Assembly: GCA_041665505.1 (NCBI GenBank) | Contig: JBAYIR010000002.1 | Location: 11,602 to 75,601 of the forward strand | DNA from: Patescibacteria group bacterium | GTDB taxonomy: Bacteria; Patescibacteriota; Patescibacteriia; UBA1558; GWA2-36-10 | Direction of reading: 5' to 3' | DNA: 64,000 nt | Shown here: positions 1-64,000 of the stretch, one piece after another | Position numbering within the stretch: the first letter of the stretch is position 1 | Layout of the letters: the number at the start of each line of letters is the position of its first letter | The notes under the pieces: generated by a model | Databases searched by the model: none | The model's input: the letters and a program-made list of their open reading frames with translations, nothing else | What the model was told of the DNA's origin: nothing | Position numbers and translations under genes: made by a program

Positions 1-511
1 ATAGTAATGTGATAATATTATAATTTTCTAAAGCTATAATACTTAAGGCATGCCTAAATGTAGTAATTACATACAATGACAAAGTTTCTGAATAAGGCGC
101 CTGCCATGATTTTCTGACTGTGGGAGCAAAACCAAGCATATCTATTGTAGAGAGTAAAATAATAGACACTACCGGCTGTTTTACTATTAGCCAAAGCGGT
201 ATAGCTAATAGAGCCAGCACTAAAAATATTATATCTATTTTTTTAACATCTTTACTCCCTTTTTTAAAACCAATAATAAATATCAAAAGAGAAATCATTG
301 CTACAGCCAAGGTGACTAAAGATCCCAAGCCAGCCCCAGCACTTACTTGCAGAGCAAAAATAATTGCCGTGACAATACTCCAAATAAACCAAGAAAAAAT
401 ATGTGGTTTTGTCCTACCTTTGATAAGATCAATAAAATATGGAGTATAGCCAATAAAAGTCAGAGCAATGGCAACAATACTTGTAACTGTTTTGATGTTT
501 AAAAATTCCAT
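1..511 (-). CDS. Hypothetical multi-pass membrane protein, 3' partial (stop lies beyond the window edge)
   Basis: Manual minus-strand translation from the ATG at 509-511 gives an uninterrupted hydrophobic protein running to position 1 (MEFLNIKTVTSIVAIALTFIGYTPYFIDLIKGRTKPHIF...). It is absent from the ORF track only because its stop codon lies outside the window. Confidence 0.45.
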   Translation of the reverse strand, partial: MEFLNIKTVTSIVAIALTFIGYTPYFIDLIKGRTKPHIFSWFIWSIVTAIIFALQVSAGAGLGSLVTLAVAMISLLIFIIGFKKGSKDVKKIDIIFLVLALLAIPLWLIVKQPVVSIILLSTIDMLGFAPTVRKSWQAPYSETLSLYVITTFRHALSIIALENYNIITLL

Positions 512-515
512 ATGT

Positions 516-1397
516 TTATTTCATCAAAAGTAAGCCTGCTAAAGCAATCAAACTGCCAATAATTTTTCGTGGCAAATCTTCACGTTCTTTCAAAAATATA
601 GCGGCCGCAATAAAAATAATCACAACTTTAAAAGTTGTAATGGCCGAGACTAAACTTAAATTTCCAACTACAAATATTAGAATGACCCAAGATAGTGATT
701 GCAAAAATCTTAAAGTCCCTGTAATAGTAATATCTTTTTTTGAATAGGCGCTTTTGTCTTGTGTTATAATAGTTGCTAAACCTAAAAAAATACATTGCAG
801 CCACCAACTAAGCATTGTGGAGGCGCTAAAACCTGTTATTTTTTGAAGTGTTCTTTCAGCAGTCAAACAAACGCCCAACATAATACCGCTTAACACCATC
901 AACATAAAATATTTATCAAATTTAAATTTCCCAATACGGTGCTTTTGAGAAACAATCAGCATTCCAATTAACAATAAAATAGTCCCAAATATTTGTATTG
1001 TTGTTAATTTTTCATTAAGAAAAAAAGTAGCCAAAAATATCGTTACTGGGGTATAAATATTACTGACCAATGTAGTCAGACCAGCCTCAATATGTTTTTG
1101 GGCAATATAGGAGCTTATAAAATAAGCTGCTCCAAATATTCCACAAATAATAGCTAGCCCTAATACATACAAAATATTCCCTGCTAGATAAAAAGGTGAG
1201 AAAAAAGGTAAAGCCAAACTCAAAATGACTGTAATCAAAGTCACTTGAAAAGCAAAATGTATTTGTCCTTTGTTGCTAATATTTTTTGTCGTGGCTAACC
1301 ATCTCCTTTGTAATGGAGAAGCGCTACCGGCAATAAAATAAAATATATAACTTAAAAATTCCAGCATACCCCTATATATTAACATAATATAAACCAT
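516..1397 (-). CDS. EamA/DMT-family transporter
   Basis: 293 aa with about 10 TM segments and two EamA-like halves; typical DMT hydrophobic periodicity. Confidence 0.7.
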   Translation of the reverse strand: MVYIMLIYRGMLEFLSYIFYFIAGSASPLQRRWLATTKNISNKGQIHFAFQVTLITVILSLALPFFSPFYLAGNILYVLGLAIICGIFGAAYFISSYIAQKHIEAGLTTLVSNIYTPVTIFLATFFLNEKLTTIQIFGTILLLIGMLIVSQKHRIGKFKFDKYFMLMVLSGIMLGVCLTAERTLQKITGFSASTMLSWWLQCIFLGLATIITQDKSAYSKKDITITGTLRFLQSLSWVILIFVVGNLSLVSAITTFKVVIIFIAAAIFLKEREDLPRKIIGSLIALAGLLLMK

Positions 1398-1473
1398 TAA
1401 TAAATATGGATATTTTATTTAAACAATGCCTAATAATTGCCAAAAATAACTAAATTGTTATAATAGCCTTAAA

Positions 1474-1770
1474 ATGGCTAATAAATATAAACAACTCAGT
1501 CTCCCTCAAGCTAGCTTTGATTTCCATAATCACGGTCCTTTAACTACTCAAGAAATTTTGCAATTGGCTGATGATTTTATAGCTGATAGCTTGGAAAATA
1601 ATTTGTCTATTATTTCTTTGATTGTCGGCCAAGGCATCCATTCTAGTAATGGCCCAGTGGTCAAACCACTGATTTCAGACTTTCTAAGAAATCACCCCTC
1701 TGTCAAAAGTTTTTCTGAAGGAAAATTTACTCAAGGCGGACAAGGTGTCTTTATTGTCAAACTAAAATAA
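1474..1770 (+). CDS. Smr domain-containing protein
   Basis: 98 aa; the FDFHNHG motif matches the Smr D-x-HG signature, followed by LIVGQGIHS (Smr TGKG-like). Confidence 0.65.
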   Translation: MANKYKQLSLPQASFDFHNHGPLTTQEILQLADDFIADSLENNLSIISLIVGQGIHSSNGPVVKPLISDFLRNHPSVKSFSEGKFTQGGQGVFIVKLK

Positions 1771-1939
1771 TTTCTAAGGCTTTGGGCTTAGGTAGTTGAA
1801 TTAATTGGCACTTTCCTGTATAGTAGCCAAGATAATATTAAAATTCACTCCGTTAAATAAATTTGATTCCAAGTCATTTTATTATGGGAGGGGTGTTTAC
1901 AATATATTAATGTATAAATTATTAGTTATAATCAAATTT

Positions 1940-1964
1940 AATATTTGAGCTTAGCTCAAATATT
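1940..1964. promoter_or_regulatory. Perfect 11-bp inverted repeat (AATATTTGAGC-TTA-GCTCAAATATT) about 18 nt upstream of the ABC-F start
   Basis: Seen directly in the sequence; candidate operator or attenuator hairpin. Confidence 0.35.
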
Positions 1965-1982
1965 ATTTAACGGGGTAAAATT

Positions 1983-3434
1983 ATGTCTGAAGAAGTAGTA
2001 CTTAGATTTAGTGACGTCACTTTTGAATATGCCGAGAGAAAACCAGTCTTAGATGAAGTCAGCTTTAGCGTGCGAAAAGGAGCCAAAATAACCCTAATGG
2101 GTCAAAATGGTGCTGGAAAAAGCACTGTCTTTAATTTGATTAAAGGCACTCTCAAACCAAAAAGCGGTAAAATTTCTTACCAACATGACGCTACTATCGC
2201 TACTGCTCAGCAGATGATTGATAGGGCTGACTACGAATTATCTATTGATGAATATTTTGCCAAAGCTTTCACCCAAGTAATTCCCGGACTAAAAAGCCAA
2301 ATTGCCAAAATACTAGATGTAGTCAACTTGAATATCTCCATGGACAAAAAAGTCGGTCTTTTGTCTGGTGGACAGCAAGCTAGATTACTTTTAGCTTTTG
2401 CTTTGATACAAAATCCAGACATATTACTACTTGATGAGCCAACCAATAATTTAGACCAAGCTGGTATTGATCATCTTATCCAATTTTTGATTATGTACGA
2501 TAAGACTGTGGTGGTGATTTCTCACGACGCAGATTTTTTGAACTGTTTTACTGAAGGAGTTATTTATCTTGATTCTCATACAAAAAAAATAGAAAACTAT
2601 GTTGGCGATTATTATTCAGTGGTAGAAGAAATATCCAAGCGGATAGAAAGAGAAATAAAAAAGAATGCTCAATTAGAAAAAGCTATTCAAGACCGCAAAG
2701 ATAAAGTAAATTTCTTTTCCAACAAAGGTGGTAAGATGAGACAGCTAGCCAAAAAACTCAAAGAGGAAACTGAAGACTTAGAAGAAAACAAAGTAGATGT
2801 CAGGCGAGAAGATAAAGTAATTAGAGATTTTATTATTCCTAGGCAAGACATTGTCGGCGAACTGGTCAATATCCAATCAGTCAAAGTCATTAAAAATCAC
2901 GAGCCAGTGACCAAAAAAGTAGAAAGAATACTAAGACACAAGACTCGCCTACTGGTCTCTGGGCCAAACGGTATTGGTAAAAGCACATTACTAAGATCAC
3001 TAGTAGAAAATAAAAGTGAAGGCGCTAAAATAAATTCCGAAGCTATAGTCGGTTACTATAGTCAAAATTTTTCCAATTTGGATTTTAATCAGACCGTTAT
3101 AGAATCACTAGAGAGTGCTCGCCTAGAAGGCTATACTATCCAAGAAATGCGATCTGTCGCCGCTGGCTTTTTGATTGGGGCTGATTTGATGGGACACAAA
3201 GTAGCTGAATTGTCCGAAGGACAAAAAGGACTACTAGCTTTTGCCCGGCTAGTTTTGATGAAACCGGGACTGCTGATTTTGGATGAACCGACTAATCATA
3301 TCAACTTTCGTCATATTCCCGTAATTGCCAAAGCCTTAAATCATTATGAAGGTGCAATAATACTTATCAGTCACATGCCCGACTTTGTCAAAGAAATAGA
3401 AGTCAACGAATATCTAGATTTAGGTAAATTATAA
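1983..3434 (+). CDS. ABC-F family ATPase (tandem ABC domains, no TM domain)
   Basis: Two Walker A motifs (GQNGAGKST, GPNGIGKST), two signature motifs (LSGGQQ, LSEGQKG) and a charged interdomain linker. Confidence 0.8.
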   Translation: MSEEVVLRFSDVTFEYAERKPVLDEVSFSVRKGAKITLMGQNGAGKSTVFNLIKGTLKPKSGKISYQHDATIATAQQMIDRADYELSIDEYFAKAFTQVIPGLKSQIAKILDVVNLNISMDKKVGLLSGGQQARLLLAFALIQNPDILLLDEPTNNLDQAGIDHLIQFLIMYDKTVVVISHDADFLNCFTEGVIYLDSHTKKIENYVGDYYSVVEEISKRIEREIKKNAQLEKAIQDRKDKVNFFSNKGGKMRQLAKKLKEETEDLEENKVDVRREDKVIRDFIIPRQDIVGELVNIQSVKVIKNHEPVTKKVERILRHKTRLLVSGPNGIGKSTLLRSLVENKSEGAKINSEAIVGYYSQNFSNLDFNQTVIESLESARLEGYTIQEMRSVAAGFLIGADLMGHKVAELSEGQKGLLAFARLVLMKPGLLILDEPTNHINFRHIPVIAKALNHYEGAIILISHMPDFVKEIEVNEYLDLGKL

Positions 3435-3439
3435 AAAAT

Positions 3440-3476
3440 AAATCCGCTGATAAAATATAAAAGCGGATTTTTTATT
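3440..3476 (+). terminator. Rho-independent terminator after the ABC-F gene
   Basis: 9-bp stem AAATCCGCT/AGCGGATTT followed by a T-run. Confidence 0.6.
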
Positions 3477-3546
3477 TAGCAACTTGCCACTAATATAAAA
3501 CATTGCTAATATTAAAAAGCAATTTAATTATTTATTTTTTATATAT

Positions 3547-3951
3547 ATGTCTACAAAAGTATTTGTAAACCTGGCAGTCAAAGACCTGTCAAAAACTATG
3601 GAGTTTTTTAGTAAATTGGGATTTTCTTTTAACCCACAATTTACTGATGATAACGCCGCTTGCATGATTATCAGCGAAGAAAATTATGCTATGCTCTTAA
3701 AAGAAAAATTCTTCGCCAGTTTTATCACCAAAGAAATCGCTGATGCTAAAAAGACTACTGAAGTATTAATAGCCTTGTCTTTTGATAGCAAAGAGGCAGT
3801 GGATAAAATAGTAACTAAAGCCCTAGCTGCTGGTGGCAAAGAAACTAGAGATGCTCAAGATCTTGATTTTATGTACAGTCGCAGTTTTGAGGATTTAGAT
3901 GGTCATATTTGGGAACCATTTTGGATGGATCCAAAACATGTCCAAAAATAA
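3547..3951 (+). CDS. VOC (glyoxalase/bleomycin-resistance fold) family protein
   Basis: 134 aa; small VOC-like architecture; tandem with a second VOC gene. Confidence 0.6.
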   Translation: MSTKVFVNLAVKDLSKTMEFFSKLGFSFNPQFTDDNAACMIISEENYAMLLKEKFFASFITKEIADAKKTTEVLIALSFDSKEAVDKIVTKALAAGGKETRDAQDLDFMYSRSFEDLDGHIWEPFWMDPKHVQK

Positions 3952-3986
3952 TATTAAAAAATTAATCATTAAAGAGAATAAAATAT

Positions 3987-4385
3987 ATGAATAGAGTAGT
4001 ACACTTTGAAATACAAGTTGAAAATCCCGCTAGAGCTATCAAGTTTTATCAAGAGATTTTTGGCTGGGATTTCCAAAAATGGGACGGTGGTGATACTGAT
4101 TATTGGATGGTTTTGACCGCTAGCTCAGATAGCAAAGAGCCCGGTATAAATGGAGGCTTACTAAAGCGTCCTGGGCAAATGCCAACTAAAATGTCTGGTG
4201 CTAATGCTTTTGTCTGTACAGTTCAGGTAGATAATTTTGACGCCACAGCTGAAAAAATAGCTTTGGCTGGCGGTCTAGTGGCTATGCCCAAAATGGCGCT
4301 AGTCGGTATGGCTTGGCAAGGTTATTTTATAGATACTGAAGGCAATGTTTTTGGTGTACATCAGCCAGATACAAATGCCAAATAA
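3987..4385 (+). CDS. VOC family protein (glyoxalase-like)
   Basis: 132 aa; N-terminal VHFEIQVENPARAIKFYQEIFGW is typical of VOC/glyoxalase-I-like proteins. Confidence 0.7.
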   Translation: MNRVVHFEIQVENPARAIKFYQEIFGWDFQKWDGGDTDYWMVLTASSDSKEPGINGGLLKRPGQMPTKMSGANAFVCTVQVDNFDATAEKIALAGGLVAMPKMALVGMAWQGYFIDTEGNVFGVHQPDTNAK

Positions 4386-4406
4386 ACCTTTAAACTAAAT
4401 AACAAA

Positions 4407-4443
4407 AATCACTCTTGGTATTATGCTCAGAGTGGTTTTTTGT
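4407..4443 (+). terminator. Rho-independent terminator
   Basis: Stem AATCACTCT/AGAGTGGTT (one G.U) followed by TTTTTTG. Confidence 0.5.
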
Positions 4444-4546
4444 TTATTATATTTTTTAAAATACATAAAGCTCGTCAAAGCCTCTTGACAATAATGTTAG
4501 AATAATATAACATAAAAATATGCTAACTAATTCTAACTAAAAAAAT

Positions 4547-5092
4547 ATGACTCTAAAAAAATACCAAAAAATTAGGTTAATAATTACTATTATTATTGCC
4601 GCCATTTTTAGCCAATCTATCAGCATGAATAACTTCTTTATTCCTATTGTTACACTACTAGTCAGCACTTTGATTCTGATTTACCTTCGAAAAAAAGTCA
4701 CTGAAGTAATGGTTGATGAAAGGGACAAAGAAATAGGTGGCAAATCTGCTTTGTTGGCCATACAAATATATTCATGGCTAGCAGTTATAATTATGTTTTT
4801 GATGTACTCACTAAAAAATATTAACCCTTTCTATGAAGCAGTAGCATTGACCTTAGCTTTTTCTACTTGTATTTTGATGCTCCTCTATGCTTTAATATTT
4901 AGGTATTATAATAAAATAAAAATGACGGACAAAAAATTGGCCTACACTACTCTGGTATTAGTACTATTTGTAGTGATGGCTATTTTGTCACTAAGAGTAT
5001 TCTCTGGCGAAGATAATTGGGTATGTAGTGATGGACAATGGGTAAAACATGGTCAGCCTGACTACCCTGCTCCACAAATAGAATGTAAATAA
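4547..5092 (+). CDS. Membrane protein (DUF2178-like) paired with the downstream HTH regulator
   Basis: 181 aa, 4 TM; ends 1 nt before the XRE HTH gene, a recurrent membrane-protein plus HTH-XRE cassette. Confidence 0.4.
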
Positions 5093-5093
5093 A

Positions 5094-5285
5094 ATGAAAA
5101 ATAATATAAAAAAATATCGGCTAAAAATGAATCTAACTCAAGATCAATTGGCACAAAAAGTGGGTGTTAGAAGAGAAACAATTGTATTTTTAGAGCAAGG
5201 GAAATACAATCCATCGCTCAATTTAGCTCATAATATTGCCAAAATTTTTGATGTGTCAATTGATAAATTATTTCTTTTTGATTAG
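5094..5285 (+). CDS. HTH XRE-family transcriptional regulator (YozG-like)
   Basis: 63 aa; [41 protein letters not shown] is a canonical Cro/C1-type HTH. Confidence 0.8.
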
Positions 5286-5361
5286 GACTAATAGCCCAAG
5301 CATTGCTTTTTATCCACAAAACAGCTAGAATGGAAACATATTAACTAATATAAACTAATTT

Positions 5362-5877
5362 ATGGGAAACTTTAATAGAGACAGAGGTGGAGACCGACGC
5401 GGTGGCGGTGGAGGTTTTAATAGAGACAGAGGTGGAGACCGACGCGGTGGCGGTGGAGGTTTTAATAGAGACAGAGGTGATAGACCAACTATGCACAAAG
5501 CTATTTGTGATGCTTGTAAACAAAGTTGTGAAGTCCCATTTAAACCAAGTGGTGATAAACCAATATATTGCAGCGACTGTTTTAGCAAACAAGGTGGTGG
5601 CAGTGATAGACCAAGATTTGGTGGTGGCGACAGAGACAGAAGACCACGCTTTGAAGATAAAAGCGCCGGACCTAGAGATTCAGATTCCAAAGATATTTTA
5701 AAAGGTGTTAAAACCTTAAATTACAAGCTGGATGAACTGATAAAAATACTAGGTTCACAAAATACTAGAGTTTCAATAGAAACTACTAATGAAGAAGCAG
5801 CTCCTACTAAAAAAGAAGCTAAGAAAAAAGCTAGCCCCAAGAAAGTAGTCAAGAAAAAAGCTAGCAAAAAGAAATAA
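5362..5877 (+). CDS. CxxC-x17-CxxC zinc-ribbon protein with RGG/RG-rich N-terminus and lysine-rich C-terminal tail
   Basis: CDAC-(17 residues)-CSDC counted directly from the translation; N-terminal FNRDRGGDRRGGGGG repeats; C-terminal KKKASPKKVVKKKASKKK. Confidence 0.7.
   Translation: MGNFNRDRGGDRRGGGGGFNRDRGGDRRGGGGGFNRDRGDRPTMHKAICDACKQSCEVPFKPSGDKPIYCSDCFSKQGGGSDRPRFGGGDRDRRPRFEDKSAGPRDSDSKDILKGVKTLNYKLDELIKILGSQNTRVSIETTNEEAAPTKKEAKKKASPKKVVKKKASKKK
5371..5481 (+). repeat. Perfect 45-nt tandem repeat (about 2.5 copies) inside the CxxC gene
   Basis: The unit TTTAATAGAGACAGAGGTGGAGACCGACGCGGTGGCGGTGGAGGT is repeated exactly; it encodes the FNRDRGGDRRGGGGG units. Confidence 0.9.
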
Positions 5878-5887
5878 TTTCAATTAT

Positions 5888-5917
5888 AAAAACCGGTCAA
5901 CTAAGATCGGTTTTTTT
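5888..5917. terminator. Bidirectional terminator (AAAAACCGGTC-N6-GATCGGTTTTTTT)
   Basis: Hairpin plus T-run between convergent genes; the same stem recurs at 11157-11186. Confidence 0.5.
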
Positions 5918-5944
5918 AATGAGTGATTTAATTTTAAAAATATA

Positions 5945-6847
5945 CTATTTTAATAAAATAAGTATCTCCGACGAATAAAGTAAAATAACACCTATAACAA
6001 TCATCAAAATTGGTATTATTTTTTTACTAAAATTATTTTCAATGCTCATTTTAATGCCAACTTTGTTAGCACTAGATTCTAGAATCAACACAGTAAGGGG
6101 CTGTGTGGCCGCAATTGAAGAAACAATTGTTGCTGGCAAACCAGCCATAGCAAAATAAGTTGTCAATATTCCCAAAAATGTCAGACTTTCATTAAGCACT
6201 GCCCATTTCAAATTTTTGAGCTCTGCTGGGAAACCCAGCCTAATTTTCTTATTAAACAAACCAGGTAGTATTGCTAAGCCAATACAAATACTACTAATAG
6301 CTATTCCATTTAATTCTGGCAAATTGTTAGTAGCAATTTTAATAAAAAATTCATACAGTGCCACAATAAATATAAGCGAAATCATCATCCACAAAGACAT
6401 TTTTAATTTAATTTTTTTATCTTTAATAGAAAGAAAAATTACTCCCAATAAAATGAAAAGCATACCAATATAAGCAATGGCAGATAATCGCTCATTGAGT
6501 ACTAAAAAAGATAATAGAGCAACAATTATTGGATAAACATAAACCATTCCGACCACATTTGATATATCATCTTTTATTAATATGTAATAGTAGAGAAAAA
6601 ATTCTAAACCAAAAATTAAACCAACTATTGCTGGAAAAAATAAATCTTTAATAGTTATGTCTGACCAGTCTAAAAAAATAGACAAAATAATTCCCATAGT
6701 AAAATTTACAATACCTGCTACGATTACAAAACTAAGAGGATTTTTTACTCGGTGAGAAACAACAAATTTATCTAACACATTCATTAAACCAAAAATAAAT
6801 GGCGAGATAATTGCAAAAATTAAAGGTAAAAATATGACGCTGGTCAT
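5945..6847 (-). CDS. EamA-like/DMT-family membrane transporter
   Basis: 300 aa, about 10 TM segments with a duplicated 5-TM architecture. Confidence 0.55.
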   Translation of the reverse strand: MTSVIFLPLIFAIISPFIFGLMNVLDKFVVSHRVKNPLSFVIVAGIVNFTMGIILSIFLDWSDITIKDLFFPAIVGLIFGLEFFLYYYILIKDDISNVVGMVYVYPIIVALLSFLVLNERLSAIAYIGMLFILLGVIFLSIKDKKIKLKMSLWMMISLIFIVALYEFFIKIATNNLPELNGIAISSICIGLAILPGLFNKKIRLGFPAELKNLKWAVLNESLTFLGILTTYFAMAGLPATIVSSIAATQPLTVLILESSANKVGIKMSIENNFSKKIIPILMIVIGVILLYSSEILILLK

Positions 6848-6901
6848 TTATATTCTTAATATTAAGTTAAATCTTTTATAAATTACACAAAAAAACTTAT
6901 T

Positions 6902-7531
6902 TTATTTTAAATCAAATTCTTTTACAAATTCAACAGCCGCACCATTATCCCCTATCTTATGTAAGACCAATTTATCAACCATAAATGTTTTTATATTCCA
7001 TTTCAAATTGCTTATTATATTTTTAGCTTCTTCAACGTCTTCCAAACGTATCAAAGATAAATGCGGATGACAATAATGATTCATGACGTAGGGATAAGCA
7101 TACTGGCTGACCATTTCCATTTCTTGCCTACTCAAGCGTTCTGCATATTCTATACTAGCAAACTTAGGATTTATATAACCTTCTCTTAGTGGATTTAATA
7201 TTTCTACTATATTTTTATGTAATATTTTTATTTCTGGGCTGAGTTCAAAATAGACCATTACATATCCGTGACGAGATTCTATTTTAGAATATGTCATCTG
7301 AATCAAATCAATATTCTTAACAAATTTCTCTACATTAGCTATAATCTTTGGCAGATTTTTGGCTGGATAGCTGGGAGGATAAATTGTAATGTGAGGATAA
7401 AAATTTTTAGCATCAAGAACAAACTTGGCTTTATATTTTGTAGCCAATTCTTGACTCATAGCCACAGCTTTATCAGATACTACTGGTGGAACCTGAAATG
7501 ATAGCCCAAGTCTTATATATTTTTCTTCCAT
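6902..7531 (-). CDS. 2H phosphoesterase superfamily protein (LigT / 2'-5' RNA ligase-like)
   Basis: Two H-x-T/S-x motifs (HITIY and HLSLI) with the spacing typical of 2H enzymes. Confidence 0.5.
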   Translation of the reverse strand: MEEKYIRLGLSFQVPPVVSDKAVAMSQELATKYKAKFVLDAKNFYPHITIYPPSYPAKNLPKIIANVEKFVKNIDLIQMTYSKIESRHGYVMVYFELSPEIKILHKNIVEILNPLREGYINPKFASIEYAERLSRQEMEMVSQYAYPYVMNHYCHPHLSLIRLEDVEEAKNIISNLKWNIKTFMVDKLVLHKIGDNGAAVEFVKEFDLK

Positions 7532-7545
7532 GATTTTATTTTATC

Positions 7546-9477
7546 TTATTTATTTTGTAAGGAATCTATAAACAAACCCGGCAAAACTTTTTTTATTCTG
7601 CTTGCAAATTCTCTAGCATCTTTCAAAAATAAATCAAATTTAGGATTAGCTTTGATATTTTCATATATCATTACCTGTAATTCATCATTATAAGAAATAA
7701 AATCATGACAATGATAATCATCCATCTGGAGACCATCAAGATAAGCTTTTAATACTTCAGCAAATTTGAAATATGGATTTGCTTGAAAAATTTTCCATAA
7801 AGTCTCAATTTCACTCATGTCAGCTTTACTACCTAAATCTTTATATCTTTCCCCTATTATATCTAAAAGTGCTGGAGGTATTTCAGGTACAGTGTCTTCT
7901 TTACTAAGCATATGCACAATTCGCGTACTAAAAAATAAATTTTCTTCATCGCTAATTTTTTTATGCTTTGCTTCTACTCCAATCTGTAAACCCATTCTTG
8001 CCAACTCATCATCATTAAAATTATTTAAATCAAGTACCTGCCCAAATTTTTCTCTGGCAGCTGAAATATAATATGTTCGTTGACCTGGGTGTAATGAATC
8101 AACAGAAGCAGCCTCTAGCTTACTTTGACTTAATCTCTCCATTTTTAATAAATAATAAGATAAAACGTGTTTTATTTGTTCTCCTCTATTTGGAGCATCT
8201 GGCGGTATATCAAAAGCTATCTTATTTATAATGGGTTCCATACGTGTCAGAGTATAATCCAAACCTTCAATATTACCTGTATCAAGATCTCTTTTTGCCC
8301 AAGTCGTATCAACAATTGTAGCATTTGCCTTAGTCTCTGAAATACTAACAAAAGTATTCCAAGCATGACCTGGTGTAGCACTTTTCAGTACATCTCTATC
8401 CTCACGCCTCGGTTCATGTGTCTTGGTAGCAGTGTCATATAAACAATAAGTATCTCGTAATCTATTATATTTTGTTTGTTTGGCCTTCAAAGCCTCAAAT
8501 ACAGCTTTGGTCATACTAGCAAAATTTCTACAGACTCCATTTCCTTCCCATGCTTGATTACCTCTATTCAACAATCCTTCTTCTAATAAAGTTAAAGCAC
8601 TACTTTGATCTGCTTTAGTTTCTCTCTTAGGATCTAAATGCTGGGTGCCAGTTGTTTCAATGACATCACTATGTTTATATTTTGTAAATTCAACTACTAT
8701 TCTAGTTGCTAACTCAGCTGCCTGCCTAGGGCTAAGTGAATCCAAATGTTTAATCCCTAGTTCCTCTGCAATTTTCTGACCTTCTCTTTCTAGATATGAA
8801 GAAACAAAAGCAAAAATTTTATCTTCCCAACCATCTTCAATAATAGTTTTTTGATAAGTAGCTGCCCCCAAACTCTCTCCAGCTATTTTATCTCTCTTAA
8901 GTATATATTTTTGTATAGCTGGCGGTATTTCTCTAGCCTCTTTAGCTGGTGCTACATTTGGCCTAAAATTATCAAAATCTGAAAAAGCGATTTGTTCGGA
9001 ATCGCTAACCTGCAATTCTACAATAGGATCCTTTGTCAGGCTAGAATCATCTTCTAACATCCTCAAATAAAATTCTTTAGCCTGCTCCCAAGAAGGAAAA
9101 ACCTTTTTGGAAGTTCCTACATAATGTCCTGTTCCTAAATCTTTTAAACCAGGAAAAGTTACTACAAATTGACCACCTTCTTCATCTGCATCGATTCTAT
9201 AAAAATGTTTTGTATAACTCTTTTCTAGGGAAATTCTTTCATATCTCTCCTGCCAATCTTTTCTTGATGCTTCTATAGCCGTTTCTGCCTCCTCTCTGGT
9301 CTCAAATTGTAATAATGAAGTACCAACTATATGGCCTGTTTTAAGATCGTAAAATCCTGGCATAGCAACATCAAAACTACCATCGTTATTAGCTTCAATG
9401 TCATAAAGATGTGAAGATTTTTTTGGTCGTTTTGTCTGTTCTCCACTATCTATATTTTCTTGTACTTCGGCGCTCAT
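7546..9477 (-). CDS. Transglutaminase-like (papain-fold Cys-His-Asp) domain protein with a duplicated N-terminal ~50-aa domain
   Basis: GVCRNFA and PGHAWNTFV motifs resemble the transglutaminase-like core GxCxxFA and HAW. The N-terminus holds two homologous modules (YDIEANNDGSFDVAMPGFYDLKTGHIVGTS / YRIDADEEGGQFVVTFPGLKDLGTGHYVGTS). Confidence 0.45.
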   Translation of the reverse strand: MSAEVQENIDSGEQTKRPKKSSHLYDIEANNDGSFDVAMPGFYDLKTGHIVGTSLLQFETREEAETAIEASRKDWQERYERISLEKSYTKHFYRIDADEEGGQFVVTFPGLKDLGTGHYVGTSKKVFPSWEQAKEFYLRMLEDDSSLTKDPIVELQVSDSEQIAFSDFDNFRPNVAPAKEAREIPPAIQKYILKRDKIAGESLGAATYQKTIIEDGWEDKIFAFVSSYLEREGQKIAEELGIKHLDSLSPRQAAELATRIVVEFTKYKHSDVIETTGTQHLDPKRETKADQSSALTLLEEGLLNRGNQAWEGNGVCRNFASMTKAVFEALKAKQTKYNRLRDTYCLYDTATKTHEPRREDRDVLKSATPGHAWNTFVSISETKANATIVDTTWAKRDLDTGNIEGLDYTLTRMEPIINKIAFDIPPDAPNRGEQIKHVLSYYLLKMERLSQSKLEAASVDSLHPGQRTYYISAAREKFGQVLDLNNFNDDELARMGLQIGVEAKHKKISDEENLFFSTRIVHMLSKEDTVPEIPPALLDIIGERYKDLGSKADMSEIETLWKIFQANPYFKFAEVLKAYLDGLQMDDYHCHDFISYNDELQVMIYENIKANPKFDLFLKDAREFASRIKKVLPGLFIDSLQNK

Positions 9478-9593
9478 GATAGATAATTATAAATTAGTTA
9501 GTCAATTTTATTAATAAACTTATAATTCTATTATATCAAAAAACCGCCTAGGAGGCGATTATTTTAATCCTTAACCCCTTACGAGGAGCTAGA

Positions 9594-9835
9594 TTGACAA
9601 ATAATACAATAAAAGGTAATAATAAGCTATTAATCGTACCTTTCTAAGGTTTTAACGAATACTAAGCGTTTTGAAAGTATAAACGCAGTTTCGTAGGAAC
9701 CCCTTCTGATTGGAGGTAAGCCTTGGGACAGAGGCGACTTTACCTCATTGATACTGTGCTCCGTGGTGTGTATCGGAGTATAAATAGGCTGGATAGCAAT
9801 CGAAAGACTACTCTCCAGTCTTTTGCTTTTTAAGC
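9594..9835 (+). ncRNA. Candidate structured small RNA or cis-regulatory leader of unknown class
   Basis: GC-enriched non-coding segment. TTGACA (9594-9599) lies 17 nt upstream of TAATAA. Five consecutive hairpins follow, including the 14-bp composite ACGAAUACUAAGCGUUU...AAACGCAGUUUCGU, the GAGGTAAGCC...TTACCTC hairpin and CTCCG...CGGAG. The last hairpin (AAAGACT...AGTCTTT) is followed by TTTTGCTTTTT. There is no ORF of 12 aa or more. Confidence 0.35.
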
Positions 9836-9898
9836 TAGCTTATTTTAAAACACAATCTATGTTAGTATTATATTATAAAAAATTCCTACAATAAATTT

Positions 9899-11134
9899 AT
9901 GCATATAGCAATAATTGGTGGTGGCGCAGCTGGTATGATGGCAGCGGCTACTATAGCTGAAAACAATCCAAAAGCAAAGATTTCTTTGATTGAGAGAAAT
10001 GACTCACTGGGTAAAAAAGTTATTATCTCTGGTGGTGGCAGATGTAATGTCACAACTGGTATTGAAGATATTAAAATTGTCTTGGAAAAATATCCTCGCG
10101 GTAGTAAATTCTTAAACTCCGCTATGCACCGTTTTCCGCCAGCCCTTGTAAAAAATTGGTTTGAAGAGCACGGTGTGCCTCTAAAGTGTGAAGATGATAT
10201 GCGAGTTTTTCCAGTCTCCAATCAAGGTAAAGATATAGTCAAAGTTTTTGAAAAAATATTAGCTAAGAGTAAAAATCAAATACTATTTAAACACTCTGTC
10301 ACAAAAATTGAAAAAAAAGATAAGCAATTCATTATTCATTTTAAAGAACAAAAAGCTCTAAGTGCCGACAAAGTGATTTTGACTTTAGGCGGACAAGCTT
10401 ATAGACAGACTGGCTCAACTGGTGATGGCTACACTTTAGCTGAAAGTCTTGGACACCATATAAGTAATTTAGCTCCTAGCTTGAGCTCACTGGTCACCAA
10501 AGAGACTTGGCCTAGCGCTGTCTCTGGCTTATCATTTGTAAACAGCCAATTCAAAGCCCAAGGTGAAAAAAAATATGAATTTAGTGGGCCTTTTGTTTTT
10601 ACCCATTGGGGTATCAGTGGCCCAGCAGTTTTTGCTCTATCATCTCTGATTGCTTTTGAAAAGTTTAGCGCTGAAAAACCACTAAAAATTTATTTGGATC
10701 TCCTGCCCGATTTATCACTGGATAAAGTCCTTGAAAAAATAAAAAACTTTACTTTATCTGAACCTAAAAAAATATTCAAATACGCTATTCATCAAGCCAT
10801 ACCATTGTCTTTAGCTAGTGTCGCTTTAAAACAATTGGCTATTAGTGAAAAAAAGAAAAATAGCGAAATCAGCAAAGCCGAATTACAAAGAGTGAGCTCT
10901 TGGCTAAAAAATCTACCATTGACTATAGTCAATCGTCGAGCTGGAGACGAATTTGTCACCGCCGGTGGTGTATCTTTGACTGAGGTTAATCCTAGCACTA
11001 TGCAATCAAAAGTTTGCCCAAATCTATATTTTGCTGGGGAGATACTAGATATTGATGGCTATACTGGTGGTTTTAATTTACAAGCAGCCTGGGCTACTGG
11101 TCGCTTGGCTGGCATGGCTAGTAGTGTAAAGTAG
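9899..11134 (+). CDS. HI0933-family NAD(P)/FAD-dependent oxidoreductase (BaiN/YhiN-like flavoprotein)
   Basis: N-terminal IAIIGGGAAGMMAA dinucleotide-binding motif; GGGRCNVTT; C-terminal FAGEILDIDGYTGGFNLQAAWATG. Confidence 0.8.
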   Translation: MHIAIIGGGAAGMMAAATIAENNPKAKISLIERNDSLGKKVIISGGGRCNVTTGIEDIKIVLEKYPRGSKFLNSAMHRFPPALVKNWFEEHGVPLKCEDDMRVFPVSNQGKDIVKVFEKILAKSKNQILFKHSVTKIEKKDKQFIIHFKEQKALSADKVILTLGGQAYRQTGSTGDGYTLAESLGHHISNLAPSLSSLVTKETWPSAVSGLSFVNSQFKAQGEKKYEFSGPFVFTHWGISGPAVFALSSLIAFEKFSAEKPLKIYLDLLPDLSLDKVLEKIKNFTLSEPKKIFKYAIHQAIPLSLASVALKQLAISEKKKNSEISKAELQRVSSWLKNLPLTIVNRRAGDEFVTAGGVSLTEVNPSTMQSKVCPNLYFAGEILDIDGYTGGFNLQAAWATGRLAGMASSVK

Positions 11135-11156
11135 GATAAAAAAAATTATTTTAATT

Positions 11157-11186
11157 TAAAAACCGGTCTTAGTAGATCGGTTTTTT
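11157..11186. terminator. Bidirectional terminator, second copy of the AAAAACCGGTC...GATCGGTTTTTT hairpin
   Basis: Same stem as at 5888-5917 with a different loop; lies between convergent genes. Confidence 0.5.
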
Positions 11187-11189
11187 GTT

Positions 11190-11684
11190 TTATAGCTTAG
11201 TTATAATCTCTAATCTTATTACACTTTCCAAATCCTCTTCTCCGTGTTTTATATGGACAATACTTAAGTTAGATTTTTTTATTATCTCATTTACAAAATT
11301 ATCTCTTTTTATTCTGCCGGCTTTTTGATGCGTCCATCCATCATATTCTATAGCTAGTACTGGCTCTAAATATTGTTTTTTAAAAATTACAAAATCTATT
11401 GTTTTTCTATTAATCTTATTTTGATAATACCAAAATCTATTCTTATCCCTAACATTCAAAATACTACTAATCACTATCTGCGGATAACAGACATATTCTG
11501 GGGGTAATAAAGTTTGTAAAATTTCAAAAAAATGCCTTTCTGGAATATTTAAAAGATATTCTTTTTTAAAATAATTATTATCGTCTTCTTTGTTAGCTTC
11601 TTCAAATTTTTCTTTTGTGCTAGCGGCTTTAATAGCTACTCCTATTATCCAAATTACTAACAATAATAAAATGATTTTTGTCAT
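11190..11684 (-). CDS. DUF2726 domain protein (PD-(D/E)xK / Vsr-like endonuclease fold) with an N-terminal TM anchor
   Basis: IDFVIFKKQYLEPVLAIEYDGWTHQ matches the DUF2726/DUF559-type D...E.DG..H core. Confidence 0.55.
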   Translation of the reverse strand: MTKIILLLLVIWIIGVAIKAASTKEKFEEANKEDDNNYFKKEYLLNIPERHFFEILQTLLPPEYVCYPQIVISSILNVRDKNRFWYYQNKINRKTIDFVIFKKQYLEPVLAIEYDGWTHQKAGRIKRDNFVNEIIKKSNLSIVHIKHGEEDLESVIRLEIITKL

Positions 11685-11790
11685 ACTTTTTTATTATGTC
11701 TCATTTTTTAATGATCTATAGGCCAACTTCTTCTCTACTATTTTTTAATCTATTTTTACTTATAACGACATAATAAAAAAGTATATAAAA

Positions 11791-12525
11791 CTAGGGTATA
11801 TAATTAATTATCTCCTTATAAAAATATCCATAACTATCCACTTTTCCTCTACCGGCAAGATCTATATAATCTTCTTTTGTTATATTACCAACAATCTTAT
11901 TACAGATATCTCGATCCTTATTATAATTAACGCCTACTGAAGCTAATATCCTTTTAACTTCATTAGCTGGCTTATTACATTGTTTTTCAGCATCAATATT
12001 TTCTAGATCTAAACCAAATTTTGTCTTTATATGATCCACTGTTAATTTTTTATTTATCTTCTCAAAAAAATTATAAAGTCCTAGAAACCAAGACTCTATT
12101 TCCATGACAGCAAAAAATATTTTTACCTTTTTTTTATATTTAAGGGTCGCTATATTATTTTTGTTGGTGAGCAACATTTCTTCTATAGCACTTTTTTTAT
12201 CCATCCTACTAGTTAAAATATTATATTCTTCAGAATACATATCTCTTAAACCTAAGATATTATTGAAACCATTATTTATTAAATTCTCTCCCCTATTTTT
12301 AATAGCAGCAAACACTTTTTTATCACCACCTACATCCATTATTTGAAAAAGAATATCTACTCTGTCATTATCATTATGAGACCATGGTACTGATTTTGAA
12401 ACTCCACTACTAAGAAGTTCTATGCATCTTATCCCTATTTTATCATTAGGCATTACCTTAAGTAAAAGATCTCTAACAAAAATCAATTCCGTTTGCCCCT
12501 CCACAAAAATAGCTATCTTTTTCAT
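11791..12525 (-). CDS. DUF4276 family protein (TOPRIM-like, OLD-nuclease-like partner of the upstream ATPase)
   Basis: N-terminal KIAIFVEGQTELIFV (TOPRIM-type Glu), IMDVGGD (DxD-like) and a C-terminal EIESW motif; 9-nt gap from the upstream ATPase. Confidence 0.55.
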   Translation of the reverse strand: MKKIAIFVEGQTELIFVRDLLLKVMPNDKIGIRCIELLSSGVSKSVPWSHNDNDRVDILFQIMDVGGDKKVFAAIKNRGENLINNGFNNILGLRDMYSEEYNILTSRMDKKSAIEEMLLTNKNNIATLKYKKKVKIFFAVMEIESWFLGLYNFFEKINKKLTVDHIKTKFGLDLENIDAEKQCNKPANEVKRILASVGVNYNKDRDICNKIVGNITKEDYIDLAGRGKVDSYGYFYKEIINYIP

Positions 12526-12534
12526 CTATGTGCA

Positions 12535-13629
12535 CTATTTATTTATAAAATTGGAGGTAAATAAATCTAGATTACTTAATCCTGAAGAATAAAACTTATC
12601 AAACTCTTCTTTATTTTTTTTATAATTATATGATTTCGTAATACTACCAACTCTATATATTATGTTCCAATATTTAACTTCAACGCTATTTATCAAAAAA
12701 TAATCATTAGAAGTAAAAATAAAATTAAACTTATATTTATCTACTTTATCAAATAAGAGTTTTAATAATTTAGACGACCTATCATAATCTAACCCCTCTG
12801 AGAGGTTATCAACTAAAAATAATTCCTCGCTAATATTATTTTGTACCATATATTGCACATAAATGATCAAAGCTAAGGCTCTATACATTCCATCGGATAA
12901 ATATTCTTGAGAAATTGGATGTTCTAATCCCTTTTCCTTCACGAATAAAAACTTAAACTCCCTTGGAATTCCTGGCAAAAATTCAGAATACATACTCTCT
13001 AAATCATATCCTAATTTGTTAAAATCTTTCACAACTTCTTTTATGGATTTTGGATTGAGCTCATTCACAATACTTGGAACAATATTTAAACTATCGAGCC
13101 TATTATTCTGTGGTAATATTATAGTTTTAGCACTAGTGTTACCAAAGTCTAAGCCATGTGTGCCTTCTGCCCAATTAATAAGTTCCTCAAGAAACGGATA
13201 CTCTTTCTCATCCCTTCTGACTTGTATTGTAAGTTTATCTACTGGAGGATTTATATCTACTTCATTACCACCAACTATTTTTATCCTAGCCTTATTCTTT
13301 GATCTAATAAGTAATGGCTCTTTATTAATATATAATTCCTCTTTATCTATCTTCCCATCCTTTATATGTAAATTATATTTAAAAATTTTGTCTTTCTCCA
13401 AAATAAATTCTGCAAACCACTCATTATCTTTAATTTTATTATAAGTGAATTCACCTCTAATAATTTTGGCCAGATTATTTATAATATTAATAATTCTAGT
13501 TTTACCACTAGCATTTTTGCCTACTAATAAAATTTTATCCCCTAATTGGAGCTCTTCTAGCTCCCAAACATTTTTCTCTTTTGAAAAATATAAGTTTTCC
13601 TTAAAACTTAATGTTTTTAATTTCATCAT
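12535..13629 (-). CDS. ABC/AAA_21-type ATPase (SMC/OLD-like), first gene of a two-gene ATPase plus TOPRIM module
   Basis: Walker A VGKNASGKT; ABC signature-like LSDGMYRALALI; Walker B-like LFLVDNLSEGLD. Confidence 0.65.
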   Translation of the reverse strand: MMKLKTLSFKENLYFSKEKNVWELEELQLGDKILLVGKNASGKTRIINIINNLAKIIRGEFTYNKIKDNEWFAEFILEKDKIFKYNLHIKDGKIDKEELYINKEPLLIRSKNKARIKIVGGNEVDINPPVDKLTIQVRRDEKEYPFLEELINWAEGTHGLDFGNTSAKTIILPQNNRLDSLNIVPSIVNELNPKSIKEVVKDFNKLGYDLESMYSEFLPGIPREFKFLFVKEKGLEHPISQEYLSDGMYRALALIIYVQYMVQNNISEELFLVDNLSEGLDYDRSSKLLKLLFDKVDKYKFNFIFTSNDYFLINSVEVKYWNIIYRVGSITKSYNYKKNKEEFDKFYSSGLSNLDLFTSNFINK

Positions 13630-13724
13630 ATTATTATATTATAACAAGTATACAAAAATATACAAACTATTTAATATATTAAACAATAATTTTTCTAATA
13701 CGTCAATAAATTAACCTAAATCCT

Positions 13725-13753
13725 TGACATTTCCCCCAAAATATAGTATTATC
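13725..13753 (+). promoter_or_regulatory. Sigma-70-type promoter for typA (TTGACA-17nt-TATTAT)
   Basis: Perfect -35 (13725-13730), 17-nt spacer and -10 TATTAT (13748-13753). The predicted TSS is about 7 nt downstream, which coincides with the typA ATG at 13760. Confidence 0.5.
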
Positions 13754-13759
13754 TGCTTT

Positions 13760-15541
13760 ATGCAAATAAGAAATATCGCAATTATCGCTCACGTTGACCA
13801 TGGTAAGACTGCTTTGACTGATGCCATCTTAAAACAAACTGGCATGGTTTCAGATGAAAATGTCACTATGGATTCCAACGCTCTGGAAAAAGAGCGTGGT
13901 ATTACTATTTATTCCAAAAATGCTTCTATATTATACAAAGATACCAAGATAAATATTGTGGATACTCCTGGTCATGCTGACTTTGGAAGTGAAGTAGAGC
14001 GAGTGCTCAGATCAATTGACAGTGTCTTACTAGTTGTAGATGCTCAAGAAGGTCCAATGCCTCAAACTAGATTTGTATTAAAGAAATCTCTAGAGCTAGG
14101 ACTCAAACCAATTGTGATACTCAACAAAATAGACAAGCCAGCCGCCAATCCTCACAAAGCTCATGAAGAAGTTTTTGAATTGTTTATGGATCTGGGAGCG
14201 ACTGATGAACAGTTGGATTTTACCACTGTCTATGCTATTGCCAAAAACGGTGTAGCCAAAAGATATTTGACCGATGAGGACAAAGATATTTTTCCTTTAC
14301 TTGATACCATACTAGAAAAAGTCCCGGCTGCTCAGACAGACGCCTCTGCTCCACTACGTTGTCAGGCTTTCAATCTGGCCTATGACAATTTCCTAGGACG
14401 TATTGCTATTGCTAGAATATATGAAGGCACGCTCAAAGCGGCTGCCAATCTAACAGTCAAAAAAATAGATGGCACTAGTGAGACTGGTCGAGTGACCAAA
14501 CTCTTTACCTTCCAAGGACTAGAAAGAAAAGAAACTGATGAGGCAATAGCTGGAGATATTGTGATGATTGCTGGTTTTCCCAAAATTGATATTGGTGAGA
14601 CACTCTGTCTAAATGCCGAACAAGTTGCTCTCCCAGCTATCACAGTGGACGAGCCTACAATATCTTTGGATTTTTTGGTAAACAATTCTCCTCTAGCTGG
14701 AAGAGAAGGTAAATATGTAACCAGTAAACAAATCAAAGAACGTCTAGAGAAAGAACTAGAAGTAAATGTCGGTATGAAGATTGATTTTACTGGTGAATTT
14801 TTCAAAGTCTATAGTCGCGGTGAACTTCACGCTGCCATACTTATAGAAACTATGCGCCGTGAAGGTTATGAGCTACAAGTATCTCAACCAAAAGTTATTA
14901 TTGAAGAACGTGATGGCAAAAAATTTGAACCATTTGAAGAAGTAACTATTGATGTTCCAGAAGTAAGCTCTGGTATAGTGATGGAAAAGATGGGTAAAAG
15001 AAAAGGTATCATCACTTCTATGAAAACTGAAAACGGCCAAATGCGTTTGGTATTTGAAATGCCAACTAGAGGTCTGCTTGGTTATCGTGGTGAATTTACC
15101 GTCGATACACGAGGTGAAGGAATCCTGTGCTCACACTTTCTAGAATATCGTCCTTATACTGGAGAAATCAAAAAACGAAATGTTGGTTCTATGATTTCTA
15201 TGGCTACTGGTAAAGCATTAGGTTTTTCATTATTCAATCTCCAAGAACGTGGTGATTTATATATCGGACCAAACGTAGAAGTCTACGAAGGCATGGTCAT
15301 TGGTAATACTGCTAAAGGCTATGATATGGTCGTTAATCCTATTAAAGGTAAACAGCTCTCCAATATGCGCTCTTCTGGTGCTGATGAAGCTATTGCTCTG
15401 ACTCCTCCTAATATATTGACTATTGAAACCGGCCTAGAGACTATAGCTGAAGATGAATATTTAGAAGTCACTCCTCATAATGTCAGGCTGAGAAAACAAG
15501 GCTTAACTGAAAATGATAGAAAGAAAAGTACTAGAATATAA
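13760..15541 (+). CDS. typA: Translational GTPase TypA/BipA
   Basis: MQIRNIAIIAHVDHGKT G1 motif, DTPGHADF, NKID; EF-G-like domain order. The track start at 13724 is a TTG inside the promoter -35, so the true start is taken as the ATG at 13760. Confidence 0.9.
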   Translation: MQIRNIAIIAHVDHGKTALTDAILKQTGMVSDENVTMDSNALEKERGITIYSKNASILYKDTKINIVDTPGHADFGSEVERVLRSIDSVLLVVDAQEGPMPQTRFVLKKSLELGLKPIVILNKIDKPAANPHKAHEEVFELFMDLGATDEQLDFTTVYAIAKNGVAKRYLTDEDKDIFPLLDTILEKVPAAQTDASAPLRCQAFNLAYDNFLGRIAIARIYEGTLKAAANLTVKKIDGTSETGRVTKLFTFQGLERKETDEAIAGDIVMIAGFPKIDIGETLCLNAEQVALPAITVDEPTISLDFLVNNSPLAGREGKYVTSKQIKERLEKELEVNVGMKIDFTGEFFKVYSRGELHAAILIETMRREGYELQVSQPKVIIEERDGKKFEPFEEVTIDVPEVSSGIVMEKMGKRKGIITSMKTENGQMRLVFEMPTRGLLGYRGEFTVDTRGEGILCSHFLEYRPYTGEIKKRNVGSMISMATGKALGFSLFNLQERGDLYIGPNVEVYEGMVIGNTAKGYDMVVNPIKGKQLSNMRSSGADEAIALTPPNILTIETGLETIAEDEYLEVTPHNVRLRKQGLTENDRKKSTRI

Positions 15542-15549
15542 AGATAAAA

Positions 15550-15580
15550 ACACCCATTCGACTAGAATGGGTGTTTTTTG
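15550..15580 (+). terminator. Rho-independent terminator after typA (ACACCCATTCGACTAGAATGGGTGTTTTTTG)
   Basis: 7-8-bp stem plus T6; a near-identical copy lies at 16657-16687. Confidence 0.65.
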
Positions 15581-16642
15581 TTTGATTTTCAATTATTTCT
15601 ATGCTATTTTATCCATATGGATTTGGATAAATATCTACAACAAGAATTAGAAAATTGTGGCCTATATGAGCTGACTGAGGCAGACAATCAAATGCTACAA
15701 GAGCAAGGTCTGTTGGAATTTATATTTTCAAAAGTAAGTAGCAAAAAATTTAGGAAATGGAAAATAAGTGATGAAACAAGTCAACAAATTAAGGAAGCTA
15801 TTAAGATAAATATAACAAATAATACTCCCATTAAATTTACTTTTCCTTTTGGTGGCTACAAACTATGGTCTATGCCTTCTGCTCCAGAGGTAGATTGGGC
15901 AGAATTTTTTATGATTTCCTATTATTGTAAATATCTAGCACCTATTGCTAAGGTCTATCAACCAGGTGTTCATTTTAGATTTTCTAGCGATGATATAATC
16001 ATCTGCCAAATGAATAATGTCCCTACAGAAGATACAGAAAAGTATTTTAAATCTTTTAATATTTTACTAGCCAATTTCAAAAAATTTTTACCCCCTAATC
16101 TACGGCTAGAAATAGTACGTGTAGCTGATATGTATTCTAATGCCGAAGAATACCAAAATGAACTAAATATCAAAATTTTAGAACAAACACAAAAATATAA
16201 TAATTTGAGTGAGGCCGATAAAGAAAGGATGCTCATTATGTCAAAATTAAATATAAAATTTCAGGGTGTGGAAGATTGGACAAAATTATCTAAGCTGGAA
16301 CAAGAAGCAAAAATAAAGCAAGGAGTTATTTTACACAATGCTCATTGTGACGTCAGTAAGCGTAGAAGCTTTGTACGTTCACAAGACAATGTCACAGTTT
16401 TCAGTACACCTATCAACAGAGCCGTGGCTATAGGAACTACTAGATCATCAGTGGCAAAATTTTGGGCTGGTTTCGGTGTCCTACAAAATAAAGATAATAG
16501 CTATAGTAATAAAATCTTATCCCCTACTCAATTAGCCGAAGCTAATAAAGGAGAATATAAAACCTTTGATATATCATTAATTCCTCTAGATAATTTCAAA
16601 AAAATTAGAGTTTACGACCAAACGCTTAATTTTTCTAATTAA
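15578..16642 (+). CDS. Hypothetical protein (no recognisable family). The start is ambiguous: 15578 overlaps the terminator T-run, and the alternative Met is at 15617
   Basis: 354-aa ORF with even codon usage; bracketed by two copies of the same terminator hairpin. Confidence 0.5.
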   Translation: MFDFQLFLCYFIHMDLDKYLQQELENCGLYELTEADNQMLQEQGLLEFIFSKVSSKKFRKWKISDETSQQIKEAIKINITNNTPIKFTFPFGGYKLWSMPSAPEVDWAEFFMISYYCKYLAPIAKVYQPGVHFRFSSDDIIICQMNNVPTEDTEKYFKSFNILLANFKKFLPPNLRLEIVRVADMYSNAEEYQNELNIKILEQTQKYNNLSEADKERMLIMSKLNIKFQGVEDWTKLSKLEQEAKIKQGVILHNAHCDVSKRRSFVRSQDNVTVFSTPINRAVAIGTTRSSVAKFWAGFGVLQNKDNSYSNKILSPTQLAEANKGEYKTFDISLIPLDNFKKIRVYDQTLNFSN

Positions 16643-16656
16643 AATATAAACCCCCA

Positions 16657-16687
16657 ACACCCATTCGACTAGAGTGGGTGTTTTTTG
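16657..16687 (+). terminator. Rho-independent terminator, second copy of the ACACCCATTCGACTAGAGTGGGTGTTTTTTG hairpin
   Basis: Differs from the 15550 copy at 1 nt in the loop/stem. Confidence 0.6.
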
Positions 16688-16700
16688 ATATAATTGATTT

Positions 16701-17582
16701 ATGAAAATGTCTGGCAAGTATATACTAGCTACTATAATATTTACCGCCCTAACAGGTGGTGCTGTACCTGTATTTAGTAAAATAACTCTCGCCGAAATAC
16801 CACCACTTACCTTTACCTTTCTTCGTTTTGTAATAGCCACCCTTATCTTATTGCCATTTTATCTTAAAGTAAGGCAACCAATCGGAAAAGATTTTTGGAA
16901 AATATTTGGTTTATCTCTACTAGCGATGGGAAACGTTGTGTTTTTTTCTTTTGGTATCAAGCAAACCTCAGCTGGAATAGCTCAAGCCATATATACTCTA
17001 AGTCCTATACTAACGGCTATATTTGCTTACTTTATCATTAAAGAGCCTTTCAATACTAAAAAAATCACAGGTATAATACTAGGACTGGCCGGCGCGGCGT
17101 TAATTGTTTTGCTTCCATTATTAACTAATGACCTACCTATAAATTATCTAATTGGAAATATATTAATAATCATTGCTACTATCTCAATAACTATTTACAC
17201 AGTTTTATCTAAGCCTTTTCAAAGAAAATACCACCCTATAGAGATTACTACATTCTTTTCAATAACTACGGTGATAATTCTTTTTTTCTTGTCTATATTT
17301 GAACTATCAGGAAATACAAATTGGTGGCAAAATATATCATTACCTGGATTTTTAGGATTGCTATATGTGGGTTCTATTGGTACATCAATTTATTATCTAC
17401 TGACTCAATATATTATAAAACATACTAGCCCTGTATTAGCCTCAATGATTTTGTATATACAACCTTTCGCCGCTATACTATGGGCTTATTTATTTCTCAA
17501 AGAAACAATTTCTGCAATTTTTGTTATTGGAATTGTTCTGGTTTTAAGCGGAATCTGGCTGACTATAAACTCAAAAAAATAA
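16701..17582 (+). CDS. EamA/DMT-family transporter
   Basis: 293 aa, 10 TM, duplicated EamA halves. Confidence 0.7.
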   Translation: MKMSGKYILATIIFTALTGGAVPVFSKITLAEIPPLTFTFLRFVIATLILLPFYLKVRQPIGKDFWKIFGLSLLAMGNVVFFSFGIKQTSAGIAQAIYTLSPILTAIFAYFIIKEPFNTKKITGIILGLAGAALIVLLPLLTNDLPINYLIGNILIIIATISITIYTVLSKPFQRKYHPIEITTFFSITTVIILFFLSIFELSGNTNWWQNISLPGFLGLLYVGSIGTSIYYLLTQYIIKHTSPVLASMILYIQPFAAILWAYLFLKETISAIFVIGIVLVLSGIWLTINSKK

Positions 17583-17586
17583 TTTT

Positions 17587-18255
17587 ATGAAAGACATCAT
17601 CAATCCATTTCATTTAAACAACGAACCAATCAGTGCCTTAACTCACTTGATAGGTCTAGCCCTAGCTATGATTGCTATGATTGTCATGGTTATACTAGCT
17701 ATACTTAAAGGTACAGCTATGCATTTTGTTGGTTTTTCTATTTTTGGACTAAGTCTAGTGTTACTTTATACTTCTAGTTTTTTCTACCATATACTCCCCC
17801 AAGACACCAAAGTTAAAGAAATATCTCAAAGGATAGATCATGCTATGATATTTTTTTTGATTGCTGGATCCTACACACCAATCTGTCTGACCATTGATAA
17901 TCGCAAAGCTGGCTGGACATTGCTCATTACTATTTGGTCAATCTCTATTGTGGGAATGATTATCAAATCAATTGGTATAAAAATAAAGTCTTGGAAATCA
18001 ACTATAATTTATATTTTACTAGGCCTACTGATGCTAACCGCTATTTACCCCTTGAGGGAATGGCTATCTGCACCAGCTATGTTGTGGTTATTTGGTGGTG
18101 GTAGTCTTTATATTATTGGCGCCATATTTTATATCTGGGAAGATTATATGCCAAGACGCTATCGCTTTGATATGCATGAAATTTGGCATATTTTTGTTAT
18201 GCTCGGCAGTTTTAGCCATGTCTATTTGATGATAATATATATTTTATACCTATAA
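17587..18255 (+). CDS. Hemolysin-III / PAQR family membrane protein
   Basis: 222 aa, 7 TM; conserved His/Asp positions (SALTHLIG..., HILPQD, DHAMIFF, HEIWHIFV) typical of HlyIII/PAQR. Confidence 0.65.
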   Translation: MKDIINPFHLNNEPISALTHLIGLALAMIAMIVMVILAILKGTAMHFVGFSIFGLSLVLLYTSSFFYHILPQDTKVKEISQRIDHAMIFFLIAGSYTPICLTIDNRKAGWTLLITIWSISIVGMIIKSIGIKIKSWKSTIIYILLGLLMLTAIYPLREWLSAPAMLWLFGGGSLYIIGAIFYIWEDYMPRRYRFDMHEIWHIFVMLGSFSHVYLMIIYILYL

Positions 18256-18257
18256 AT

Positions 18258-19490
18258 ATGCTTTATGATCTGATAGTTATTGGTGGCGGACCAGCTGGTA
18301 TGATGGCAGCTGGAGTAGCAGCTGAAAAAGGCGCTAGTGTCTTGCTACTGGAAAAAAATGACCGACTAGGCATCAAATTACTCATTACTGGTAAAGGTAG
18401 ATGTAATATCACTAATGCCGATTTTGATAATAAAAAACTAATAGATATTTTCGGCAAAAATGGCCGTTTTTTATTTTCCGCCTTAAACAAATTTGGTAAT
18501 CAAGATATTATTGATTTTTTTAATAGTAGAGGTCTAGCTACTAAAATAGAAAGAGGCAATCGCGTTTTCCCACAAGCTGATTCCTCTCTGGATGTCTTGG
18601 CCGTTTTGAAAAATTATCTAGCTGAAGGCCATGTCAAAATACAAACTAGAGTGCAAATCAAATCTATCGTCAAAAAAAATAATCTAATCAGTAAGATTAT
18701 ATTAGCTGATCAGAGTGAGCTACAAGCCAAAAAATATATTATTGCTACTGGTGGAAAATCATACCCTATGACTGGCTCTAGTGGTGACGGCTACATTTGG
18801 CTCAAAAATTTGGGTCACACTATAGTTACTCCTATGCCAGCGCTAAGCCCTATACTAATCAAAGAAAAATTGGTCAAAGACTTAGAAGGCTTAAGTCTTA
18901 AAAATGTTAGTATTAGTATCTATCAAAATAATAAAAAAATAGACTCCCGTTTTGGTGAAGCACTTTTTACCAATGATGGTATGAGTGGGCCAATAATCAT
19001 AGATATGAGCAAAAATATCGGCTTAGCACTAAAACAAGGAGCTGTCCGACTAGAGATTGATTACAAAGCAAGTTTAGATTTTAAAACTTTGGATAAGCGC
19101 CTACAAAATGATTTTGCCAAGTCCAACAACAAACTATTTAGAAACAGTCTGAGTGACTTATTACCTGCTAAGCTAATTCCCTTAATTATCAGACTCTCGG
19201 CTATAAATCCTGAGAAAAAAGCCAATGCTATCACCAAAGATGAAAGAAAAAAATTAATCCATCTTCTAAAAAATTTTGAATTAAATGTCAAAGCTTTATA
19301 TGGTTTTAATAAAGCTATAGTCACCGCCGGTGGAGTCAGTCTCAAAGAAGTAGATCCTCAAACTATGCAATCTAAAATAATAAAAAACCTCTACCTAGTA
19401 GGCGAGATTTTGGATTTAGATGGACCAACTGGTGGCTACAATCTACAAGCTTGCTGGAGTACAGGATATTTAGCTGGCCAAAGTATCTAA
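18258..19490 (+). CDS. HI0933-family NAD(P)/FAD-dependent oxidoreductase (paralog of 9899..11134)
   Basis: LIVIGGGPAGMMAAG, GKGRCNITN; C-terminal VGEILDLDGPTGGYNLQACWSTG; colinear with the other paralog. Confidence 0.8.
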   Translation: MLYDLIVIGGGPAGMMAAGVAAEKGASVLLLEKNDRLGIKLLITGKGRCNITNADFDNKKLIDIFGKNGRFLFSALNKFGNQDIIDFFNSRGLATKIERGNRVFPQADSSLDVLAVLKNYLAEGHVKIQTRVQIKSIVKKNNLISKIILADQSELQAKKYIIATGGKSYPMTGSSGDGYIWLKNLGHTIVTPMPALSPILIKEKLVKDLEGLSLKNVSISIYQNNKKIDSRFGEALFTNDGMSGPIIIDMSKNIGLALKQGAVRLEIDYKASLDFKTLDKRLQNDFAKSNNKLFRNSLSDLLPAKLIPLIIRLSAINPEKKANAITKDERKKLIHLLKNFELNVKALYGFNKAIVTAGGVSLKEVDPQTMQSKIIKNLYLVGEILDLDGPTGGYNLQACWSTGYLAGQSI

Positions 19491-19492
19491 AA

Positions 19493-21181
19493 TTATTCTA
19501 AAATTTTTAATACTCCTCTATCAAAGGTGAGAATACCTAGCTCACCTTGTTTTATTTTGTCCCTTGTTTCTGGCTCTGGAATTAGACGAATAATATTGGC
19601 TTTATAATTTTGATAATTATAATTCCACAGTTCCCAATAGACATTGTTCATGTTAATAGAAGTAATGCCAGTCACTACAAAACTGCCATCAACACTTTCA
19701 CCAAACCAACCATGGTCATCTTGTCGCCATTTAAGCAGCTGATTATTTTGATTATTTTTATTTACTTCTACATAAGCCAAAGTCGTTAAAATATTAGGAT
19801 GATTGTTGGGATAATAAATTTCTAAAGCTTGATTTAAATTGTTTCTAAATACTTCTGCCCCCATGAAATTATCTGGCAAAGCCACGGTCAAAAAACTTTG
19901 GCCATTTTTGGTGTTTAAATCTTTATAACTGGTGACAATCTGCTGACTCAAGCTGCTAGCTTCATTCCAAATACTTAATTTATAAATATTAATACCTAAA
20001 GACAAAATAATAAAAATACCCAAAAGCGCCATACTAAATTTAAAATTTATTTTAAAATCTTTAAGCGCTATTATCAACCAAATCACAAAAAAAGAAGTAG
20101 CTAAATACAAATATCTTTCTCCCCCAAAACTGCTATGGTGTAAGCCCGTTACTAAAACTGGCGCTAATATAAACAATAAAGCTATCAAACTAGTGGCTTG
20201 TAATGTTTTTTTCTTTAACAAAGTCATGAGAAAATAAAGTGCCAAAATTGCCAAAACCACAATCACTACTGATTCTTTGTAATGATAAATCGCTTTATAA
20301 ATTATGGTCCTTAAAAAGCCAAAAGACACAAAATCTCCACCAAAAGCTGCCAAATTAGCTGTCCAATCCAAATAAGAAAAACCGAGTTTGGTGCTGGCAT
20401 AATAGCCAAAAACCAAACCAATAGAAAGATATCTCAAAAGCAGAAATAAAGCCAAAATAGCAAAATAAATTAATACATAAGGCCTATTATTTTTATTTTT
20501 TCCTAAACTAGAATAAAAATACATTTCCCAAATCATTATTACTAAAGGCAGAGATATAGCTATTTCTTTGGTCAACAAGGCCAAAATAAAAAACAAGACA
20601 GAATAAATTAATTTTGACCAAGCTTTATTTTGTCTGAAGGTCGAAGACCTTGAGCGAAGTCGAAAGGAAAAATAGCTAACTAAAGATAATAAATAAAAAA
20701 ATGTAGCCCAGAGATGTGGCCAAGCAGCTAGCCAAGAAATTACTTCCACGTGAATGGGATAAAGTAAAAACAAAATCCCGGCTAAGAGAGCTAATTTTTT
20801 AAAATTTTTAAACCCGACTAGTTCAAATATTTTTTGAGCTAAGACATAAAGCAAAAATCCATTGCTAGCGTGTAATACTATACTCAGCAAATGGTAGCCA
20901 AAATAATTGGTATTAAATAAGCTATAGAAAAACTTAAATATTAACACCAAAAAAGGATTGTATGAACCACCGTCATGAGTGCCTAGATAATTGGTCAAAA
21001 ATGTTTGCCAGCTAATCTGACTATCTCTAGCTATAACTAGCCAATGGAAATCATCTGAAGCAAAAAAATTATTTAATATTTGACCAAAAACCAAAATAGC
21101 CACAAACAAAAAAATCAACCATATAGAAAAATCTTCCAGCTGGTGATTTTTTTTAAAAAAATTCATATTGAAGGGAGGCAA
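19493..21181 (-). CDS. Large polytopic membrane protein, possible GT-C-fold glycosyltransferase (PMT/ArnT/YfhO-like); family uncertain
   Basis: 562 aa, more than 10 TM segments in the N-terminal two thirds, with a soluble C-terminal domain. Confidence 0.35.
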   Translation of the reverse strand: MPPFNMNFFKKNHQLEDFSIWLIFLFVAILVFGQILNNFFASDDFHWLVIARDSQISWQTFLTNYLGTHDGGSYNPFLVLIFKFFYSLFNTNYFGYHLLSIVLHASNGFLLYVLAQKIFELVGFKNFKKLALLAGILFLLYPIHVEVISWLAAWPHLWATFFYLLSLVSYFSFRLRSRSSTFRQNKAWSKLIYSVLFFILALLTKEIAISLPLVIMIWEMYFYSSLGKNKNNRPYVLIYFAILALFLLLRYLSIGLVFGYYASTKLGFSYLDWTANLAAFGGDFVSFGFLRTIIYKAIYHYKESVVIVVLAILALYFLMTLLKKKTLQATSLIALLFILAPVLVTGLHHSSFGGERYLYLATSFFVIWLIIALKDFKINFKFSMALLGIFIILSLGINIYKLSIWNEASSLSQQIVTSYKDLNTKNGQSFLTVALPDNFMGAEVFRNNLNQALEIYYPNNHPNILTTLAYVEVNKNNQNNQLLKWRQDDHGWFGESVDGSFVVTGITSINMNNVYWELWNYNYQNYKANIIRLIPEPETRDKIKQGELGILTFDRGVLKILE

Positions 21182-21184
21182 ATA

Positions 21185-21691
21185 TTAAAAAGATATTTTT
21201 AGCATCGATAAAGTAACAATAATTTGAAAAGGCACTCCATAAACTATGGAATACTGCCAATCAAAAAGATTATGCAACTTACCGTGATAAATTATATACC
21301 AATAAAATTTGGTCAGCTTGAAGTGTTCTATGACTATCCAAGCGACATCAGGCAACCAAGTACCAAAGACTGCTGAATAAAGTACATAAGGGTTTACCAC
21401 TGGACCATTCTGAACAAAAAAATATATCAATAAGACAGCCAATACGACATCAACAAAGGCTACTTTCATTCGATATATAAATTTTTCCTTCTTATCTTCT
21501 ATATGATCATCTAACTTTTCATCGCCATGAGGAATCATATCAAATACAAAATGAGACACTACCCCCAATATAAAAGCCAAAACTGGATCAGTGATTTTGG
21601 TACTAATCCACAAGGCGGCTGATGTGTGTGCTGTTATAAACATATACTCTATAATATCATAAAAAGATGGGAAATAAAATAGCCCTTTCAA
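21185..21691 (-). CDS. Hypothetical membrane protein (His-rich; possibly a metal-dependent membrane hydrolase-like protein)
   Basis: 168 aa, 4 TM; HFVFDMIPHGDE motif. Confidence 0.35.
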   Translation of the reverse strand: MKGLFYFPSFYDIIEYMFITAHTSAALWISTKITDPVLAFILGVVSHFVFDMIPHGDEKLDDHIEDKKEKFIYRMKVAFVDVVLAVLLIYFFVQNGPVVNPYVLYSAVFGTWLPDVAWIVIEHFKLTKFYWYIIYHGKLHNLFDWQYSIVYGVPFQIIVTLSMLKISF

Positions 21692-21713
21692 GTGAAAGGG
21701 CTATAATAAATCT

Positions 21714-23135
21714 TTAATAATCCCTTAATTTTCTCATATCTTCGTGTTTTTTGATGCGCTCCAAAGCTTTAGCTTCAATTTGTCTAATACGCTCACGGGT
21801 CACTCCAAATTCTTGTCCTACTTCTTCCAAAGTGTGAGCTACACCATCACTTAGACCAAATCTCATTTCCAATATTTTTTGTTCACGTGGGGTCAAATCA
21901 CCAATTATCTTACGCACATGGTCTCCCAAAAGTTTTAAAGCAGCTACCCTATCTGGACCAATATTTTTCTCATCTTCAATAAAATCTCCTAAGGTGCTAT
22001 CTTCATCGTCATCACCGACTGAGGCTTCTAGCGATACTGTCTCTTGGGAAATTTTTATAATCTGTCTAATCTTATCAATATCTTCACCCATCTCAGCGGC
22101 AATTTCTTCTGGCAATGGATCACGACCAAGCTCTTGAACCAAACGACGCTCAATCTGATTGAAACGATTGATAGTCTCTACCATATGAACTGGAATACGA
22201 ATGGTTCTAGATTGATCAGCCAAAGCCCGAGTAATAGCCTGACGAATCCACCAAGTAGCATAAGTAGAAAACTTGTAACCTTTGCGATAATCAAATTTCT
22301 CTACGGCTCGAAACAAACCAATATTTCCTTCTTGAATAAGATCTAGTAAAGTCAAAGAGCGACCAGTAAATTTTTTGGCAATAGACACTACCAAACGAAG
22401 GTTGGCTTCGATTAATTTTTTCTTGGCTTCCAACTCTCCTTTTTCTTTACGCTTGGCCAAGGCCATTTCTTCTTCCGAATTGAGTAGCGACACTTTACCA
22501 ATTTCTCGCAAATACATTTGTATAGAGTCAGCGGCAATATCAGTCAAGTCACCTCTTTTGGTATCACTACCTACTCCAGATTTTGATAGTAAGGCTGAGT
22601 TATCTGTGGCCATATCCAAAATATTGCCTTCTGTCACCACCACTTGAATAGCTAAATCTTCCAATTTATCTAGCAACTCTTCTAATTGAGGAACATAATC
22701 TTCTAAATTATTAAAAACACGCAAGACCTCATTTTCGGTAATAAAACTACGAGAATGAGCCTTCTTAATCAAAAGCGCCACCGCTGCTTCATCTAATTTA
22801 GATTTAGCGGCTTTGATTTTGGCTGGATTTTTTTCTCGCAAACGGGACCCCGCTACGCGTGGGTTAACTACTGACTTTTCACCTACTAGCTTCTTGCTAT
22901 GGTGAACTACTTTGACAGCCTTTTTGGCTGGATTTTTTTTCAGTGTTGTTTTGGTGCCAGTGACCTTCTTAGAAGGATGGACTGATTTTGAAACAACAGC
23001 TTTACGTACCTTACTAGGTTTGTTGGCACTAGCTTTTTGACTAGTGTTTTTTTCCCGCGCACGGGATCCCGCTACGCGTGGATTGACTAGCTTAGTGCTA
23101 ATCTTTTTTTTAGTTGTAGTTTTTTTGACAGGCAT
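21714..23135 (-). CDS. rpoD: RNA polymerase sigma-70 factor RpoD with a lysine-rich N-terminal extension
   Basis: Regions 2-4 are conserved ([13 protein letters not shown]; C-terminal [23 protein letters not shown]); lies immediately downstream of dnaG. Confidence 0.9.
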
Positions 23136-23137
23136 GT

Positions 23138-24928
23138 TTAGCTCTGTAATTTAAAAGCCTCTTTATTAATTAAATTTATTTTGTGAGATAACTCGTCTTG
23201 TTTTTGATGGTCATCAGACATTTCAGCTTGCCTTAGCTTATCTATCAAGTCTTGTCTTTGCAGATCTAATGACGCTTTTTTGAGCCTAAAAATCAAATTT
23301 TGGAAGTCACTGGCAATATCTATTTCTTTGGCTTCATGATAATCCTTTTCTCCAAACATAGATAGCCTAATCCATGTTTCCTTTTCTTCTAGGCTCAATT
23401 GCTCAAAATCACCAAATTTTTCCAAATTCTGATGCTTAGTATAATAAATAATCACTTTTTTGTAAAGGTCTTGAAGACCTTCCACTATCATGTCTGGATC
23501 AAGCTCTGAAATCAGTTTGTCTAAATATTGATTTTTATAAAAAGCAATAGTCAGTATCATTTCTGATAAAAGAGTAGCTGAATCTTTTTTATCTTGAACT
23601 ATTTTCTGAACAGCGATGTCTTGTTTTTCTAGAAAAGAGGTTGTCCCTTCTAAATCTTTTTTTAATATCTCAAAAGGTACTTGTAATTTATCAGACAATA
23701 TCTTCAAATAATGTACTTGTTCTATTTCTGTTTTTAAATATTTGATAATTGGTAATAATTTTTGAACGGCAATTTTTTTGTGATCCGCTCTATTTATATC
23801 GATAGCCTGAAATATTCTTTTAAAATAATAATCCATCACTGGTATAGAATCTTTGATAAATTGTAGCCACTGATCTGGATTATCTTTGATGATATCAGCT
23901 GGGTCTTTGCCTTTGGGTAAAACCAATATTTTGACATTCATGTCTTCTTGCCAACATAAGGCAATAGATCTAAAAGAAGCACGAGAGCCAGCGGCATCAC
24001 CATCAAAAGCTAATATCATATTATTGGCGTAGCGCTTGATTAGTTTGATATGCTCAATAGTCAAAGCTGTACCTGACACTGCTATAGTATTTTTGGCGCT
24101 AGTCTGATGGGCAGAAATAACATCCATATTGCCTTCTACTACAATCAAATATTTCTTTTTGCGCATTAGCTCTTTAGCTAAGTGCCAACCGTATAATATC
24201 TTACTCTTATCATAAATCAAAGTCTGTGGACTATTTATATATTTGCCACCTTGTTCTTCTTCATCATAGACAATACCCGCTAAAGAGCGCGAAGTAAAAG
24301 CTACTACTCTACCCTGAGTATCAGAAATAGGAAACATCAAACGTTTTCTAAAACGATCCACATAGCCACTACCATCTTTTTTCTTGACTGTTAAGCCCGC
24401 TTTAAAAATATCTTCTTGGCTATATTTAGCATCAACTAAATATTTAAACAAACTATCCCAAGACTCAGGTGAGAGCCCTAATTGCCAATTACTAATACTA
24501 TCGGCTTTGATTTGACGCTTGTCTAGATAGGCCAAAGTCTTTTGGCTAGCTGGGCTATTTTCTTCTAAAATAGTATGAAAAAATTCAGCCGCCGCTTTGT
24601 TGATAGCATATAATTTGCTATTGTCTTCTTTTTTGGAACTGCTAAAACCAGTTAAAACTACATTGGCTTTTTCCGCTAAAATACGAATAGCTTCTTTAAA
24701 TTCTATGCCTTCATATTGTTCAACAAAACTAATCAAATCACCGCCCTTATCACAGCCAAAACAATGCCAAATCTGCTTTTCACGAGAAACCATAAAACTA
24801 GGCGTTTTTTCATTATGAAATGGGCAAACAGCCTTAAAATTACCACTAGATTGTTGGAGGTTTATATAAGAAGATACTATATCCACAATATCAAGCCTAT
24901 TTTTTATTTCTTCCACTGGGTTCATCAT
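23138..24928 (-). CDS. dnaG: DNA primase DnaG
   Basis: CHC2 zinc finger ([11 protein letters not shown]...HCFGC) and TOPRIM ([16 protein letters not shown]). Confidence 0.9.
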
Positions 24929-24955
24929 GTACTTATATTAGGTCAAATCCTCTTA

Positions 24956-25411
24956 TTAGTCAAAAGACTGCTCCAGGCTCAGCAGGGTGGCTTTTTTAGC
25001 TAATCCACCAGCATAACCAACTAGCTGTCCACTGCCTCCTAGCACTCTATGGCAAGGGATAATAATAGGAATCTTATTCTGGTTGACTGCCCCGCCTACT
25101 GCTCGAGCGGCTTTAGCATTACCAGTCATAGCCGCCAAATCACCATAAGATATAATACTAGCGTAAGGAATTTTTGACAGATTCAATAGAACTTTTTGCT
25201 GCCAAATAGTGCCAGATAATTTAACAGGCACCTCAAAAACCCGACGCTGGCCATTGAAATATTCTTTTAGCTCAATAACACACTGTTTAGTCAGTGTGTT
25301 ATCTTTGGATTTCTTAATATTTTTGACAAAATTGATAGCCAAGATATCTCGCTCATCAGCTACAATTTCTAAAATACCAAGAGGTGAATTGTAGTAAGAA
25401 AAATGTAACAT
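24956..25411 (-). CDS. ogt: Methylated-DNA-protein-cysteine methyltransferase (Ogt/MGMT)
   Basis: Active-site PCHRV motif and the C-terminal helix-turn-wing region. Confidence 0.8.
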   Translation of the reverse strand: MLHFSYYNSPLGILEIVADERDILAINFVKNIKKSKDNTLTKQCVIELKEYFNGQRRVFEVPVKLSGTIWQQKVLLNLSKIPYASIISYGDLAAMTGNAKAARAVGGAVNQNKIPIIIPCHRVLGGSGQLVGYAGGLAKKATLLSLEQSFD

Positions 25412-25413
25412 TA

Positions 25414-26361
25414 TTATAATCTGACTGGAGCTGGCTCTAACTTACTATCAATAGTTGATAAAACCTTTCGGCTGAAACATTCATAGCCAGCATCATGAAG
25501 GATTAGATCTGAGCCATAGTAAGCATAAGAATTATTATCCTTATTATCTAAATTTGAGTTTAAAAAATCTGTACAAATCTTGTATTCATCAGCTGCTATT
25601 ATTGTATATTCATAAACCTTACCAGTGGAAGGATTATTGATGTTATCCATAGTTATCATTCTTTTTTCTGTGTCGCTAGCTAAAATTTGGATATTTTCTG
25701 GTAGAGAATTATTTAAAGTATAATAATCACGGATAGCCCAATGGATTTGATTCAAATCATTAGTTATTTCACTATCAATTTTTATCTTTCTAGTTTCTTG
25801 AGGGGAGTCAACATTAAACCAAGAGAATATAAATACCACCACTACTACTACCAAAGAAATCCAAGCATATAAACTAATTACTTTATCTTTTTTAGCTTGG
25901 ACTTCCTCTCTTCTAATATCATAAAAATAAAAAGAAAAAACTGTTCCAGAAATTATCAAAGCGGTAAGAGTTTTTAAAATAAATTTGGTAGTTAAATCGC
26001 CATCTAAGAAACTATTAATAGTAGCTATTAAAAATCCAATCATCACTACTACTGAAATCAACATGATGAAATAGGTCAACCATTTGCGGACTCCAGCATC
26101 TTTATCCAAATTACCAGCAAATAAATTTTTGTAAATTTGACGAGAAGTGAAATAATAAATTGGAGCAGCTACAATAATAGCAGAAATGGCAAATTTCATA
26201 GCTCCGTCATTATAACTAGCCGCATAGTTATTTATAATATCTATTATTTCCTTATTGATGATTTGAAAAACTATTATGCCAACTGAAATTGACATAAAAA
26301 CTAAAGCCACTAGTGATAGCAAATAAAGAAATGCATATTTAGCGGCATCGTGTTTAACCAT
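25414..26361 (-). CDS. Hypothetical membrane protein (N-terminal 4-TM domain, C-terminal extracytoplasmic domain)
   Basis: 315 aa; hydrophobicity pattern only. Confidence 0.4.
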   Translation of the reverse strand: MVKHDAAKYAFLYLLSLVALVFMSISVGIIVFQIINKEIIDIINNYAASYNDGAMKFAISAIIVAAPIYYFTSRQIYKNLFAGNLDKDAGVRKWLTYFIMLISVVVMIGFLIATINSFLDGDLTTKFILKTLTALIISGTVFSFYFYDIRREEVQAKKDKVISLYAWISLVVVVVVFIFSWFNVDSPQETRKIKIDSEITNDLNQIHWAIRDYYTLNNSLPENIQILASDTEKRMITMDNINNPSTGKVYEYTIIAADEYKICTDFLNSNLDNKDNNSYAYYGSDLILHDAGYECFSRKVLSTIDSKLEPAPVRL

Positions 26362-26436
26362 AAATTTATAAATTATTTTTATTAAATATCTACTCTTAGT
26401 ATATTATATCCCCTCTAAACTAGCAAATCTGCTAAT

Positions 26437-26706
26437 TTAACCATTAACTTTTTTTGATTTAAATAATCTGACAAAATGAGCAACAGCTGAAATAGTAAAT
26501 ACTACCTGCAAAACAACAAAAATCCACTCTTTAATATGATAACTATAAACAAATAAGGCTATGCCGCCTAAAATGTAAAGTAAATCTTCAATATATTTCT
26601 TTTGCCAAAATACTCCCACAGAGATAATCGTTAAGCCTAAAATACCAACAAATTTATAAATATCCATACTTTTATTATTAAATAATATTATTAGCAAATT
26701 TACCAA
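26437..26706 (-). CDS. Small hypothetical membrane protein (start uncertain)
   Basis: 89 aa, 2-3 TM; overlaps the upstream VIT gene's 3' end by 29 nt. Confidence 0.3.
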   Translation of the reverse strand: MVNLLIILFNNKSMDIYKFVGILGLTIISVGVFWQKKYIEDLLYILGGIALFVYSYHIKEWIFVVLQVVFTISAVAHFVRLFKSKKVNG

Positions 26707-27415
26707 TTAAATAACCAGCTAAAAGAGCAATCCCTCCTAAAATAAATACCCTTAATCCCATTTTTTGCCAAGAACCCTTGGTATATCTAGTGGTAGCTGC
26801 TCCCAAAACAAATAGACCTAATAAGGTGATAACTGTTGAAATCTTAATAGCGACATTTATTGGCAGTATAAAATAAGCAAACAATGGAATAAGACCTCCT
26901 ACAATGTAAGCAAAAAACATAAAAATACCATTATGCCAGAGATGATGTTTGACATTAGGAGAAATATTGAGCTCATGGTGAGCCATTTCATGAAGCATCA
27001 GCTTTTTATCTTTAGAGGCTGCTTCAGCCATTTTAACAGCTAAATCTTTGGGCCAACCGTCACGAATATAAATACCAACTAACTCTTGTTTTTCTTCGTG
27101 CGGAAAATCATTTATCTCTTGCTTTTCTTCATAGAGCTTGCGTTTTAAAATATCCGACTCTGACAAATTGGAAATATAAGAACCAATGCCCATAGAAATT
27201 GATTCAACGGAAATAATAACCATACCAGCCAAAACTACTGTAAAATGATCTTGGCTACCAACTGCAATACCAGTCACTGCTCCCAGAGTAGAAACCATAC
27301 CATCCTCTATACCAAAAACTATTTCCCTAATAGAAGAAGCTATTTTGGAATTTTGATGATGAATATAATCTGGATTATATCTATGATGCATAAAAATTAA
27401 GTACCCATACTCCAA
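26678..27415 (-). CDS. VIT1/CCC1-family (vacuolar iron transporter-like) membrane protein
   Basis: N-terminal [25 protein letters not shown] is a VIT-family hallmark; 5 TM in the C-terminal half. Confidence 0.7.
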
Positions 27416-28653
27416 GAAGAAAGATATTTCTTCTGCTCGGCTGTTAAGGTATCAATATTTATATTCATGGCTTTAAGTTTCAACTGAGCCACATATTCTT
27501 CAATATTTTTTGGTACATAATAAACTTTATTTTCTAGTTGTTTATGATTTTTTACTACATACTCACTAGCTAAAGCTTGGGTAGAAAAACTCATATCCAT
27601 GACACTAGCTGGATGACCTTCAGCAGCTGCTAAATTTATCAGTCGTCCATCGGCTAAGACAAAAATTCTTTTTTTACCAACAGTATATTCATCAACAAAA
27701 TTACGAACACCTTTTCTGACTTTAGTGGCCATTTTTTTGAGGCCGGCTACATCAATTTCTACATCAAAATGACCAGAGTTACAGACCATAGCGCCATCTT
27801 TCATTAGTTTAAAATGTTCAGCCCTAATCACATGTAGATCTCCAGTCAAAGTACAAAATAAATCACCAATTTTAGCGGCCTCTTTCATTGGCATCACATC
27901 AAAACCATCCATAGCAGCTTCTAGTGCTTTGATTTTATCCACTTCGGTCACAATGACTTTAGCTCCCATGCCACGAGCACGCATAGCAAACCCCCGACCA
28001 CACCAACCATAGCCAGCTGATACTATGTATTTACCGGCTATGAGCATATCAGTAGCTCTGATAATACCATCAACTGTAGATTGCCCAGTGCCATAACGAT
28101 TATCAAACATATTTTTGGTTTGAGCATCATTGACGGCAATGACTGGTAATTGTAATTTACCATCGGCCTCCATGGCTTTGAGACGAATAACACCAGTAGT
28201 AGTTTCTTCCATCGAGCCCATGACCTTTGGTGCCCAAGATTTATATTTGTTGTGAAGAAGTGATATAAGGTCTGCTCCATCATCCATAGTAATGACTGGT
28301 CGGCGAGACAAAGCGGCATTTAAATGCTGATAATAGGTATCTTTATTTTCCCCGCGGATAGCCATGACTGGTATATTATAATATTTGACTAGCGCTGCCG
28401 CCACATCATCTTGAGTAGAGAGTGGATTAGAAGCTACTAGCAATATATCAGCCCCACCAGCTTTGAGGGCTCTGACCAAATTGGCTGTTTCGGCTGTGAC
28501 ATGTAGACAGGCTGACATCTTAAGTCCTTTAAATGGCTGCCCCTTGGCAAACTTATCTCGGACATTTCTAAGAACTGGCATATCATTGTCTGCCCACTCT
28601 ATTCTTTTTTTACCCTCTTCAGCTAATTTTAAACTTTTAACATGGTGTGTCAT
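27397..28653 (-). CDS. ahcY: Adenosylhomocysteinase
   Basis: [37 protein letters not shown]-binding region; the overall 418-aa SahH architecture. Confidence 0.9.
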
Positions 28654-28658
28654 AATTG

Positions 28659-29624
28659 TTATTTATAATTTTGTTTATATCTATTAATAAATTCTTTTAA
28701 AGTAAATTTGTGTGCTTGGGTACCTTGATGTTCCACTGCATAAGCCGCAATAGTACTAGCTAGCTGAGCTGACTTTTCTAAACTAGCTCCTGAGACTAGT
28801 CCTTTTATCAGTCCAGCCCGATAAGCATCGCCAGCCCCTGTGGGATCTATCACTTTTTTGACCTTAGTAGCTTTAATATCTATCCGCCCGTCTTTAGAAT
28901 GTATCTCTGAACCATCAGCTCCTTTGGTAATTACCAAAATGTCTACTAATTTTTCCAATTTATCATGCCCTAGATTTAATTTATCTAAAATTAATTTTAT
29001 CTCATAGTCATTACCAATCAGTATTTTAGAGCCTTTTATCACTTGTCGCAACTCAGAGGCGGTAAAAGAAGTAATCTGCTGACCTGGATCAAAAATATAA
29101 TCTAAACCCATTTCTTTATACAGCCTGATATAGGCTATCATCCGTGGTTTAAAATCAGGTGAAACAATAGCTAGAGCTGGATTTTTTATTTTTCTGACTA
29201 ATGAGCAATATTCAACATCCATTGGTCCTGGATAAAAGCCAGATATTTGATTATCTGCTTTATCAGTCATGATATAAGCTGAAGCAGTGGCTTCTTTTTT
29301 GGATTGTTTGACCAAAGAAAAATCAATTTTATTTTTCTTAAGCCACTGACCATAGCGAGTAAAATCATGTCCAACCAAACCAAGTAAAACTGCCGGCTCT
29401 TTGAGCAAAGCTAGATTATAAGCAATATTTCCAGCCGTGCCACCAAAACTTTCATCAGTTCTTTCTAAAGTAAAACTGACATTTAAAATATGAGTTTGAT
29501 CTGGCAAAATATGATCTGAAAACAAACCAGGAAAATCCATGATTCGGTCATAGACAATAGAGCCAGAAACTAATATTTTTTTATCCCGCGGACGGGATCC
29601 CGCTTTATGGTGATTATTTGTCAT
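28659..29624 (-). CDS. PfkB-family carbohydrate/nucleoside kinase (possibly adenosine kinase, given the ahcY neighbour)
   Basis: C-terminal [17 protein letters not shown] (the GAGD anion-hole motif of the ribokinase family); the N-terminus carries the in-frame GC-rich AGSRPRDKK element. Confidence 0.7.
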
Positions 29625-29638
29625 AAAAATAATCTATA

Positions 29639-30085
29639 TCAAGATAATATTAAAAAATTAAAATAATAATGAATAGCTATCGCTATTAAAAAAGCAGGCC
29701 ACAATAAATAACGTTTCCAAGAGGCTAAAGTGACCATAAAAAACATGGTAAAAATATGCAAAGCGGTCGGACCGACAAATCTTTGAAAATAAGCTACTAA
29801 GTTATTCTCCGCAATAAAATCCGGTAAGTAAAAAATATTTTCTGAAAAGGCCAAAATAATACCCACAAATAAAGTAACCGAAAAACGACAGCGAAGACAA
29901 CGAATAGGCAAAATCAGAAAAAATATTAAAAGGACTTTAGCTGATTCCTCAACTATAGCTGGTGCTAATAATAATTTCCTTTCCGAAAATAACAAAAAAA
30001 ATGGTAATACCAAAGAAGATATCATTGCTAAATGGGCATACAAAAAATCTCTAGGAGAAAAAGAGGCATTTATTTTTTTAATCAT
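29639..30085 (-). CDS. Small polytopic membrane protein, possibly a PrsW/CPBP-like intramembrane protease (weak)
   Basis: 148 aa; EESAK motif in TM1 and His residues (HIFTMFF, HYYFN) resemble the EExxK/H motifs of PrsW/CAAX proteases. Confidence 0.3.
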   Translation of the reverse strand: MIKKINASFSPRDFLYAHLAMISSLVLPFFLLFSERKLLLAPAIVEESAKVLLIFFLILPIRCLRCRFSVTLFVGIILAFSENIFYLPDFIAENNLVAYFQRFVGPTALHIFTMFFMVTLASWKRYLLWPAFLIAIAIHYYFNFLILS

Positions 30086-30089
30086 TTAT

Positions 30090-31064
30090 TTATTCCCCAG
30101 CATTAAAATAATTATAAACTTCCAAAGAAATATCATTAATTAAAGATTTACTTTTCTCTATCTCAATACCAGAGGTCATCACACAAATAAAGTAAGGATT
30201 TTGCTTATTATAAACAATACCACAATCATGCAAAGCATCATTTCGCTCACCATATTTATGGGACACTTGTATTTCCCAAGGTAATTTGGCAGATAGTAAG
30301 CCCTCTACTCTAGTGTCTGTCAGTAAAGTCAAAAGAGCTTGGGAGTTGGCTGGCTTAAGATAAGTACTAAAAAATAAAGCTTTAAACATTCGCTCATACT
30401 GACGCGGACTGATATTCTGGTTATCATAATCAGCTGTATAAGGATTTTCAATAGCGACATGCGTAAATACTGAATTGAGTTCCTCTGGGTCTAAACTACC
30501 TTTAAGAATATTTTTGGCAGTGTTGTCAGAAATTTTTAACATCCATTCCAATAATTGTTTAACCTTATAACTATGTCCAACTGTATAGCGATCTGGCACA
30601 CCAGCTTCTGTATCTATATCTTCTGCTCTAGCTATTAATTCATCATCTAAATTAATATCCCCTCCCTCATATTTTTTATATATGGCCATAGCAATTGGCA
30701 CTTTGAGTAAACTAGCTGGCACAAAACGTTCTGACTCATTGATGCCTAACCAGGCCCCAGTGTTGGCATCTTGAATATAAAAAGCTACTTTCTTGTCACT
30801 AGGTAGAGTGTCTAGCTGTTTTAATATTTTTTCTTTTAAGGGCACAAAATGTAGCAAGACGCGATCTGGGTCTTGATTGCTATCTAATGGTAAGGTTTTT
30901 ATATTATTACTCAACATGGTATAGCTATTATACCAATTTTGATATTCTAAACTTTGTTTATCATACAAAGCTTTTTGTTTTTTGAAAGCCCAATAAAACC
31001 AAACATTACTGGCTAACAACAAAATAATTAAAAATACCAAAATATATAAATGTTTTTTACCCAT
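30090..31064 (-). CDS. Serine hydrolase, class-A beta-lactamase / penicillin-binding-like, N-terminally anchored
   Basis: SxxK (ASLLKVP), SDN (KISDNTAKN) and a KxG-like region; a single N-terminal TM segment. Confidence 0.5.
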   Translation of the reverse strand: MGKKHLYILVFLIILLLASNVWFYWAFKKQKALYDKQSLEYQNWYNSYTMLSNNIKTLPLDSNQDPDRVLLHFVPLKEKILKQLDTLPSDKKVAFYIQDANTGAWLGINESERFVPASLLKVPIAMAIYKKYEGGDINLDDELIARAEDIDTEAGVPDRYTVGHSYKVKQLLEWMLKISDNTAKNILKGSLDPEELNSVFTHVAIENPYTADYDNQNISPRQYERMFKALFFSTYLKPANSQALLTLLTDTRVEGLLSAKLPWEIQVSHKYGERNDALHDCGIVYNKQNPYFICVMTSGIEIEKSKSLINDISLEVYNYFNAGE

Positions 31065-31074
31065 AATAATTTAA

Positions 31075-34000
31075 TTAACCTTCTATTTCTGTTATGTATT
31101 GCCCATAAATCCAGCCACTGATTTTATCATCGACTATAACCTTATACCAATTATAGCTATCATCAGCCACACTCTGTTTTTCTACAGCCTCAAATTTATC
31201 ACCACTATTCACTTGCGTCAAGATTTTAGCACTCTTACTGGGATTTTCTCGTAGATTCAACCAACCAGTTGGCGTATCTTTAACGATCAAATAAATAACT
31301 ACTACCTCCTCCACTCCTGTACTAGTGGCAGTACTAGAACTATTTCCTCCATCAGAAAATGATAAATCAATTAACTCATTATCTATATTCCCCGAAATAA
31401 CAAAATCATCAACTGCTTCATTAGTGACTAAATCGTTGACATTAGTAACTATAGCTTTATTATCGCTAGTAGCTATTATTTTATTTTTCAAAATCATTAT
31501 TTGTGACCTTAACAGATAAGCACTAAAGACTGCCAATATAATAATTAAGACTAACCAAACTATCTTACGATTTATTTTCTGCCAAATAAATTTGGTAAAA
31601 TTAACGTTTATTTTTTCTTCTATAGCTTCTATAGCTAATTTACTCACTTTCTTTTTAGCTCTAGTAGATTTTTTTGCTTTTGCCCCACTAGAAGCTACCA
31701 GTGGTTTTGGTTCGCCGGCAATAACTGCCATATTGCTCTGCAAAGCTAACTGACCATTGGCAATATTTATCTGATGTCGCCACATGGAGAAAAGTATAGT
31801 GACTAGTAGTGCGAAGCCAGTGACAAAAGCAATGATTATACCCCAAACTGAAACTGCTTGCATACCACCAAAGGCACCCAAAAATCCTTGAGAAGCATCA
31901 GCTTGTGTAACCAAAGCTTTTAATTCTTCTAAATCTTTGTTGACGGCACTTAAACTTTCTTTGTTCTCCCGATAAGTCATTATTTTATCTTGAGGCGAGG
32001 CAGTATTTTCTTTTTGGGTACGCAAAATCTTTTCTACTCTTTCATCAACGTCATTTTTTAGTAAAAGAGCTTGGGAAGAATATTGATTTTTTTGTAATTT
32101 TTTATAAAAATCACCAGCTTGAGCTTGAGCTAAACTCAAATCATTTTCCGCTATGAGCCAAATGTCACGCATCTTGATAAATTTTTTGACTGACTCACCT
32201 GGTTTAAGTTCAATTTCACCACTAGCAAATAATGTGTCCAATTGAATATCATACTGTATATTGAAACCGCCATCATCTATAATATGCTCAGTCTTGGCCT
32301 CTTTTGGTAAATAAATCTTAAACGGCACTTTTTGGGTAATTAAAGCTGGATTGGATATCATGATATTTAAATCGACTGATCCTGATGTATACCAAGTACT
32401 GACTATTGGTGAAGCAGTCTCTTGCACTACTTGTCTTTGGACATTAGCGACAGTTTTAAAATCAGCTATCTTATTACGGACATATTTGACATCATCCATA
32501 TTTTCTCTAGATACTGATAAAATGGTGTCTAAGGTATCATTATCTAGCCGTCCCAATTTTGTATTAATACTACTTATGGAACTAGAAATAGTACCCATAG
32601 CACTAAACATTTCTTCTGGCTTAAGATTATAAACATTAGTATGATTAGTAGTGCTACTGCCTGAGCCGACTTCAATATCATTAATACTTGTTTCTAAACT
32701 AGCAATACTAGCTTCAATATTATCTAATTGCGTTTTAATCAAAGCAATATCTTCCTTAATTAAAGTTACATCATCTTTTATACCAGCTACGTCTGATTGA
32801 ATGGTGTTTATTTTAGTGACTGGTACAGCTAGCTGTTTTAATATTGTAAAAGCATCACCGTTATTTGGCGCAAAAGGCAAATCTGGTTCTAGAATAATAG
32901 CTTTGGTCGTACCATTATAATCATCTATCCGCCTAGCCACTCCGCTATTTTGACCAGAAGTAAATGTCAATAAGGCATGAGTATACAAATCATCAACTGT
33001 ACTGGCTAAGTTACTTCCTAATAATGAAAGCGTGGAGGCAATCTCAGCTGTACTGACAGTAGATCGTATAGCAATCAAATCATCCGATAATAAATCAATT
33101 GTATTTTGTAAGGTGCTAATACCACTACTCAATGTCGTCTCAGTAGATTGTAAATTTGAAAGAGTGGCTAATGATCCACTATCCAAATTGGCACCTGATA
33201 AATAGCGTCCACTATAAGCCCAAACTGAGGCAGCATCTAAAGTAGCCGCATTTGAAGTTTGTGCTAAAATTGTAAAAGTATCAGCATCAGTCGGAGCTAA
33301 AGATAAAGCTGGATCAACTGTAATAGCCTTGGTCGTACCATTGTAAGCAGTGATACGTCTGACTTGGCCAACATTCATACCCGAGGTAAATAATAAAATA
33401 TTATTTTTATAAAAATCATTAGTAGCATTGGTCAGAGCAGTAGCAAAAACTGTAGTAGAAGGAGATAAATCAGCCACTGCCGTCTCCGCTACAATCAAAG
33501 CACTAATAATTTTGTCTAATTTAGCACTATTAGCACTAATAGCATTAGATAAAACTGTTTCCGTGGCTTGAATGTCTGATAAAGTAGCTAGTGACCCAGT
33601 GTCCAAAGTAGCTCCTGATAAATAACGGCTACCATAAGACCAAATAGCCGCTGCATCCACTGCTGAATTAGCTGTTTGGGCTAAAATAGTAAAGGTATCG
33701 GCATTGCTTGGAGCACTAGCTAAGGCTGGCGAAACAGTGATTTGTTTATTGGATCCAACATAGTCTGTAATACGACGAGCCTGGCCTGCATTAACGCCAG
33801 AAGTAAAGACTAAAACTCCATTGTTATAAAAATCATTAGAAGTACTAGTTAGAGTAGTAATAAATTGTGTATCACTTGCACCAGCATCATTAACAGCTTT
33901 TTGAGCAACAATTAAATTATTTATCAAAGTATCCAGCTGAGCACTCAAAGTAGTTTCAGTGCTTTCGATGTCTGATAAAGTAGCTAGTGACCCAGTGTCC

Positions 34001-37000
34001 AAAGTAGCTCCCGATAAATAACGACTACCATAAGACCAAATAGCTGCTGGATCTAAAGAAGCATTAGCCGTAGCTGCTAAAATTGTAAAAGTATCACCAT
34101 TAGCTGGCGCGGAATTTAAAGCTGGGTTGAGTGTTAGTTGTTTGGTAGCCCCAACATAATCAGTAATACGTCTGACTTGACCCGCATTAGCACCAGAGGT
34201 AAAGACTAAAACTCCATCATTATAAAAATCATCACTAGCACTAGCTAAAGTACTAATAAATTGAGTATTAGAAGCTCCAACATCATTGACCGCTTTTTCA
34301 GCAATAATTAAAGTAGCTATAAATTGATCTAAAGTGGCTTGTAAAGCCGCTAGATCACTAGCTGAGGCGCGAGAAGAAATAGTAACGTCAATATTAGTTT
34401 TTAATAAGGTGCCAATACTATCAACAGCTGTTATAGAAGTAAGTAGTGTATCCCATACCCTCTGAGCTGTCACATCACCGGCTGTCAACTCACGACTAGA
34501 ATAAGCCCAAACCGAAGCCGCTAAAGATGCTAGACCGTCATTTTCAATATCAGTAATTGTCCTAGTGGCTGCTGACCAGACATCAGTGGCTGTCAAATTA
34601 CTAATACCACGTGAAGATATAGTAGCATCTAAATTATCAGCTATTAATTTACCGATTGACCCATTTTGTGACAAGAGAGCTGAAGCTACATCCCATACTT
34701 GTGTCGGATCATCTAAGCTTACTCCTCCGGTCAAAGTGCGGACACCATATTCCCAAACTTGTTGGGCTGACAGGTTATTTAAAGCGGCAATAGCTTCATA
34801 ATTTTGTTGAATGCGTCCAAATAAAGTATCAGCACTGGATAAATCAGAAGGTGAACCCACTAAGGTTTCTAGGGTATCAACGTAACCCTCCATCTGATCA
34901 ACATAAGCTAATACTGACTGTAAATCTTGATAAGCTGAAGTCGATTGTCCATTGTAGCCTAATTCTGTTTGGACAGAATTTATCTTATTATAGGCGTCAT
35001 CAGCTTTGTTGAAAATAGCATCAGCTGTTTGAGTACCCCATTTTTCTTGTAAAAATTTACTGCGGCCAAACAAAGTATTGGCACTGGATAAATCTGTATG
35101 TTCACCAATTCTAGTCTGGACAGTAGTCAAAGACGAAATAATATCAGCCGCACTATAGGCTCCCCAATTAGCCACAATATCATCTACTTGAGTTCTAATA
35201 TATTGAGTATCTGTATAAATATCATCCACCTTAGCCTTTATATAAGTCACATCAGCTTGCAAGGTGGCAATCTCCGCACTAGTGGCCAGTGCTCCACCGC
35301 CTGACAAAGTAGCACTAGTCAGTTTTCTATCTACATATTCCCAGACTGCTTGAGCAATTTCTGCAGCTGAAGCTCCACCACCACTAGAGCTGACGTTGGA
35401 ATATTGGCTTAATACCACGAACTCATCATTAAAAGCTGGGGCAAATGGTAAAGCTGCATCTACTGTAATGGCTTTAGTAGTACCATTATAACTAGAAATA
35501 CGACGAGAAATACCAGCATTTTGACCAGACATCATAACCACAGTTTGATTCTGATAAAAGTTTGATGTCGCTTCAGTCAAATCAGTCACAAAAGTAGTAG
35601 CTGTAGCTGCCACATCGCTGACTAAACCTCTTTTGACAGCCAAACGATCATTGAGCAACTGACCAAAAGATCCATCAATATCAGCAAATGAACCAACTTG
35701 AGCTCCCCAAATACTAGAAGCTGTGAGTCCTGTAGACAACCAAGGTGAGACTGGCTGACCAGAAGAGAAAAAGTCTAGAGTACCAGTATCTACTGTGCCT
35801 GACAAAACAGAAACGTCATCTAAATAAACAAAAGGTCGTCTGAAAAGCTGATAGTCACCAGCAGTAGCATTGACCATGGTCGTGCTCTTTAAATGTGGTG
35901 CTACTATACCTTTTAAAAATAATATAGTTGGCGTATTTTTTACTACCTCAAAAATACGACCGTAAGTATCTTTAAATAAATAGCCAACCCATTGATTGGG
36001 TGTCCAAGATTTATCTACATCTTCCACCCATGGTGGTAAATAATTACCTAATGGATTAAATATCACTTCACTACTACCCTCATCTTCCACTACAAAAGAT
36101 GACTGCGCGGATATAGTCAAATCTGCCAAAGCAGATTCTGTTGGTGTACCAGAAACTACAAACTGTTGCCATTCATTAGCTGTGTCGGCAGCAGTCCAAG
36201 TCAAATTAGCACCAGTCATACCAAGACCTGACAAAGTAACTGTTGGTAAATTACTGGATCCATAATAACTATTAACTCGAATATAGCCCGTGACCGCTAG
36301 TGGCTCATTGGCCACACCAATAACTTTGGCTGAATATTCCAAAGGCACATCTGCACTTTGCGACTCCATACGCCAAGCATAACCACCAGGTGTATGCACG
36401 GTAGTGTCAATTAGACCAGCACCAGTAGTACGCATATTACCAAAAGTACTTTGATTGACTATATCTCTGGTACTACTAGAATAATTCATACGAATATCAG
36501 TACCTGGTATAGTACTAGCCATATAAGTATCCCCCAAACGAGACATATTATTATAATCTTGGGTGCCAAAAAATACTGGGCTCAAAATCTGCGTATCCAC
36601 ACCAGTAAACTGTAATAATGATTCTGCTTCAAAAGTTACAGTATTTGGTGGCATACTAATATCTGCTTCATTCCACATACCACGTCCAAAAATACTACCA
36701 TTATCAGTCACTGATACAGAAGAATAAGAAGGATGCGAACGGATACCTGAACCATATTCAGCACCAACTGTCACTGAACCATCAGAAACATGCCCATCAA
36801 AGGTATTATCAGACATATTAACAAAAGCATTACCATGCAAACGAATACCATTGGTATTTAAAGAAAATTTATTATCATTAATAGTGACCTTGGCAACGCC
36901 GACACCAAAGTTTAGTGCTCCAGATGTTCCAGCACCAGTCACACCATTATTATAAAATTCAGAATTAGCTACAGTATATAAACGACCAGACACAAAGGTC

Positions 37001-40000
37001 GCCGCACCACCGGCTGCTGCTGGCGGGGCAGTTACATAGGCATTACGATGACCCATGAAAATACTACCGTCAATACCAACATTTTGACTAGTAAAAGCGT
37101 TATAACCAGCGCCAATATTGGCTGCTCCCACATGAGTAGTCACAAAGTAAGCACCAACCATATTTGAGCCCTGAGTTTTAGCTATGACAGTATAAGCTCT
37201 GTCAAAATAGTTATAAAAAACTGATTTAGAAATTGTCTGTGTTGGGTATGGTGTTACCGAGGTATAAGGATTAGTAGTCACAGCAAAATTATTATACTGA
37301 TTTTCCATTGACAGATGATTCAAATTCATACTGGCTAGCCCGGCTAGACCCACTGCTGATACACCAAAACCAATTCCTTGATTTACCATATTAGCTGCTG
37401 CCAAAGTTGCACCAGTGTAAGAAATATCTTCATCTGACCAAATATGCGTACTGCGCTTGAGATTCAAAACTGGTGAATAAGTCGGACTAGAGCTGGAATC
37501 CCTAGCTGCTTTATGATGATAAGTAAAATTGTGTGACCAACCAGCTAAAGTGGCCGCTGTTCCATTTTCCTCATGACCAGAACCATATTTGATACGAGCC
37601 GAAGGAGTATATTTTTCTCCAGTATTATCTACCCAAACACGAGTGCGCTCTGGATAAGTAATTACCCTAATTCTTTCATTACCAGTATCAGCACCATTGG
37701 TAAAAATCATATTAGGACTACCCCAGGCATAATCAGCCCAAACCCAACCCTCTTGGGGATTCATAGCGCTGTCAAAACTAGCTCGATAAATATTTGTGCC
37801 AATACTGGAGCCACAACCAGCTGTTGCTCCTCCAGTCCAAATAGTTGCCGGTACTGTAAAATTACCAAAATTACAAGCATCAGAAGTATCTACTTCATAA
37901 TCAAAAATATTAAACTCATCAATCGCTCCATCAAAAGCGCCATTGTACTGCCAATTATTACCAAGTCTAATTAAACCAGCATTAGCACCACGGGCCGCTA
38001 AAGTCGTACCTTGGTTAGTTTCAAAAGCTACACCATCAAGCCAAGCTCGTTTAAAAGCCGTGGCTGTTTCTCGCCAAGCTACCCGTAAATGATGCCACTC
38101 GCCAGCCGTAGCTGAGAAGGTCTGCTGTAAGACAGTGCCTTGTACTGCACCAGCATAAATAGCTACCTCTAATTTACCATTAGTATTATGTCTGACAAAC
38201 AAACGATCCGTATCACCTTGGTTAGCGTAGTCAAGTAAATATTGACCATAAGGACTAGTGGAAGTTGCCGGTGAACCAGTATAATTAGTTTTAAACCAAA
38301 GATCTATTGTGCCATGTTGCCTAGCTGTAGCTGTGCCACTCTGACCTTCTATATTATAACGAGTGGCAATCGGACTACCAGTTGTCGCCCAAGTAGGTGG
38401 CATTAAAACTGCACTACCCATACCATTGACGCCAGTCCAAGCGCCATTATTTCTCAAATAATTATTTTGTAAAAGCAACATCCGATCACCAAACTTGGTG
38501 GCTGTTGGGTTACCAGAGTTTATACGCAAAGAAATTTTACTATCTGGTGCAGTATAAGTTGTACCTGGTGTAGCTGTACCAGCTGCACCTGTGGTACTGC
38601 CTGTGACTGTATAATTACTATTAGTCGGGTTCCACTCAAAATCCCAAACTTCATATTTAGTATTAGCATCACTAGTTGTAATACCTATACTATTATCTAA
38701 ACCCTTATAGCTCTTAATAGCGGTAGAGCTAATATAAATTTTATCTCCCACTTCAGGTCTGACTGTGCCATTCCAACCACCTTTATGTTTAATAGTAAAA
38801 TTTAAATAAGAACTAGTGAAAGGCACACTGGGATAAGCATTACCTATTGGTCCAGCACTTGATCCAACTAAACGCCAATAATCAGCATCATCAAAATTAT
38901 CGGCCCAGCCATTACTAGCACTCATAGAATCAAAAATCGCTTTGGTGCCAGCACCACTGGTCGCTGATCCTACATAAACACCTGTTTTACCAGTGGTGTA
39001 AGTAGCATTAGTAGTTGTAAAATCCCAAGAGCCTGGTTCGCCAGAATTGCAATCAGTAGTAGCCCAAAATTTGACACTTAGTGCTGTGCCTGTTACATCA
39101 GCTTTTAGACAATACCAAGTACTATCACTAAAAGCTTTGGTGGTTGGTGTGCCAATTACCGTTGGTACACCAGCTAAAGTAGTATAAAGCCCTACCGTGT
39201 TGGCGGCATTGGTCTTAGTAATTAAAGCAGCATAGCCATTACCATCAATACTCTGTCTCATTAAAAATCCTAAGCGACGTGAAGTAGCATCAGCTGCCAT
39301 ATCCATATAAACTAAGCCCGAAACAGTATAGTCAGTCGTATCTACATTGGTATTTTGAATATTAAGATGAGTCAAGTTTGTCTCATTGATATTCATCTGA
39401 CCATCTTTGATATGCCAAACATAAGGAGCTGACGGCGGCACAATAGCAGCCGCAGAATATTTGTGAGTTTCTATCCAACCTGGTGAATTACCATATTCTA
39501 AAGTAAATGTTTCATTGGGATTATAGCTCAAGCCAGTGGTAATCTGTCCAAGCTTAGCTTCTTGACTACCTGAAGATACATTAAGTACCCCCGAATCAAT
39601 ACGCTCTAGACCACTCATACCAATGGGTGTATTTTGATTAACTGGCGAAGTGGTCCAAGAAGTAAAACCAGAAATTCGCACCCTCACCCAATAGGCATTA
39701 ACTCCATTGATAGTAGTTTTGGCTGGAGTGCCAGTCAAATCATAAGGCGTCCAACTTAAAATGCGACGTGGAGAATTACCATTTTCTGTGAAAAAATTAC
39801 TAGGATTAAATGATTTCCACTGTCCGCCATTGAGACGAGAAATCGTAGCTGACTGAGCTGTAGTATAGTCAGCCGTCACTGGCTCCGTAAAAGTAATAAC
39901 ACCCGCAGCGACCGCACTAATACGCCTATAGATTGGGCTAGAATCATTATCATCTATCATTACTACTTGATCAACGCCAAAGTTGGCTTGATTACCAGAT

Positions 40001-43000
40001 GTCACTGACACAGTATAAGAATTTCTAGTGGTGTTGGCAGATAATGGTACGCTATGTCCTGTACGTGTTTGATATTTATAAGCATCACGCGGTGTAAAAC
40101 TAGTCCAACCAGCCCCATTATAAAACTCCCAAGTGAATAGTGCTGAGGAGTTCATCAGCGTACCCAGATTTGCTTCCAAAGAATACATCATGTTGGTACC
40201 TTGATCACCAAAATATATAGCATCGTTTAACTCAGTATTAGCTCCATCACCAAATAAAGTCCAAGTAGTAGAACTAGCATAATTTGCCGAATACAATGGT
40301 GAACCACCATTGTAATCAGCATTATAAACATTAGTGACTGGTATAGTGCCAATTTCTGCTGTCTCAGTATTTGGTGTTGGCAAAGCATTACGACCCAAGC
40401 CGGCCAGGCCAGTCCAAACTGGGAATTGATTAATATCATCAGTGCCACCCATTCTGACAGAAGACAAATTATTATCTACTACTTGATTGGTAGCACCAGC
40501 TACTGTGATATTATCTAGTGGCTGCCAATTACCCACTACATTGTCTTTGACATCCACCCAAGTAGCTCCAGCATCAGTGGAATTATTACCCAAATAGCCA
40601 GTATCAATATTACCGTCAATATCAACAGCCAAGTCACTTTTCATAGTGCGAAAATCATCACTACCTTGACCATACAGATTGACCCTACCAGTTCTATTGT
40701 TATCTTGCGTGCCGGCATTAGTACCAGTTAGTCCTGTCATAGTATATACTCCTGCTCGCCTATCTGTACCAGTTGGTAATTCTGTCTGTGGACCCTTGGC
40801 AGCATAGGCACCTTGAGCCACTGTATAGCCAGTCACCAAAGCAGCTGTCAAAGTAATAACCGTAGAACTCTCCACTGCTGCTACAATCCTAGTAGTAGCC
40901 ACTGAGTCATTATCATCAATTATGATTGTGTCTCCTGGAGCAAAATTACTAGTGGAAGCTACAGTCAGAGTGACAGTAGCTGGCGAGTCAATAGTTAAAA
41001 GTGAAGAAGCAGCTGGTGAAACATTATCAAAATAAATATCCGCATGTGTAGAAGCTGGTAGTGGATCAGTACTATCACCAAAAGCCAAAGTAGCATCAGA
41101 ATCCAAAACAATTTTACCAGGAATAGTGATACGATAATGTTGATTAGCTGTGTCAGCAATAGTCAATTTTGAACCCGGTGTCACAAGAGCTGATACCCAA
41201 CCACCATTATAAGAATAAGCAGCAAAATTACCTCTAGTTCCAGCACCATCGCCAATAGCTGCACCATAATTACCAGTATAAGCTAGAGCCGCATCCCAAG
41301 AGCGATCAATACTGACTACATGTTGGGCTTTGTTGAGCCAGACATAATCATTGGTCAAATTTGTCGAATCAGCTGTATCAGAATTATTAGCCCCATTACC
41401 AACTATCACAATATCACCATCAGCTGGAGCATCAGTATTGGCATCACCATAAGCTACAAAGAAAATATGTCTATTAGATAAAAAAGGATAATTAGTTAGT
41501 GAGGTTGCTACAGCTTGACTCTTGGCATAAGCCAAAACCACTGAGGTAGTACGAGCTAATTGCGAATTTAAGCCAATTGGATTTTGGGTAAAATTATAAG
41601 AAGTAAAACGCAAAACATCACCATCGCTTGGTGTTCCAACATTAGATAGGTTAGCTGAAATCTCAGCTATTCTAGCCCCCTCAGCCACAGTAAAAGCAGT
41701 AGTTAAATTGGCTGCTAAAATAATAGATGGACCACTGGAAGGACAAGCTCCATCAGAAGCGTTGGTGCTGGCAATACGATGTGTCACAATTGGTGCTGTA
41801 TTATTGTCCCAAATCTGGACACTAGCTGCTGTACCAACTGCTGCTGAAAAACCGTCAATACTAGCTACACAAACACGAGTAGAGACAGCTGAATCAGCAG
41901 TCAAAGTAGTAATAGCACCTTGGACTATTCTATTTTTCCAGATAGCCTGAGCAACTGTGGCATTTTTGCTAGTAGTAAAACCAGTTGTAGTCGCGGCCGT
42001 TGTGACAATAGCTGGACCATTGCTGCAACTAGCATGAGAGTTGGTCACTGAAGCTACGGTCAAAGCCACTGTAGCTGTATCAGCATCCCATAAATTAATA
42101 GTTTGATTAATAGAAAAACCACTAGTTGAAGCTACACATAAAACAGTGCTAGCAGTAGAATCAAGAGTCAGAGTAGTCAAAGGTACACCATCATTAACCC
42201 AAGCAGCGCCCGTGCCACCAGTGGTGGGTGTAGTTAATTTATTTGTTTGCGTACCAGAGACAGTACCGGCTAAAGTCCAATTAGAATTACTAGAAGAATA
42301 AGTAGCTGTCCAATGCTCATTTTGTGTCCTTCTAACCGTTGGTAAACCCACACCAGCAGCTGAATTGGCAGCGACCATAGCAGCCGCTGTCAAGCCATTA
42401 TGTGCAGCTAAAACTTTTGGCATAGTAATAGTTGGTGCATTGACCAAGTCTATATCATTAGCACCAATAGTTCTTATTGTACCATTTACTGTCGGAAAAT
42501 CTCCATAAGGTGCATTAGCTGCCCAAGTACCAAATACTGGTGTACCAGCACCCATATTAATTATTCTAATACCATAATGGGCACCAGAGGTGACTGCTAA
42601 CTCTGGATCAAAACGAAAATCAAAAGTACCACGACCATATTGACCAGGCGCTAGATTTTCACCAGACAAACCCTTATTAAACTGTATAGCTGCTCTTCTC
42701 AAAACAACAGTATCACTCGGATAGGTATAAGCACCTTGGGTGCCAGAGACATAGTTAGAACAAGAAGTAGTACAAGTTGCTGTTGGAAAGCTCAAAAGCT
42801 CGGCTACAATATCCACATTGGATAAAGAAGTGATAGTTAAATTTTCTAAAATCAACTGTACACCACGTAAATTACCACTAGCGCTAGGCTTAAAACCAAT
42901 AAATTGAGCGGCCGCATAAGTAGCGGTTGCACCAACTGCCACATGACCCAAAGCCAAAGCTCCAGCCGCACCATCAGTCACCGATGGTCCGGGATGAATA

Positions 43001-43926
43001 GGATTAAAAGTACCGGCCTCGGCATCACCATTTACACCATCACCAGAATAAGCCATAGCTGTATACCAAGAGCCGTTAGTGGATAGAGTAGTAGTACCAG
43101 CTGATACCTTGACCGCTCCTGTAAAAGTAGCGGCATAAGCTGGTGTATCATTTTTAAATAACCAATTAAATAAAGGTGTAAAAGAAGTAATACCTAAGGT
43201 ACTAACAATTATAGAAAAAACCAGCCAAGAGGCCATAGTCCGACGTAAAAGTATTTGTCTTGGCTCTCTTAATAGCTGTTTAAAGTCCGCCAAATTGAGC
43301 ACTGGTTGCATAGCCAATCTAGCTTGTCTATTTTTTGGTATTATTTTTTTCTCATAATAATCTGGCACAAAACGAACTAAAGGTTTTACTATCCATAATA
43401 AAAATAATTTGAATTCGCCTAGTCTGATTTTAAAATTATTTTTAAACTCTGCCCGATGGTCTAAAAGATAGCTGGCTCTTGGTCCAAAAAATCCCAAAAA
43501 TTTAACAAAAAATAAACTTATCCCGTACCAAGTAATTTTTAATAACAAAAATAAAAATAAATAAAGCCCTTTAAATATAGAAAAAACTCCTAGGGCAATA
43601 TTTTTTACTAAAAAACGTAATGATATTTCTACAATTGGCAATTTAGTTTTAACCAAACGGCTAAAATCATTAACTCTTGGCCAAAAATCACGCTTCAGAA
43701 AAGATGAAACTCTAGGTAAAAGCCACTTAAAGAATAAAAATAAATTTTTACCAATAAAAACAAGGCTAATAAATAATATATAGCCTATAAGTACTAAAGC
43801 TGAGGTGATTATTTTGGCCAACCAGACTAAAAAATAAACAAATAACTCTAATAATATCAGCGCCTTTTTAGTAGTTTGTTTACCATGACGCCTAAATTGC
43901 CAAACCGGCCAAGAATGTTTTTTCAT
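31075..43926 (-). CDS. Giant (4283-aa) membrane-anchored surface protein with LamG/ConA-like domain, repeated ~135-aa modules, coiled-coil region, two C-proximal TM segments and a C-terminal SH3b domain
   Basis: Single uninterrupted ORF. The N-terminal ~250 aa are polytopic. The product is Thr/Ser/Ala/Gly-rich. A LamG-like block is present (…WHHLRVAWRE…NGAFDGAIDEFNIF). Four to five FTSGxNAGQxRRIxDYxG modules are seen. The C-terminal SH3b-like block reads GWLNLRENPSKSAKILTQVNSGDKFEAV…YNWYKV. Confidence 0.8.
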   Translation of the reverse strand: MKKHSWPVWQFRRHGKQTTKKALILLELFVYFLVWLAKIITSALVLIGYILFISLVFIGKNLFLFFKWLLPRVSSFLKRDFWPRVNDFSRLVKTKLPIVEISLRFLVKNIALGVFSIFKGLYLFLFLLLKITWYGISLFFVKFLGFFGPRASYLLDHRAEFKNNFKIRLGEFKLFLLWIVKPLVRFVPDYYEKKIIPKNRQARLAMQPVLNLADFKQLLREPRQILLRRTMASWLVFSIIVSTLGITSFTPLFNWLFKNDTPAYAATFTGAVKVSAGTTTLSTNGSWYTAMAYSGDGVNGDAEAGTFNPIHPGPSVTDGAAGALALGHVAVGATATYAAAQFIGFKPSASGNLRGVQLILENLTITSLSNVDIVAELLSFPTATCTTSCSNYVSGTQGAYTYPSDTVVLRRAAIQFNKGLSGENLAPGQYGRGTFDFRFDPELAVTSGAHYGIRIINMGAGTPVFGTWAANAPYGDFPTVNGTIRTIGANDIDLVNAPTITMPKVLAAHNGLTAAAMVAANSAAGVGLPTVRRTQNEHWTATYSSSNSNWTLAGTVSGTQTNKLTTPTTGGTGAAWVNDGVPLTTLTLDSTASTVLCVASTSGFSINQTINLWDADTATVALTVASVTNSHASCSNGPAIVTTAATTTGFTTSKNATVAQAIWKNRIVQGAITTLTADSAVSTRVCVASIDGFSAAVGTAASVQIWDNNTAPIVTHRIASTNASDGACPSSGPSIILAANLTTAFTVAEGARIAEISANLSNVGTPSDGDVLRFTSYNFTQNPIGLNSQLARTTSVVLAYAKSQAVATSLTNYPFLSNRHIFFVAYGDANTDAPADGDIVIVGNGANNSDTADSTNLTNDYVWLNKAQHVVSIDRSWDAALAYTGNYGAAIGDGAGTRGNFAAYSYNGGWVSALVTPGSKLTIADTANQHYRITIPGKIVLDSDATLAFGDSTDPLPASTHADIYFDNVSPAASSLLTIDSPATVTLTVASTSNFAPGDTIIIDDNDSVATTRIVAAVESSTVITLTAALVTGYTVAQGAYAAKGPQTELPTGTDRRAGVYTMTGLTGTNAGTQDNNRTGRVNLYGQGSDDFRTMKSDLAVDIDGNIDTGYLGNNSTDAGATWVDVKDNVVGNWQPLDNITVAGATNQVVDNNLSSVRMGGTDDINQFPVWTGLAGLGRNALPTPNTETAEIGTIPVTNVYNADYNGGSPLYSANYASSTTWTLFGDGANTELNDAIYFGDQGTNMMYSLEANLGTLMNSSALFTWEFYNGAGWTSFTPRDAYKYQTRTGHSVPLSANTTRNSYTVSVTSGNQANFGVDQVVMIDDNDSSPIYRRISAVAAGVITFTEPVTADYTTAQSATISRLNGGQWKSFNPSNFFTENGNSPRRILSWTPYDLTGTPAKTTINGVNAYWVRVRISGFTSWTTSPVNQNTPIGMSGLERIDSGVLNVSSGSQEAKLGQITTGLSYNPNETFTLEYGNSPGWIETHKYSAAAIVPPSAPYVWHIKDGQMNINETNLTHLNIQNTNVDTTDYTVSGLVYMDMAADATSRRLGFLMRQSIDGNGYAALITKTNAANTVGLYTTLAGVPTVIGTPTTKAFSDSTWYCLKADVTGTALSVKFWATTDCNSGEPGSWDFTTTNATYTTGKTGVYVGSATSGAGTKAIFDSMSASNGWADNFDDADYWRLVGSSAGPIGNAYPSVPFTSSYLNFTIKHKGGWNGTVRPEVGDKIYISSTAIKSYKGLDNSIGITTSDANTKYEVWDFEWNPTNSNYTVTGSTTGAAGTATPGTTYTAPDSKISLRINSGNPTATKFGDRMLLLQNNYLRNNGAWTGVNGMGSAVLMPPTWATTGSPIATRYNIEGQSGTATARQHGTIDLWFKTNYTGSPATSTSPYGQYLLDYANQGDTDRLFVRHNTNGKLEVAIYAGAVQGTVLQQTFSATAGEWHHLRVAWRETATAFKRAWLDGVAFETNQGTTLAARGANAGLIRLGNNWQYNGAFDGAIDEFNIFDYEVDTSDACNFGNFTVPATIWTGGATAGCGSSIGTNIYRASFDSAMNPQEGWVWADYAWGSPNMIFTNGADTGNERIRVITYPERTRVWVDNTGEKYTPSARIKYGSGHEENGTAATLAGWSHNFTYHHKAARDSSSSPTYSPVLNLKRSTHIWSDEDISYTGATLAAANMVNQGIGFGVSAVGLAGLASMNLNHLSMENQYNNFAVTTNPYTSVTPYPTQTISKSVFYNYFDRAYTVIAKTQGSNMVGAYFVTTHVGAANIGAGYNAFTSQNVGIDGSIFMGHRNAYVTAPPAAAGGAATFVSGRLYTVANSEFYNNGVTGAGTSGALNFGVGVAKVTINDNKFSLNTNGIRLHGNAFVNMSDNTFDGHVSDGSVTVGAEYGSGIRSHPSYSSVSVTDNGSIFGRGMWNEADISMPPNTVTFEAESLLQFTGVDTQILSPVFFGTQDYNNMSRLGDTYMASTIPGTDIRMNYSSSTRDIVNQSTFGNMRTTGAGLIDTTVHTPGGYAWRMESQSADVPLEYSAKVIGVANEPLAVTGYIRVNSYYGSSNLPTVTLSGLGMTGANLTWTAADTANEWQQFVVSGTPTESALADLTISAQSSFVVEDEGSSEVIFNPLGNYLPPWVEDVDKSWTPNQWVGYLFKDTYGRIFEVVKNTPTILFLKGIVAPHLKSTTMVNATAGDYQLFRRPFVYLDDVSVLSGTVDTGTLDFFSSGQPVSPWLSTGLTASSIWGAQVGSFADIDGSFGQLLNDRLAVKRGLVSDVAATATTFVTDLTEATSNFYQNQTVVMMSGQNAGISRRISSYNGTTKAITVDAALPFAPAFNDEFVVLSQYSNVSSSGGGASAAEIAQAVWEYVDRKLTSATLSGGGALATSAEIATLQADVTYIKAKVDDIYTDTQYIRTQVDDIVANWGAYSAADIISSLTTVQTRIGEHTDLSSANTLFGRSKFLQEKWGTQTADAIFNKADDAYNKINSVQTELGYNGQSTSAYQDLQSVLAYVDQMEGYVDTLETLVGSPSDLSSADTLFGRIQQNYEAIAALNNLSAQQVWEYGVRTLTGGVSLDDPTQVWDVASALLSQNGSIGKLIADNLDATISSRGISNLTATDVWSAATRTITDIENDGLASLAASVWAYSSRELTAGDVTAQRVWDTLLTSITAVDSIGTLLKTNIDVTISSRASASDLAALQATLDQFIATLIIAEKAVNDVGASNTQFISTLASASDDFYNDGVLVFTSGANAGQVRRITDYVGATKQLTLNPALNSAPANGDTFTILAATANASLDPAAIWSYGSRYLSGATLDTGSLATLSDIESTETTLSAQLDTLINNLIVAQKAVNDAGASDTQFITTLTSTSNDFYNNGVLVFTSGVNAGQARRITDYVGSNKQITVSPALASAPSNADTFTILAQTANSAVDAAAIWSYGSRYLSGATLDTGSLATLSDIQATETVLSNAISANSAKLDKIISALIVAETAVADLSPSTTVFATALTNATNDFYKNNILLFTSGMNVGQVRRITAYNGTTKAITVDPALSLAPTDADTFTILAQTSNAATLDAASVWAYSGRYLSGANLDSGSLATLSNLQSTETTLSSGISTLQNTIDLLSDDLIAIRSTVSTAEIASTLSLLGSNLASTVDDLYTHALLTFTSGQNSGVARRIDDYNGTTKAIILEPDLPFAPNNGDAFTILKQLAVPVTKINTIQSDVAGIKDDVTLIKEDIALIKTQLDNIEASIASLETSINDIEVGSGSSTTNHTNVYNLKPEEMFSAMGTISSSISSINTKLGRLDNDTLDTILSVSRENMDDVKYVRNKIADFKTVANVQRQVVQETASPIVSTWYTSGSVDLNIMISNPALITQKVPFKIYLPKEAKTEHIIDDGGFNIQYDIQLDTLFASGEIELKPGESVKKFIKMRDIWLIAENDLSLAQAQAGDFYKKLQKNQYSSQALLLKNDVDERVEKILRTQKENTASPQDKIMTYRENKESLSAVNKDLEELKALVTQADASQGFLGAFGGMQAVSVWGIIIAFVTGFALLVTILFSMWRHQINIANGQLALQSNMAVIAGEPKPLVASSGAKAKKSTRAKKKVSKLAIEAIEEKINVNFTKFIWQKINRKIVWLVLIIILAVFSAYLLRSQIMILKNKIIATSDNKAIVTNVNDLVTNEAVDDFVISGNIDNELIDLSFSDGGNSSSTATSTGVEEVVVIYLIVKDTPTGWLNLRENPSKSAKILTQVNSGDKFEAVEKQSVADDSYNWYKVIVDDKISGWIYGQYITEIEG
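32700..34700 (-). repeat. Internal tandem repeat array (about 4-5 units of ~410 nt) inside the giant gene
   Basis: Near-identical DNA blocks are visible (e.g. AGTGACCCAGTGTCCAAAGTAGCTCC[CT]GATAAATAAC recurs at ~33590 and ~33995); protein units are ~135 aa each. Confidence 0.55.
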
Positions 43927-44085
43927 ATTTATTTTATTGATTTTTTACCGCTATATTATAACATAGTTTTAAGTTTTTTCATAACAATTTATCACAAAAA
44001 AATAAGACCTTCCGCACTCTAAGATCTTTGATATAAATTTATATATAAAATTTTATTTTAGCTCAGCTACGAAATATAAAATAGG

Positions 44086-44721
44086 CTATTTTTTATTCTT
44101 AAACTTTATAAATATGAAAAATAAGGCCGCTAGCAACCAAATAAAAAATAAAACTAAACATAAATAAAAAGTAGTATCTTTTATTTCCCAGAGGGATAAA
44201 GCTCTTTGCCAAATAGCCCCTAAATAACTAAGCTCTCTAACATTAAAATTAATATAGGCAGTAGCCTCGGCATTATCACTAACATCGGATACAACATTTT
44301 TTGATTGCACCAATAATTGTCCTTGATAATCCCCTGCTTTTAAATTAAGGGGTAATTGTAAGTTTAAATTTATCTGCTGAGCTTTGCCTGCTTCTAAAAA
44401 CAACTCCTTTGGCCATAAATGGAATTTTTCATTACTATTATTTTTGTCCAAATAAAAAAACAAATTAGTATCTAAGACTTCATCACCAATATTTATTATG
44501 GTCAATTTATCAATACTAATAATTTCCCCCGGAGAAACTACTGGGCCGACATTATATTCTTTAGCTGAAAAAATAATATTTTTAAAAGCCTTTGAGCCAG
44601 TTGGCCAAATGATTAAAAAAATAAAAACTATTATCTTAGCTAATTTGGACAAATTAAAAAAATATCTGCTTCCAAAATTATTAATCATCATCTTCCTCCT
44701 CATCGTCATCTCCCCTACCAA
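44086..44721 (-). CDS. Hypothetical membrane-anchored extracytoplasmic protein (N-terminal signal/TM, C-terminal TM); last gene of the NOX/cyt-b5 cluster
   Basis: 211-aa ORF; overlaps the upstream gene by 41 nt, so the true start is probably one of the internal Met residues (MMINN...). Confidence 0.4.
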   Translation of the reverse strand: MVGEMTMRRKMMINNFGSRYFFNLSKLAKIIVFIFLIIWPTGSKAFKNIIFSAKEYNVGPVVSPGEIISIDKLTIINIGDEVLDTNLFFYLDKNNSNEKFHLWPKELFLEAGKAQQINLNLQLPLNLKAGDYQGQLLVQSKNVVSDVSDNAEATAYINFNVRELSYLGAIWQRALSLWEIKDTTFYLCLVLFFIWLLAALFFIFIKFKNKK

Positions 44722-45523
44722 TGTTATTATTAGTAGATGGCGGTGGAGTACTATTTAAAGTATCAGGCGAAACTGTAGATCCTATTGTCCCTATTTTATA
44801 ACTAGCCAAAATATTACTAGCATTAGCTGAGTGCCCCTGAGCTGTAAAAGCTGCCGCTATATCGGCCCCACAATATTTAGTAATATTAGAGCTACCACCG
44901 GGATGAGAGCTTATGTATGAGGTGACATTATAGACATTAGATCCTACAGTTGCCCAGCAATCTGCTGATGAATTATGTTGAGCTACCAAGGCTGTAGTCA
45001 AAGTATAAGTAACTGGAATAGGAGTAGTTGGCTCGGGGCTAGTAGTATTTTGATTATTATTTACAGAATTTTTATTGGAATTTGTAGGATTATTAGAATT
45101 AGTATTAACACTAGCAGAAATACTAGTGGCCTCACCAATATAATATTTTTCTAGCAATGAATAGGCTGTGTTAGAATGATCTTTTGGTCTAGTTTTATCC
45201 ATAGTAGCAAAGGCTCTAGTAGCATCTTGCCCACAATATTTAGTAATTTCATTGGCACCGCCGGGATGAGAATAAATATATTCTGTCACATTATAAATTT
45301 TATTAGAAATCAAAAGCCAACAATCATTTTGATTATTATGATTTGATAATTCAAGAGCCAAAGTACTTTTGGTGATTGTACCACTGTCATTGGTGTTCTC
45401 CAATTGATTTGTATTATTTAAATTTTTAGTAATTGCATCATCATCTTTAAATAAGCTATTAGCATAAAAAAAGCATAAGGCTGTCCAAAAAATAAAAACA
45501 AAAATAATAACAATCTTGTTCAT
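44681..45523 (-). CDS. Secreted or membrane-anchored protein with two cytochrome-b5-like heme-binding domains and an acidic tail
   Basis: Two HPGG motifs in b5-like context (YIYSHPGGANEITKYCGQDATRAF; YISSHPGGSSNITKYCGADIAAAF), an N-terminal signal/TM and a C-terminal DDDEEEDDD tail. Confidence 0.7.
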   Translation of the reverse strand: MNKIVIIFVFIFWTALCFFYANSLFKDDDAITKNLNNTNQLENTNDSGTITKSTLALELSNHNNQNDCWLLISNKIYNVTEYIYSHPGGANEITKYCGQDATRAFATMDKTRPKDHSNTAYSLLEKYYIGEATSISASVNTNSNNPTNSNKNSVNNNQNTTSPEPTTPIPVTYTLTTALVAQHNSSADCWATVGSNVYNVTSYISSHPGGSSNITKYCGADIAAAFTAQGHSANASNILASYKIGTIGSTVSPDTLNSTPPPSTNNNIGRGDDDEEEDDD

Positions 45524-45532
45524 AAATTTATA

Positions 45533-46849
45533 TTATAATAATTTAAAGGCTTCTATATTAATATGATTTTTAGAAATATTTTCTTTCCGCAGAGCTGTGA
45601 CAAAATATTCTACCATCCCCGCTGGCCCACAAATAAAAAAATCACAAGTCCTAAAATCACGAACAAAAGAACTGAGTTTAGCTATATCAAAACGACCTTC
45701 CTGTTTAGAGACATAAGTAGTCAATTTAAAGTTTGGACAACTGGCCTCCATTTTTCTTAGCTCGTCTGCTTCGGCTAAATCATCTTCAGATGATACTACA
45801 TAAAAAATATTTACCTGGCTAGCTTCAGTTGGACAAGAAACATATGATTTGGCCATAGCTATAAAAGGCGTAATACCAATTCCCCCAGCAATCCAAACCT
45901 GATGACTATTTTTATTCGCTCTATCACCAAAATTGCCATAAGGGCCATCTAACTTAGCCAAACTACCAGCTGTAAGGGTAGATAATCTAGCTGTATAATC
46001 ACCCAATATTTTAGCGATTATAGCTAATCGACCATCTGGCAAAATATGAGCCACAGAAAAAGGGTGCTCTTCGCCTTTTTTTATATCTGGAAAAGATACA
46101 AAAACAAATTGACCAGGCTGACAAGCTATTGTTTTTTTAAGTGGCTTTAATATAATCTTAACAGTATTTTTACTAGGGTTGGTGACACTCTCCACCAAAA
46201 AAGATTTAGTCTTGATACCATATTCTATCAAAAATAATCTAGCCAAATAAAGCAACACGCTGGTAGAAATAAGTATCATATAATACCAAGCTAAAGCCTC
46301 CATTCTTTTGATATCACTATCTATCAAAATAGCATGCATGCCCCCCAACATTAAAGGTACAGCCAAGAGACTATGTAATGATTTGAGTCTTTCGTAACGT
46401 AGGCGCCAAAAAAAAGTCATAACAATCAAAAACATGAATATAATAATAGACAGATAGCCAAAAACAAAAGATATTTCCGTCCAATAAAGAAAAATGCTCA
46501 GTGGTGCCTGACTGGAGAGTGGCAAAAGTCTAAAAGCCAAAAATATTGGATGCAAAATTATCAAAGTAAAAGAAATTGTGCCTAAGTAGCGATGAATATT
46601 TAAGACTTTGGGCAGGCCATAAAAAAGCTTGTCCAACCACACAAAACGAGAAGCCAATAATAAAGAAAAGGCAAAAGCTGACAAGCCTATCAAAGCAGTT
46701 AATTTGCCTAAAGTAGTAAATAAAGCTGACCAAGGATAAAAAGCCTGACTAATGGGAATATTGCTATATAAAATAAAAATCGGAACTATTATTAATAGTA
46801 TTACTATTAATAAACTAAAATATGATATAAAACTTTTTTTATTTATCAT
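45533..46849 (-). CDS. NOX/ferric-reductase (FRE) family flavocytochrome: 6-TM bis-heme domain plus FAD- and NAD(P)H-binding domains
   Basis: Two His pairs in TM helices (HRYLGTISFTLIILH; HSLLAVPLMLGGMH), HPFSVAH (FAD), WIAGGIGITPFIA (GGxGxxP, NAD(P)H) and a C-terminal CGPAGM. Confidence 0.75.
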   Translation of the reverse strand: MINKKSFISYFSLLIVILLIIVPIFILYSNIPISQAFYPWSALFTTLGKLTALIGLSAFAFSLLLASRFVWLDKLFYGLPKVLNIHRYLGTISFTLIILHPIFLAFRLLPLSSQAPLSIFLYWTEISFVFGYLSIIIFMFLIVMTFFWRLRYERLKSLHSLLAVPLMLGGMHAILIDSDIKRMEALAWYYMILISTSVLLYLARLFLIEYGIKTKSFLVESVTNPSKNTVKIILKPLKKTIACQPGQFVFVSFPDIKKGEEHPFSVAHILPDGRLAIIAKILGDYTARLSTLTAGSLAKLDGPYGNFGDRANKNSHQVWIAGGIGITPFIAMAKSYVSCPTEASQVNIFYVVSSEDDLAEADELRKMEASCPNFKLTTYVSKQEGRFDIAKLSSFVRDFRTCDFFICGPAGMVEYFVTALRKENISKNHINIEAFKLL

Positions 46850-46860
46850 AAAATAATAAA

Positions 46861-48084
46861 CTATAAGGCTTTATTAATTTTTAATAATTTCTCAATAACT
46901 TCATTTCTCTCTGGCATGCTACGAGCATGAAGTATAGAAAATATTTGATTGCCTTTTTTAAATACTGCCGTACGCTGAGCTTCAATTAAAAAACCAGTTT
47001 TAGCAGCATCAAGACCATAAGCCATTAAACTATAATTACGATTAACTACTGCTATCTCACTCTCTGTACCATCAGGATTATTAGCATAAATTGTATATTG
47101 ACCTTTGGCGCTAGCCTCCACTATAGCTGCTTTAGAAAAGGCTTCTTGAGCAATTTTGGCCATTTCTTTGGCAGTAGAAACATTACTGGCATCCAGACCA
47201 GCAATATCATAAAATATTGTTTTTTCTAATCCTAGCTCTTTGGCTTTAGCATTCATCTGAGCTACAAAATCTACCCGTGACAATCCACTTGATTCAGCTA
47301 GAGCCACTGCTGATTGATTAGATGAAGCTAGTAGCATCGCTACCCACAAATCATAAAAAGAAACTTTTTGTCCTGCTTCTATAGCTACCTCACTAGTCTT
47401 ATCCTCGCCAACATATTCTTTGGGATAATTTATTTGCTCTGGAGTAATAGTTATTTCCTTATCCCAATCTGGATCAAGATCTAAAAGTACCAAAGCCGTC
47501 ATTAGTTTGGACAAAGAGGCAATTGGTAAAATCTTATCTTCAAAATAACCTTCTTGAAAAACACCATCTTCATATCTAGCATAAGAGACATCATCAAATG
47601 AATAACTAGAAACTATTTGCTTGTCACTGACTGGTATCTGATCTAAATCACTATTGCTAATACCCAAAGATAATTCTCTCATAATATCATAAGCTGCTCT
47701 ACCATCTTTGAGATAATATCTGATACCAGTGTCTGGATGGACATACCAAGCTTCACCATGAGATTCTACTTGTAATAAAATATAACCCTTTAATCTTTCG
47801 GTTAGTTTACGGTCATAAGCTTGACCACTGGCTGTTTTTATTTTTGCCAAGTCTTTATTGCTTATTCCTAAACTATATTTTCTCATAATATCATAAGCCG
47901 AGGCTCCATCTTTGAGATAATATCTAGTTTGCTCTACTGGGTGAACATACCAAGCTCGGCCATAGCTTTCTACCTGTAATAATATTTTTCCGGCTAATTT
48001 TTGCGACAAATCAGGACTAGCCGCTTTAGTTGCCAGTGGCCAGAAAAATTGACTAATAATAATGACTAATAATGCTTTATTCAT
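46861..48084 (-). CDS. D-alanyl-D-alanine carboxypeptidase (PBP5/S11-like) with a duplicated ~50-aa N-terminal repeat
   Basis: SxxK (ASLSKLMT), SxN (SSNQS), KTG (AKTGF); an N-terminal signal; two homologous repeats (LLQVESYGRAWYVHP…/LLQVESHGEAWYVHP…). Confidence 0.75.
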   Translation of the reverse strand: MNKALLVIIISQFFWPLATKAASPDLSQKLAGKILLQVESYGRAWYVHPVEQTRYYLKDGASAYDIMRKYSLGISNKDLAKIKTASGQAYDRKLTERLKGYILLQVESHGEAWYVHPDTGIRYYLKDGRAAYDIMRELSLGISNSDLDQIPVSDKQIVSSYSFDDVSYARYEDGVFQEGYFEDKILPIASLSKLMTALVLLDLDPDWDKEITITPEQINYPKEYVGEDKTSEVAIEAGQKVSFYDLWVAMLLASSNQSAVALAESSGLSRVDFVAQMNAKAKELGLEKTIFYDIAGLDASNVSTAKEMAKIAQEAFSKAAIVEASAKGQYTIYANNPDGTESEIAVVNRNYSLMAYGLDAAKTGFLIEAQRTAVFKKGNQIFSILHARSMPERNEVIEKLLKINKAL

Positions 48085-48208
48085 AGCTTAAATAATAACA
48101 TAATATAAAAATTGTTCAAAACATAGCCTAATGGGTTTTATAAAAACATATCTGACTCAATTTTAAAAAAGGTTTTTGTTTAAAAACCTTTGAAAAAAAA
48201 TAAAAATA

Positions 48209-49408
48209 TTATTCGCTTCTCAAAGCATCAACTGGATCTAATCTACTAGCTTTATAGGCTGGATAAAACCCAAAAAATATACCAACCACTACTGAAAAAC
48301 CAAAACCTATAATTGGTCCCCAGTAAGAAAAGGCTACGGCCATTATATTAAATTTGGAAAAAATAGGTATAATAGATGAGCCTAAGGCTATCCCCAAAAA
48401 TCCCCCTATCATAGACAAAATGACTGACTCTAATAGAAATTGTCCTAAAATATCCTCCTGCTTACCGCCAATGGCTTTGGCAATACCTATCTCCTTGGTT
48501 CTCTCAGCTACTGTCACAAACATTACATTCATAATACCAATACCCGAAACCAAAAGTACTATGGCGGCTACTGATGTGAGCAAAATAGTCATCAGTGCCG
48601 CTGACTCTTGAGCCGCACCGACCATAGCTCCAGCATCCATAATTCTAAAATCATCAGCGGCGCTATCTTTCAATTTATGTTCGGCTCGCAAAGCGGCTGT
48701 TACTTCTTCAGTGGCTATTTCTACATTATCTACATCATCAGCCAAAGAATAAATCATGATCTGAGAATTGGCACCCAAAACACTTTTTTCAGCTGTGCTA
48801 ATAGGGATAAATATAGAATCGTCCATTGATGTTGGCCCCATACTACGACCAGTCTCTTTGACTACTCCCACAATCTGAAATTGTTTACCAGCTATCTTGG
48901 CTGTTTGACCTATAATATTATTCTTATCCAAAGCTAAGGTGCTTATCAGGCCACTACCAAATATTACCTTCTTAGCATTATCTAAAATATCCTGTTCAGA
49001 AAAAAACTGTCCCGTGTCAATCTCTATACTAGATATACCAAAATAATTACTCTCCACGCCTATAGCATTGGCCGAAGCACTATCAGAATTAACAGATAGA
49101 GTGACATTGGCTTGCATCACGGATGATGATTGAGAAATATGAGGAGAATTGGCTAATATAATCTTGGAATCACTAGTAGACAATTTGGAACTACCTGTTG
49201 ATTCACGTCCTTGCATTTTCATCACTATAATTGAATCTGCCGACAAACCTTGGAACTGGTCACTAACAGATTGCTGAGCACCTTGGCCAATGGCAAAAAC
49301 CGCAATAACCGTTGATACACCAATGATAATACCGAGCATAGACAAAAAACTCCTAGTTTTATTACTAAGTAAAGATTCAAAAGCCATTTTGACAATTTCA
49401 AATTTCAT
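48209..49408 (-). CDS. ABC transporter permease, MacB/FtsX-like
   Basis: N-terminal TM, a large periplasmic domain and a C-terminal 3-TM FtsX-like region. Confidence 0.75.
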   Translation of the reverse strand: MKFEIVKMAFESLLSNKTRSFLSMLGIIIGVSTVIAVFAIGQGAQQSVSDQFQGLSADSIIVMKMQGRESTGSSKLSTSDSKIILANSPHISQSSSVMQANVTLSVNSDSASANAIGVESNYFGISSIEIDTGQFFSEQDILDNAKKVIFGSGLISTLALDKNNIIGQTAKIAGKQFQIVGVVKETGRSMGPTSMDDSIFIPISTAEKSVLGANSQIMIYSLADDVDNVEIATEEVTAALRAEHKLKDSAADDFRIMDAGAMVGAAQESAALMTILLTSVAAIVLLVSGIGIMNVMFVTVAERTKEIGIAKAIGGKQEDILGQFLLESVILSMIGGFLGIALGSSIIPIFSKFNIMAVAFSYWGPIIGFGFSVVVGIFFGFYPAYKASRLDPVDALRSE

Positions 49409-49409
49409 A

Positions 49410-50120
49410 CTAATAAGTGCTAGTCAACTGATAATTATTATCTATGACCTTACCATCTTTCATATAAATAATGCGGTCTGCATATTTGGCTACTTCAGCT
49501 GTATGGGTCACCATGATGATAGTTTTATTATTATTTTTAAGCTCTACAAATATTTTCATTATTTCTAAACCTGAGCTAGAATCAAGTGCCCCTGTCGGCT
49601 CATCCGCCAACAAAATATCTGGATCATTCATCAAAGAACGACAGATTGATACCCGCTGTTGTTGACCACCTGACAACTCTGTCGGCTTATGATTAGCCCT
49701 ATCAGCTATATTGACACTTTTCATCAATTCCAAAGCTTTAGCTTCACGAGTTTTCCTATCTTGCCCAGCATAAAGAGCTGGCAAAGAAATATTTTTTAAA
49801 GCACTCAATCTAGAAAAAAGGTTAAATTGCTGAAAAATAAAACCCATTTTTTTATTTCTGATATAGGCCAAAGTATAATCATCTTTTACCTGCCCAATAT
49901 TTTCCCCTTCCAAAAAATACTGCCCACTTTTCAAAGGGTGCAGACAACCTATAATATTTAATAGTGTTGTTTTACCGCAACCAGATTCTCCCATTAAAGC
50001 TACAAATTCTCCTTCCTTAATATCCAAATCAACACCATTTAATACTGGCACTTCTTCCGTATTGGCTAAATAATATGACTTATGTACCCCTTTGAGTACA
50101 ATAATAGATTTATCAGTCAT
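49410..50120 (-). CDS. ABC transporter ATP-binding protein (MacB/LolD-type)
   Basis: Walker A GESGCGKTT, signature LSGGQQQRV, Walker B ILLADEPTGALD. Confidence 0.85.
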   Translation of the reverse strand: MTDKSIIVLKGVHKSYYLANTEEVPVLNGVDLDIKEGEFVALMGESGCGKTTLLNIIGCLHPLKSGQYFLEGENIGQVKDDYTLAYIRNKKMGFIFQQFNLFSRLSALKNISLPALYAGQDRKTREAKALELMKSVNIADRANHKPTELSGGQQQRVSICRSLMNDPDILLADEPTGALDSSSGLEIMKIFVELKNNNKTIIMVTHTAEVAKYADRIIYMKDGKVIDNNYQLTSTY

Positions 50121-50122
50121 AA

Positions 50123-51946
50123 TTAGTAAGATATTGTGTCACCGTTATTTAAACCACTAATAACTTCTACATATTGACCGTCAGTAAATCCAGTCACCAC
50201 TGGAATCCAGTCACCAGATTGACTAAGCACAGAAGGATTATTATTAACATTTTTGACAGCGTCCACTGGAATTATCAAAACATCTTTGGCTTCAGCAGTC
50301 ACAAAATCTACAAAAGCTGTCATGCCCTCTCTGATTTGTACATCACCTTTGTTGTTTATTACTATCCTGACTAAGTAAGTGACAATGCCACTATTATCAG
50401 TTTCTGAAGTTAAAGAAATAAATGTAACTGCTCCTTCTAATTTTAATCCCTCTAAGGAATCAAAAGTAGCATAAGCTATTTGACCATTTTTTATATTATT
50501 TATTTCTACCTCCTCTATTTGAGCCTCTATAAACAAGGTATCATTGTTTATGATTACAGCTACTGGATCACTGGTGCTGTTATCAACAATAATATCCCCC
50601 GTTTTATAATTTAACATCGCCACCTCTCCATCAATAGGTGAAATAATAGTAGCTTGCTCTAGGTCTAATTGAGCTTTTTCCAAACTAATACTAGCTGACG
50701 TCAACTTGGAGTTGGCTGAATTTTTTTCTGATGTAGTCAAGGGAGCTAATAATTCTTGATAATCGCGTTTGGCTTGTTCCAAACTTAATTCTTTGGACTG
50801 CAAACTAGCCTCCGCATTTTTTATATTTCTATCAGCTTCAGCCAGAGCATTATCATAATCTATAATATAATCTGCTAAACCATCTTTAGCTTCATCAACA
50901 GCCGTTATTTTGCTGTTCAAAGTAGTAATTTTTGTATTAATAGCCGAGCGGTTACTATCAATAGTGCTTATAAAAGTATCCAAAGAATTTTGAGATAAAT
51001 CTGTGGAGGTAATAGTGGCATCTAAAACCAATTTCATTCTATAAAGATGATCCTCAAAAATTTCTAAAGTTTCTAGAGTCTGCTCTGCGGCTATATCAAT
51101 ATCAAAATAATTAGAACTATTATTCAAATATATAACTAAATTATTTAAAATTTTCAAGCTATCTCTAGCTTGAATATATGTGGTCTGAGCTTGACTAAGT
51201 GTAGTGCTATCTTTAGCTCCTAATAAATTTTCATAAGCATCATTTAAATGCTCGTCATCTACACCGATAATCTCATCTGAATTTCTCAGAATAGAATTAA
51301 AACTAATATTAGTTGATTTGAGGGTATCCACTAAAGCATCATAAGCATCATTAACATCTTGACTACTTAGCTCATCTTTATTTTCATCCAGATTATTTTT
51401 AGCATTTCTGATGCTCTCTTCTGCCGACTGTTTAGTATTAGCTAGAGATATTTGAGCCTGAGTCAAAGAGATTTCAGCTGTAGTAATTTTGTCTTTGGCA
51501 GTAGCTATTTCACTATCACTAGCCCCAGCTATAATTTCATTGTAATCAGCCAACACTGCTAGATAACTAGCATAAGCGTTTCTGACGCTCATCTCCAAAG
51601 TAGATGTTTTTACAGTCGCTATCTTATCACCTTTCAAAATTTTATCCCCTTCTTTTACAAACACTTGCTCAATTTCTAGATTGTCCCCACTAACTGAAAA
51701 AGATAATTCTACTCCATCCTCTGCTACCACCTTACCATCTGATTCGATAGCTATACTCAAATCGTCTTTTTTAACAGACCATATTTTTTGTTCTGTGACT
51801 ACCTCTTGCTTATTATTTTTATTAAAAAAATAATAGACCAGACTGAACGCTAGCAAAATAATAATAAGAGCTAAAATTGTTTTTTTACCAAATTTAAATT
51901 TAAATTTTTTTCTAGCTTGTTTACTTTCCTCAATTATAGAAGTCAT
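50123..51946 (-). CDS. Periplasmic adaptor (HlyD/MFP-like) subunit with a long coiled coil
   Basis: N-terminal TM anchor, a ~300-aa coiled-coil/low-complexity region and C-terminal beta-barrel-like domains; 2-nt gap to the ABC ATPase. Confidence 0.6.
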   Translation of the reverse strand: MTSIIEESKQARKKFKFKFGKKTILALIIILLAFSLVYYFFNKNNKQEVVTEQKIWSVKKDDLSIAIESDGKVVAEDGVELSFSVSGDNLEIEQVFVKEGDKILKGDKIATVKTSTLEMSVRNAYASYLAVLADYNEIIAGASDSEIATAKDKITTAEISLTQAQISLANTKQSAEESIRNAKNNLDENKDELSSQDVNDAYDALVDTLKSTNISFNSILRNSDEIIGVDDEHLNDAYENLLGAKDSTTLSQAQTTYIQARDSLKILNNLVIYLNNSSNYFDIDIAAEQTLETLEIFEDHLYRMKLVLDATITSTDLSQNSLDTFISTIDSNRSAINTKITTLNSKITAVDEAKDGLADYIIDYDNALAEADRNIKNAEASLQSKELSLEQAKRDYQELLAPLTTSEKNSANSKLTSASISLEKAQLDLEQATIISPIDGEVAMLNYKTGDIIVDNSTSDPVAVIINNDTLFIEAQIEEVEINNIKNGQIAYATFDSLEGLKLEGAVTFISLTSETDNSGIVTYLVRIVINNKGDVQIREGMTAFVDFVTAEAKDVLIIPVDAVKNVNNNPSVLSQSGDWIPVVTGFTDGQYVEVISGLNNGDTISY

Positions 51947-51958
51947 GTTATTTACAAA

Positions 51959-52519
51959 TTAATTGATTATCACAAACTCTGCTATATTACGATCTTCAAT
52001 ATCTTTGTTAAGCCAAATCATTAGAGTCTGATTGGTTTTGATATCCAGTAAAGTAGCCTCGGTCATTTCTCCATTAACATTTGTCAACATTTTTATACCC
52101 ACTGGTATAGTCACCTTAGCTTCACCTGTAGACATACTCTTCATCATTGCCAAACGACTTTCTTCGTCCATATTAGCTCTATTCCCAGTACCTCCACCCA
52201 TACCTGGTCTCATTCCAGCACCTCCCCCAAAGCCAGCTACTGGAGCTTGTTTACTTTCTTCATTATCATTTCCTATAAGCTGCTCGTCTGGTATTTCTTC
52301 TCTATTTGGCATGTTTAATTCTAAGATTGTTACTTCATTGCCAATTACATTTGAAACCAAACCTCGCATATTTGGTTCTTCTTCTGGCCTGACAAAATCT
52401 GGCATATTATTATCTGATTTAACATTTTCAGGATTTAAGGCTTGATTATCATTAGTTTGGATACCACAGCCTGATAACAAAATGACTAATAAAAAGCTCA
52501 AAAATAGCGATTTTTTCAT
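51959..52519 (-). CDS. Lipoprotein (LSGC lipobox), Gly-rich, function unknown; first gene of the exporter cluster
   Basis: MKKSLFLSFLLVILLSGCG signal peptidase II lipobox. Confidence 0.5.
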   Translation of the reverse strand: MKKSLFLSFLLVILLSGCGIQTNDNQALNPENVKSDNNMPDFVRPEEEPNMRGLVSNVIGNEVTILELNMPNREEIPDEQLIGNDNEESKQAPVAGFGGGAGMRPGMGGGTGNRANMDEESRLAMMKSMSTGEAKVTIPVGIKMLTNVNGEMTEATLLDIKTNQTLMIWLNKDIEDRNIAEFVIIN

Positions 52520-52591
52520 ATTTTTATTTAATTATATTATTCTACTACCTAATACGTTAATTGACGGAATATCTTTCATTATTATGAAAAC

Positions 52592-52630
52592 AAAAATCAC
52601 CCCAACATAGGTCGCTTAGGGTGATTTTTA
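52592..52630. terminator. Strong bidirectional terminator (10-11-bp stem AAAATCACCC/GGGTGATTTT)
   Basis: Perfect stem flanked by T/A-runs; lies between the cupin gene and the lipoprotein gene. Confidence 0.6.
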
Positions 52631-52647
52631 AAAATATTTTTTAACTA

Positions 52648-53046
52648 CTACTCAGTAGTCTGGCCGTCGAAATCTTCTTCATTGGCTTCGGCTTCTTCTT
52701 TGGTAGCTCTGACAATCCCATCTTTATGATGAGCTGGGGAATAAATAGTATAAAGTTTCAAATCCTCAGTCTCTGAAGTATTGATTATGTTGTGCTGAGC
52801 TCCGGCTGGTACTACTACTGCTACTCCGTCTGACAGGGCATATTCATGGCCATCAATAATACATTTGCCCTCACCACTTTCAAAACGGAAAAATTGATCA
52901 TTGTCAGCATGAATTTCTTGACCAATTTCTGATTTTGGAGCGATACTCATCAAAACTAATTGGCTATGTTTTGAGCTGTAGAGCACCTGACGAAAATTTT
53001 TATTGGCCAGAGTCTCCTGCTCAATGTTAATACTAAATCCTTTCAT
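52648..53046 (-). CDS. Cupin domain protein
   Basis: 132 aa; a cupin motif G(X)5HXH-like region (EIHADNDQFFRFESGEG …PAGAQHN). Confidence 0.65.
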   Translation of the reverse strand: MKGFSINIEQETLANKNFRQVLYSSKHSQLVLMSIAPKSEIGQEIHADNDQFFRFESGEGKCIIDGHEYALSDGVAVVVPAGAQHNIINTSETEDLKLYTIYSPAHHKDGIVRATKEEAEANEEDFDGQTTE

Positions 53047-53066
53047 AGTTTTTATATTTTAAAAAG

Positions 53067-53612
53067 TTAATTAAACTTCATATCATACCAATCTAAATTG
53101 TATTCTTTTTGTATCAAAGTGCGCTCGCCATCATTCCATGTTTTATGATTTTCTAATTCCAATAATTTAATACCCTCTTTCACATGATCTTCACTTTGCC
53201 CTTCAATTTCTATAAAAGGCGGCATATTAGGATATTTGTCTATATCAAAACGCCATTCTTTATAATTCCAAGAGATTCGATCTTTTTCCTGATGAGCATA
53301 AGGTTCCAGACCGATTTCTTCAAAAAGATCCCCCATAGATTCAGGCTGAAGTAATGCAAAATTAATTTCTTTATGCCTACGAGCAACTCCCAAAATATCT
53401 GACTTAGCTTTCCAAGTAAGTTCAGAGCTACCGTCACTGCGGGAACGAATTCGTAAAAACCAAGGATCTTGTCCCTCAATCACGCCTTTCAATCTATACC
53501 AATCAACTACAAAACGAGTATCTTGAACTTTTATTGCGCCTAATTTTAACAATATATCATTTATCTTTATAGTATCAATATCCAAGACCTTAGTTTCAAT
53601 TTCTTGAGCCAT
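53067..53612 (-). CDS. CYTH (triphosphate tunnel metalloenzyme) domain protein
   Basis: N-terminal EIETKVL matches the CYTH ExExK signature; ~180 aa. Confidence 0.6.
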   Translation of the reverse strand: MAQEIETKVLDIDTIKINDILLKLGAIKVQDTRFVVDWYRLKGVIEGQDPWFLRIRSRSDGSSELTWKAKSDILGVARRHKEINFALLQPESMGDLFEEIGLEPYAHQEKDRISWNYKEWRFDIDKYPNMPPFIEIEGQSEDHVKEGIKLLELENHKTWNDGERTLIQKEYNLDWYDMKFN

Positions 53613-53680
53613 AAAATATTTATAATCTAAATAAATTAATACTACTTATAGTATAGCAAATAATAAATTTTAGAGCGATT

Positions 53681-54658
53681 TTAATAAGTTACTATTTTTA
53701 TAAAGTGTCCTTTGTTTACCCAATCGGCATGTTTTTGTAGCTCTTCTTTAAAAGTTGGAAACTCTTCGCTAACTCTTTTTAATCTGTCTTCATCTATGAT
53801 AAATTTTGGGTCTACAAAACGTAATTTATTTTTTGCATAAAAATCATAATTTTCGGAATCAGAAATAATTTCGAATTTAGGATTCAATTTTTCAAGATAG
53901 CTAATTACCTCTTTATGCCCAGACTCTTTTAGTTTATTATAAACAAAATTGTCATCAGTAAATAAATCATCTTGGCTAATAATTTTTTCTTTTAAAGCTA
54001 CCTTAATAGCGTCTGCTAAAACTTGGAAAAGCGCTATCTCCATTGGATGAGACCAATATTTATAATCCATTTCCAAAAAATCTTTGGCAAAATCTAAGGC
54101 AAGGTTTTTATCACTAAAAATAATTTCATTATTAAAAACTCTTAAACTATTTATATAACTTTTAATATTTTTTATGTTATTATCTCCCATACCCAGCCTA
54201 TCTCTTAAAGAATAGTCAATTCTATCCGCACACAAGTCTGGCAATTTTCTTTCCAAAATAGGAAAATTTTTTTCATCCAAAATTCTACTCAAATCAAAAT
54301 TATATTTTTTCAAAATATCTGGAATTTCAGAATTTTTTATAATACCCTCATGGAATTTCTCATGAAACTCATGGTCTTTGTTTTCAAAAACAAAATCAAT
54401 AACATGCGAAAAAGCAGTATGTGGAACATCGTGAAGCAATCCTGCTATTTGTTCTTCCAAAGGAGCTTTTAAAAATCTTAACAAAAGCATCACTCCTAAA
54501 GAGTGCTCATAACGACTAATTAACTTCGGCAAAACATACTGCGACGCACCAGCCTGATTGATACCCTTGAGTCTTAAAACCGGTTTAGAAGCAATGAGCT
54601 CCAACAAGACTTCGTCTTGTATATCAAATGTTCCGTAAACTCTATCTTTAATAATCAT
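53681..54658 (-). CDS. HD-domain phosphohydrolase (COG1078 / SAMHD1-like N-terminal region)
   Basis: DRVYGTFDIQDEVLLELIASKPVLRLKGINQ followed by an HD motif (LLHDVPHTAFSH). Confidence 0.7.
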   Translation of the reverse strand: MIIKDRVYGTFDIQDEVLLELIASKPVLRLKGINQAGASQYVLPKLISRYEHSLGVMLLLRFLKAPLEEQIAGLLHDVPHTAFSHVIDFVFENKDHEFHEKFHEGIIKNSEIPDILKKYNFDLSRILDEKNFPILERKLPDLCADRIDYSLRDRLGMGDNNIKNIKSYINSLRVFNNEIIFSDKNLALDFAKDFLEMDYKYWSHPMEIALFQVLADAIKVALKEKIISQDDLFTDDNFVYNKLKESGHKEVISYLEKLNPKFEIISDSENYDFYAKNKLRFVDPKFIIDEDRLKRVSEEFPTFKEELQKHADWVNKGHFIKIVTY

Positions 54659-54734
54659 ATTTTAACTTTACACTCAAAAACTCCTAAAATCAAGCAACAA
54701 AATATTAATAAATAAACTATTTTAATATATATAA

Positions 54735-54762
54735 TTCTAAAACTAAAATCGGCTTTCGTAAA
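54735..54762. terminator. Bidirectional terminator (12-bp stem AAAATCGGCTTT/AAAGCCGATTTT)
   Basis: Perfect hairpin with a 4-nt loop, flanked by A/T runs. Confidence 0.65.
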
Positions 54763-54780
54763 AGCCGATTTTATAATCCT

Positions 54781-54969
54781 CTAATCTAGAAGTCCTGCTA
54801 GGTGCAGGAGATAGAGAAATAGTCCACTCGAGACAATAAATATTGCCCAACCAAGGCTTAATCCGACTGGAGAACCCCACTCATCCCATCTTGATCGGCG
54901 AGATTTTCGCTCTAGCCAATACCTTTGATCGGCGGTCAAACTAAGCTTGTCGTCTTCGTTTTTATCCAT
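54781..54969 (-). CDS. Small hypothetical protein with a C-terminal TM helix
   Basis: 62-aa ORF; basic N-terminus, hydrophobic C-terminus; coding status uncertain. Confidence 0.3.
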   Translation of the reverse strand: MDKNEDDKLSLTADQRYWLERKSRRSRWDEWGSPVGLSLGWAIFIVSSGLFLYLLHLAGLLD

Positions 54970-55268
54970 AAAAAAATATAATAAAAATTTGAGTTATATT
55001 ATCCAATCGACCATTTATTTTTTGGATAATTTGGGGCTCTTGATTTTTGTTGATTGGGACCCCTTTTGTTGTCTCAAGAGCAAGACGGAGTGCAAATTCC
55101 AATATTTAATATATTAACTTATTTTTTATTTAGTAGCAAATATAGGTACAGAGGCCTCAGATTGGTCCTAGTGCATGACAAAGTATCATTATAATAACGA
55201 TAAATACATATTGACAAACGATAAATAACAGTTTAAGATACCTATATAAATAGTTTAAAGAATTAATT

Positions 55269-55760
55269 ATGAAAAAAAGCTCAACAATATTTCTTCAGGT
55301 AGTCATTGTGCTTATCGGCGTCGTGGCACTAGCTATCCTGATCCGCTTTCCTTTGACTGAAGGGAGAGCTGCAAATTTAGACCTTCTGAGTATCTACGCT
55401 GATCCCTTTCTGATATATGGCTATCTAGCTTCTATCGCATTTTTTGTTGCCCTGTATCAGGCTTTCAAATTACTCGGATATATCGGGCAGAATAAAGTAT
55501 TCTCACTAAACTCTGTGAAGGCCTTAAGGACTATAAAATATTGCGCAATCATACTGAGTTTCTCAATCGTGATAGCGGCAATATATATAAGGATATCTTA
55601 TGGGATATCTCCTGCTAAAGATGATGATCCAGCGGGCTTTATTGCTATGTGTATTGTGACTACTTTTATTTCCATTGTAATCGCTACTGCCGCGGCTGTG
55701 TTTGAAAGCCTTTTACAAAGCGCTATAGATATAAAATCGGAAAATGATTTAATAGTATAA
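55269..55760 (+). CDS. DUF2975-like membrane protein (paralog 1)
   Basis: 163 aa, 4 TM; conserved YQ(A/S)(F/L)KLLG(Y/H)I...KALR(T/N)IKYCAI motif shared with the next gene. Confidence 0.55.
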   Translation: MKKSSTIFLQVVIVLIGVVALAILIRFPLTEGRAANLDLLSIYADPFLIYGYLASIAFFVALYQAFKLLGYIGQNKVFSLNSVKALRTIKYCAIILSFSIVIAAIYIRISYGISPAKDDDPAGFIAMCIVTTFISIVIATAAAVFESLLQSAIDIKSENDLIV

Positions 55761-55772
55761 TAAATAAATTTT

Positions 55773-56234
55773 ATGAAAAAAGGAACAACATTATTTTTAA
55801 AAATAGTTATTGCTCTCATAGGAGCCGCGGTACTAGCTCTGGGTATTACCTTTACGATAGCCGTGGCAGATGAGGATGGGAAAATGTATATTCCCATGTT
55901 AATAGTAATGTATGTAACGGCAATACCGTTTTTTTTCGCGTTATATCAATCGCTGAAGCTACTCGGCCATATCGATAAGAACATAGCCTTCTCGGAATTG
56001 TCAGTTAAGGCATTGAGGAACATAAAATATTGCGCAATTGCAATCAGTGTCTTGTATGTTGCAGGCATGCCCCTTTTAGTTTTTGTAGCTAATAAAGACG
56101 ATGCCCCTGGTGCAGTAGGGTTTGGACTAATTTTTACTCTCGCCTCGATTGTAGTAGCAACCTTAGCGGCCGTGCTTCAAAGGCTTATACAGCATGGATT
56201 AGATATGAAGTCAGAGAATGATTTAACAGTATAA
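55773..56234 (+). CDS. DUF2975-like membrane protein (paralog 2)
   Basis: 153 aa; about 45% identical to the preceding gene; followed by an HTH-XRE gene. Confidence 0.55.
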   Translation: MKKGTTLFLKIVIALIGAAVLALGITFTIAVADEDGKMYIPMLIVMYVTAIPFFFALYQSLKLLGHIDKNIAFSELSVKALRNIKYCAIAISVLYVAGMPLLVFVANKDDAPGAVGFGLIFTLASIVVATLAAVLQRLIQHGLDMKSENDLTV

Positions 56235-56240
56235 AAATAT

Positions 56241-56444
56241 ATGGCAATAATAATTAACATCGATATAATGTTGGCGAAGAGAAAAATGAGTGTCACCGAA
56301 CTGGCCGACAAAGTCGGAATAACTATGGCTAATATCTCAGTCCTGAAAAATGCTAAAGCTAAAGCTATTCGTTTATCAACCTTGGAAGCAATTTGCAAAG
56401 CCTTGGAATGTCAACCGGGAGATATTTTAGAATATAAAGATTAA
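56241..56444 (+). CDS. HTH XRE-family transcriptional regulator (YozG-like)
   Basis: 67 aa; MSVTELADKVGITMANISVLKN…LSTLEAICKALECQPGDI. Confidence 0.75.
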   Translation: MAIIINIDIMLAKRKMSVTELADKVGITMANISVLKNAKAKAIRLSTLEAICKALECQPGDILEYKD

Positions 56445-56492
56445 AAAATGCTGAGCTTTATTTTACGATAAATCCTTTTTGCTATGGAGTTC

Positions 56493-56873
56493 CTATCCTT
56501 CTACTTCCACATTAAAACCTCCGTAGGCCATGCGCTGCATATCAAATGGCATAGAAAAATCTTTTGTGTCCTTATACTTTTCGTCCATCTCAGCCATCAC
56601 CTTTTTGTTTACCTCGTCTCGATGCTGTTTGGACTCAAACACAATAAATGAAAACCATACAGTTTCGTCTGCATTTGCTTTGGCTAGCTCAGTAAACGCA
56701 AGTGGCTTCATACCGCCTGTTTCTTTGGGCTCAAGATCGTCACCCTTGCATTCATAATATTCAAGTGCACCATGCTTCATCCACATATCGCGGCCTTCGC
56801 TAGCCATCTTTGTATATTCCTGTACTTTGTCTTTGGGAACTACTAGTACAAACCCGTCTATATATTTTGACAT
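56493..56873 (-). CDS. DUF1428 family protein
   Basis: N-terminal SKYIDGFVLVVPKDKVQEYTKMA is the characteristic DUF1428 start. Confidence 0.6.
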   Translation of the reverse strand: MSKYIDGFVLVVPKDKVQEYTKMASEGRDMWMKHGALEYYECKGDDLEPKETGGMKPLAFTELAKANADETVWFSFIVFESKQHRDEVNKKVMAEMDEKYKDTKDFSMPFDMQRMAYGGFNVEVEG

Positions 56874-57007
56874 ATTATTTTTTATCTTAATAATTAACTA
56901 AATTTAGTTTATCAAATTATCCTTTGAAAAGCTAGAATCGTTATAATGCAAACAAATTTTTTTGTTAAGCTTTAATTATCTACAGCTAATAATTACTGCC
57001 CAAACAA

Positions 57008-57046
57008 AAAACACTTCACTTAATGTGGTGTTTTTTTGATTTTTTA
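57008..57046. terminator. Bidirectional terminator downstream of tRNA-Ser
   Basis: AACAC..CAC..GTG..GTGTT imperfect hairpin followed by T7 on the plus strand and TTTTGTTT on the minus strand. Confidence 0.45.
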
Positions 57047-57091
57047 TTTTATAGCGACCGGCATCTCGCCGAAGCCTCTGGCGAAGGCGGA

Positions 57092-57181
57092 TGGCGGAAG
57101 GTGAGGGATTCGAACCCTCGGAGGTTTTGACACCTCACACGCTTTCCAAGCGTGCGCACTAGACCACTATGCGAACCTTCC
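57092..57181 (-). tRNA. tRNA-Ser (anticodon GGA), CCA-encoded, long variable arm
   Basis: Manual fold: acceptor GGAAGGT/ACCTTCC; D-stem GCAT/GTGC; anticodon stem CACGC/GCGTG with loop TTGGAAA; variable stem GAGG/CCTC; T-arm GAGGG-TTCGAAT-CCCTC; discriminator G; CCA. Confidence 0.85.
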
Positions 57182-57441
57182 ATTTAAAAAAAATGCTACT
57201 AAACTAAGTGTATTAACTACTCTGTCTGCCTGTGGTAGCTAGAGTAAGAAGGGGCCACCCCCGCAGAGCAGGATGCCGCCTGTGGCGGCATCTGCGAAGC
57301 TTTCAAATACGAACTCTATTATAAATTTTATTGCCCCATTAGTCAATATACAAAATACTTGATCTAAATATTAAACCCCTGTTTGACTAAACAAAGTGAC
57401 ACAAGGTAAAATAGACTATATTAATTATATAATATATAAAT

Positions 57442-58395
57442 ATGTTTGAAATATTTGTAGTAATTATCCCTTTATTTTTAATAATTTTTGCTAGCGCTAT
57501 TTTTAGTTACTTCCACAAGCTAGATACCAGCTGGCAAAAAGTTCTCAATTCTTTTGCTCTAAATATTGGTCTACCGGCTTTGATATTTTCATCTTTAGCT
57601 AAAGTGTCGCTGCAAGGAAAATTTGATATTATTTTAGCTAATTCTCTATTTTTACTACTGAGTTTTACTCTAGTCTATGTTTTTGGAAAAATTCTAAAAA
57701 TCAAAACCAAGACTTTAAAAACATTATTTATCTGTTTAGCCTTTGGTAATATTGCTTATTTAGGTATCCCAGTTTTAACTCAAGTATATGGTCAAAAAAT
57801 ATTACCGGAATTAAGTCTGATTATTGGTGTCCACCTTTTTTGGCTCTTTACTATTGGCTTAGGATTTTTGGATTATGATATTTCCAAACCACAAAGTTGG
57901 ATTGGCAAATTATTTCACCAGAAAAGCAAAGAAGATATTATCAAACACATTGGTCTGGATTTAATAAAAAATCCAATAATCATTGCTATTTTATTGGGAC
58001 TACTAGTAGCTGCATCTCATATTTCTCTGCCCAAAATTATCACGACTCCGATAGAGATGCTATCTGCTTCTGTCAGCCCCATAGTTTTAATAGTGATAGG
58101 TCTGTTTATTGTTCAATCCAAGCTTGGACAGCTCAAAGAATGGCTACCAGTTTTGGCTTTCACTGCCATTACTTTATTTATATCACCGTCTATATTTTAT
58201 TATGGGCTCAAAATATTTACTTCTGATCTAACAAAATATACTCCTTCTATTATAGAAGTAGCTATGCCACTAGCTATTACTCCTTTTGCCTTGGCTGATA
58301 AATTTGACTTAGATAAAAAATTTATTGCGCGAGCTATAGTACTAAGTACTATACTTTCTATTATTACTATTCCGCTTTGGATTAGTATCTTATAA
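57442..58395 (+). CDS. AEC (auxin efflux carrier / Mem_trans) family transporter
   Basis: 317 aa, about 10 TM in two 5-TM halves with a central hydrophilic loop. Confidence 0.7.
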   Translation: MFEIFVVIIPLFLIIFASAIFSYFHKLDTSWQKVLNSFALNIGLPALIFSSLAKVSLQGKFDIILANSLFLLLSFTLVYVFGKILKIKTKTLKTLFICLAFGNIAYLGIPVLTQVYGQKILPELSLIIGVHLFWLFTIGLGFLDYDISKPQSWIGKLFHQKSKEDIIKHIGLDLIKNPIIIAILLGLLVAASHISLPKIITTPIEMLSASVSPIVLIVIGLFIVQSKLGQLKEWLPVLAFTAITLFISPSIFYYGLKIFTSDLTKYTPSIIEVAMPLAITPFALADKFDLDKKFIARAIVLSTILSIITIPLWISIL

Positions 58396-58456
58396 ATACA
58401 CAAACAAAATAAAAGCCCCTACTAAGAGGCTTTTTGTTTTATTTATTTTTTTGATA

Positions 58457-61400
58457 TTAATTATTTATTAATAAATTTACAAAAGATCTGCTAGACTCTC
58501 CAAAATATCCCGTGCCTGAAATAAGATTTAAGGGGCTTAAAATATCTTTTTGATAATAATTTTGAAATTTTATAAGGGCTTGATAAGTCAGCTGCCCAAA
58601 AAATTCTGTTTCCTGACCAGGTGAGCCAAGACCTGCCTCGGCTAATTTGAAATTATTATCATTTAAAAACTTTTGTAATCTTTTCACATCTTGACCAATA
58701 TCTCTAAATCCTAAATTCTTTAAAAATTGAAAATTAGCCACCACTTTTATAACTTCGCCACTTGGATAATCATCTAAATTATCTACTTCTACAACATCTG
58801 ACCACTGATAATCAAAATGAAAAAAAGTATACTCATTAAAAATTGGTCTTTTATAACCCGACTCTATCAAATAAACGGCTGCTTTATTTTTTTCTTTAAC
58901 TAAATCTCCATCTGAAAAAATATTAGGCTCCGTTGGAATATCTGTATCAACATCTGGTTCGTCAGGAGTATTGTCTATTGGCTCATCAATATTGTCATCT
59001 AGCTCGTCAGGAGTATTATCTGTGTCGGGGGTATTATCAGGCGGCGGATAAAATGTCCCGCCACCACCTGGTGATACTTTGAACCAACCCGTATTGGTAT
59101 TAGTCAAAGTTACTTCACTATCATAGGCAAACTCTACTATACTGTCCAGATTTGTCTGATTGCTGTTTTCAACATTTAGATAATCTATAGTCCGACCAGA
59201 GCTAGCAATATTGATATTGAAACGGTTAGTGTCATCACTGGAATTTAAAGTTAATAGACCACCGCTTTTACCTCGCAAGGTAGTACTGCCAGTGATAGTA
59301 GTAGTAGAAGCCGGCCAAAATAAAAGTTCTTGAGTATTAGTAAAAGCACTACAGTCTTTAACAAAATTATAAAAAGTAGTGTCACCTCTCAGTGTTTGTT
59401 TATTGTTTGGTGAGGCCAGGTCCGCATTATCAAAAGTGATGATATTATTGCCATGAGTGAAACTACCATAATTTGTCCAATCACCAGCTAAAGTAATTGC
59501 TTCGCCATTAGCGTTTAAAGTAGCATTGGCATTAATGACTATATCATTATTAATATCAAAATTTATGGTAGAAGTAGCTGACACAGATACACTCTTAGTA
59601 TTGGTGCCATCACCAATAGTCAAATTATAAAAATTAAAATCAACTTCATCACTTTCCTCTATCACTATCTCTACATCATCATTGCCAATAAATTGTACTG
59701 TTCCACCAGTCACAGCAAAACTAGCCCCATCATCTATATACATAATACCATAACCACTATGTCCAGGTCCTTCAATAGTAATAGTCCCTCCTGATATGTC
59801 AGCTACTGAACCACTATTTTGATGCCACCTAGCAGCCACATCTGGTGTTATATTATCTGCACCTAAAATAATATTACCACTAGCCATAGTCAAAGTAGAA
59901 CCACTATTTAATAAAATCACTCCGGGCACAGTGATATCATTGCCATTAGTAATAAACTCCCCTGTATACATTTGTAAATCTCGCAAATGCAAATCTGAAT
60001 TAGCTATCACGGTACTTGCACTTGTGCCTAAATCTATATCTAACTCCGCCAAAGTTGTACTAGTACCTAAAAAATTATTAGCTCCAGTAATAGCCATAGT
60101 AAAATCTCCTGTACCATTTATAGTAAATACTGGATGCCCCGAACCTCCATAGACAAAAGTATTATCACCTGATATAGCCACGTCACCAGAAACAGTAGTA
60201 TAGCCATCTGACCAATTGCTAGCTCCAGCATCAGCGGTAATTGTATAGTCATTATCTACTTCAATAGATGAAGTACTTTCATCCATGACGATGTTACCAC
60301 CATTTTTGGTAAAATTATGCCTGACTTTCAAAAAACCAGCATTAAAATCCAAAGTGCCACTAGTTAAAATAAAATCATTATCTACTTCCATATCTGGAGT
60401 CAGTCCGGCGAAATTGACAGCCAAAGTCATAGTGCCACCATCTAAAACCACATCATAAAAATCATCATTGGTGGCATTAGTAGCACCAATAGTGTGAGTA
60501 CCACTACCATTAAAAGTAACTTGGTTATTGTCATGGACATAAGTACTATTGTTTGTCCAACTGCCAGCGACTAGAATATCTTCACCGTTACTATCGAAAG
60601 TGGCATTACTATTAATAGTCAAAGCACCATCTAAATCCAAAGCTAAAACAGTGCTGGTATTAATACTAACTGTCTTAACATTTGTACCATCACCCACACT
60701 AATATTATATAAATTAAAATCCGCATCATCTACCTCAGCTGAATACAATGCTGCACTATCGTCGCCAATAAAACTAAGTGTGCCCCCAGTTGGCGTATAA
60801 GCCGAACCATTTTGAAAATAAGCTGCTCCATAAGTGGCATTACCAGGTCCTTCTATAGAAATAGTGCCCCCCGTGATATTTTCTGTAAAACCTGATTCAA
60901 TATGATAAATAGCATTCCCTCCTGGGGCTGCATTGTCCCGCCCTAAAGTAATGGTAGAATTTGCCATTTGCAATTTACCGCCAGCTTGACCAATAAATAA
61001 ACCATCCATATCCGCAGTAATGCCATCACTGAGCGCTAGAGTGCCTTCATAAACTTGTACATTATAAAGCTGAACACTACTGGTAATAGTAATAACATCG
61101 CTAACTGAGTTCATAATTATATCCAGCTCTCCAATATTAGCCGCTCGGCCAATATAATTTCCGCTACCCGAGACTGTTATATTTTTTGTGCCTGTCCCAT
61201 TGATGGTCAAGACTGGATAGCTAGCACCACCCATTTGAAAAGTATTATCGCCACTAACTACAAAATTACCTGAAGTCACAGTAAAATACCCCACACTAAT
61301 AACAAAACTACCACCACTGATACTAGTATCACCTGTTACTTCAAAATAATCACCATTATTATTCATCTCAATAGTACCGCCGGCTTTAGTAAAACCGCCA

Positions 61401-61717
61401 GTGATAGTCAGACCATTGGTATTCATATCCAAAGTGCCTGTATAATCACTTTCCATATTAAAGCCAGCAATAGTTCTACCAGGATTAATATCCAAATCTA
61501 GAGAAGCATTTGACACTGCCCCATCAAAAACTACTATGTCTGTAGCGCCTGGCACACCACCGGCACAATTTGTCCAATTCAAAGCATCATTCCAAATAGC
61601 TGTATTATTACCATTGGACCAAGTACAAGTAGCCGCTTGTGTTTTATTAACAAAAACACCAAGTGCTCCTAAAAACATTGTTATTATTATGCCAGTAGTA
61701 ATTATATTTTTAAGCAT
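58457..61717 (-). CDS. Large secreted beta-helix-like (Gly/Thr/Asn-rich) surface protein with an internally duplicated ~360-aa module and a C-terminal peptidoglycan-binding (PG_binding_1) domain
   Basis: Signal peptide MLKNIITTGIIITMFLGALGVFVNKTQA. Two homologous modules (…ISGGTITIEGPGHSGYG… / …ITGGTISIEGPGNATYG…). An acidic PDNTPD linker. The C-terminal block DVKRLQKFLN…FGQLTYQALIKFQ. The track start at 61816 lies inside the ppsA terminator hairpin, so the start is moved to the internal ATG at 61715-61717. Confidence 0.6.
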   Translation of the reverse strand: MLKNIITTGIIITMFLGALGVFVNKTQAATCTWSNGNNTAIWNDALNWTNCAGGVPGATDIVVFDGAVSNASLDLDINPGRTIAGFNMESDYTGTLDMNTNGLTITGGFTKAGGTIEMNNNGDYFEVTGDTSISGGSFVISVGYFTVTSGNFVVSGDNTFQMGGASYPVLTINGTGTKNITVSGSGNYIGRAANIGELDIIMNSVSDVITITSSVQLYNVQVYEGTLALSDGITADMDGLFIGQAGGKLQMANSTITLGRDNAAPGGNAIYHIESGFTENITGGTISIEGPGNATYGAAYFQNGSAYTPTGGTLSFIGDDSAALYSAEVDDADFNLYNISVGDGTNVKTVSINTSTVLALDLDGALTINSNATFDSNGEDILVAGSWTNNSTYVHDNNQVTFNGSGTHTIGATNATNDDFYDVVLDGGTMTLAVNFAGLTPDMEVDNDFILTSGTLDFNAGFLKVRHNFTKNGGNIVMDESTSSIEVDNDYTITADAGASNWSDGYTTVSGDVAISGDNTFVYGGSGHPVFTINGTGDFTMAITGANNFLGTSTTLAELDIDLGTSASTVIANSDLHLRDLQMYTGEFITNGNDITVPGVILLNSGSTLTMASGNIILGADNITPDVAARWHQNSGSVADISGGTITIEGPGHSGYGIMYIDDGASFAVTGGTVQFIGNDDVEIVIEESDEVDFNFYNLTIGDGTNTKSVSVSATSTINFDINNDIVINANATLNANGEAITLAGDWTNYGSFTHGNNIITFDNADLASPNNKQTLRGDTTFYNFVKDCSAFTNTQELLFWPASTTTITGSTTLRGKSGGLLTLNSSDDTNRFNINIASSGRTIDYLNVENSNQTNLDSIVEFAYDSEVTLTNTNTGWFKVSPGGGGTFYPPPDNTPDTDNTPDELDDNIDEPIDNTPDEPDVDTDIPTEPNIFSDGDLVKEKNKAAVYLIESGYKRPIFNEYTFFHFDYQWSDVVEVDNLDDYPSGEVIKVVANFQFLKNLGFRDIGQDVKRLQKFLNDNNFKLAEAGLGSPGQETEFFGQLTYQALIKFQNYYQKDILSPLNLISGTGYFGESSRSFVNLLINN

Positions 61718-61805
61718 ATTATTTATATTTCCCAAACTTCCATCTAAGCCTCTAATTTTTATTATTATAACATAAATTATACAAATTAAACATAAACGAA
61801 AAAAA

Positions 61806-61834
61806 CCCCTTGCCAACTGGCAGGGGGCTTTTTG
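61806..61834. terminator. Rho-independent terminator downstream of ppsA (CCCCTTGCC-AACT-GGCAGGGGG + T-run)
   Basis: 9-bp stem with one G.U; T/A runs on both strands. Confidence 0.65.
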
Positions 61835-61840
61835 CTTATC

Positions 61841-64000
61841 TTATTTTTTTCTTTTTTTCTTTTTGGACTCTGTTTGTTTAATAGCAATCATGGTTTTAAT
61901 CACTGAGTCAGGATTGAGCGATATACTATCAATACCCTCTCTGACCAAAAATTGAGCGAAGTCTGGAAAATCAGATGGTGCTTGACCACAAAAACCAATC
62001 TTGCGTTTATTTTTTTTGGCCACGGCTATCACTCGACTAACCAATTCTTTGACGGCATCATTTCTCTCATCATAGACATGAGATACTAACTCACTATCAC
62101 GATCAACTCCCAAAGTCAGCTGAGTCAAATCATTGGAGCCAATAGAAAAACCATCAAAAATTTCACAAAACTTATCGGCTAAAATAACATTAGACGGTAT
62201 CTCACACATCACATACACTTCCAAACCATCAACACCACGCTTTAAACCATTATCAGCCATAATCTTCAAAACTTTTTTACCTTCTTCTACCGTCCGACAA
62301 AATGGCACCATTATTTTTAAATTATTTAAACCCATTTCTTTACGGACTTTAACCAAGGCTTTACACTCTAGCACAAAAGCTGGTAAATATTTTGGACTAT
62401 AGTAGCGACTAGCCCCACGCCAGCCAATCATAGGATTTCTTTCCTCTGGCTCAAATTGTGCCCCACCAATTAAACTAGCATATTCATTTGATTTAAAATC
62501 AGACAACCTAATAATCACATCTTTTGGATAAAAAGCAGCCGCAATGCGAGCTACACCCTCAGCTAATTTATCTATAAAAAATTGTGACTTGCTCTGATAG
62601 GCGGCGGTAGCCTCTTCAATAATACTAATTACTTTTGGATCTTTAACTTTAGAAAAATTTAGCAGAGCCAAAGGATGAATACGAATATAATTGGAAATAA
62701 TAAATTCCTCACGCGCTAAACCAACACCTTCATTGGGAATGAATGATTGGCTCATGGCCATTTCTGGGTTGCCAATATTCATCATGATTTTAGTTTTTGA
62801 TTGTTTGAAATTCTTAAGATTAGTCTTCTTTACTTCATATTTAAGTAAGCCATTATAAACAAAACCTTTTTCTCCTTCAGCGCAAGAGACTGTGATGTTT
62901 TGACCATTTTTTAATTTTTCAGTGCCATTTTTGGTGCCGACCACGCAAGGGATACCTAACTCCCGTGAGATAATAGCGGCATGACAAGTGCGGCCACCAG
63001 AATTGGTGACAATCGCACTAGCAATTTTCATAATTGGTTCCCAATCTGGATCAGTCATTTCAGTTACCAGCACTTCGCCCGCTTTAAATTTATCTATATT
63101 TTTGGCATCTTTGATAATATGCACTTTGCCCTGACCAATTTTATTACCGACTGAAGCACCAATCACGGCAATTTTACCTCTTTCTTTTATAATATATTCA
63201 ATCAAAGTATTTGGATCATCTTGAGAGCGCACTGTTTCTGGACGAGCCTGAACAATAAACAGCTTATTGCTGCGACCATCTTTGGCCCACTCCATATCCA
63301 TTGGTTTTTTGTAATGATCCTCAATTTGAGCAGCCCAGGAGGCTAGCTGTAAAATTTCTTTATCTGACAGGGCAAATCTAGTTTGATCACTTTTCGCCAC
63401 TGGCATATTTTTGACATTGCTCTTGGCTTTGGCATCATAGACCAACTTCTTGCTTTTTAAGCCCACGGTTTTACTAATAATTGGTTTAAAACCTTTTTTC
63501 AAAGTTGGCTTAAAAACATAATATTCATCTGGGTTGACCATACCTTGCACTATATATTCACCCAAACCATAAATAGCATTGATGAGCACTGTACCTCTAA
63601 AACCAGATTCGGTATCAATGGAAAACATCACCCCCGAGGTAGCCAAATCACTACGCACCATTTTTTGGACAGTGATAGAAAGTTTGACTTTAAAATGGTC
63701 AAAACCTTTGTCCGTGCGATAAGAAATAGCCCTGTCTGTAAAAAGAGAGGCCATACATCTACGACAAGCATCCAACAGTTCTACTCCCCCTTCAATATTA
63801 AGATAAGTATCTTGCTGACCAGCAAAAGAAGCATCTGGTAAATCCTCAGCAGTAGCTGACGAGCGGACAGCCACGTCAACATTTTTTACTCTAAATTCTT
63901 GTGATAATTTTTTGTAATCAGCAATAATTTGGGCTTTCAAATCTTCTGGAAATTCTGCTTTTAATATTGCCTCTCGCACAGCCTTGGCTCGAGCTTGTAA
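61841..64000 (-). CDS. ppsA: Phosphoenolpyruvate synthase (pyruvate, water dikinase), 5' partial (N-terminus beyond the window)
   Basis: VAVRSSATAEDLPDASFAGQQDTYLN; the phosphohistidine domain GGRTCHAAIISRELGIPCVVG; the C-terminal PEP-utilising TIM barrel (IVRLSDFKSNEYA…FSIGSNDLTQL). The ORF stays open to position 64000. Confidence 0.85.
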   Translation of the reverse strand, partial: LQARAKAVREAILKAEFPEDLKAQIIADYKKLSQEFRVKNVDVAVRSSATAEDLPDASFAGQQDTYLNIEGGVELLDACRRCMASLFTDRAISYRTDKGFDHFKVKLSITVQKMVRSDLATSGVMFSIDTESGFRGTVLINAIYGLGEYIVQGMVNPDEYYVFKPTLKKGFKPIISKTVGLKSKKLVYDAKAKSNVKNMPVAKSDQTRFALSDKEILQLASWAAQIEDHYKKPMDMEWAKDGRSNKLFIVQARPETVRSQDDPNTLIEYIIKERGKIAVIGASVGNKIGQGKVHIIKDAKNIDKFKAGEVLVTEMTDPDWEPIMKIASAIVTNSGGRTCHAAIISRELGIPCVVGTKNGTEKLKNGQNITVSCAEGEKGFVYNGLLKYEVKKTNLKNFKQSKTKIMMNIGNPEMAMSQSFIPNEGVGLAREEFIISNYIRIHPLALLNFSKVKDPKVISIIEEATAAYQSKSQFFIDKLAEGVARIAAAFYPKDVIIRLSDFKSNEYASLIGGAQFEPEERNPMIGWRGASRYYSPKYLPAFVLECKALVKVRKEMGLNNLKIMVPFCRTVEEGKKVLKIMADNGLKRGVDGLEVYVMCEIPSNVILADKFCEIFDGFSIGSNDLTQLTLGVDRDSELVSHVYDERNDAVKELVSRVIAVAKKNKRKIGFCGQAPSDFPDFAQFLVREGIDSISLNPDSVIKTMIAIKQTESKKKKRKK

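Follow-up and report, generated by a model that had tools for sequence, protein, structure and literature searches.

The intergenic gap at positions 9478-9898 (421 nt) lies in a 64-kb stretch of the genome of an uncultured member of the Patescibacteria (CPR); the whole of this stretch is referred to here as the window. The gap separates divergent genes, located at 7546-9477 on the minus strand and at 9899-11134 on the plus strand, as the initial annotation of the locus had described. The plus-strand gene encodes an HI0933-like flavoprotein (Pfam E=5e-82). The product of the minus-strand gene is a CPR-specific hypothetical protein of 643 amino acids; the label "transglutaminase-like", given to it earlier, finds no support, with no Pfam match at E<=5 and no sequence match in the PDB at E<=1. 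Two further contigs encode the same HI0933 protein; otherwise the nearest relatives of both flanking proteins in the protein databases share 80-86% identity with them, and none is closer. Comparison with relatives resolves the gap into a mosaic with three parts, A, B and C, of which part B is called the core. The features of the mosaic are the following.

9478 to about 9625: part A, a back-to-back promoter region, present as well at locus L024, ahead of the gene orthologous to the 643-aa gene.
9478-9529, minus strand: 5' region of the 643-aa gene, from a promoter scan, the L024 alignment and the upstream regions of 47 genes.
9530-9538, minus strand: extended -10 box TGATATAAT with T6 in front, from reading of the sequence; identical in L024.
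9542-9560, minus strand: terminator-like hairpin AAUCGCCU-CCU-AGGCGGUU followed by U6 (8 bp, -9.1 kcal/mol).
9576-9595, minus strand: small hairpin, stable on this strand only (-5.9 versus -1.5 kcal/mol on the plus strand).
9594-9623, plus strand: sigma-70-type promoter TTGACA-18 nt-AATAAT (11/12 consensus matches), with a predicted start at about 9630.
9621-9629 and 9836-9844: perfect 9-nt inverted repeat bracketing the core (left AATAAGCTA, right TAGCTTATT).
About 9630-9831: part B, the GC-rich hairpin-forming core, confined to this genome among the available relatives.
9630-9831, provisionally plus strand: candidate non-coding transcript of about 200 nt, proposed from composition, folds and absence from relatives.
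9633-9839, minus strand: open frame of 69 codons without a start codon, rejected as a gene remnant.
9648-9701, either strand: H1, a composite hairpin whose 20 bp (6+5+3+6) enclose a 9-nt loop.
9713-9746, either strand: H2, a hairpin of GAGGUAA/UUACCUC and GCCU/AGGC with a 4-nt bulge and an 8-nt loop.
9723-9833, plus strand: ORF of 36 amino acids with a TTG start, rejected as a gene.
9755-9782, either strand: H3, the CUCCG/CGGAG hairpin, with 9 bp on the plus strand (two of them G-U; -11.5 kcal/mol).
9786-9821, either strand: H4, with an 8-bp outer stem AGGCUGGA/UCCAGUCU (-12.2 kcal/mol on the plus and -15.2 kcal/mol on the minus strand).
9801-9831, plus strand: alternative terminator stem 9801-9825 followed by C and U5 (9827-9831); -8.1 kcal/mol.
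9835-9898, plus strand: part C, the HI0933 gene's own promoter and 5' region, common to the ortholog at locus L032.

Part A aligns from 9478 to about 9600 with the region upstream of the L024 ortholog of the 643-aa gene, whose product shares 80% amino acid identity. The blastn match extends over 77 nt at 79% identity, and identical blocks of 17 and 19 bases span the hairpin, the T6 run and the extended -10 box; the TTTTTTGATATAAT motif also precedes the gene at 16701, where it recurs at 16680-16702. A proximal -10 box, TATAAT, is found at 9491-9486 on the minus strand, 8 nt before the ATG at 9477, a placement that fits the leaderless pattern without Shine-Dalgarno (SD) motifs seen in this genome. 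Judging by these motifs, the 643-aa gene is served by the extended and the proximal -10 boxes together, with a divergent promoter on the plus strand. For this plus-strand promoter the TTGACA box was correctly placed at 9594-9599 in the initial annotation; instead of the 17-nt spacer and TAATAA given there, the promoter scan prefers a spacer of 18 nt and AATAAT at 9618-9623. The L024 counterpart, TTGACA-17 nt-TAATAT, is found at the same place in front of a divergent 172-aa gene, and the other intergenic TTGACA sites of the window, at 4485 and 55211, are located at plausible gene promoters. A stand-alone sRNA gene would be expected to have a promoter of its own, and here it is found as a consensus match at 11 of 12 positions, with the -35 box and its location kept in L024.

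The hairpin at 9542-9560, with its T6 run, had been interpreted as a second terminator (9538-9560) of the candidate RNA element. It is kept in L024 with a weaker stem, where nothing upstream needs terminating, and a different hairpin occupies the place equivalent to 9576-9595. Since both the supposed second terminator and the TTGACA promoter are conserved in L024, we assign both to the back-to-back promoter region; the hairpin exists, yet it is to be counted with the conserved promoters upstream of the 643-aa gene and not with the element.

Part C aligns with the sequence immediately preceding HI0933 orthologs. It contains promoter-like sites at 9844-9874 on the plus strand, upstream of the HI0933 gene, and has TATGTTAGTATTATATTAT in common with L032, with one mismatch. 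At the HI0933 ortholog loci the terminator hairpin of the preceding gene stands where the window has the 9801-9825 hairpin. The comparison of orthologous intergenic regions, suggested in the initial annotation as a check, divides the gap: parts A and C are kept in relatives, while the core is without counterpart. The core is absent from L024, where the intergenic region measures only 173 nt, and at four further loci (L025-L028) an ATPase gene immediately precedes the ortholog of the 643-aa gene. It is likewise absent upstream of five HI0933 orthologs (86, 84, 83, 81 and 78% identity), which are preceded by about 65-120 nt and mostly by a zf_Tbcl_2 gene, and upstream of the orthologs with 71 and 66% identity, where a gene ends about 25 nt upstream. 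Because five HI0933 orthologs and the closest ortholog of the 643-aa gene are all devoid of the core, it is not a conserved leader. Its absence from relatives with 80-86% identity would still be compatible with a young RNA gene, and does not exclude one.

The order of genes around the gap also differs from that of the relatives. In L029, L031 and the contig encoding P0124, the zf_Tbcl_2 gene is followed by a terminator and then by the HI0933 gene, with about 65-120 nt between the two genes. In the window the zf_Tbcl_2 homolog is found at 5362-5877 and is separated from the HI0933 gene by a block of about 4 kb, which comprises the EamA, LigT and 643-aa genes together with the gap and is interposed between genes that stand side by side in relatives. 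On this gene order the core sits at a synteny breakpoint. The core might be no more than rearrangement debris without function, a piece of residual or foreign DNA with incidental hairpins, whether it is transcribed or not; we regard this as a real possibility, albeit short of an even chance. To the same degree we consider it possible that this debris originated as DNA trapped when the 4-kb block came between zf_Tbcl_2 and HI0933. The splitting of a gene pair that is intact in L029, L031 and the P0124 contig speaks for debris, as does the lack of the core in L024, which has part A. No similarity to any source gene was detected in protein or DNA, which speaks against it.

The composition of the core bears on the same question. 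Over its entire 421 nt the gap contains 32% GC, less than the window mean of 35%, and the GC enrichment ascribed to the whole segment holds for the core only, with 42-49% in 100-nt windows (42-50% as the overall range). The richest 150-nt window of the core reaches 46.7% GC, the 97.7th percentile of the 64-kb window. By comparison, 15-25% GC is found in most of the other intergenic regions, and in most of them the peak value is 15-36%; the only ones that match the core are the region bearing a tRNA-Ser gene and one with a small ORF. The GC anomaly is real for non-coding DNA. On the plus strand of the core G is more frequent than C. Coding DNA of the same genome also attains 46.7% GC.

Decaying DNA in a genome of 35% GC is expected to drift towards AT, and the GC-rich core, set among intergenic regions of mostly 15-25% GC, does not follow this expectation of the debris reading; the same reading gains from the occurrence of 46.7% GC in coding DNA of this genome. 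The property of being GC-rich and intergenic has been used by published screens to nominate structured RNAs (PMC8632094), and the GC-IGR pipeline accepts a motif only after comparative conservation and covariation have been found (Brewer et al. 2021; PMC8632094). The core resembles the candidates of that pipeline in lying in a long intergenic region of an AT-rich genome and in being far richer in GC than other intergenic DNA. It differs in being a single sequence, so that the candidate halts at the first filter.

The four hairpins of the core, H1-H4, are predicted to be robust whichever strand is folded, their pair probabilities being 0.7-1.0. H1 has an energy of -17.6 kcal/mol on the plus and -15.9 kcal/mol on the minus strand, and pair probabilities of 0.7-0.99; it had been described as a 14-bp composite stem at 9655-9701, and while the stem is there, those 14 bp correspond to 9655-9694 and the full 20 bp to 9648-9701. 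H2 (pair probabilities 0.76-0.97 on both strands) is the GAGGTAAGCC...TTACCTC hairpin of the initial annotation, shifted from 9706-9743 to its true place at 9713-9746. The CTCCG...CGGAG hairpin was found as claimed, at 9755-9782, and on the minus strand it is reduced to 5 bp and -5.9 kcal/mol. The 7-bp inner stem of H4 is intact on the minus strand only (with two G-U pairs), and on the plus strand the hairpin is followed by UUUGCUUUUU. By virtue of G-U pairs, H1 gains 1.7 and H3 5.6 kcal/mol of stability on the plus strand.

A terminator had been proposed at the 3' end of the core, and a stem at 9801-9825 with a T5 run is indeed present 68 nt before the ATG of the HI0933 gene; at equilibrium, however, this stem accounts for only about 4% of the plus-strand ensemble, against about 95% for the overlapping H4 at 9786-9821. 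Termination on the plus strand is still plausible in these models, because the dominant hairpin at 9786-9821 likewise precedes UUUGCUUUUU.

The fold of 9630-9834 has a predicted energy of -57.3 kcal/mol on the plus strand and of -53.5 to -55.7 kcal/mol on the minus strand, corresponding to z-scores of -1.8 to -1.9 and -3.75 to -4.4. These were set against a background of 388 windows of 205 nt sampled throughout the 64 kb (mean z -0.64, sd 1.31), in which the plus-strand value of about -1.9 is matched by 14% of the windows and the minus-strand value by 1-4%. The description of the segment as highly structured proves too strong for the plus strand, which falls within background, and is better deserved by the minus strand, which ranks in the top 1-4%. 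Taken together, the fold predictions suggest a core that is only moderately more structured than chance. The ordinary plus-strand z-score is in keeping with debris; the four robust hairpins, the minus-strand z-score in the top 1-4% and the neat position of the core between a promoter and a hairpin with a U-tract speak against it.

The perfect 9-nt inverted repeat around the core gives it a likeness to MITE-like insertions, which extends to its size of about 200 nt and its restriction to one lineage. We estimate that about 1.6 such 9-nt pairs are expected by chance, and the pairing probability of 9621-9629 with 9836-9844 in a minus-strand transcript is about 0.3. Unlike such insertions, the core has a repeat of chance length, no second copy and no convincing target-site duplication, the direct repeat TAAGCTA (7 nt, at 9623 and 9831) also being of chance length. 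A MITE or other mobile insertion was rejected, the 9-nt repeat being the sole terminal repeat and no other copy being found in the window or in the loci.

Contrary to the initial statement that no ORF exceeds about 12 amino acids, the core contains the 36-aa TTG ORF on the plus strand and the 69-codon open frame on the minus strand. The codon scores of both frames are lower than those of 99.6% of real in-frame windows, and neither has a significant Pfam match. The shorter ORF includes six rare Arg codons (CGA, CGG, AGG) as well as CTC and CTG Leu codons. No ATG was seen by eye on the plus strand of 9630-9835. An SD-like motif precedes none of the 47 genes in the window, many of which show a -10 box upstream of the ATG at a distance of 7-12 nt, and the GGAGG at 9712-9716 is not regarded as a ribosome-binding site because SD motifs are used nowhere in the window. 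It is very improbable, in our estimation, that the core encodes a small protein from the ORF at 9723-9833 behind this GGAGG. The ORF does exist, the SD-like GGAGG ends 6 nt before its TTG, and its stop codon falls within the terminator U-tract; against these stand the lack of SD motifs in 47 genes, the codon score, the lack of a Pfam match and the passage of the ORF through three stable hairpins.

The 69-codon frame was also considered as a pseudogene. An exhaustive HMMER search against 1.84 billion representative sequences returned four matches with E-values down to 2e-13, all of them repetitive translations with at most 8.5 bits per stretch. We regard them as artefacts of score summation, since each stretch contributes no more than those 8.5 bits, and the frame was rejected as a pseudogene; one match (P0241) appears to derive from a tandem DNA repeat and the others (P0242-P0244) from CRISPR-array-like repeats. 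The genes neighbouring the orthologs (zf_Tbcl_2, a 172-aa 3D-domain protein and YbjQ) gave no match in the gap in tblastn and tblastx searches.

Searches for RNA families and for homologs of the core were similarly negative. Rfam 15, whose families include 6S, RNase P, SRP, tmRNA, riboswitches, leaders and ribozymes, was scanned at the gathering score and at E<=10. The first scan was empty and ARAGORN found no tRNA or tmRNA in the segment, in agreement with the initial report of no match to known RNA families; the second returned noise only, the best match being AaHKsRNA82, whose 24.8 bits fall short of a gathering score of 51.4 and whose alignment covers only the 9542-9560 hairpin. By eye, the minus strand of H2 resembles the CR-I/CR-V elements of RNase P (GAGGUAAAGUCG...GGCUUAC). 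This candidate was rejected, the resemblance lying in a local hairpin of 34 nt and not in a long-range P4, and none of the RNase P models scores on the segment. A blastn search of plasmids and phages with the segment found nothing, and three scans of viral contigs found no relative. A back-translation scan of metagenome contigs with six patterns gave at least 600 pattern matches, none of which was confirmed among the matches listed, and a search of metagenome contigs with the H2 stem pattern gave two chance matches only (L033 and L034). When the window and 15 loci were searched with a covariance model built on H1-H3, the segment itself was the sole match, and blastn across all loci examined found no second copy of the core. 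The lack of a homolog in the databases searched is a further point in favour of debris.

Several regulatory arrangements could be imagined for the hairpins. A cis-regulatory leader of the HI0933 gene, similar to a riboswitch or attenuator, would use H1-H3 as a sensor, with H4 or the terminator deciding on read-through. The arrangement on one strand of a promoter, a structured region, a hairpin with a U-tract and, 68 nt further on, a gene is that of a leader, and the two hairpins at the 3' end (9786-9821 and 9801-9825) are mutually exclusive. We nevertheless consider a leader highly improbable, and this half of the initial proposal unsupported: none of the seven HI0933 orthologs (66-86% identity) carries the segment, and the gene in the window keeps a promoter of the ortholog type downstream of it. 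No riboswitch or leader family matches, and the logic of the switch is weak, both alternative hairpins preceding U-tracts. Terminating riboswitches and leaders are thus similar to the core in their promoter, multi-hairpin domain, terminator-like hairpin and downstream gene on the same strand, and differ from it in that the core is not conserved upstream of any orthologous gene and matches no known aptamer family, and in that the HI0933 gene keeps its own promoter. Two related candidates were rejected. A terminator/antiterminator switch meets the same problem of two hairpins that both precede U-tracts, and the P1 helix present in one MFE fold precedes the predicted start. A minus-strand leader for the 643-aa gene is at odds with L024, which shares only part A, and with L025-L028, where this gene directly follows the ATPase gene.

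Transcription of the core from the opposite strand is another alternative. An RNA read from the minus strand would be about 330 nt long, starting from a T-tract and TATAAT (-10 box at 9877-9872), running through H4 to H1 and ending at the terminator 9560-9542 with its U6. The domain would be closed by a 9-bp helix (9844-9836/9629-9621), and the RNA would end just upstream of the promoters of the 643-aa gene. Both the transcript and its closed domain seem to us unlikely, though not negligibly so. The fold of the minus strand is the more unusual one (z of -3.6 to -4.4 against -1.8 to -2.8 for the plus strand), and only the minus strand forms H4's inner stem and the hairpin at 9576-9595. The strand has a canonical terminator of 8 bp and U6, its domain would be closed by the inverted repeat, and the T-tract with TATAAT (9883-9872) resembles other promoters of the window. 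The terminator hairpin, however, is kept in L024 without such an RNA upstream, and for this reason it is not evidence for a minus-strand transcript. The -10 box lies within an AT-rich near-palindrome that is promoter-like on both strands, H3 loses four of its nine pairs, and the closing helix has a probability of about 0.3 and a length at the level of chance. Furthermore, the RNA would be rich in C and A, a composition that we consider unusual for structured RNAs.

We tentatively favour the reading of the core as an orphan, lineage-specific RNA of about 200 nt, transcribed from the plus strand from the conserved TTGACA promoter. According to this model, the promoter at 9594-9623 would have lost its original downstream gene in the rearrangement and would now transcribe part B into a non-coding RNA of about 200 nt bearing H1-H4. 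The transcript would end at the last hairpin and U-tract, at about 9821-9831 and 68 nt before the HI0933 gene, which would be expressed from its own promoter. The RNA might act in trans, or it might simply serve to end transcription from the orphaned promoter at a terminator before HI0933 is reached.

The sRNA half of the initial proposal is consistent with the near-consensus promoter, the conserved position of TTGACA, the non-coding core of about 200 nt with its hairpins and the 3' hairpin with a U-tract, features which suggest an sRNA but leave it unproven; its plus-strand fold does not rise above background. The GC content of the core, the predicted pair probabilities of H1-H4, the greater stability of H1 and H3 on the plus strand, the slightly lower MFE of that strand and its excess of G over C would be consistent with it as well. 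The counterpoints are the lack of a homolog in the databases searched, the ordinary z-score of the plus strand, the better one of the minus strand and the position at a breakpoint, which likewise keep the sRNA unproven; H4 and the 9576-9595 hairpin, which favour the minus strand, also count against it. By our estimate the plus strand is somewhat the better choice of the two, and debris is nearly as likely as a plus-strand sRNA. Function is indicated solely by features of a single sequence, and the core should be recorded as a low-priority candidate and not annotated as an RNA gene.

Intergenic sRNAs of enterobacteria were found by scans for sigma-70 promoters and Rho-independent terminators. 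The core has much in common with such orphan sRNAs: a stand-alone promoter, about 200 nt of non-coding sequence, several hairpins, an end at a U-tract and a location between divergent genes. It differs from them in having no homolog in the databases searched and no known chaperone or target. Another difference lies in the host, as the mRNAs of this Patescibacterium look leaderless in many cases and have no SD motif, and a mechanism of ribosome-binding site occlusion may not apply. The core might also be the first sampled example of a structured RNA specific to Patescibacteria, whose relatives are unsampled or too diverged for exact-word searches. H1-H3 would then respond to a ligand or protein, with the 3' hairpins gating read-through into HI0933, or the RNA would act in trans in a manner adapted to leaderless mRNAs without SD motifs; we think this improbable.

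Regulatory RNAs described in Patescibacteria (CPR) are, to our knowledge, very few. The genes of the window have no SD motifs and many of them look leaderless, so that the textbook action of sRNAs may not apply here. The present value of the locus is mostly methodological: of the 421 nt, comparison with relatives assigns both ends to ordinary promoter regions that are conserved, and leaves between them a core that stands as a singleton. A validated sRNA at this position, if the preferred reading is true, would be a useful entry point.

The gap at 9478-9898 holds a short site that is shared with locus L024, where the closest ortholog of the 643-aa protein (7546-9477, minus strand) is encoded. 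Two stretches, ATTAAAATAATCGCCTC and GCGGTTTTTTGATATAATA, 17 and 19 nt long, are the same base for base at window positions 9530-9568 and L024 positions 1640-1690, even though the adjoining proteins are just 80% identical. This non-coding site is under strong constraint, and it could represent a promoter together with a hairpin or operator preceding the CPR-specific 643-aa gene. The 643-aa protein has no match in Pfam or PDB; its family, with at least 140 members at E<=0.001, bears database names exclusively from Patescibacteria. At four loci (L025-L028), the gene for the homolog is found directly downstream of a DUF87/TrwB-type ATPase gene. By eye, two HicB-like repeats are discernible at the N-terminus of the 643-aa protein.

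The 643-aa gene lies within a break in synteny at 5362-9898: zf_Tbcl_2 and HI0933 adjoin in relatives and are approximately 4 kb apart in the window, separated by genes for EamA, a LigT-like 2'-5' RNA ligase-family protein and the 643-aa protein, all on the minus strand. On the other side of HI0933, the interval up to BipA (11190-13629) accommodates a trio of genes, which looks defence-like:

11190-11684, DUF2726
11791-12525, DUF4276
12535-13629, AAA_21 ATPase

The corresponding interval in the contig of the HI0933 ortholog P0124 contains one small gene only.

The representative protein library includes repetitive translations, P0241-P0244, which were matched in the HMMER search with the 69-codon minus-strand open frame of the gap (9633-9839). 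P0241 looks like the translation of a tandem DNA repeat, and P0242-P0244 like translations of CRISPR-array-like repeats. With short queries they yield misleadingly low whole-sequence E-values (2e-13) because many stretches, none of them individually exceeding 8.5 bits, are summed.

At 54659-55268 lies another long intergenic region that is GC-rich in part (up to 51% GC per 100 nt), and its Rfam search, including the stretch 55000-55200, returned noise only. It contains a 62-aa ATG ORF (54781-54969, minus strand), hydrophobic by eye in its C-terminal half and adjoined by a 13-bp terminator hairpin (~54745-54774). Inspection by eye of the 5093-5361 gap shows a small ORF of the XRE helix-turn-helix type at ~5100-5300 (plus strand), and the minus-strand TTGACA of that gap sits within this ORF. 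Positions 31075-43926 (minus strand) form a single ORF of 4283 aa.

Across the window, GGAG, GAGG and AGGA are absent from the 20 nt next to the start in each of 47 genes, and in many of them a TATAAT-like box stands just 7-12 nt ahead of the ATG. This start pattern is exemplified upstream of the following genes:

16701
12535-13629, minus strand
55773
57442
7546-9477, minus strand

The lack of an SD-like motif, combined with the proximity of the TATAAT-like box to the ATG, suggests that translation in this Patescibacterium is mostly leaderless and SD-independent.

Follow-up and report, generated by a model that had tools for sequence, protein, structure and literature searches.

The described system closest to the locus analysed here is HEC-01 (PADLOC's 'Hma-embedded candidate 01'), which consists of an ABC ATPase, HEC-01A, and a DUF4276/TOPRIM protein, HEC-01B. 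In its original test, HEC-01 gave no protection against any phage in E. coli MG1655, and in another study one representative was protective in E. coli B. A similar combination, namely an AAA15/21 ABC ATPase and a TOPRIM protein homologous to DUF4276, occurs as Mad3-Mad4 in MADS (PMC12065111; PMC11464382), which is a multi-gene system with a methyltransferase. AbiL (AbiLi and AbiLii) is likewise a two-gene system of the ATPase plus TOPRIM type, while the TOPRIM protein of PARIS, AriB, is of the DUF4435 type and has a size of approximately 35 kDa. In OLD (P2 Old, class 2 OLD) and in GajA, on the other hand, a single polypeptide contains both domains, and in Septu and retron-associated systems the partner of the ATPase PtuA is an HNH nuclease (PtuB).

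In the 64,000-nucleotide stretch of Patescibacteria DNA that was analysed (the window), three contiguous minus-strand genes lie between an HI0933-like gene and typA, an arrangement in which the ORF coordinates and Pfam agree with the first-pass annotation. The features of the locus are the following:

9899-11134, plus strand: HI0933-like gene (275 bits)
11158-11185, both directions: hairpin terminator, 12-bp stem with A and T runs on either side
11190-11684, minus strand: DUF2726 gene, 164 aa, 106-nt gap from the partner gene
11683-11700 and 11767-11784, minus strand: arms of a perfect 18-nt inverted repeat, 100% complementary
11791-12525, minus strand: DUF4276-type TOPRIM gene (the partner), 244 aa
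12526-12534, minus strand: 9-nt spacer from the ATPase stop to the partner start
12535-13629, minus strand: ABC-type ATPase gene, 364 aa (363 aa from the second ATG)
13630-13759: intergenic region separating the divergent ATPase and typA genes (13630-13723 to the first typA start)
13724/13760-15541, plus strand: typA/bipA

The short spacer between the ATPase and its partner indicates an operon junction. What is more, the three genes have the lowest GC content of all 47 genes in the window (0.261-0.280, compared with a mean of 0.345), which lends extra support to the islet. The claim that the islet is flanked by terminator repeats is correct for one side only: a hairpin terminator does separate the convergent HI0933-like and DUF2726 genes, but terminator prediction gave no such site in the typA-side flank (13630-13723). 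The divergent region on that side presumably contains the promoter of the cassette; however, promoter-like hexamers do not exceed their frequency in shuffled sequence, and we therefore assign no specific promoter. An Rfam scan in and near the islet found no RNA families.

A two-gene module and its relatives

The ATPase and its small TOPRIM-like partner form a genuine, tightly linked two-gene module. In particular, the two genes are found together in all of the 80 best genome loci, in 24 of 25 viral contigs and in both of the closest relatives, i.e. in 106 of 107 related loci overall, so that gene neighbourhood bears out the pairing proposed in the first-pass annotation. The linkage is thus practically obligate. 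In homologous loci, the two genes mostly overlap by 4 nt or lie 3 nt apart, and the junction falls between -20 and +9 nt in 75 of 78 cases.

The larger protein is indeed AAA_21-like (37.7 bits against the Pfam model, cut-off 27), a putative ATPase of the SMC/Rad50-head-like ABC type that is devoid of a coiled coil. The partner scores slightly below threshold against DUF4276 (PF14103; 26.9 bits, cut-off 30.2, E 6.5e-6, profile positions 1-123 of 192) and below the cut-off of 23.2 against OLD-like_TOPRIM (15.3 bits). That said, a precomputed PF14103 match exists for most of its 154 homologues, and the membership of the protein itself in DUF4276 follows by transitive homology, in line with the initial assignment. 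The pattern KIAIFVEGQTE…MDVGGD…EIESW, on which that assignment was based, is real as regards the motifs FVEGQTE and MEIExW, which hold residues invariant across 28 homologues (E9, G10, E13, E142, E144, W146), but the Asp of 'VGGD' is conserved merely as D/E. The invariant acidic residues are E9, E13, D95, E142 and E144, and the protein displays the features of the OLD-like TOPRIM branch: a three-layer alpha/beta fold in which a Glu follows strand 1 and acidic metal ligands lie further downstream. When searched by sequence, PDB chains were uninformative, with no match to the DUF4276 profile at E <= 1 and, for the ATPase, a match confined to a generic P-loop segment in an ABC-F protein; consequently, it is fold comparison alone that ties the two proteins to solved structures, the matches being to OLD, GajA, AriB, PtuA and AriA.

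How does the pair compare with the known systems? With HEC-01 it shares the two-gene architecture and gene order, an AAA_21-type ABC ATPase and a small stand-alone DUF4276-type TOPRIM protein with an OLD-like acidic site, the two genes being adjacent and co-oriented at a gap of 9 nt. Among PADLOC families, the partner and its clade match HEC-01B models only. These matches are, however, weak and partial: taken as profile-HMM scores and not as PADLOC's own system call, they amount to 3.5e-6 in two short stretches for HEC-01A and 4.7e-6 over residues 1-40 only for HEC-01B, neither profile being matched confidently and near full length. The best score of the clade on HEC-01B is 1.8e-10, as opposed to 4.3e-75 for a canonical HEC-01B encoded by a neighbouring gene. 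Matches of this kind (E 1e-6 to 1e-10) point to a separate subclade outside the modelled HEC-01 subfamilies. The clade also differs from HEC-01 in that it mostly occurs outside Hachiman and other systems, and the present member in its Patescibacteria host and its D275N substitution in the ATPase.

The remaining systems were set aside on account of the partner protein or of the architecture, the partner models of PARIS, AbiL and OLD failing to match. AbiLi is the best PADLOC profile match of the ATPase (2.4e-18), but it is partial (profile positions 59-279 of 326), and the partner does not match AbiLii. Like Mad3-Mad4, the pair combines an ABC ATPase with a DUF4276-type TOPRIM protein; unlike MADS, it has no methyltransferase among its flanking genes (HI0933-like, DUF2726 and typA), and the ATPase matches mad3 at only 1.9e-4 (15.7 bits against NCBIfam MADS3, cut-off 420), with no Mad4 match for the partner. 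PARIS is excluded in that the partner has no match to DUF4435 (PF14491) at E <= 0.1 in Pfam and none to PADLOC's AriB; the ATPase matches AriA only through a generic AAA_21-like model, and the proteins, at 364 and 244 aa, are smaller. Fused OLD and Gabija are at odds with two ORFs separated by a stop codon and a spacer, with no GajB-like helicase gene adjacent (PADLOC Old, E 0.027), and Septu with the type of partner, a TOPRIM instead of an HNH protein (PtuA, 2.9e-3). The architecture was initially described as that of the OLD family, PARIS (AriAB) and AbiL, which is right as to the ATPase/TOPRIM kind and the folds, but HEC-01 is nearer.

The distribution of the pair is very patchy. Identity to its nearest relatives, most of which belong to Bacteroidota and Cyanobacteria, does not exceed 47%; GTDB species representatives contain 196 relatives, and additional ones are on IMG/VR contigs. 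As anticipated, such modules are rare in CPR bacteria, which contribute 1 of the best 80 genome loci (Saccharibacteria). There is no partner homologue in isolate phage genomes and just one on a plasmid, in Bacteroides finegoldii, so that carriage by mobile elements rests on IMG/VR predictions. As a test of HI0933-typA synteny, metagenomes were scanned with the HI0933-like protein, which gave relatives of at most 37% identity, none of them adjoined by typA; a search for exact sequence matches led back to this genome alone, in further assemblies. In the 80 loci of other genomes, the immediate neighbours are mostly housekeeping genes (e.g. catalase and AhpC in Microcoleus, tRNA synthetases, sugar epimerases). 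As a raw count, roughly a dozen of 143 neighbours have defence-type matches, and some copies do have other defence genes next to them or belong to the accessory region of a prophage; given the predominance of housekeeping neighbours, an enrichment in defence islands is unconvincing and modest at best.

The ATPase of this copy

The motifs of the ATPase are a Walker A (G37KNASGKT44), a signature (S245DGM) and a Walker B/D-loop (L272VD274N275LSEGLD281), with 'TSND' at the H-loop position. In homologues, the Walker B/D-loop follows the pattern 'IDD.GEGLDY', and the residue equivalent to N275 is Asp in all 104 of them (73 + 31). With three more changes, the protein deviates at 4 of 40 highly conserved columns in total, a level of deviation that places it joint second among 74 sequences. 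Judging from these residues, it may be a poor ATPase or an inactive one.

Would this copy then be an inactive or decaying remnant, i.e. a transferred cassette that has lost ATPase catalysis through D275N and whose intact ORFs no longer have a defence function? The substitutions listed above, as well as the very low GC content, would fit such a history. However, both ORFs are of full length, with no frameshift or internal stop, and the partner deviates at none of its 26 conserved columns. The ATPase retains Walker A, the Ser/Gly of the signature, the D-loop and the Asp of Walker B, and three independent assemblies contain exactly this sequence. What is more, the window sequence is the most distant lineage of the compared set, for which a certain level of deviation is to be expected. 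Finally, in some ABC-TOPRIM systems, such as Gabija, control is exerted by nucleotide binding instead of hydrolysis, which also counts against a remnant. For these reasons, we consider it unlikely that the copy is decaying.

The DUF2726 gene and the hairpin before it

The third gene encodes a protein that matches Pfam DUF2726 (PF10881) at 73.8 bits (cut-off 24.7) and has a restriction-endonuclease fold of the Vsr/DUF559-like kind. Its N-terminal hydrophobic helix is conserved in 26 homologues, in agreement with the annotation as a TM-anchored DUF2726 protein, and residues E49, K94, D97, E113, H119, R124, R127 and D128 are invariant across the 26 sequences. The family counts 105 homologues, many of them 50-70% identical, 160-170 aa long and from Patescibacteria. 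Their neighbours are unrelated, and the ATPase-TOPRIM pair is absent in every context examined; conversely, a DUF2726 gene lies near the pair in none of the 107 other loci. This rules it out as a conserved third component. We read the gene as a separate, Patescibacteria-typical one for a membrane-anchored putative nuclease of the restriction fold; it is independent of the pair, although both lie in the AT-rich islet and may be on one transcript.

At the junction between the partner and the DUF2726 gene, the inverted repeat at 11683-11784 would give, in the transcript, a stem of about 19 bp with a minimum free energy of -22 kcal/mol (z -4.2), and none of 200 shuffled sequences is equally stable. 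Its 5' arm starts 6 nt past the partner stop codon, and its 3' arm spans the last 16 nt upstream of the DUF2726 start codon (AUG) together with the first two bases of that codon. The 18-nt repeat has no further exact copies in the window, and no terminator is predicted between the two genes. One could therefore imagine a lineage-specific three-gene system, in which DUF2726 has been recruited, is co-transcribed and is translationally coupled to the TOPRIM gene, ribosomes unmasking a start codon hidden in the 18-bp stem. While the geometry suits such a mechanism, and the genes share strand and AT-rich composition, the hairpin is AU-rich and unique to this locus and could represent a weak terminator or a junction left by recombination. 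Homologues of DUF2726 do often adjoin restriction-modification or mobile genes (DpnI; an MmeI-type methyltransferase with SNF2/PLD; a resolvase with SNase and a methyltransferase; an integrase), yet they do so in the absence of the pair, and with the zero count over 107 loci a three-gene system looks quite unlikely. A more far-reaching combination, namely an imported pair wired to a native DUF2726 that is translated only after ribosomes finish the TOPRIM gene and joined to a hydrolysis-impaired D275N ATPase, would extend ABC-TOPRIM immunity by a third component, and this in a minimal-genome episymbiont; we regard it as very unlikely.

A candidate defence cassette

Our preferred reading, which we hold to be probable, is that the pair is a horizontally acquired, self-contained two-gene cassette, a divergent member of the HEC-01 group with an abortive mechanism based on a TOPRIM nuclease, and that DUF2726 is separate from it. 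In architecture, the cassette is related to MADS Mad3-Mad4, PARIS, AbiL and OLD/Gabija. The mechanism is built by analogy with PARIS and OLD, from which we infer complex formation, trigger, substrate and defence phenotype alike. We propose that the ATPase is the sensor or regulator subunit and the partner a metal-dependent nuclease effector. Namely, an oligomer of the co-translated ATPase would keep the nuclease inactive; upon sensing a phage-derived cue, its nucleotide state would change, and the nuclease would be released or activated. Through a metal site made of E9, D95, E142 and E144, the latter would then cleave host or phage nucleic acid, be it tRNA (as AriB and P2 OLD do) or DNA (as GajA does), and the infection would abort.

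It should still be noted that several observations go against this reading, i.e. the negative original test of HEC-01, the weak PADLOC matches, the mostly housekeeping neighbours and N275 in the ATPase. The first of these would also suit a selfish, toxin-antitoxin-like addiction cassette, which would persist because the TOPRIM nuclease is set free once the ATPase is lost, and which would bring no anti-phage benefit, as would a compact mobile two-gene unit of such patchy occurrence, inserted among housekeeping genes. However, the studied structural relatives of the same architecture are anti-phage systems, one HEC-01 representative is protective, and some copies adjoin defence genes or lie in prophage accessory regions, so that pure addiction strikes us as a doubtful account, to be given little weight. 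Addiction and defence roles are not mutually exclusive. Finally, a role in housekeeping DNA repair, with the two proteins as counterparts of the ABC ATPase RecF and the TOPRIM protein RecR, is most improbable.

The finding holds up, but it is a fairly ordinary one. The candidate defence group of ABC ATPases paired with DUF4276/TOPRIM proteins gains a member from Patescibacteria as well as a distinct, widespread subclade. Current PADLOC models detect this subclade weakly, and the linkage statistics and invariant residues given here could seed better ones. The same residues offer targets for mutagenesis, namely E9, E13, D95, E142 and E144 of the nuclease and the 'IDD.GEGLDY' Walker B/D-loop of the ATPase. 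Set apart from the pair, the CPR-typical membrane-anchored DUF2726 family merits a study of its own, for instance in relation to DNA scavenging or restriction. As for CPR biology, the pair represents another small imported conflict module inside a reduced genome.

Layout, composition and surroundings of the islet

The three minus-strand open reading frames lie at exactly the positions given in the first-pass annotation. The sequence belongs to a Patescibacteria MAG, and the islet genes were recovered again in two further assemblies. The region is laid out as follows.

Features of the islet and its flanks
9899-11134, plus strand: HI0933-like flavoprotein gene, flanking the islet
11158-11185: terminator-like hairpin between the convergent HI0933 and DUF2726 genes
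11190-11684, minus strand: DUF2726 gene, 164 aa, separated from the TOPRIM gene by 106 nt
11683-11784, minus strand: perfect 18-nt inverted repeat (arms 11767-11784 and 11683-11700) filling the 106-nt spacer
11791-12525, minus strand: TOPRIM partner gene, 244 aa, starting 9 nt past the ATPase stop
12535-13629, minus strand: ABC-type ATPase gene, 364 aa
13724/13760-15541, plus strand: typA/bipA, the other flank

In Pfam searches, the ATPase matches AAA_21 with 37.7 bits (cut-off 27) and the third protein matches DUF2726 with 73.8 bits; the match of the partner to DUF4276 (26.9 bits, E 6.5e-6) is just under the cut-off of 30.2, and its OLD-like_TOPRIM match is sub-threshold. The GC contents of the three islet genes (0.261-0.280) are the lowest three among the 47 genes of the window (mean 0.345, s.d. 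0.039), which speaks for an islet that differs in composition from its surroundings. As for the earlier statement that the islet is flanked by terminator repeats, the single hairpin at 11158-11185 bears it out on the convergent side; on the ATPase/typA side, a divergent intergenic region, terminator prediction found none.

The spacer between the TOPRIM and DUF2726 genes is occupied by an inverted repeat unique to this locus, which as RNA would form a stem of approximately 19 bp (MFE -22 kcal/mol, z -4.2). Its 5' arm starts 6 nt past the TOPRIM stop codon, and its 3' arm runs through the 16 nt ahead of the DUF2726 start codon (AUG) into that codon's first two bases. Such a geometry would suit translational coupling of DUF2726 by ribosome-mediated unmasking, and the hairpin may in this sense act as a coupling or occlusion element; it could equally be a recombination scar or a weak terminator.

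Several other features of the window deserve mention. Two HI0933-like paralogues (9899-11134 and 18258-19490, both plus strand), approximately 36% identical and 7 kb apart, bracket the islet/typA region. A 643-aa protein (7546-9477, minus strand), encoded directly upstream of a 2',5'-RNA-ligase-family gene (6902-7531), contains an internally duplicated motif, '...DADEEGG/ANNDGSF.V..PG..DL.TGH.VGTS...', and has no Pfam match at E <= 0.1. A giant ORF (31075-43926, minus strand; 4283 aa) has a GC content of 0.40-0.42, above its surroundings. Its Pfam matches are Phage_BR0599 (weak, in several repeated segments), Laminin_G_3 and, at the C terminus, SH3_3; they point to a very large surface or adhesion protein, a type frequently met in CPR genomes. 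Finally, a single tRNA gene (57095-57181, minus strand) is the only Rfam match at the gathering threshold in the 64-kb window.

An obligate ATPase-TOPRIM pair and a free-standing DUF2726 gene

Scanning one genome per GTDB species yielded 196 relatives of the partner, and 80 loci were retained. An ATPase homologue (28-40% identity) lies directly upstream on the same strand in all 80; the genes are likewise linked in 24 of 25 IMG/VR contigs (in the remaining one, the contig ends within the locus) and in the two closest ATPase relatives. The two genes are an obligate pair, and the earlier reading was right about them. In most cases they overlap by 4 nt or are 3 nt apart, and this near-universally tight junction suggests translational coupling. 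The analysis also establishes the folds, the conserved acidic residues and a patchy distribution of the pair. Bacteroidota and Cyanobacteria make up most of the hosts, joined by Planctomycetota, Desulfobacterota, a Pseudomonas and one Saccharibacteria MAG. In filamentous cyanobacteria (Microcoleus/Oscillatoriales; loci L046-L064 and related), the context of the pair is constant, with catalase or AhpC/Redoxin genes upstream (8 loci each) and, in about a dozen loci, a 136-aa ORF in the same orientation 64-73 nt downstream, which could be a lineage-specific third gene.

The distribution is also partly mobile, as indicated by the one contig examined (L102) among approximately 18 pair-carrying IMG/VR contigs (L102-L123) that match the query equally well (all at 35% identity to it). 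In L102, the genes around the pair encode an Ant anti-repressor, ParB-like and PAPS-reductase-like proteins, a pyrophosphatase and a DNA methyltransferase, a setting that resembles an accessory region in a temperate element, which probably belongs to Bacteroides. ATPase homologues occur on hundreds of Bacteroides contigs.

The third gene had been proposed as a member of the same module, a proposal that the evidence does not support: no DUF2726 homologue lies near the pair in any of these loci, and the neighbours of DUF2726 homologues differ in each case examined, so that it is not a conserved third subunit. The protein has many homologues of the same length (50-70% identity) in Patescibacteria, among them Kuenen-, Magasanik-, Morani- and Buchananbacteria, which share an N-terminal hydrophobic helix and invariant E49, K94, D97, E113, H119, R124, R127 and D128. 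One shares an island with genes for an MmeI-type methyltransferase and an SNF2/PLD protein, one adjoins an integrase, another adjoins DpnI, one belongs to a block with PIN-TPR (PIN-TPR-GreABC protein), resolvase, SNase and N6/N4 methyltransferase genes, and one is found among plain housekeeping genes; the MmeI-type, DpnI and PIN-TPR-GreABC contexts are those of loci L083 (Logan SRR13355620 contig), L085 and L097. There are thus hints that this small membrane-anchored nuclease family is itself tied to restriction-modification (RM) or mobile islands, and DUF2726 is a native, free-standing CPR gene, often in such company.

In the window ATPase, residue 275, directly after the Walker B Asp, is Asn (codon AAC, 12805-12807), while Asp occupies this position in 73/73 locus-derived and 31/31 database homologues (104 in total). 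Canonical ABC ATPases carry the catalytic Glu here. A single G-to-A change would explain N275; further departures at highly conserved columns are Q302N, M313I and F354L, giving four at 40 such columns (median 0), and the partner has none at 26 conserved columns. Judging from these substitutions, ATP hydrolysis may be impaired in this copy, which would then be either a functional variant or a gene in early decay.

Relation to known systems and possible function

Among known systems, PARIS is ruled out because the partner is not DUF4435/AriB, and AbiL because it has no AbiLii match. The lack of a methyltransferase, with no more than a trace of similarity to mad3, excludes MADS. Two separate genes and no adjacent helicase exclude fused OLD and Gabija, and a partner other than an HNH nuclease excludes Septu. 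In PADLOC, the partner and 26 of 28 aligned relatives match HEC-01B models only. [quoted passage not shown] However, the HEC-01B matches of our clade are weak and partial (best score 1.8e-10), whereas a canonical HEC-01B beside one related locus scores 4e-75, which argues for a divergent sister clade that shares the HEC-01 architecture and is not represented by the models.

Experiments on HEC-01 have given mixed results: it did not protect MG1655 against the phage panel used (bioRxiv 10.1101/2024.01.29.577857), but a representative from a cold seep conferred protection on E. coli B against one or more of T4, T5 and T7. The neighbourhood evidence for a defence role is modest. In particular, most immediate neighbours of the pair in other genomes are housekeeping genes, and, as a raw count, about a dozen of 143 are of defence type (mad3-like ATPases, AriAB, PtuB, HEC-01B, Type IIG RM, DrmD, SoFic). 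By analogy with PARIS and OLD (PMC11464382; PMC12409363; bioRxiv 10.64898/2026.07.10.737580), from which we infer complex formation, trigger, substrate and phenotype, an ATPase oligomer would bind and restrain the TOPRIM nuclease; upon sensing a phage cue, the ATPase would change its nucleotide state and free or activate the nuclease, which would then cut tRNA or DNA and abort the infection.

Only three things are unusual in the islet: its occurrence in a CPR genome, the D275N substitution and the hairpin that links the pair to DUF2726. The description that best suits the pair is a horizontally acquired candidate defence cassette of a divergent, HEC-01-like type, and its clade possibly deserves a subfamily model of its own.

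Follow-up and report, generated by a model that had tools for sequence, protein, structure and literature searches.

The open reading frame at 21714..23135 on the minus strand of the window, by which we mean the whole 64,000-nt stretch of Patescibacteria DNA analysed here, encodes a 473-amino-acid RpoD with Sigma70 r1_2, r2, r3 and r4 domains. The gene lies on a bacterial chromosome, in a dnaG-rpoD operon. Its lysine-rich N-terminal extension carries the same GC-rich segment twice, in frame, raising the question of whether this repeat is a feature of the protein, of its messenger RNA or of a DNA element that was inserted into the gene.

Two copies of a GC-rich repeat in the rpoD extension

A repeat search returned two 43-nt repeats, at 22828-22870 and 23047-23089, with a spacing of 219 nt and a GC content of 0.70-0.73 vs about 0.34 for the window. 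They are 86% identical and both lie in frame in the minus-strand rpoD reading frame, where they encode the peptide VNPRVAGSR(A/L)REKN (residues 17-30 and 90-103), as stated by the original prediction of two ~85% identical GC-rich segments. That prediction also placed a palindromic core in both copies; the repeat is real, but the exact palindrome CGGGATCCCG is found in the upstream copy only, the other copy reading CGGGACCCCG on the plus strand. A pattern for the 20-nt core matched at the two rpoD places only, compared with 0.00 matches expected from shuffles.

The 30-nt core of copy A spans 23054..23083 on the minus strand (ATCCACGCGTAGCGGGATCCCGTGCGCGGG) and is translated as (N)PRVAGSRAR(E), residues 18-27, with a covariance model score of 57.8 bits. 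That of copy B spans 22835..22864 on the same strand (ACCCACGCGTAGCGGGGTCCCGTTTGCGAG), encodes residues 91-100 and scores 57.4 bits with the covariance model. Each core is directly followed on its 3′ side by an A7 run, which the sequence places at 23047..23053 for copy A and at 22828..22834 for copy B (both on the minus strand). The A7 run adjoining copy A is a pre-existing flank, presumably the target, and is not part of the insert, since the empty sites in the related loci L152 and L144 read ...GTCA/AAAAAAACACTAGTC (the slash marks the junction). The two copies differ at 7 nucleotides, 5 of these differences being synonymous, and two of the synonymous differences are the two sides of a single base pair.

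The extension itself comprises residues 1-111 (22803..23135, minus strand) and is disordered and rich in A-runs. AlphaFold gives a pLDDT of 37-45 and no secondary structure for these residues, and 5 runs of at least seven A are found in 345 nt of the rpoD extension vs 54 in 56 kb of sense ORF sequence, an enrichment of about 15-fold. An extension of this type is present in all of the roughly 120 closest RpoD orthologs. The repeat search also revealed an A-run without element at 22922..22941 on the minus strand (..CTGAAAAAAAATCCAGCCAAAAAGG..); the junction beside it, CAGCCA/AAAAGGCTG, is filled in the ortholog L145, which reads CAGCCA[ATCACCCTGCGGGATCCCGTACACGGG]AAAAAAAGGCTGCC. A search of the N-terminal 166 residues of RpoD against the protein database gave one match, to a lysine-rich extension without the motif, and no peptide family. 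The NCBI gene model and that of L151 begin within or just past an element.

A third copy in a PfkB-family kinase gene

A third copy, on which the original prediction did not remark, lies 6.5 kb away at 29575-29619 on the minus strand, in the part encoding the N-terminus of a PfkB-family kinase (28659..29624, minus strand, 321 amino acids). It matches GCGGGATCCCGTNCGCGGGAWAAAAA with 0 mismatches, for a window total of 3 matches vs 0 expected. Its 30-nt core (29585..29614, minus strand; ATCACCATAAAGCGGGATCCCGTCCGCGGG; 58.7 bits) provides codons 4-13, between MTNN and KKILV, and is followed by T and A7. The copy is absent from three syntenic orthologs (L145, L147 and L149), in which the flank AAAAAAATATTRGTTTCTGG is retained. 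All three window copies use codons that are rare for this genome (GCG 7%, TCC 6%, CGC 10%, CGG 4%); their similarity is thus at the level of DNA, which bears out the earlier proposal that the repeat is conserved as DNA and not only as a peptide.

Architecture and predicted folding

What is repeated is a discrete, GC-rich element of 30 nt, with the consensus ATCACCGCAAAGCGGGATCCCGTTTGCGGG, made of two adjacent hairpins and located directly 5′ of an A-run. In an alignment of 21 copies, the element ends abruptly, with ATC(A)C on the 5′ side and CGGG on the 3′ side, and the flanks are unrelated; the 5′ arm is conserved though it lay outside the search pattern. The element length is a multiple of three, and stop codons are absent from all sense frames. 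A second sequence family is represented in the recG gene of L018 by a different 30-nt element of like architecture, TCCGCCAGAGGCGGATCCGCCTCTGGCGGA followed by A7.

For one strand, two alternative folds are predicted, either a hairpin H1 (AUC(a)CCGC-loop-GCGGGAU) with an abutting hairpin H2 (CCCG-loop-CGGG), or a single long hairpin centred on GGATCC. In the predicted structure 87.8% of the cells pair, vs 19-49% when the partners are slid. The change U2->C occurs together with A17->G in two independent copies, in copy B a double change turns a U-A pair of hairpin 1 into C-G and hairpin 2 contains a C/A mismatch, and L014 and L019 possess additional hairpins within the H1 loop; the covariation is weak, with compensatory change in one pair only and a search pattern that fixed one arm of each helix. 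With its flanks, which contribute to the stable fold, copy A reaches -20.6 kcal/mol (z = -3.1), and copy B and the kinase copy are no more stably folded than shuffled sequences (z = -0.3 to -0.8). Rfam at gathering thresholds, applied to the window and 14 loci, returned tRNAs only, and at E<=10 it gave no match at the element within 22780-23140. No prior description of the element was found in Rfam or in the literature searched.

Filled and empty sites in strains and orthologs

In L152, a near-identical strain with a 100% identical RpoD core, site A lacks exactly the 30 nt while its flanks are the same, and site B retains only the hairpin-2 half; L152 seems to represent a natural insert-free rpoD allele. 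Copy A is also absent from the orthologs L144 and L145, whose flanks can be aligned, and copy B is wholly absent from L144. Most of the roughly 120 RpoD orthologs are without the motif, and elsewhere rpoD orthologs have, in a patchy manner, copies at different A-runs or decayed remnants. Site A of the more distant L151 holds a diverged copy, which is consistent with a hot spot of insertion as well as with an old insertion and later precise losses.

Other genes present the same picture. An exact 10-amino-acid gap is found at the L018 copy in 13 of the 14 RecG orthologs of a sampled alignment (64-82% identical), and in the phage array L128 the filled arrangement TTA[core]AGAAG stands beside empty TTA/AGAAG units. 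Empty and filled sites differ by exactly 30 nt, with no target-site duplication beyond an ambiguous single A, so that the sequence gives no direction to each indel, which may be an insertion or a precise loss.

Distribution across genes, frames and genomes

The same element was retrieved from metagenome contigs, whose GC content ranges from 28 to 52%, at more than 15 unrelated sites; as the search pattern held 19 bases and the A-run constant, the sequence conservation and A-run preference of this set are partly by construction. Genes hosting copies encode RpoD, PfkB, HolA, RecG, SpoU, a Mur ligase, an HI0933-like protein, an IS110 transposase and a membrane protein. In-frame copies are found in at least nine unrelated ORFs and all three reading frames are used, the element being translated as LSPQSGIPFAG or ITAKRDPVSG in other proteins, and non-coding locations comprise 5′UTRs (one of them of a pilin gene) and a phage intergenic region. 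Some copies are close to the start of translation (PfkB codon 4, L011 codon 6, the 5′UTRs of L016 and L128), and some others are located mid-gene or at the 3′ end of a gene. The lengths of the coding copies (30, 30, 30, 27, 24, 15, 48 and 66 nt) are all multiples of 3, indicating that these copies are translated and not excised; non-coding copies include lengths of about 32 and 33 nt. The orientation is sense at all 11 independent coding sites, a bias that is marginal (p about 0.05, hand estimate) when set against the asymmetry of A-runs and the one antisense frame that contains a stop.

Copy number is low, with 3 copies per 64 kb, all intragenic, in the window and 0-2 per 10-21 kb in relatives, the 21-kb syntenic stretches of two relatives having zero. 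A scan of genome contigs with the rpoD-specific 20-mer gave one match only, a chance one, in a GC-rich Thermoanaerobaculia genome. In viral contigs a loose pattern for the 5′ half produced 120 matches, mostly by chance in GC-rich phages and with L128 as the only real one, and the specific pattern produced zero; blastn against annotated phages and plasmids returned 20-nt chance matches only. No mobilising enzyme was found, Pfam detecting neither Y1_Tnp nor any other transposase in the window.

The original prediction had interpreted the repeat either as inserted DNA that a disordered stretch of the protein tolerates or as a selected DNA/RNA structure, rather than as a peptide duplication. The insertion is supported by the exact 30-nt indels relative to a near-identical strain and the closest orthologs, and by the presence of the same element in non-coding DNA and, across the three frames, in unrelated genes; the host region, with a pLDDT of about 40, has the expected disorder. 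The motif is not restricted to this locus, and the orthologs either have no such peptide or carry decaying GC-rich copies, rather than the same peptide written in AT-rich codons.

Origin of the repeats

We consider it probable, at roughly 0.8, that the repeats are copies of a 30-nt non-autonomous palindromic element, inserted at the 5′ edges of A-runs in genes of Patescibacteria and translated as a passenger. In kind, it is a selfish palindromic mini-element of Patescibacteria, similar to the REPs and to the Rickettsia palindromic elements (RPEs). In the AT-rich genomes of Patescibacteria, A-runs would receive copies at their 5′ edge, always in the same orientation, presumably through strand-specific targeting of these runs. 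As the length is divisible by three and the sense frames are free of stops, insertion into a gene costs only about 10 extra residues, and copies would survive where the protein tolerates them, that is in linkers, at termini and in disordered tails rich in lysine, where AAA codons would provide many A-runs. The rpoD extension is both rich in sites and tolerant of insertions, hence the two copies here and the further copies or remnants in orthologs. Inserted copies would then decay through GC-to-AT changes and in-frame deletions. An enzyme encoded elsewhere would mobilise the element in trans, perhaps as a folded single strand, and phages and IS elements may carry it between lineages. Given its polymorphism, its absence from orthologs, the spread of the element and its translation, the RpoD peptide is best regarded as a passenger and is very probably not a functional motif.

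The hairpins could alternatively be a selected cis-acting structure, kept in the 5′ parts of the rpoD and PfkB mRNAs and in 5′UTRs as an RNase site, stabiliser, translational brake or protein-binding site. The stable fold of copy A with its flanks, the compensatory change in H1, the constant sense orientation and the proximity of several copies to translation starts would all suit such a role, which we nevertheless judge unlikely in view of the patchiness of the copies even among near-identical strains, their decay in orthologs, the shuffled-like folding of copy B and of the kinase copy and the existence of further copies mid-gene or 3′. Exaptation may have taken place at particular sites, but cannot account for the distribution of the element. 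A basic functional motif of the sigma N-terminal extension (for example one contacting DNA or RNA polymerase), duplicated and then kept by protein selection, would agree with the predominance of synonymous differences between the rpoD copies, with their use of one frame in the window and in orthologs and with a basic character like that of the surrounding sequence. The shared frame, however, is set by the register in which the AAA-AAA codons of the insertion sites are read, and two of the apparently synonymous changes are the two sides of one base pair. Since the same DNA is read in two other frames elsewhere and is also found untranslated, the motif is missing from most orthologs, L152 does without copy A and retains only the hairpin-2 half of copy B despite its identical RpoD core, and both copies share rare GC-rich codons, selection on the peptide is very unlikely.

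A link with a restriction-modification or recombinase site had also been raised by the original prediction, and would mean that a sequence-specific DNA enzyme, active at GGATCC or CCGCGG, has the repeat as its target or leaves it as a by-product. The core does contain GGATCC, CCGCGG and ACGCGT, and GATC is under-represented in the window (111 observed vs about 180-204 expected), but GGATCC occurs 7 times for 6-7 expected, the five occurrences elsewhere stand in no element context, non-palindromic detail is seen in the conserved 30-nt unit, and Pfam found no restriction-modification or recombinase genes nearby in the window, which together leave this link most improbable. As for palindromes arising de novo and independently at each site, with no common origin, by template switching or slippage in A-rich DNA, such switching can make palindromes and the inserts always adjoin homopolymer runs; yet the recurrence of the same 30 nt, loops included, across more than 15 unrelated sites and a contig GC range of 28-52%, together with an insert sequence that is not templated by the flanks, makes this origin hardly credible.

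Several other candidates were rejected. An AT-hook-like peptide would need the GRP core, which is absent, and other frames are used elsewhere; an intrinsic terminator would end in a U-run, but the hairpins are followed by an A-run, and on the opposite strand a T-run precedes them. A frameshift or slippage cassette has no alternative ORF, and an integron attC site would require a consistent GTTRRRY, which is lacking. The copies are single and dispersed, unlike a CRISPR or TIGR-type array, and in the sole tandem array, L128, the 14-nt units between the repeats are identical. No match was obtained to tRNA or rRNA fragments, and RNA-level excision or ribosomal bypassing disagrees with the lengths of coding copies and deletion derivatives, which are always multiples of 3.

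Going further than the passenger insertion favoured above, one may tentatively envisage an undescribed superfamily of exactly 30-nt palindromic mobile elements in Patescibacteria, although we judge this somewhat less likely than not. It would comprise several families sharing ATCC...GGATCC...GG, would insert in a strand-specific manner at the 5′ edge of A-runs (lysine codons), unlike known transposition, would spread between lineages on phages and IS elements and would leave 10-residue inserts systematically in the proteins of these reduced genomes, even in the essential RpoD, RecG and HolA. Such elements would have no target-site duplication, terminal inverted repeats or linked transposase, and a folded single strand or a T-run-primed RNA intermediate would be possible.

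Relation to known elements

The Rickettsia elements, RPE-1 to RPE-8, to which PMC3733652 and PMC1779305 refer, were reportedly described by Ogata and co-workers in 2000, and the classic RPE-1 is roughly 100-150 bp long. As with RPEs, the element reported here is a selfish palindromic repeat of an AT-rich reduced bacterial genome, present in frame in unrelated or essential genes and also in non-coding DNA, and translated as an extra peptide segment at tolerant positions. Unlike RPEs, it measures 30 nt, belongs to a metagenome-assembled genome of Patescibacteria and not to Rickettsiales, neighbours an A-run and forms a double hairpin; this distinction is drawn from descriptions, and no likeness of sequence to RPEs is expected. 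Intragenic REPs of the GTAG/CGTC families are found notably in genes of replication and repair and at the N-termini of ORFs, to which they contribute 20-30 residues, sometimes with two insertions per ORF (Di Nocera et al. 2013, PMC3733652). Similarly, our element is a GC-rich imperfect palindrome within the 20-40 bp range and forms stem-loops, REPs often being dimers, and its hosts include RpoD, RecG and HolA. It departs from REPs in having no terminal GTAG/CGTC tag (GTAG is only present in the H1 loop of the two rpoD copies). It may also differ in copy number and location from REPs, which number hundreds per genome and lie mostly outside genes and downstream of them, as the copies found here are few and mostly intragenic; a RAYT (HUH/Y1) transposase, of the kind associated with REPs, was not seen in the 64 kb.

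Outside bacteria, double-hairpin elements (DHEs) were reportedly found in Allomyces mitochondria by Paquin and co-workers in 2000. Comparable sequences are the yeast GC42 and var1 clusters, GC42 being 42 nt long with an AG target (PMC4478555), and the mitochondrial hairpin elements of sponges, called RHEs (PMC2800124). The mitochondrial DHEs and GC clusters are likewise short GC-rich (double) hairpins of AT-rich genomes, with conserved stems, variable loops and polymorphism between strains, and occasional copies in coding or rRNA genes are kept in the transcript. The present element resides on a bacterial chromosome, is 30 nt long and adjoins A-runs, and the likeness is an analogy only. Bacterial MITEs found in ORFs (Correia/NEMIS, Nezha and others) are 50-500 bp long and have IS-derived terminal inverted repeats and target-site duplications (PMC10969869). 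Like them, our element is small, non-autonomous and located in or near genes, where MITEs can alter transcripts, but it has neither IS-derived terminal inverted repeats nor a target-site duplication.

Significance

Selfish DNA inside protein-coding genes is known from few settings, namely the RPEs of Rickettsia, some REPs and mitochondrial GC clusters. Finding a 30-nt element in the housekeeping sigma factor of a Patescibacteria genome, as well as in genes for replication and repair, suggests one concrete source for some of the short lineage-specific inserts in the proteins of these reduced genomes. Such inserts can mislead alignment, ortholog calling and the annotation of gene starts, and could act as strain-level markers. 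With its constant size, its A-run flank and no target duplication, the element constitutes a small and testable problem of DNA mobility.

A repeated element in rpoD and a kinase gene

The RpoD ORF (21714–23135, minus strand, 473 aa) lies downstream of dnaG and encodes Sigma70 regions 1.2, 2, 3 and 4, preceded by a lysine-rich N-terminal extension of ~111 residues. A repeat search recovered two 43-nt copies in this gene, at 22828–22870 and 23047–23089, which are 86% identical, 219 nt apart and have a local GC of 0.70–0.73 (window average ~0.34); a 20-nt core pattern matched at these two copies alone (0 expected). This confirms the original prediction of paired GC-rich repeats, both in frame and encoding VNPRVAGSR(A/L)REKN. 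The codons GCG, TCC, CGC and CGG that they contain each account for only 4–10% of the usage of their amino acid in the window, and the likeness of the copies is therefore at the DNA level, as had been proposed. The palindrome had been described as present twice; this holds for the repeat, while the perfect palindrome CGGGATCCCG occurs in the upstream copy only. A scan of the window for GC-rich islands revealed ACGGGATCCCGC at 29590, a third copy, which is read in the frame of the other two and occupies codons 4–13 of a PfkB-family kinase gene (ORF 28659–29624). The 26-nt pattern GCGGGATCCCGTNCGCGGGAWAAAAA, with up to 3 mismatches, retrieved exactly these three copies in the window (0 expected), and a covariance model scored them at 57–59 bits, the next-best score in the 64 kb being 12 bits.

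The element as a discrete unit in unrelated hosts

Beyond the kinase gene, a metagenome scan with GCGGGRTCCCGNNNNCGNGANAAAAA, a pattern that requires an A-run, yielded 21 loci of 28–52% GC. Their alignment revealed a sharp-edged common unit with unrelated flanks, of consensus ATCACCGCAAAGCGGGATCCCGTTTGCGGG followed by N-AAAAA, whose 5' arm (ATCACCGC, ATCCACGC or ATCCCGC) is conserved though it lies outside the search pattern. Many copies are inside ORFs of unrelated proteins, named by Pfam as DNA polymerase III delta subunit (locus L003), IS110 transposase (L005, L012), Mur ligase (L007), SpoU methylase (L013, L014), HI0933-like flavoprotein (L017) and RecG (L018), as well as in two N-termini without family assignment (L011, L019). 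Each of the three sense frames is represented among them (..AGSRxR[DE], ..SPQSGIPFAG and ITAKRDPVSG). There are also non-coding copies, such as that in locus L016, which precedes the start codon of a pilin gene by 20 nt. In a phage contig that encodes TerS, TerL and a portal protein, the interval separating the terminase genes from the portal gene holds the element three times in tandem, alternating with a 14-nt repeat that is also seen element-free (TTA[core]AGAAG vs TTA/AGAAG, the core being the 30 nt of the element). The element had no match in Rfam or among annotated phages and plasmids, nor did its specific pattern in IMG/VR.

In L005 (952–990) and L012, the final 16 codons of an IS110/IS116/IS902-type transposase ORF include the copy, in frame, and the similarity between the two contigs extends past the copy. 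With an IS as its carrier, the element could be transferred between genomes; IS110-family elements often target REP-like palindromes.

Filled and empty sites

The ~120 closest RpoD proteins, with source names Patescibacteria, Parcubacteria or Komeilibacteria, all possess the lysine-rich extension, and the motif is missing from most. DNA alignment with the closest orthologs reveals a clean 30-nt difference at site A (23054–23083, minus strand), the window reading AAGCTAGTCA[ATCCACGCGTAGCGGGATCCCGTGCGCGGG]AAAAAAACACTAGTC vs AAGGTAAGCA/AAAAAAACACTAGTC in the ortholog L144. The same gap is found in L152, a near-identical strain (RpoD core 100% identical), where site A is empty between identical flanks (ATAGTCA/AAAAAAACACTAGTC) and site B (22835–22864, minus strand) retains the second hairpin alone (TCCCGTCCGCGGG), being 21 nt shorter. 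Likewise, the kinase copy is missing in three syntenic orthologs, which keep the flank AAAAAAATATTRGTTTCTGG, the RecG element of L018 is matched by a gap of exactly 10 aa in 13 of 14 aligned orthologs (64–82% identical), and the HI0933-like homolog of the window has a gap at the position of the L017 element. Sites are thus filled or empty at exact positions, and no target duplication is seen. Hairpin-promoted precise deletion is a possible source of individual indels. Taken together, the unrelated hosts and the empty and filled sites support an inserted DNA element, the reading preferred in the original prediction. Without its two cores, rpoD encodes the same protein sequence as insert-free relatives at both sites, and the RpoD peptide encoded by the element is very probably a passenger.

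Copies in the extension differ across the rpoD orthologs: L145 has one of 27 nt and one of 24 nt, both at A-runs other than those filled in the window, which is empty at one of these two sites, L151 has two copies, one of them diverged and at the site A position, and L149, L147 and L150 carry eroded remnants (ATTTTACGCGGTGATGGATCTCGCCAGCGTGAT, TCACGCCCTCAGACGCGTGA and a 15-nt half element). The extension contains 5 runs of at least seven A in 345 nt vs 54 in 56 kb of sense ORF sequence, and AlphaFold predicts RpoD residues 1–111 to be disordered (pLDDT 37–45, no secondary structure); it is therefore rich in the element's flank and tolerant of insertion. Public RpoD gene models (L151 175–219 and MFA6466572.1, protein record P0002) begin inside or just after the element and are thus truncated in the extension, so that element inserts seem to mislead start-codon calling.

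Translation and folding of the element

Coding copies and their derivatives measure 30, 27, 24, 15, 48 or 66 nt, every one divisible by three, and non-coding copies include lengths of ~32 and ~33 nt (hand count). The stop codons of loop 2 (TTAG, TGAG) are confined to frames not in use. Both the coding lengths and the unused-frame stops fit read-through translation, and argue against excision from the mRNA as well as against ribosomal bypassing.

One strand can fold as two abutting hairpins, H1 AUC(a)CCGC/GCGGGAU and H2 CCCG/CGGG, or alternatively as a single long hairpin around a central GAUC, the fold of lowest computed energy for the consensus (−15.2 kcal/mol, z = −3.5). We favour the two-hairpin form because U2 to C occurs together with A17 to G in two independent copies (copy B of the window and L007), because the H1 loop carries extra hairpins in L019 (18 nt) and L014 (36 nt), and because half-elements exist. 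Paired cells amount to 87.8% overall vs 19–49% in slid controls. Compensatory change affects one pair only and one arm of each helix was invariant in the search pattern, so the covariation evidence is weak; between the rpoD copies, 2 of the 5 'synonymous' differences are the two sides of that pair.

Possible mode of insertion and transfer

Downstream of the element comes a purine-rich stretch, which is an A-run except in the phage copies (AAAAAAA at 3/3 window copies); the element has the sense orientation at 11/11 independent coding sites. We propose that it may insert strand-specifically at A-runs and be mobilised in trans; no transposase was identified by Pfam in the 64-kb window. Phages and IS elements would carry it between lineages, since copies are present in both. 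As the metagenome pattern demanded an A-run, independent evidence that A-runs are targeted is limited to the kinase copy and a second element family found in RecG; little is added by the rpoD copies, as their host region is A-run-rich. A-runs are ~2x commoner on the sense strand, which makes the orientation bias at most marginally significant. GGATCC is neither over- nor under-represented in the window, leaving the suggested restriction-modification link unsupported.

GATC is under-represented in the window (111 observed vs ~180–204 expected) and the CG dinucleotide observed/expected ratio is 0.59. The minus strand carries ~80% of the coding sequence, and GC skew is steadily negative.

Related inserts and other features

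The RecG gene of L018 contains two further GC-rich hairpin inserts of 10–11 aa (3956–3995 and 4155–4190, element-sense orientation), missing from orthologs. One, TCCGCCAGAGGCGGATCCGCCTCTGGCGGA, is perfectly palindromic over 30 nt, with TTA before and A7 after it (−28.8 kcal/mol), and has the architecture of the rpoD element and a different stem sequence, which suggests a broader class of elements; the other is GCTCGCCTCGCTGAAGCTACGGCGAAGCGGGC. The GC-rich hairpin CCAUCCGCCUUCGCCAGAGGCUUCGGCGAGAUGCCGG (57051–57091, minus strand), directly after tRNA-Ser, has ATCCGCC and GCCAGAGGC in common with this second family and may be a non-coding relative. RecG orthologs P0124, P0125, P0129, P0131, P0137 and P0140 have other lineage-specific inserts of 6–18 aa, all falling at one small set of RecG loop positions (e.g. 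TTSRVSRPRGRK, SISRLPELSSVRSRQANQ), some of which may be further families or remnants. Another small palindrome family, GTCGAGCTnAGCTCGAT(GG), recurs in the 28%-GC lineage of L013 and L014, at ~1764 and downstream of the element in the former and downstream of the element in the latter, whose SpoU gene holds it twice in frame.

Just upstream of tRNA-Ser(GGA), a candidate small RNA (57185–57320, minus strand) has a perfect TTGACT-17 nt-TATAAT promoter, ~110 nt of GC-rich, strongly folding sequence (−43 kcal/mol) including GAUGCCGCC-ACA-GGCGGCAUC, a U-run at its end and no Rfam match. The ORF 5362–5877, encoding a treble-clef zinc-finger protein with an Arg/Gly-rich N-terminus, contains an exact tandem duplication of the 44-nt GC-rich unit TAGAGACAGAGGTGGAGACCGACGCGGTGGCGGTGGAGGTTTTA (5376–5464, plus strand). 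A giant ORF (31075–43926, minus strand, 4283 aa) matches Laminin_G_3 and SH3_3, with a GC of 0.40–0.41, above the rest of the window.

Relationship to known elements

Several known systems are of the same kind. Di Nocera et al. (PMC3733652) catalogue intragenic REPs, including those in replication/repair genes and ORF N-termini, which sometimes occur twice per ORF; here, however, the GTAG/CGTC tag is absent, and the high extragenic copy number of REPs is not seen in the 64 kb, whose three copies are all intragenic. Rickettsia palindromic elements (RPE) are longer than the element and have a different host, and unlike the GC-rich double-hairpin elements or GC clusters of AT-rich mitochondrial genomes (PMC4478555, PMC2800124) it is not organellar. 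MITEs have terminal repeats and target duplication, whereas the element has neither. The literature search turned up no account of elements like this in Patescibacteria, and the element is best regarded as a novel variation on the known theme of selfish palindromic mini-elements. The concept thus has precedents; worth following up are its host phylum, its constant and very small size, its association with A-runs and the way in which it is mobilised.

Follow-up and report, generated by a model that had tools for sequence, protein, structure and literature searches.

Three copies of a short GC-rich element in two genes

The window analysed here is a stretch of 64,000 nucleotides from a Candidatus Komeilibacteria (Patescibacteria/CPR) genome. 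It is approximately 34% GC, has a uniformly negative plus-strand GC skew and carries most of its genes on the minus strand. Two of these genes, encoding the primary sigma factor RpoD and a PfkB-family kinase, contain copies of the same short GC-rich sequence, AGCGGGRTCCCGTNNGCGRGA (Table 1). The window holds three copies, two in rpoD and one at the start of the kinase gene, and all three are read in a single phase, as AGSRxR[DE]K.

Table 1. Genes and element copies in the window. Coordinates of copies are those of the 30-nt core; pattern matches are to AGCGGGATCCCGTNCGCGGGANAAAAA with up to three mismatches; CM, covariance model.
Feature	Position	Strand	Sequence or domains	Score and fold	Pattern match
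Primary sigma factor RpoD, 473 aa	21714-23135	minus	Sigma70 r1_1, r1_2, r2, r3, r4		
rpoD copy 2	22834-22863	minus	CCCACGCGTAGCGGGGTCCCGTTTGCGAGA	CM 44.3 bits; one broken pair, hairpin 2	22828-22854
rpoD copy 1	23053-23082	minus	TCCACGCGTAGCGGGATCCCGTGCGCGGGA	CM 47.8 bits; fold intact	23047-23073
PfkB-family (adenosine/carbohydrate) kinase, 321 aa	28659-29624	minus	PF00294	E 7e-42	
Start of the kinase ORF	29574-29624	minus	ATGACAAATAATCACCATAAAGCGGGATCCCGTCCGCGGGATAAAAAAATATTA		
Kinase copy of the 30-nt double-hairpin element	29584-29613	minus	TCACCATAAAGCGGGATCCCGTCCGCGGGA	CM 40.8 bits, E 1e-8	29578-29604

A preliminary description of this DNA had reported the same GC-rich element in frame at the 5' end of the kinase gene. 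This is borne out: the kinase copy is the third of three matches to AGCGGGATCCCGTNCGCGGGANAAAAA, all on the minus strand, against a shuffled expectation of 0.00, and an unfiltered covariance-model search of the entire window recovered only the same three copies (E 1e-8 to 2e-10). Translation of the kinase ORF also places the encoded peptide at residues 7-17, as that description had it. The element had been positioned at 29578-29612; the location holds, while the coordinates are off by a few bases from the inserted unit given in Table 1. Elsewhere in the window, a weak extra covariance-model match lies at 57257-57291 (E 0.2).

A 30-nt presence/absence difference at the start of the kinase gene

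The kinase copy codes for most of a 10-residue extra segment (residues 5-14) that precedes the conserved KILVSGS strand. Among the best 120 orthologues of the kinase, 118 lack the segment and have a short N-terminus, M..(N/K)KKILVSGS, that leads straight into KILVSGS; the insert is present in only one (P0001, 95% identical). An alignment of kinase orthologues had been proposed as the test of whether the N-terminal segment is inserted, and its outcome favours an insertion.

The closest orthologues without the insert (P0002, 93% identical, and P0003, 92%) are exactly 30 nt shorter. The DNA that encodes P0002 (L003) reads ATGACAAATAATAAAAAAATATTA where the window carries 30 nt more. Its empty site is ACAAATAA/TAAAAAAATA, where the slash marks the point of insertion here and below, and the inserted block is TCACCATAAAGCGGGATCCCGTCCGCGGGA, with a positional ambiguity of 2 nt. 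The filled allele occurs in three independent assemblies (ENA, Logan SRR6484324 and JGI 3300037810), and the insertion is thus not an assembly artefact. It would date from after the split of this Komeilibacteria lineage from its 93%-identical relative and, judging from frame conservation, would add 10 residues to the variable N-terminal tail of the protein.

Two rpoD copies of different age

Both rpoD copies lie within a lysine-rich N-terminal extension, upstream of region 1.1, and have similar flanks (TAGTYAA/../AAAAAA). In a syntenic sister strain (L004), in which the kinase is 92% identical and the kinase site is empty, rpoD copy 1 is present and copy 2 is absent. The copy 2 site reads GTAGTTAA/GAAAAAT in that strain and GTAGTTAA-CCCACGCGTAGCGGGGTCCCGTTTGCGAGA-AAAAAAT in the window, a difference of exactly 30 nt. 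More distant Komeilibacteria (L139 and L140) have rpoD genes with neither copy, in a lysine-rich region where the alignment is less exact. From this distribution, copy 1 appears to be the older and copy 2 the younger, and copy 2 probably derives from copy 1 because both share the rare CCACGCGTAG variant. With exact 30-nt absences at both the kinase site and rpoD copy 2, the earlier proposal of in-frame insertions of one element into two unrelated genes is supported.

The element consists of two abutting hairpins

The 30-nt unit is made up wholly of two abutting GC-rich hairpins. Hairpin 1 pairs T-C-(bulged A)-C-C-G-C with G-C-G-G-G-A across a 3-nt loop (NNN), and hairpin 2 pairs T-C-C-C-G with C-G-G-G-A across a TNNG loop. 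Loop 2 frequently conforms to the UNCG type. The sequence GTAG arises only from one variant of loop 1 together with the stem (about 25%), and AAA, GAA, GCA and further loops are no less valid.

Among 45 distinct sequences, 98% of cells pair in the two-hairpin fold and compensatory changes on both sides are found in five pairs (10 cells), which 0 of 500 shuffles reach, statistics that are to be read with the caveat that many stem positions were fixed beforehand by the search patterns. One such double change converts the outer pair of hairpin 1 from TA to CG in six sequences. The compensatory changes are incompatible with a single long hairpin, against which the lack of complementarity between the two loops (p = 0.93 and 0.48) also argues. 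They are equally incompatible with selection on the central GGGATCCC palindrome and fit the two hairpins. The element had been described as palindromic, which is apt insofar as it is GC-rich hairpin DNA, but what is selected is a pair of adjacent hairpins rather than a central palindrome. When folded one by one, the window copies have energies no better than those of shuffles, a comparison that is uninformative for a 30-nt GC-rich sequence.

The rpoD copies are of the CCACG subtype and the kinase copy of the common TCACC one. Its hairpin 1 is degenerate or lost (CCGC to CCAT), with two non-canonical pairs in the covariance-model alignment, and its hairpin 2 is intact; folding of the kinase copy forms only hairpin 2. 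It looks like a passenger that is already decaying in a tolerant N-terminal tail and gives no sign of function.

Related copies are dispersed across distant genomes

We scanned GTDB, with each species represented by one genome, for a pattern comprising the central palindrome, hairpin 2 and NAAA, and identified 24 loci, several per metagenome-assembled genome (MAG). The MAGs are labelled Patescibacteria, Saccharibacteria, Nitrospirales, Melioribacteraceae and low-GC "Gammaproteobacteria" (labels as given). Most matches also carry the complementary 5' arm (TCACCGC or TCCCGC), and since this arm is absent from the search pattern, its recovery is independent evidence for a real family. A scan of JGI metagenomes with a stricter pattern returned 109 stretches. 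We then have, from nhmmer and covariance-model searches of approximately 1 Mb of fetched loci, 159 copies, or 114 after deduplication (37 sense coding, 14 antisense coding and 62 intergenic). The pattern-based censuses require exact matches, so that their copy numbers are lower bounds and part of the apparent constancy across phyla is a product of the search itself.

More than 100 independent copies share the same 30-nt boundaries in unrelated genomes that range from 27% to 57% GC. Some other genomes have a high intergenic density, for example 4-5 copies per 10 kb in L093 and L094. The presence of a LolA gene marks one high-copy genome as non-CPR. To judge from these sequences, the element is dispersed in CPR/Patescibacteria and in at least one non-CPR lineage.

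These copies bear on the possibility that local duplication or gene conversion in a 7-kb neighbourhood produced all the window copies, with the likeness to sequences elsewhere reflecting convergence of GC-rich palindromes. The three copies do fall within 7 kb and the remaining 57 kb has none, and the rare variant and flanks common to the two rpoD copies make microhomology-guided copying plausible for copy 2. However, the kinase copy is of the widespread TCACC subtype rather than the rpoD subtype, the same boundaries recur in more than 100 independent copies, and independent empty/filled pairs elsewhere (described below) differ by the same ~30-nt block. Convergence is further opposed by the scan patterns themselves, for which the number of specified bases predicts roughly one chance occurrence or fewer in the collections. 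Local duplication may account for rpoD copy 2, but not for the kinase copy or the family, and as a general explanation we regard it as very unlikely.

We found no Rfam family that covers the element, either in six element-bearing loci at a permissive threshold or in the window at the gathering threshold. IMG/VR viral contigs contained 0 matches to it, and PLSDB plasmids only partial matches at chance level. Full-text literature searches returned no paper with the element DNA, its reverse complement, its RNA spellings or the three encoded peptides, and none that connects RAYT/REPIN with CPR.

Copies within coding sequence are filtered by translation

In addition to the kinase and rpoD, copies are present in at least 15 other housekeeping genes. 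These unrelated hosts include the genes for SerRS, ValRS (three copies), AtpC, SmpB, ClpC, TrmH, RecG, a glycosyltransferase, FolC, a VirD4-like ATPase, AckA, a prepilin peptidase and HolA. Copies are positioned at 0.01 to 0.97 of gene length.

Sense copies are read in all three phases (22, 23 and 8 copies before deduplication), which give ..HRKAGSRxRE/DK.., ..SPRSGIPFAGK.. and ..KRDPVxG.., respectively. In phase 2 the common GTA loop would yield a TAG stop, and this loop is found in none of the phase-2 copies. Only 1 of 114 copies is associated with a gene that looks frame-broken. Together, the missing phase-2 GTA loop and the near absence of broken frames indicate that coding copies are filtered by translation. 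Frame conservation suggests that these copies are read through and translated as a 10-residue insert. The element's length, a multiple of three, and the stop-free reading of most phases would allow copies in non-critical parts of genes to survive and be translated. In one locus (L014), atpC ends in a stop codon that the element provides.

The preliminary description had noted that all three window copies encode AGSRxR[DE]K, and this they do; any special status of the peptide, though, is undercut by the copies that are read in the other two sense phases, lie antisense or are intergenic. A functional short motif under protein-level selection, such as a modification, targeting or nucleic-acid-binding tag, would be in keeping with three near-identical, basic peptides read in the same phase within N-terminal regions that are probably disordered. 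But phase 0 accounts for 22 of 53 sense copies, and its appearance in 3 of 3 window copies is not significant; moreover, rpoD copy 2 probably derives from copy 1. The same DNA is elsewhere read as SGIPFAG or RDPVCG, read antisense or left untranslated; synonymous positions are conserved; the codons used (GCG, CGT and CGG) are rare for a 34% GC genome; and close orthologues lack the segment. We consider a functional peptide extremely improbable. AGSRxR[DE]K appears instead to be one reading phase of the element.

Intergenic copies, tRNA loops and a possible role in RNA

Many intergenic copies occupy the apex of longer terminator-like hairpins (CCCCTCCTT..AAGGAGGGG and GTCCCCCTT..AAGGGGGAC), and many come directly after a tRNA gene or lie at the 3' end of a gene, some with a T run behind them. 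Others are located inside short tandem-repeat arrays or 15-100 nt from tRNA genes. In two loci (L009 and L037), copies interrupt the loops of tRNA-Ser(GGA) genes, next to which intact tRNA paralogues are encoded.

These contexts raise the possibility of an element that acts in RNA as a stabilizer, terminator, processing signal or modulator of translation or, in the extreme form, as a mini-intron that is excised from mRNA or tRNA and leaves the protein unchanged. A bias towards the transcribed sense (37 versus 14 copies in coding sequence and 35 versus 20 in intergenic regions, the latter relative to the upstream gene) is compatible with this idea, as are the positions behind tRNA genes and gene 3' ends with their occasional T runs, the UNCG-type second loops and the interrupted tRNA-Ser(GGA) loops. 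Against it, some copies are antisense inside real genes (for example, ValRS in L013), coding copies are spread over nearly the whole range of gene positions, the interrupted tRNAs have their intact paralogues alongside, and no Rfam match was obtained, group I and II introns included. Excision is also at odds with a unit of 30 nt that has no in-frame stops or frame breaks, which points to coding copies that are constrained by translation. Two further observations speak against intron-like excision: the 114 copies include only one possible split gene, and ARAGORN, with introns allowed, found no intact tRNA that carries the element. An RNA-level role would, moreover, leave unexplained how identical 30-nt blocks come to appear at new DNA sites. 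It is an unlikely account of the family, though less so than local duplication or a peptide motif, and is more plausible for intergenic copies than for coding ones.

The element enters at T-rich/A-rich junctions without target duplication

A search with core-deleted flanks against the fetched loci yielded seven empty/filled pairs in addition to the two window sites, giving approximately nine pairs. The difference is exactly 30 nt in two multi-sequence groups and in L111, and the alignment gaps in the other, pairwise comparisons are 28-31 nt. In every pair the block starts with the opening base of hairpin 1 and stops at the final base of hairpin 2, the junctions are ambiguous by 0-2 nt, and target-site duplication is absent from all of these ~9 pairs. 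Direct repeats that flank some copies (14 nt in L020 and heptamer arrays) were considered as target duplications and dismissed: the empty site of L111 already contains both direct-repeat units, so the repeats there pre-exist the insertion, and in L020 the addition of 30 + 14 nt would break the reading frame.

The flank profile is TTTA/core/NAAA, a loose preference. Targets include TAA/TAAA, TAA/GAAA, TTG/GAAA (a tRNA-Ser anticodon loop), TTA/TTAAA (a hairpin loop) and TCGA/CGG, and the preferred sites encompass loops of existing hairpins and of tRNAs. As read from these alleles, the pairs show an element that enters DNA as a ~30-nt block without duplication and prefers T-rich/A-rich junctions (TTN/NAAA). 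The window copies are on the G-rich strand of a region with uniform GC skew, an orientation that would fit insertion into the lagging-strand template.

We judge it probable, at roughly 80%, that the kinase segment is a copy of a dispersed, mobile double-hairpin element that was inserted into the gene and is translated. The element would be non-autonomous, and the three copies in the window would be low-copy passengers.

Relationship to known mobile elements

REP/RAYT and IS200/IS605 systems move via single-stranded DNA, and their movement is characterized by precise insertion of hairpin-bounded units without duplication and with orientation bias. By analogy, the element described here would spread through single-stranded DNA hairpins that are recognized in trans by a structure-specific enzyme. 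We see such an HUH-type, single-stranded route as possible, with the odds against it.

The closest analogues appear to be REP/REPIN sequences, hairpin elements of the IS200/IS605 type and Rickettsia palindromic elements. REP/REPIN sequences are likewise short (20-40 nt), imperfect GC-rich palindromes with bulged hairpins that are dispersed in many non-autonomous copies, lack target-site duplications, occupy gene 3' ends and terminator-like contexts and have a mobile unit of two hairpins. They differ in several respects. REPs are usually extragenic and number tens to hundreds per genome, whereas the window has 3 copies in 64 kb, all intragenic, and copies inside CPR genes are probably translated. 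The conserved GTAG at the 5' foot of REP hairpins is absent here, where GTA is only a common variant of loop 1, and hairpin 2 directly follows hairpin 1 in a head-to-tail arrangement that leaves no spacer. A given REP is usually confined to one species or genus, whereas the same 30-mer is found here across phyla. The cognate RAYT gene is typically flanked by REPs; a search of ~1 Mb of loci with approximate queries, a weak test, gave no RAYT match.

Rickettsia palindromic elements (RPEs) are palindromic selfish DNA that is inserted in frame in unrelated housekeeping genes and translated (Ogata et al., 2000, reviewed in PMC10969869). The parallels with the present element are a host with a reduced genome, an extra peptide segment (here presumably translated) and the lack of a known transposase. 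RPEs are, however, about 100-150 bp long and add 30-50 residues, compared with 30 bp and 10 residues here. The families RPE-1 to RPE-10 are Rickettsia-specific, whereas the present hosts are CPR and at least one LolA-encoding non-CPR lineage, and this element, unlike RPEs, is also abundant in intergenic hairpin loops.

In IS200/IS605 elements and the related PATEs, single-stranded hairpins rather than terminal inverted repeats are the basis of mobility, as they would be here, and IS200/IS605 insertion is similarly precise, duplication-free, adjacent to a short preferred sequence and biased in orientation with replication or transcription. PATEs, in contrast, are at least 100 nt long, with distinct left and right ends and cleavage sites outside the hairpins, whereas the present unit consists of two hairpins only. 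The ends of IS200/IS605 elements carry guide and cleavage sequences outside the hairpins; here there are none, and the block starts and ends at the hairpin feet. IS200/IS605 elements also insert 3' of a specific tetra- or pentanucleotide; the flanks observed here show a loose TTTA/../NAAA preference.

Classical MITEs (Correia, ERIC, Nezha and others) are also small, non-autonomous and dispersed, and can generate in-frame coding fusions. They have terminal inverted repeats and target-site duplications (commonly TA) and span 50-500 bp, none of which applies here, and no parent insertion sequence with matching terminal inverted repeats was found in the ~1 Mb of loci searched.

Implications

If this reading is correct, the genomes of CPR/Patescibacteria, in which intergenic space is almost absent, host a selfish hairpin that survives as exactly ten codons. 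Protein-coding palindromes, known essentially from Rickettsia, would be extended to a very large other part of bacterial diversity, in a unit five times smaller. The inserts are strain-level presence/absence polymorphisms in essential genes (rpoD and aminoacyl-tRNA synthetases), and as such could serve as markers and can mislead alignments, phylogenies and structure predictions. Clean empty/filled pairs, combined with structural covariation, make the transposition mechanism directly testable, and the occurrence of an almost identical 30-mer in distant lineages prompts the question of how it passes between them.

Candidate mobilizing enzymes

We tentatively propose a broader scenario, to which we give slightly more credence than to the HUH-type route but which still falls short of even odds. 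It posits that these 30-nt mobile double hairpins form a family not described before, one that crosses phyla, inserts as a ~30-nt duplication-free block at TTN/NAAA and into single-stranded loops (terminator hairpins and tRNA D and anticodon loops) and, in the gene-dense CPR genomes, remodels housekeeping proteins by 10 residues. Such a unit would rank with the smallest pieces of mobile DNA on record. The candidate movers are an HUH/Y1-type enzyme and a small GIY-YIG nuclease.

We saw no Y1 transposase or TnpB near the copies, and tblastn searches of ~1 Mb of loci with approximate IS200 TnpA and RAYT (YafM) queries gave no match, which is a weak test. ORFs between neighbouring copies are ordinary genes. 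All-against-all clustering of 937 ORFs revealed one suggestive recurrent neighbour, the small GIY-YIG nuclease. Its gene directly adjoins copies in three related Saccharibacteria loci, which may represent one or two events and provide a weak lead.

Element copies within repeats

The 30-nt core recurs inside other repeats in loci fetched from other genomes and metagenomes (L numbers). In the genomes behind Ga0154362-type contigs, some repeat families are larger, at roughly 100 nt or above (GAGTGACCCTTCGACGGAGCTC... and CATGGTTCGACGRRGCTCACCATG...), and each of these families is found with and without the core at the same internal position. Deleting the core from copies embedded in tandem-repeat arrays leaves an uninterrupted array. 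Many element copies are flanked on both sides by such short units, which are heptamers or about 19-mers, and L136 carries a tandem pair of cores spaced 37 nt apart.

In a longer variant, SPQSHRKSGTSGIPSAG, the 3′ arm of hairpin 1 of the otherwise canonical core contains a nested 21-nt block with a single hairpin, CACCGCAAAAGCGGGACAAGC. This composition suggests that duplication or insertion is also possible for half units of the element.

Table. Locations of element copies, associated loci and other features
Feature	Location	Strand	Remarks
Element in GTCAAAT arrays	L045, L065, L078, L085, L097, L136		
Element in CAAATTC arrays	L044, L069		
Element in GCGAAAA/GCGGAA arrays	L034, L013		
Element in a tandem-repeat array	L111		
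Larger repeats compared	L093:6160-6330, L131:2825-2995, L102:2780-2940, L110:3420-3570		versus filled copies (with core) in L036, L090, L093
Longer element variant	L016:5573-5630; L017:2933-2990; L027:1911-1968		
Valyl-tRNA synthetase gene with element copies	L013:338-3285	minus	
GIY-YIG/tRNA-Ser cassettes	L009:5980-6530; L037:380-960; L058:7540-7990	minus (L037)	Saccharibacteria-type
tRNA-Ser(GGA)	window 57092-57181	minus	sole tRNA of window
Giant ORF, 4283 aa	window 31075-43926	minus	Laminin_G_3 and SH3_3 hits on record
Perfect 45-bp tandem repeat	window 5371-5479		2.4 copies; strikingly GC-rich (GAGGTGGAGACCGACGCGGTGGCGGTGGAGGT)

Element copies in genes

The single L013 valyl-tRNA synthetase gene holds three element copies, one in sense reading phase 0, one in phase 2 and one antisense, the last adjoining a scaffold gap; hexamer microsatellite-like inserts are present in addition. 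At L014:2565-2603, the element lies at the atpC 3′ end, where its CTA loop and stem together form the TAG stop codon of the gene.

tRNA-Ser(GGA) loci

In three loci (L009, L037 and L058), an intact tRNA-Ser(GGA) comes after a small GIY-YIG nuclease ORF (82 aa, Pfam accession PF01541) whose start lies 12-15 nt 3′ of a copy of the element. L009 and L037 contain an additional tRNA-Ser(GGA) copy that is split around this cassette, with the element in its anticodon loop (junction CTTG|GAAA) and, in L037, in the D loop as well.

The tRNA-Ser(GGA) of the window is bordered by further GC-rich hairpins within AT-rich spacer (57049-57300), for example GATGCCGCCACAGGCGGCATC at about 57270-57290. When the covariance model of the double hairpin was run over the whole window, one hairpin near this tRNA gave a weak match (57257-57291, E 0.2).

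Other repeats in the window

The giant ORF, which has a GC content of about 40%, above that of the surrounding DNA, includes a 396-bp tandem repeat (33572-34312) and is kept in the syntenic sister strain (L004), where it encodes 4281 aa. The 45-bp tandem repeat lies where three ORFs on both strands overlap (5355-5877).
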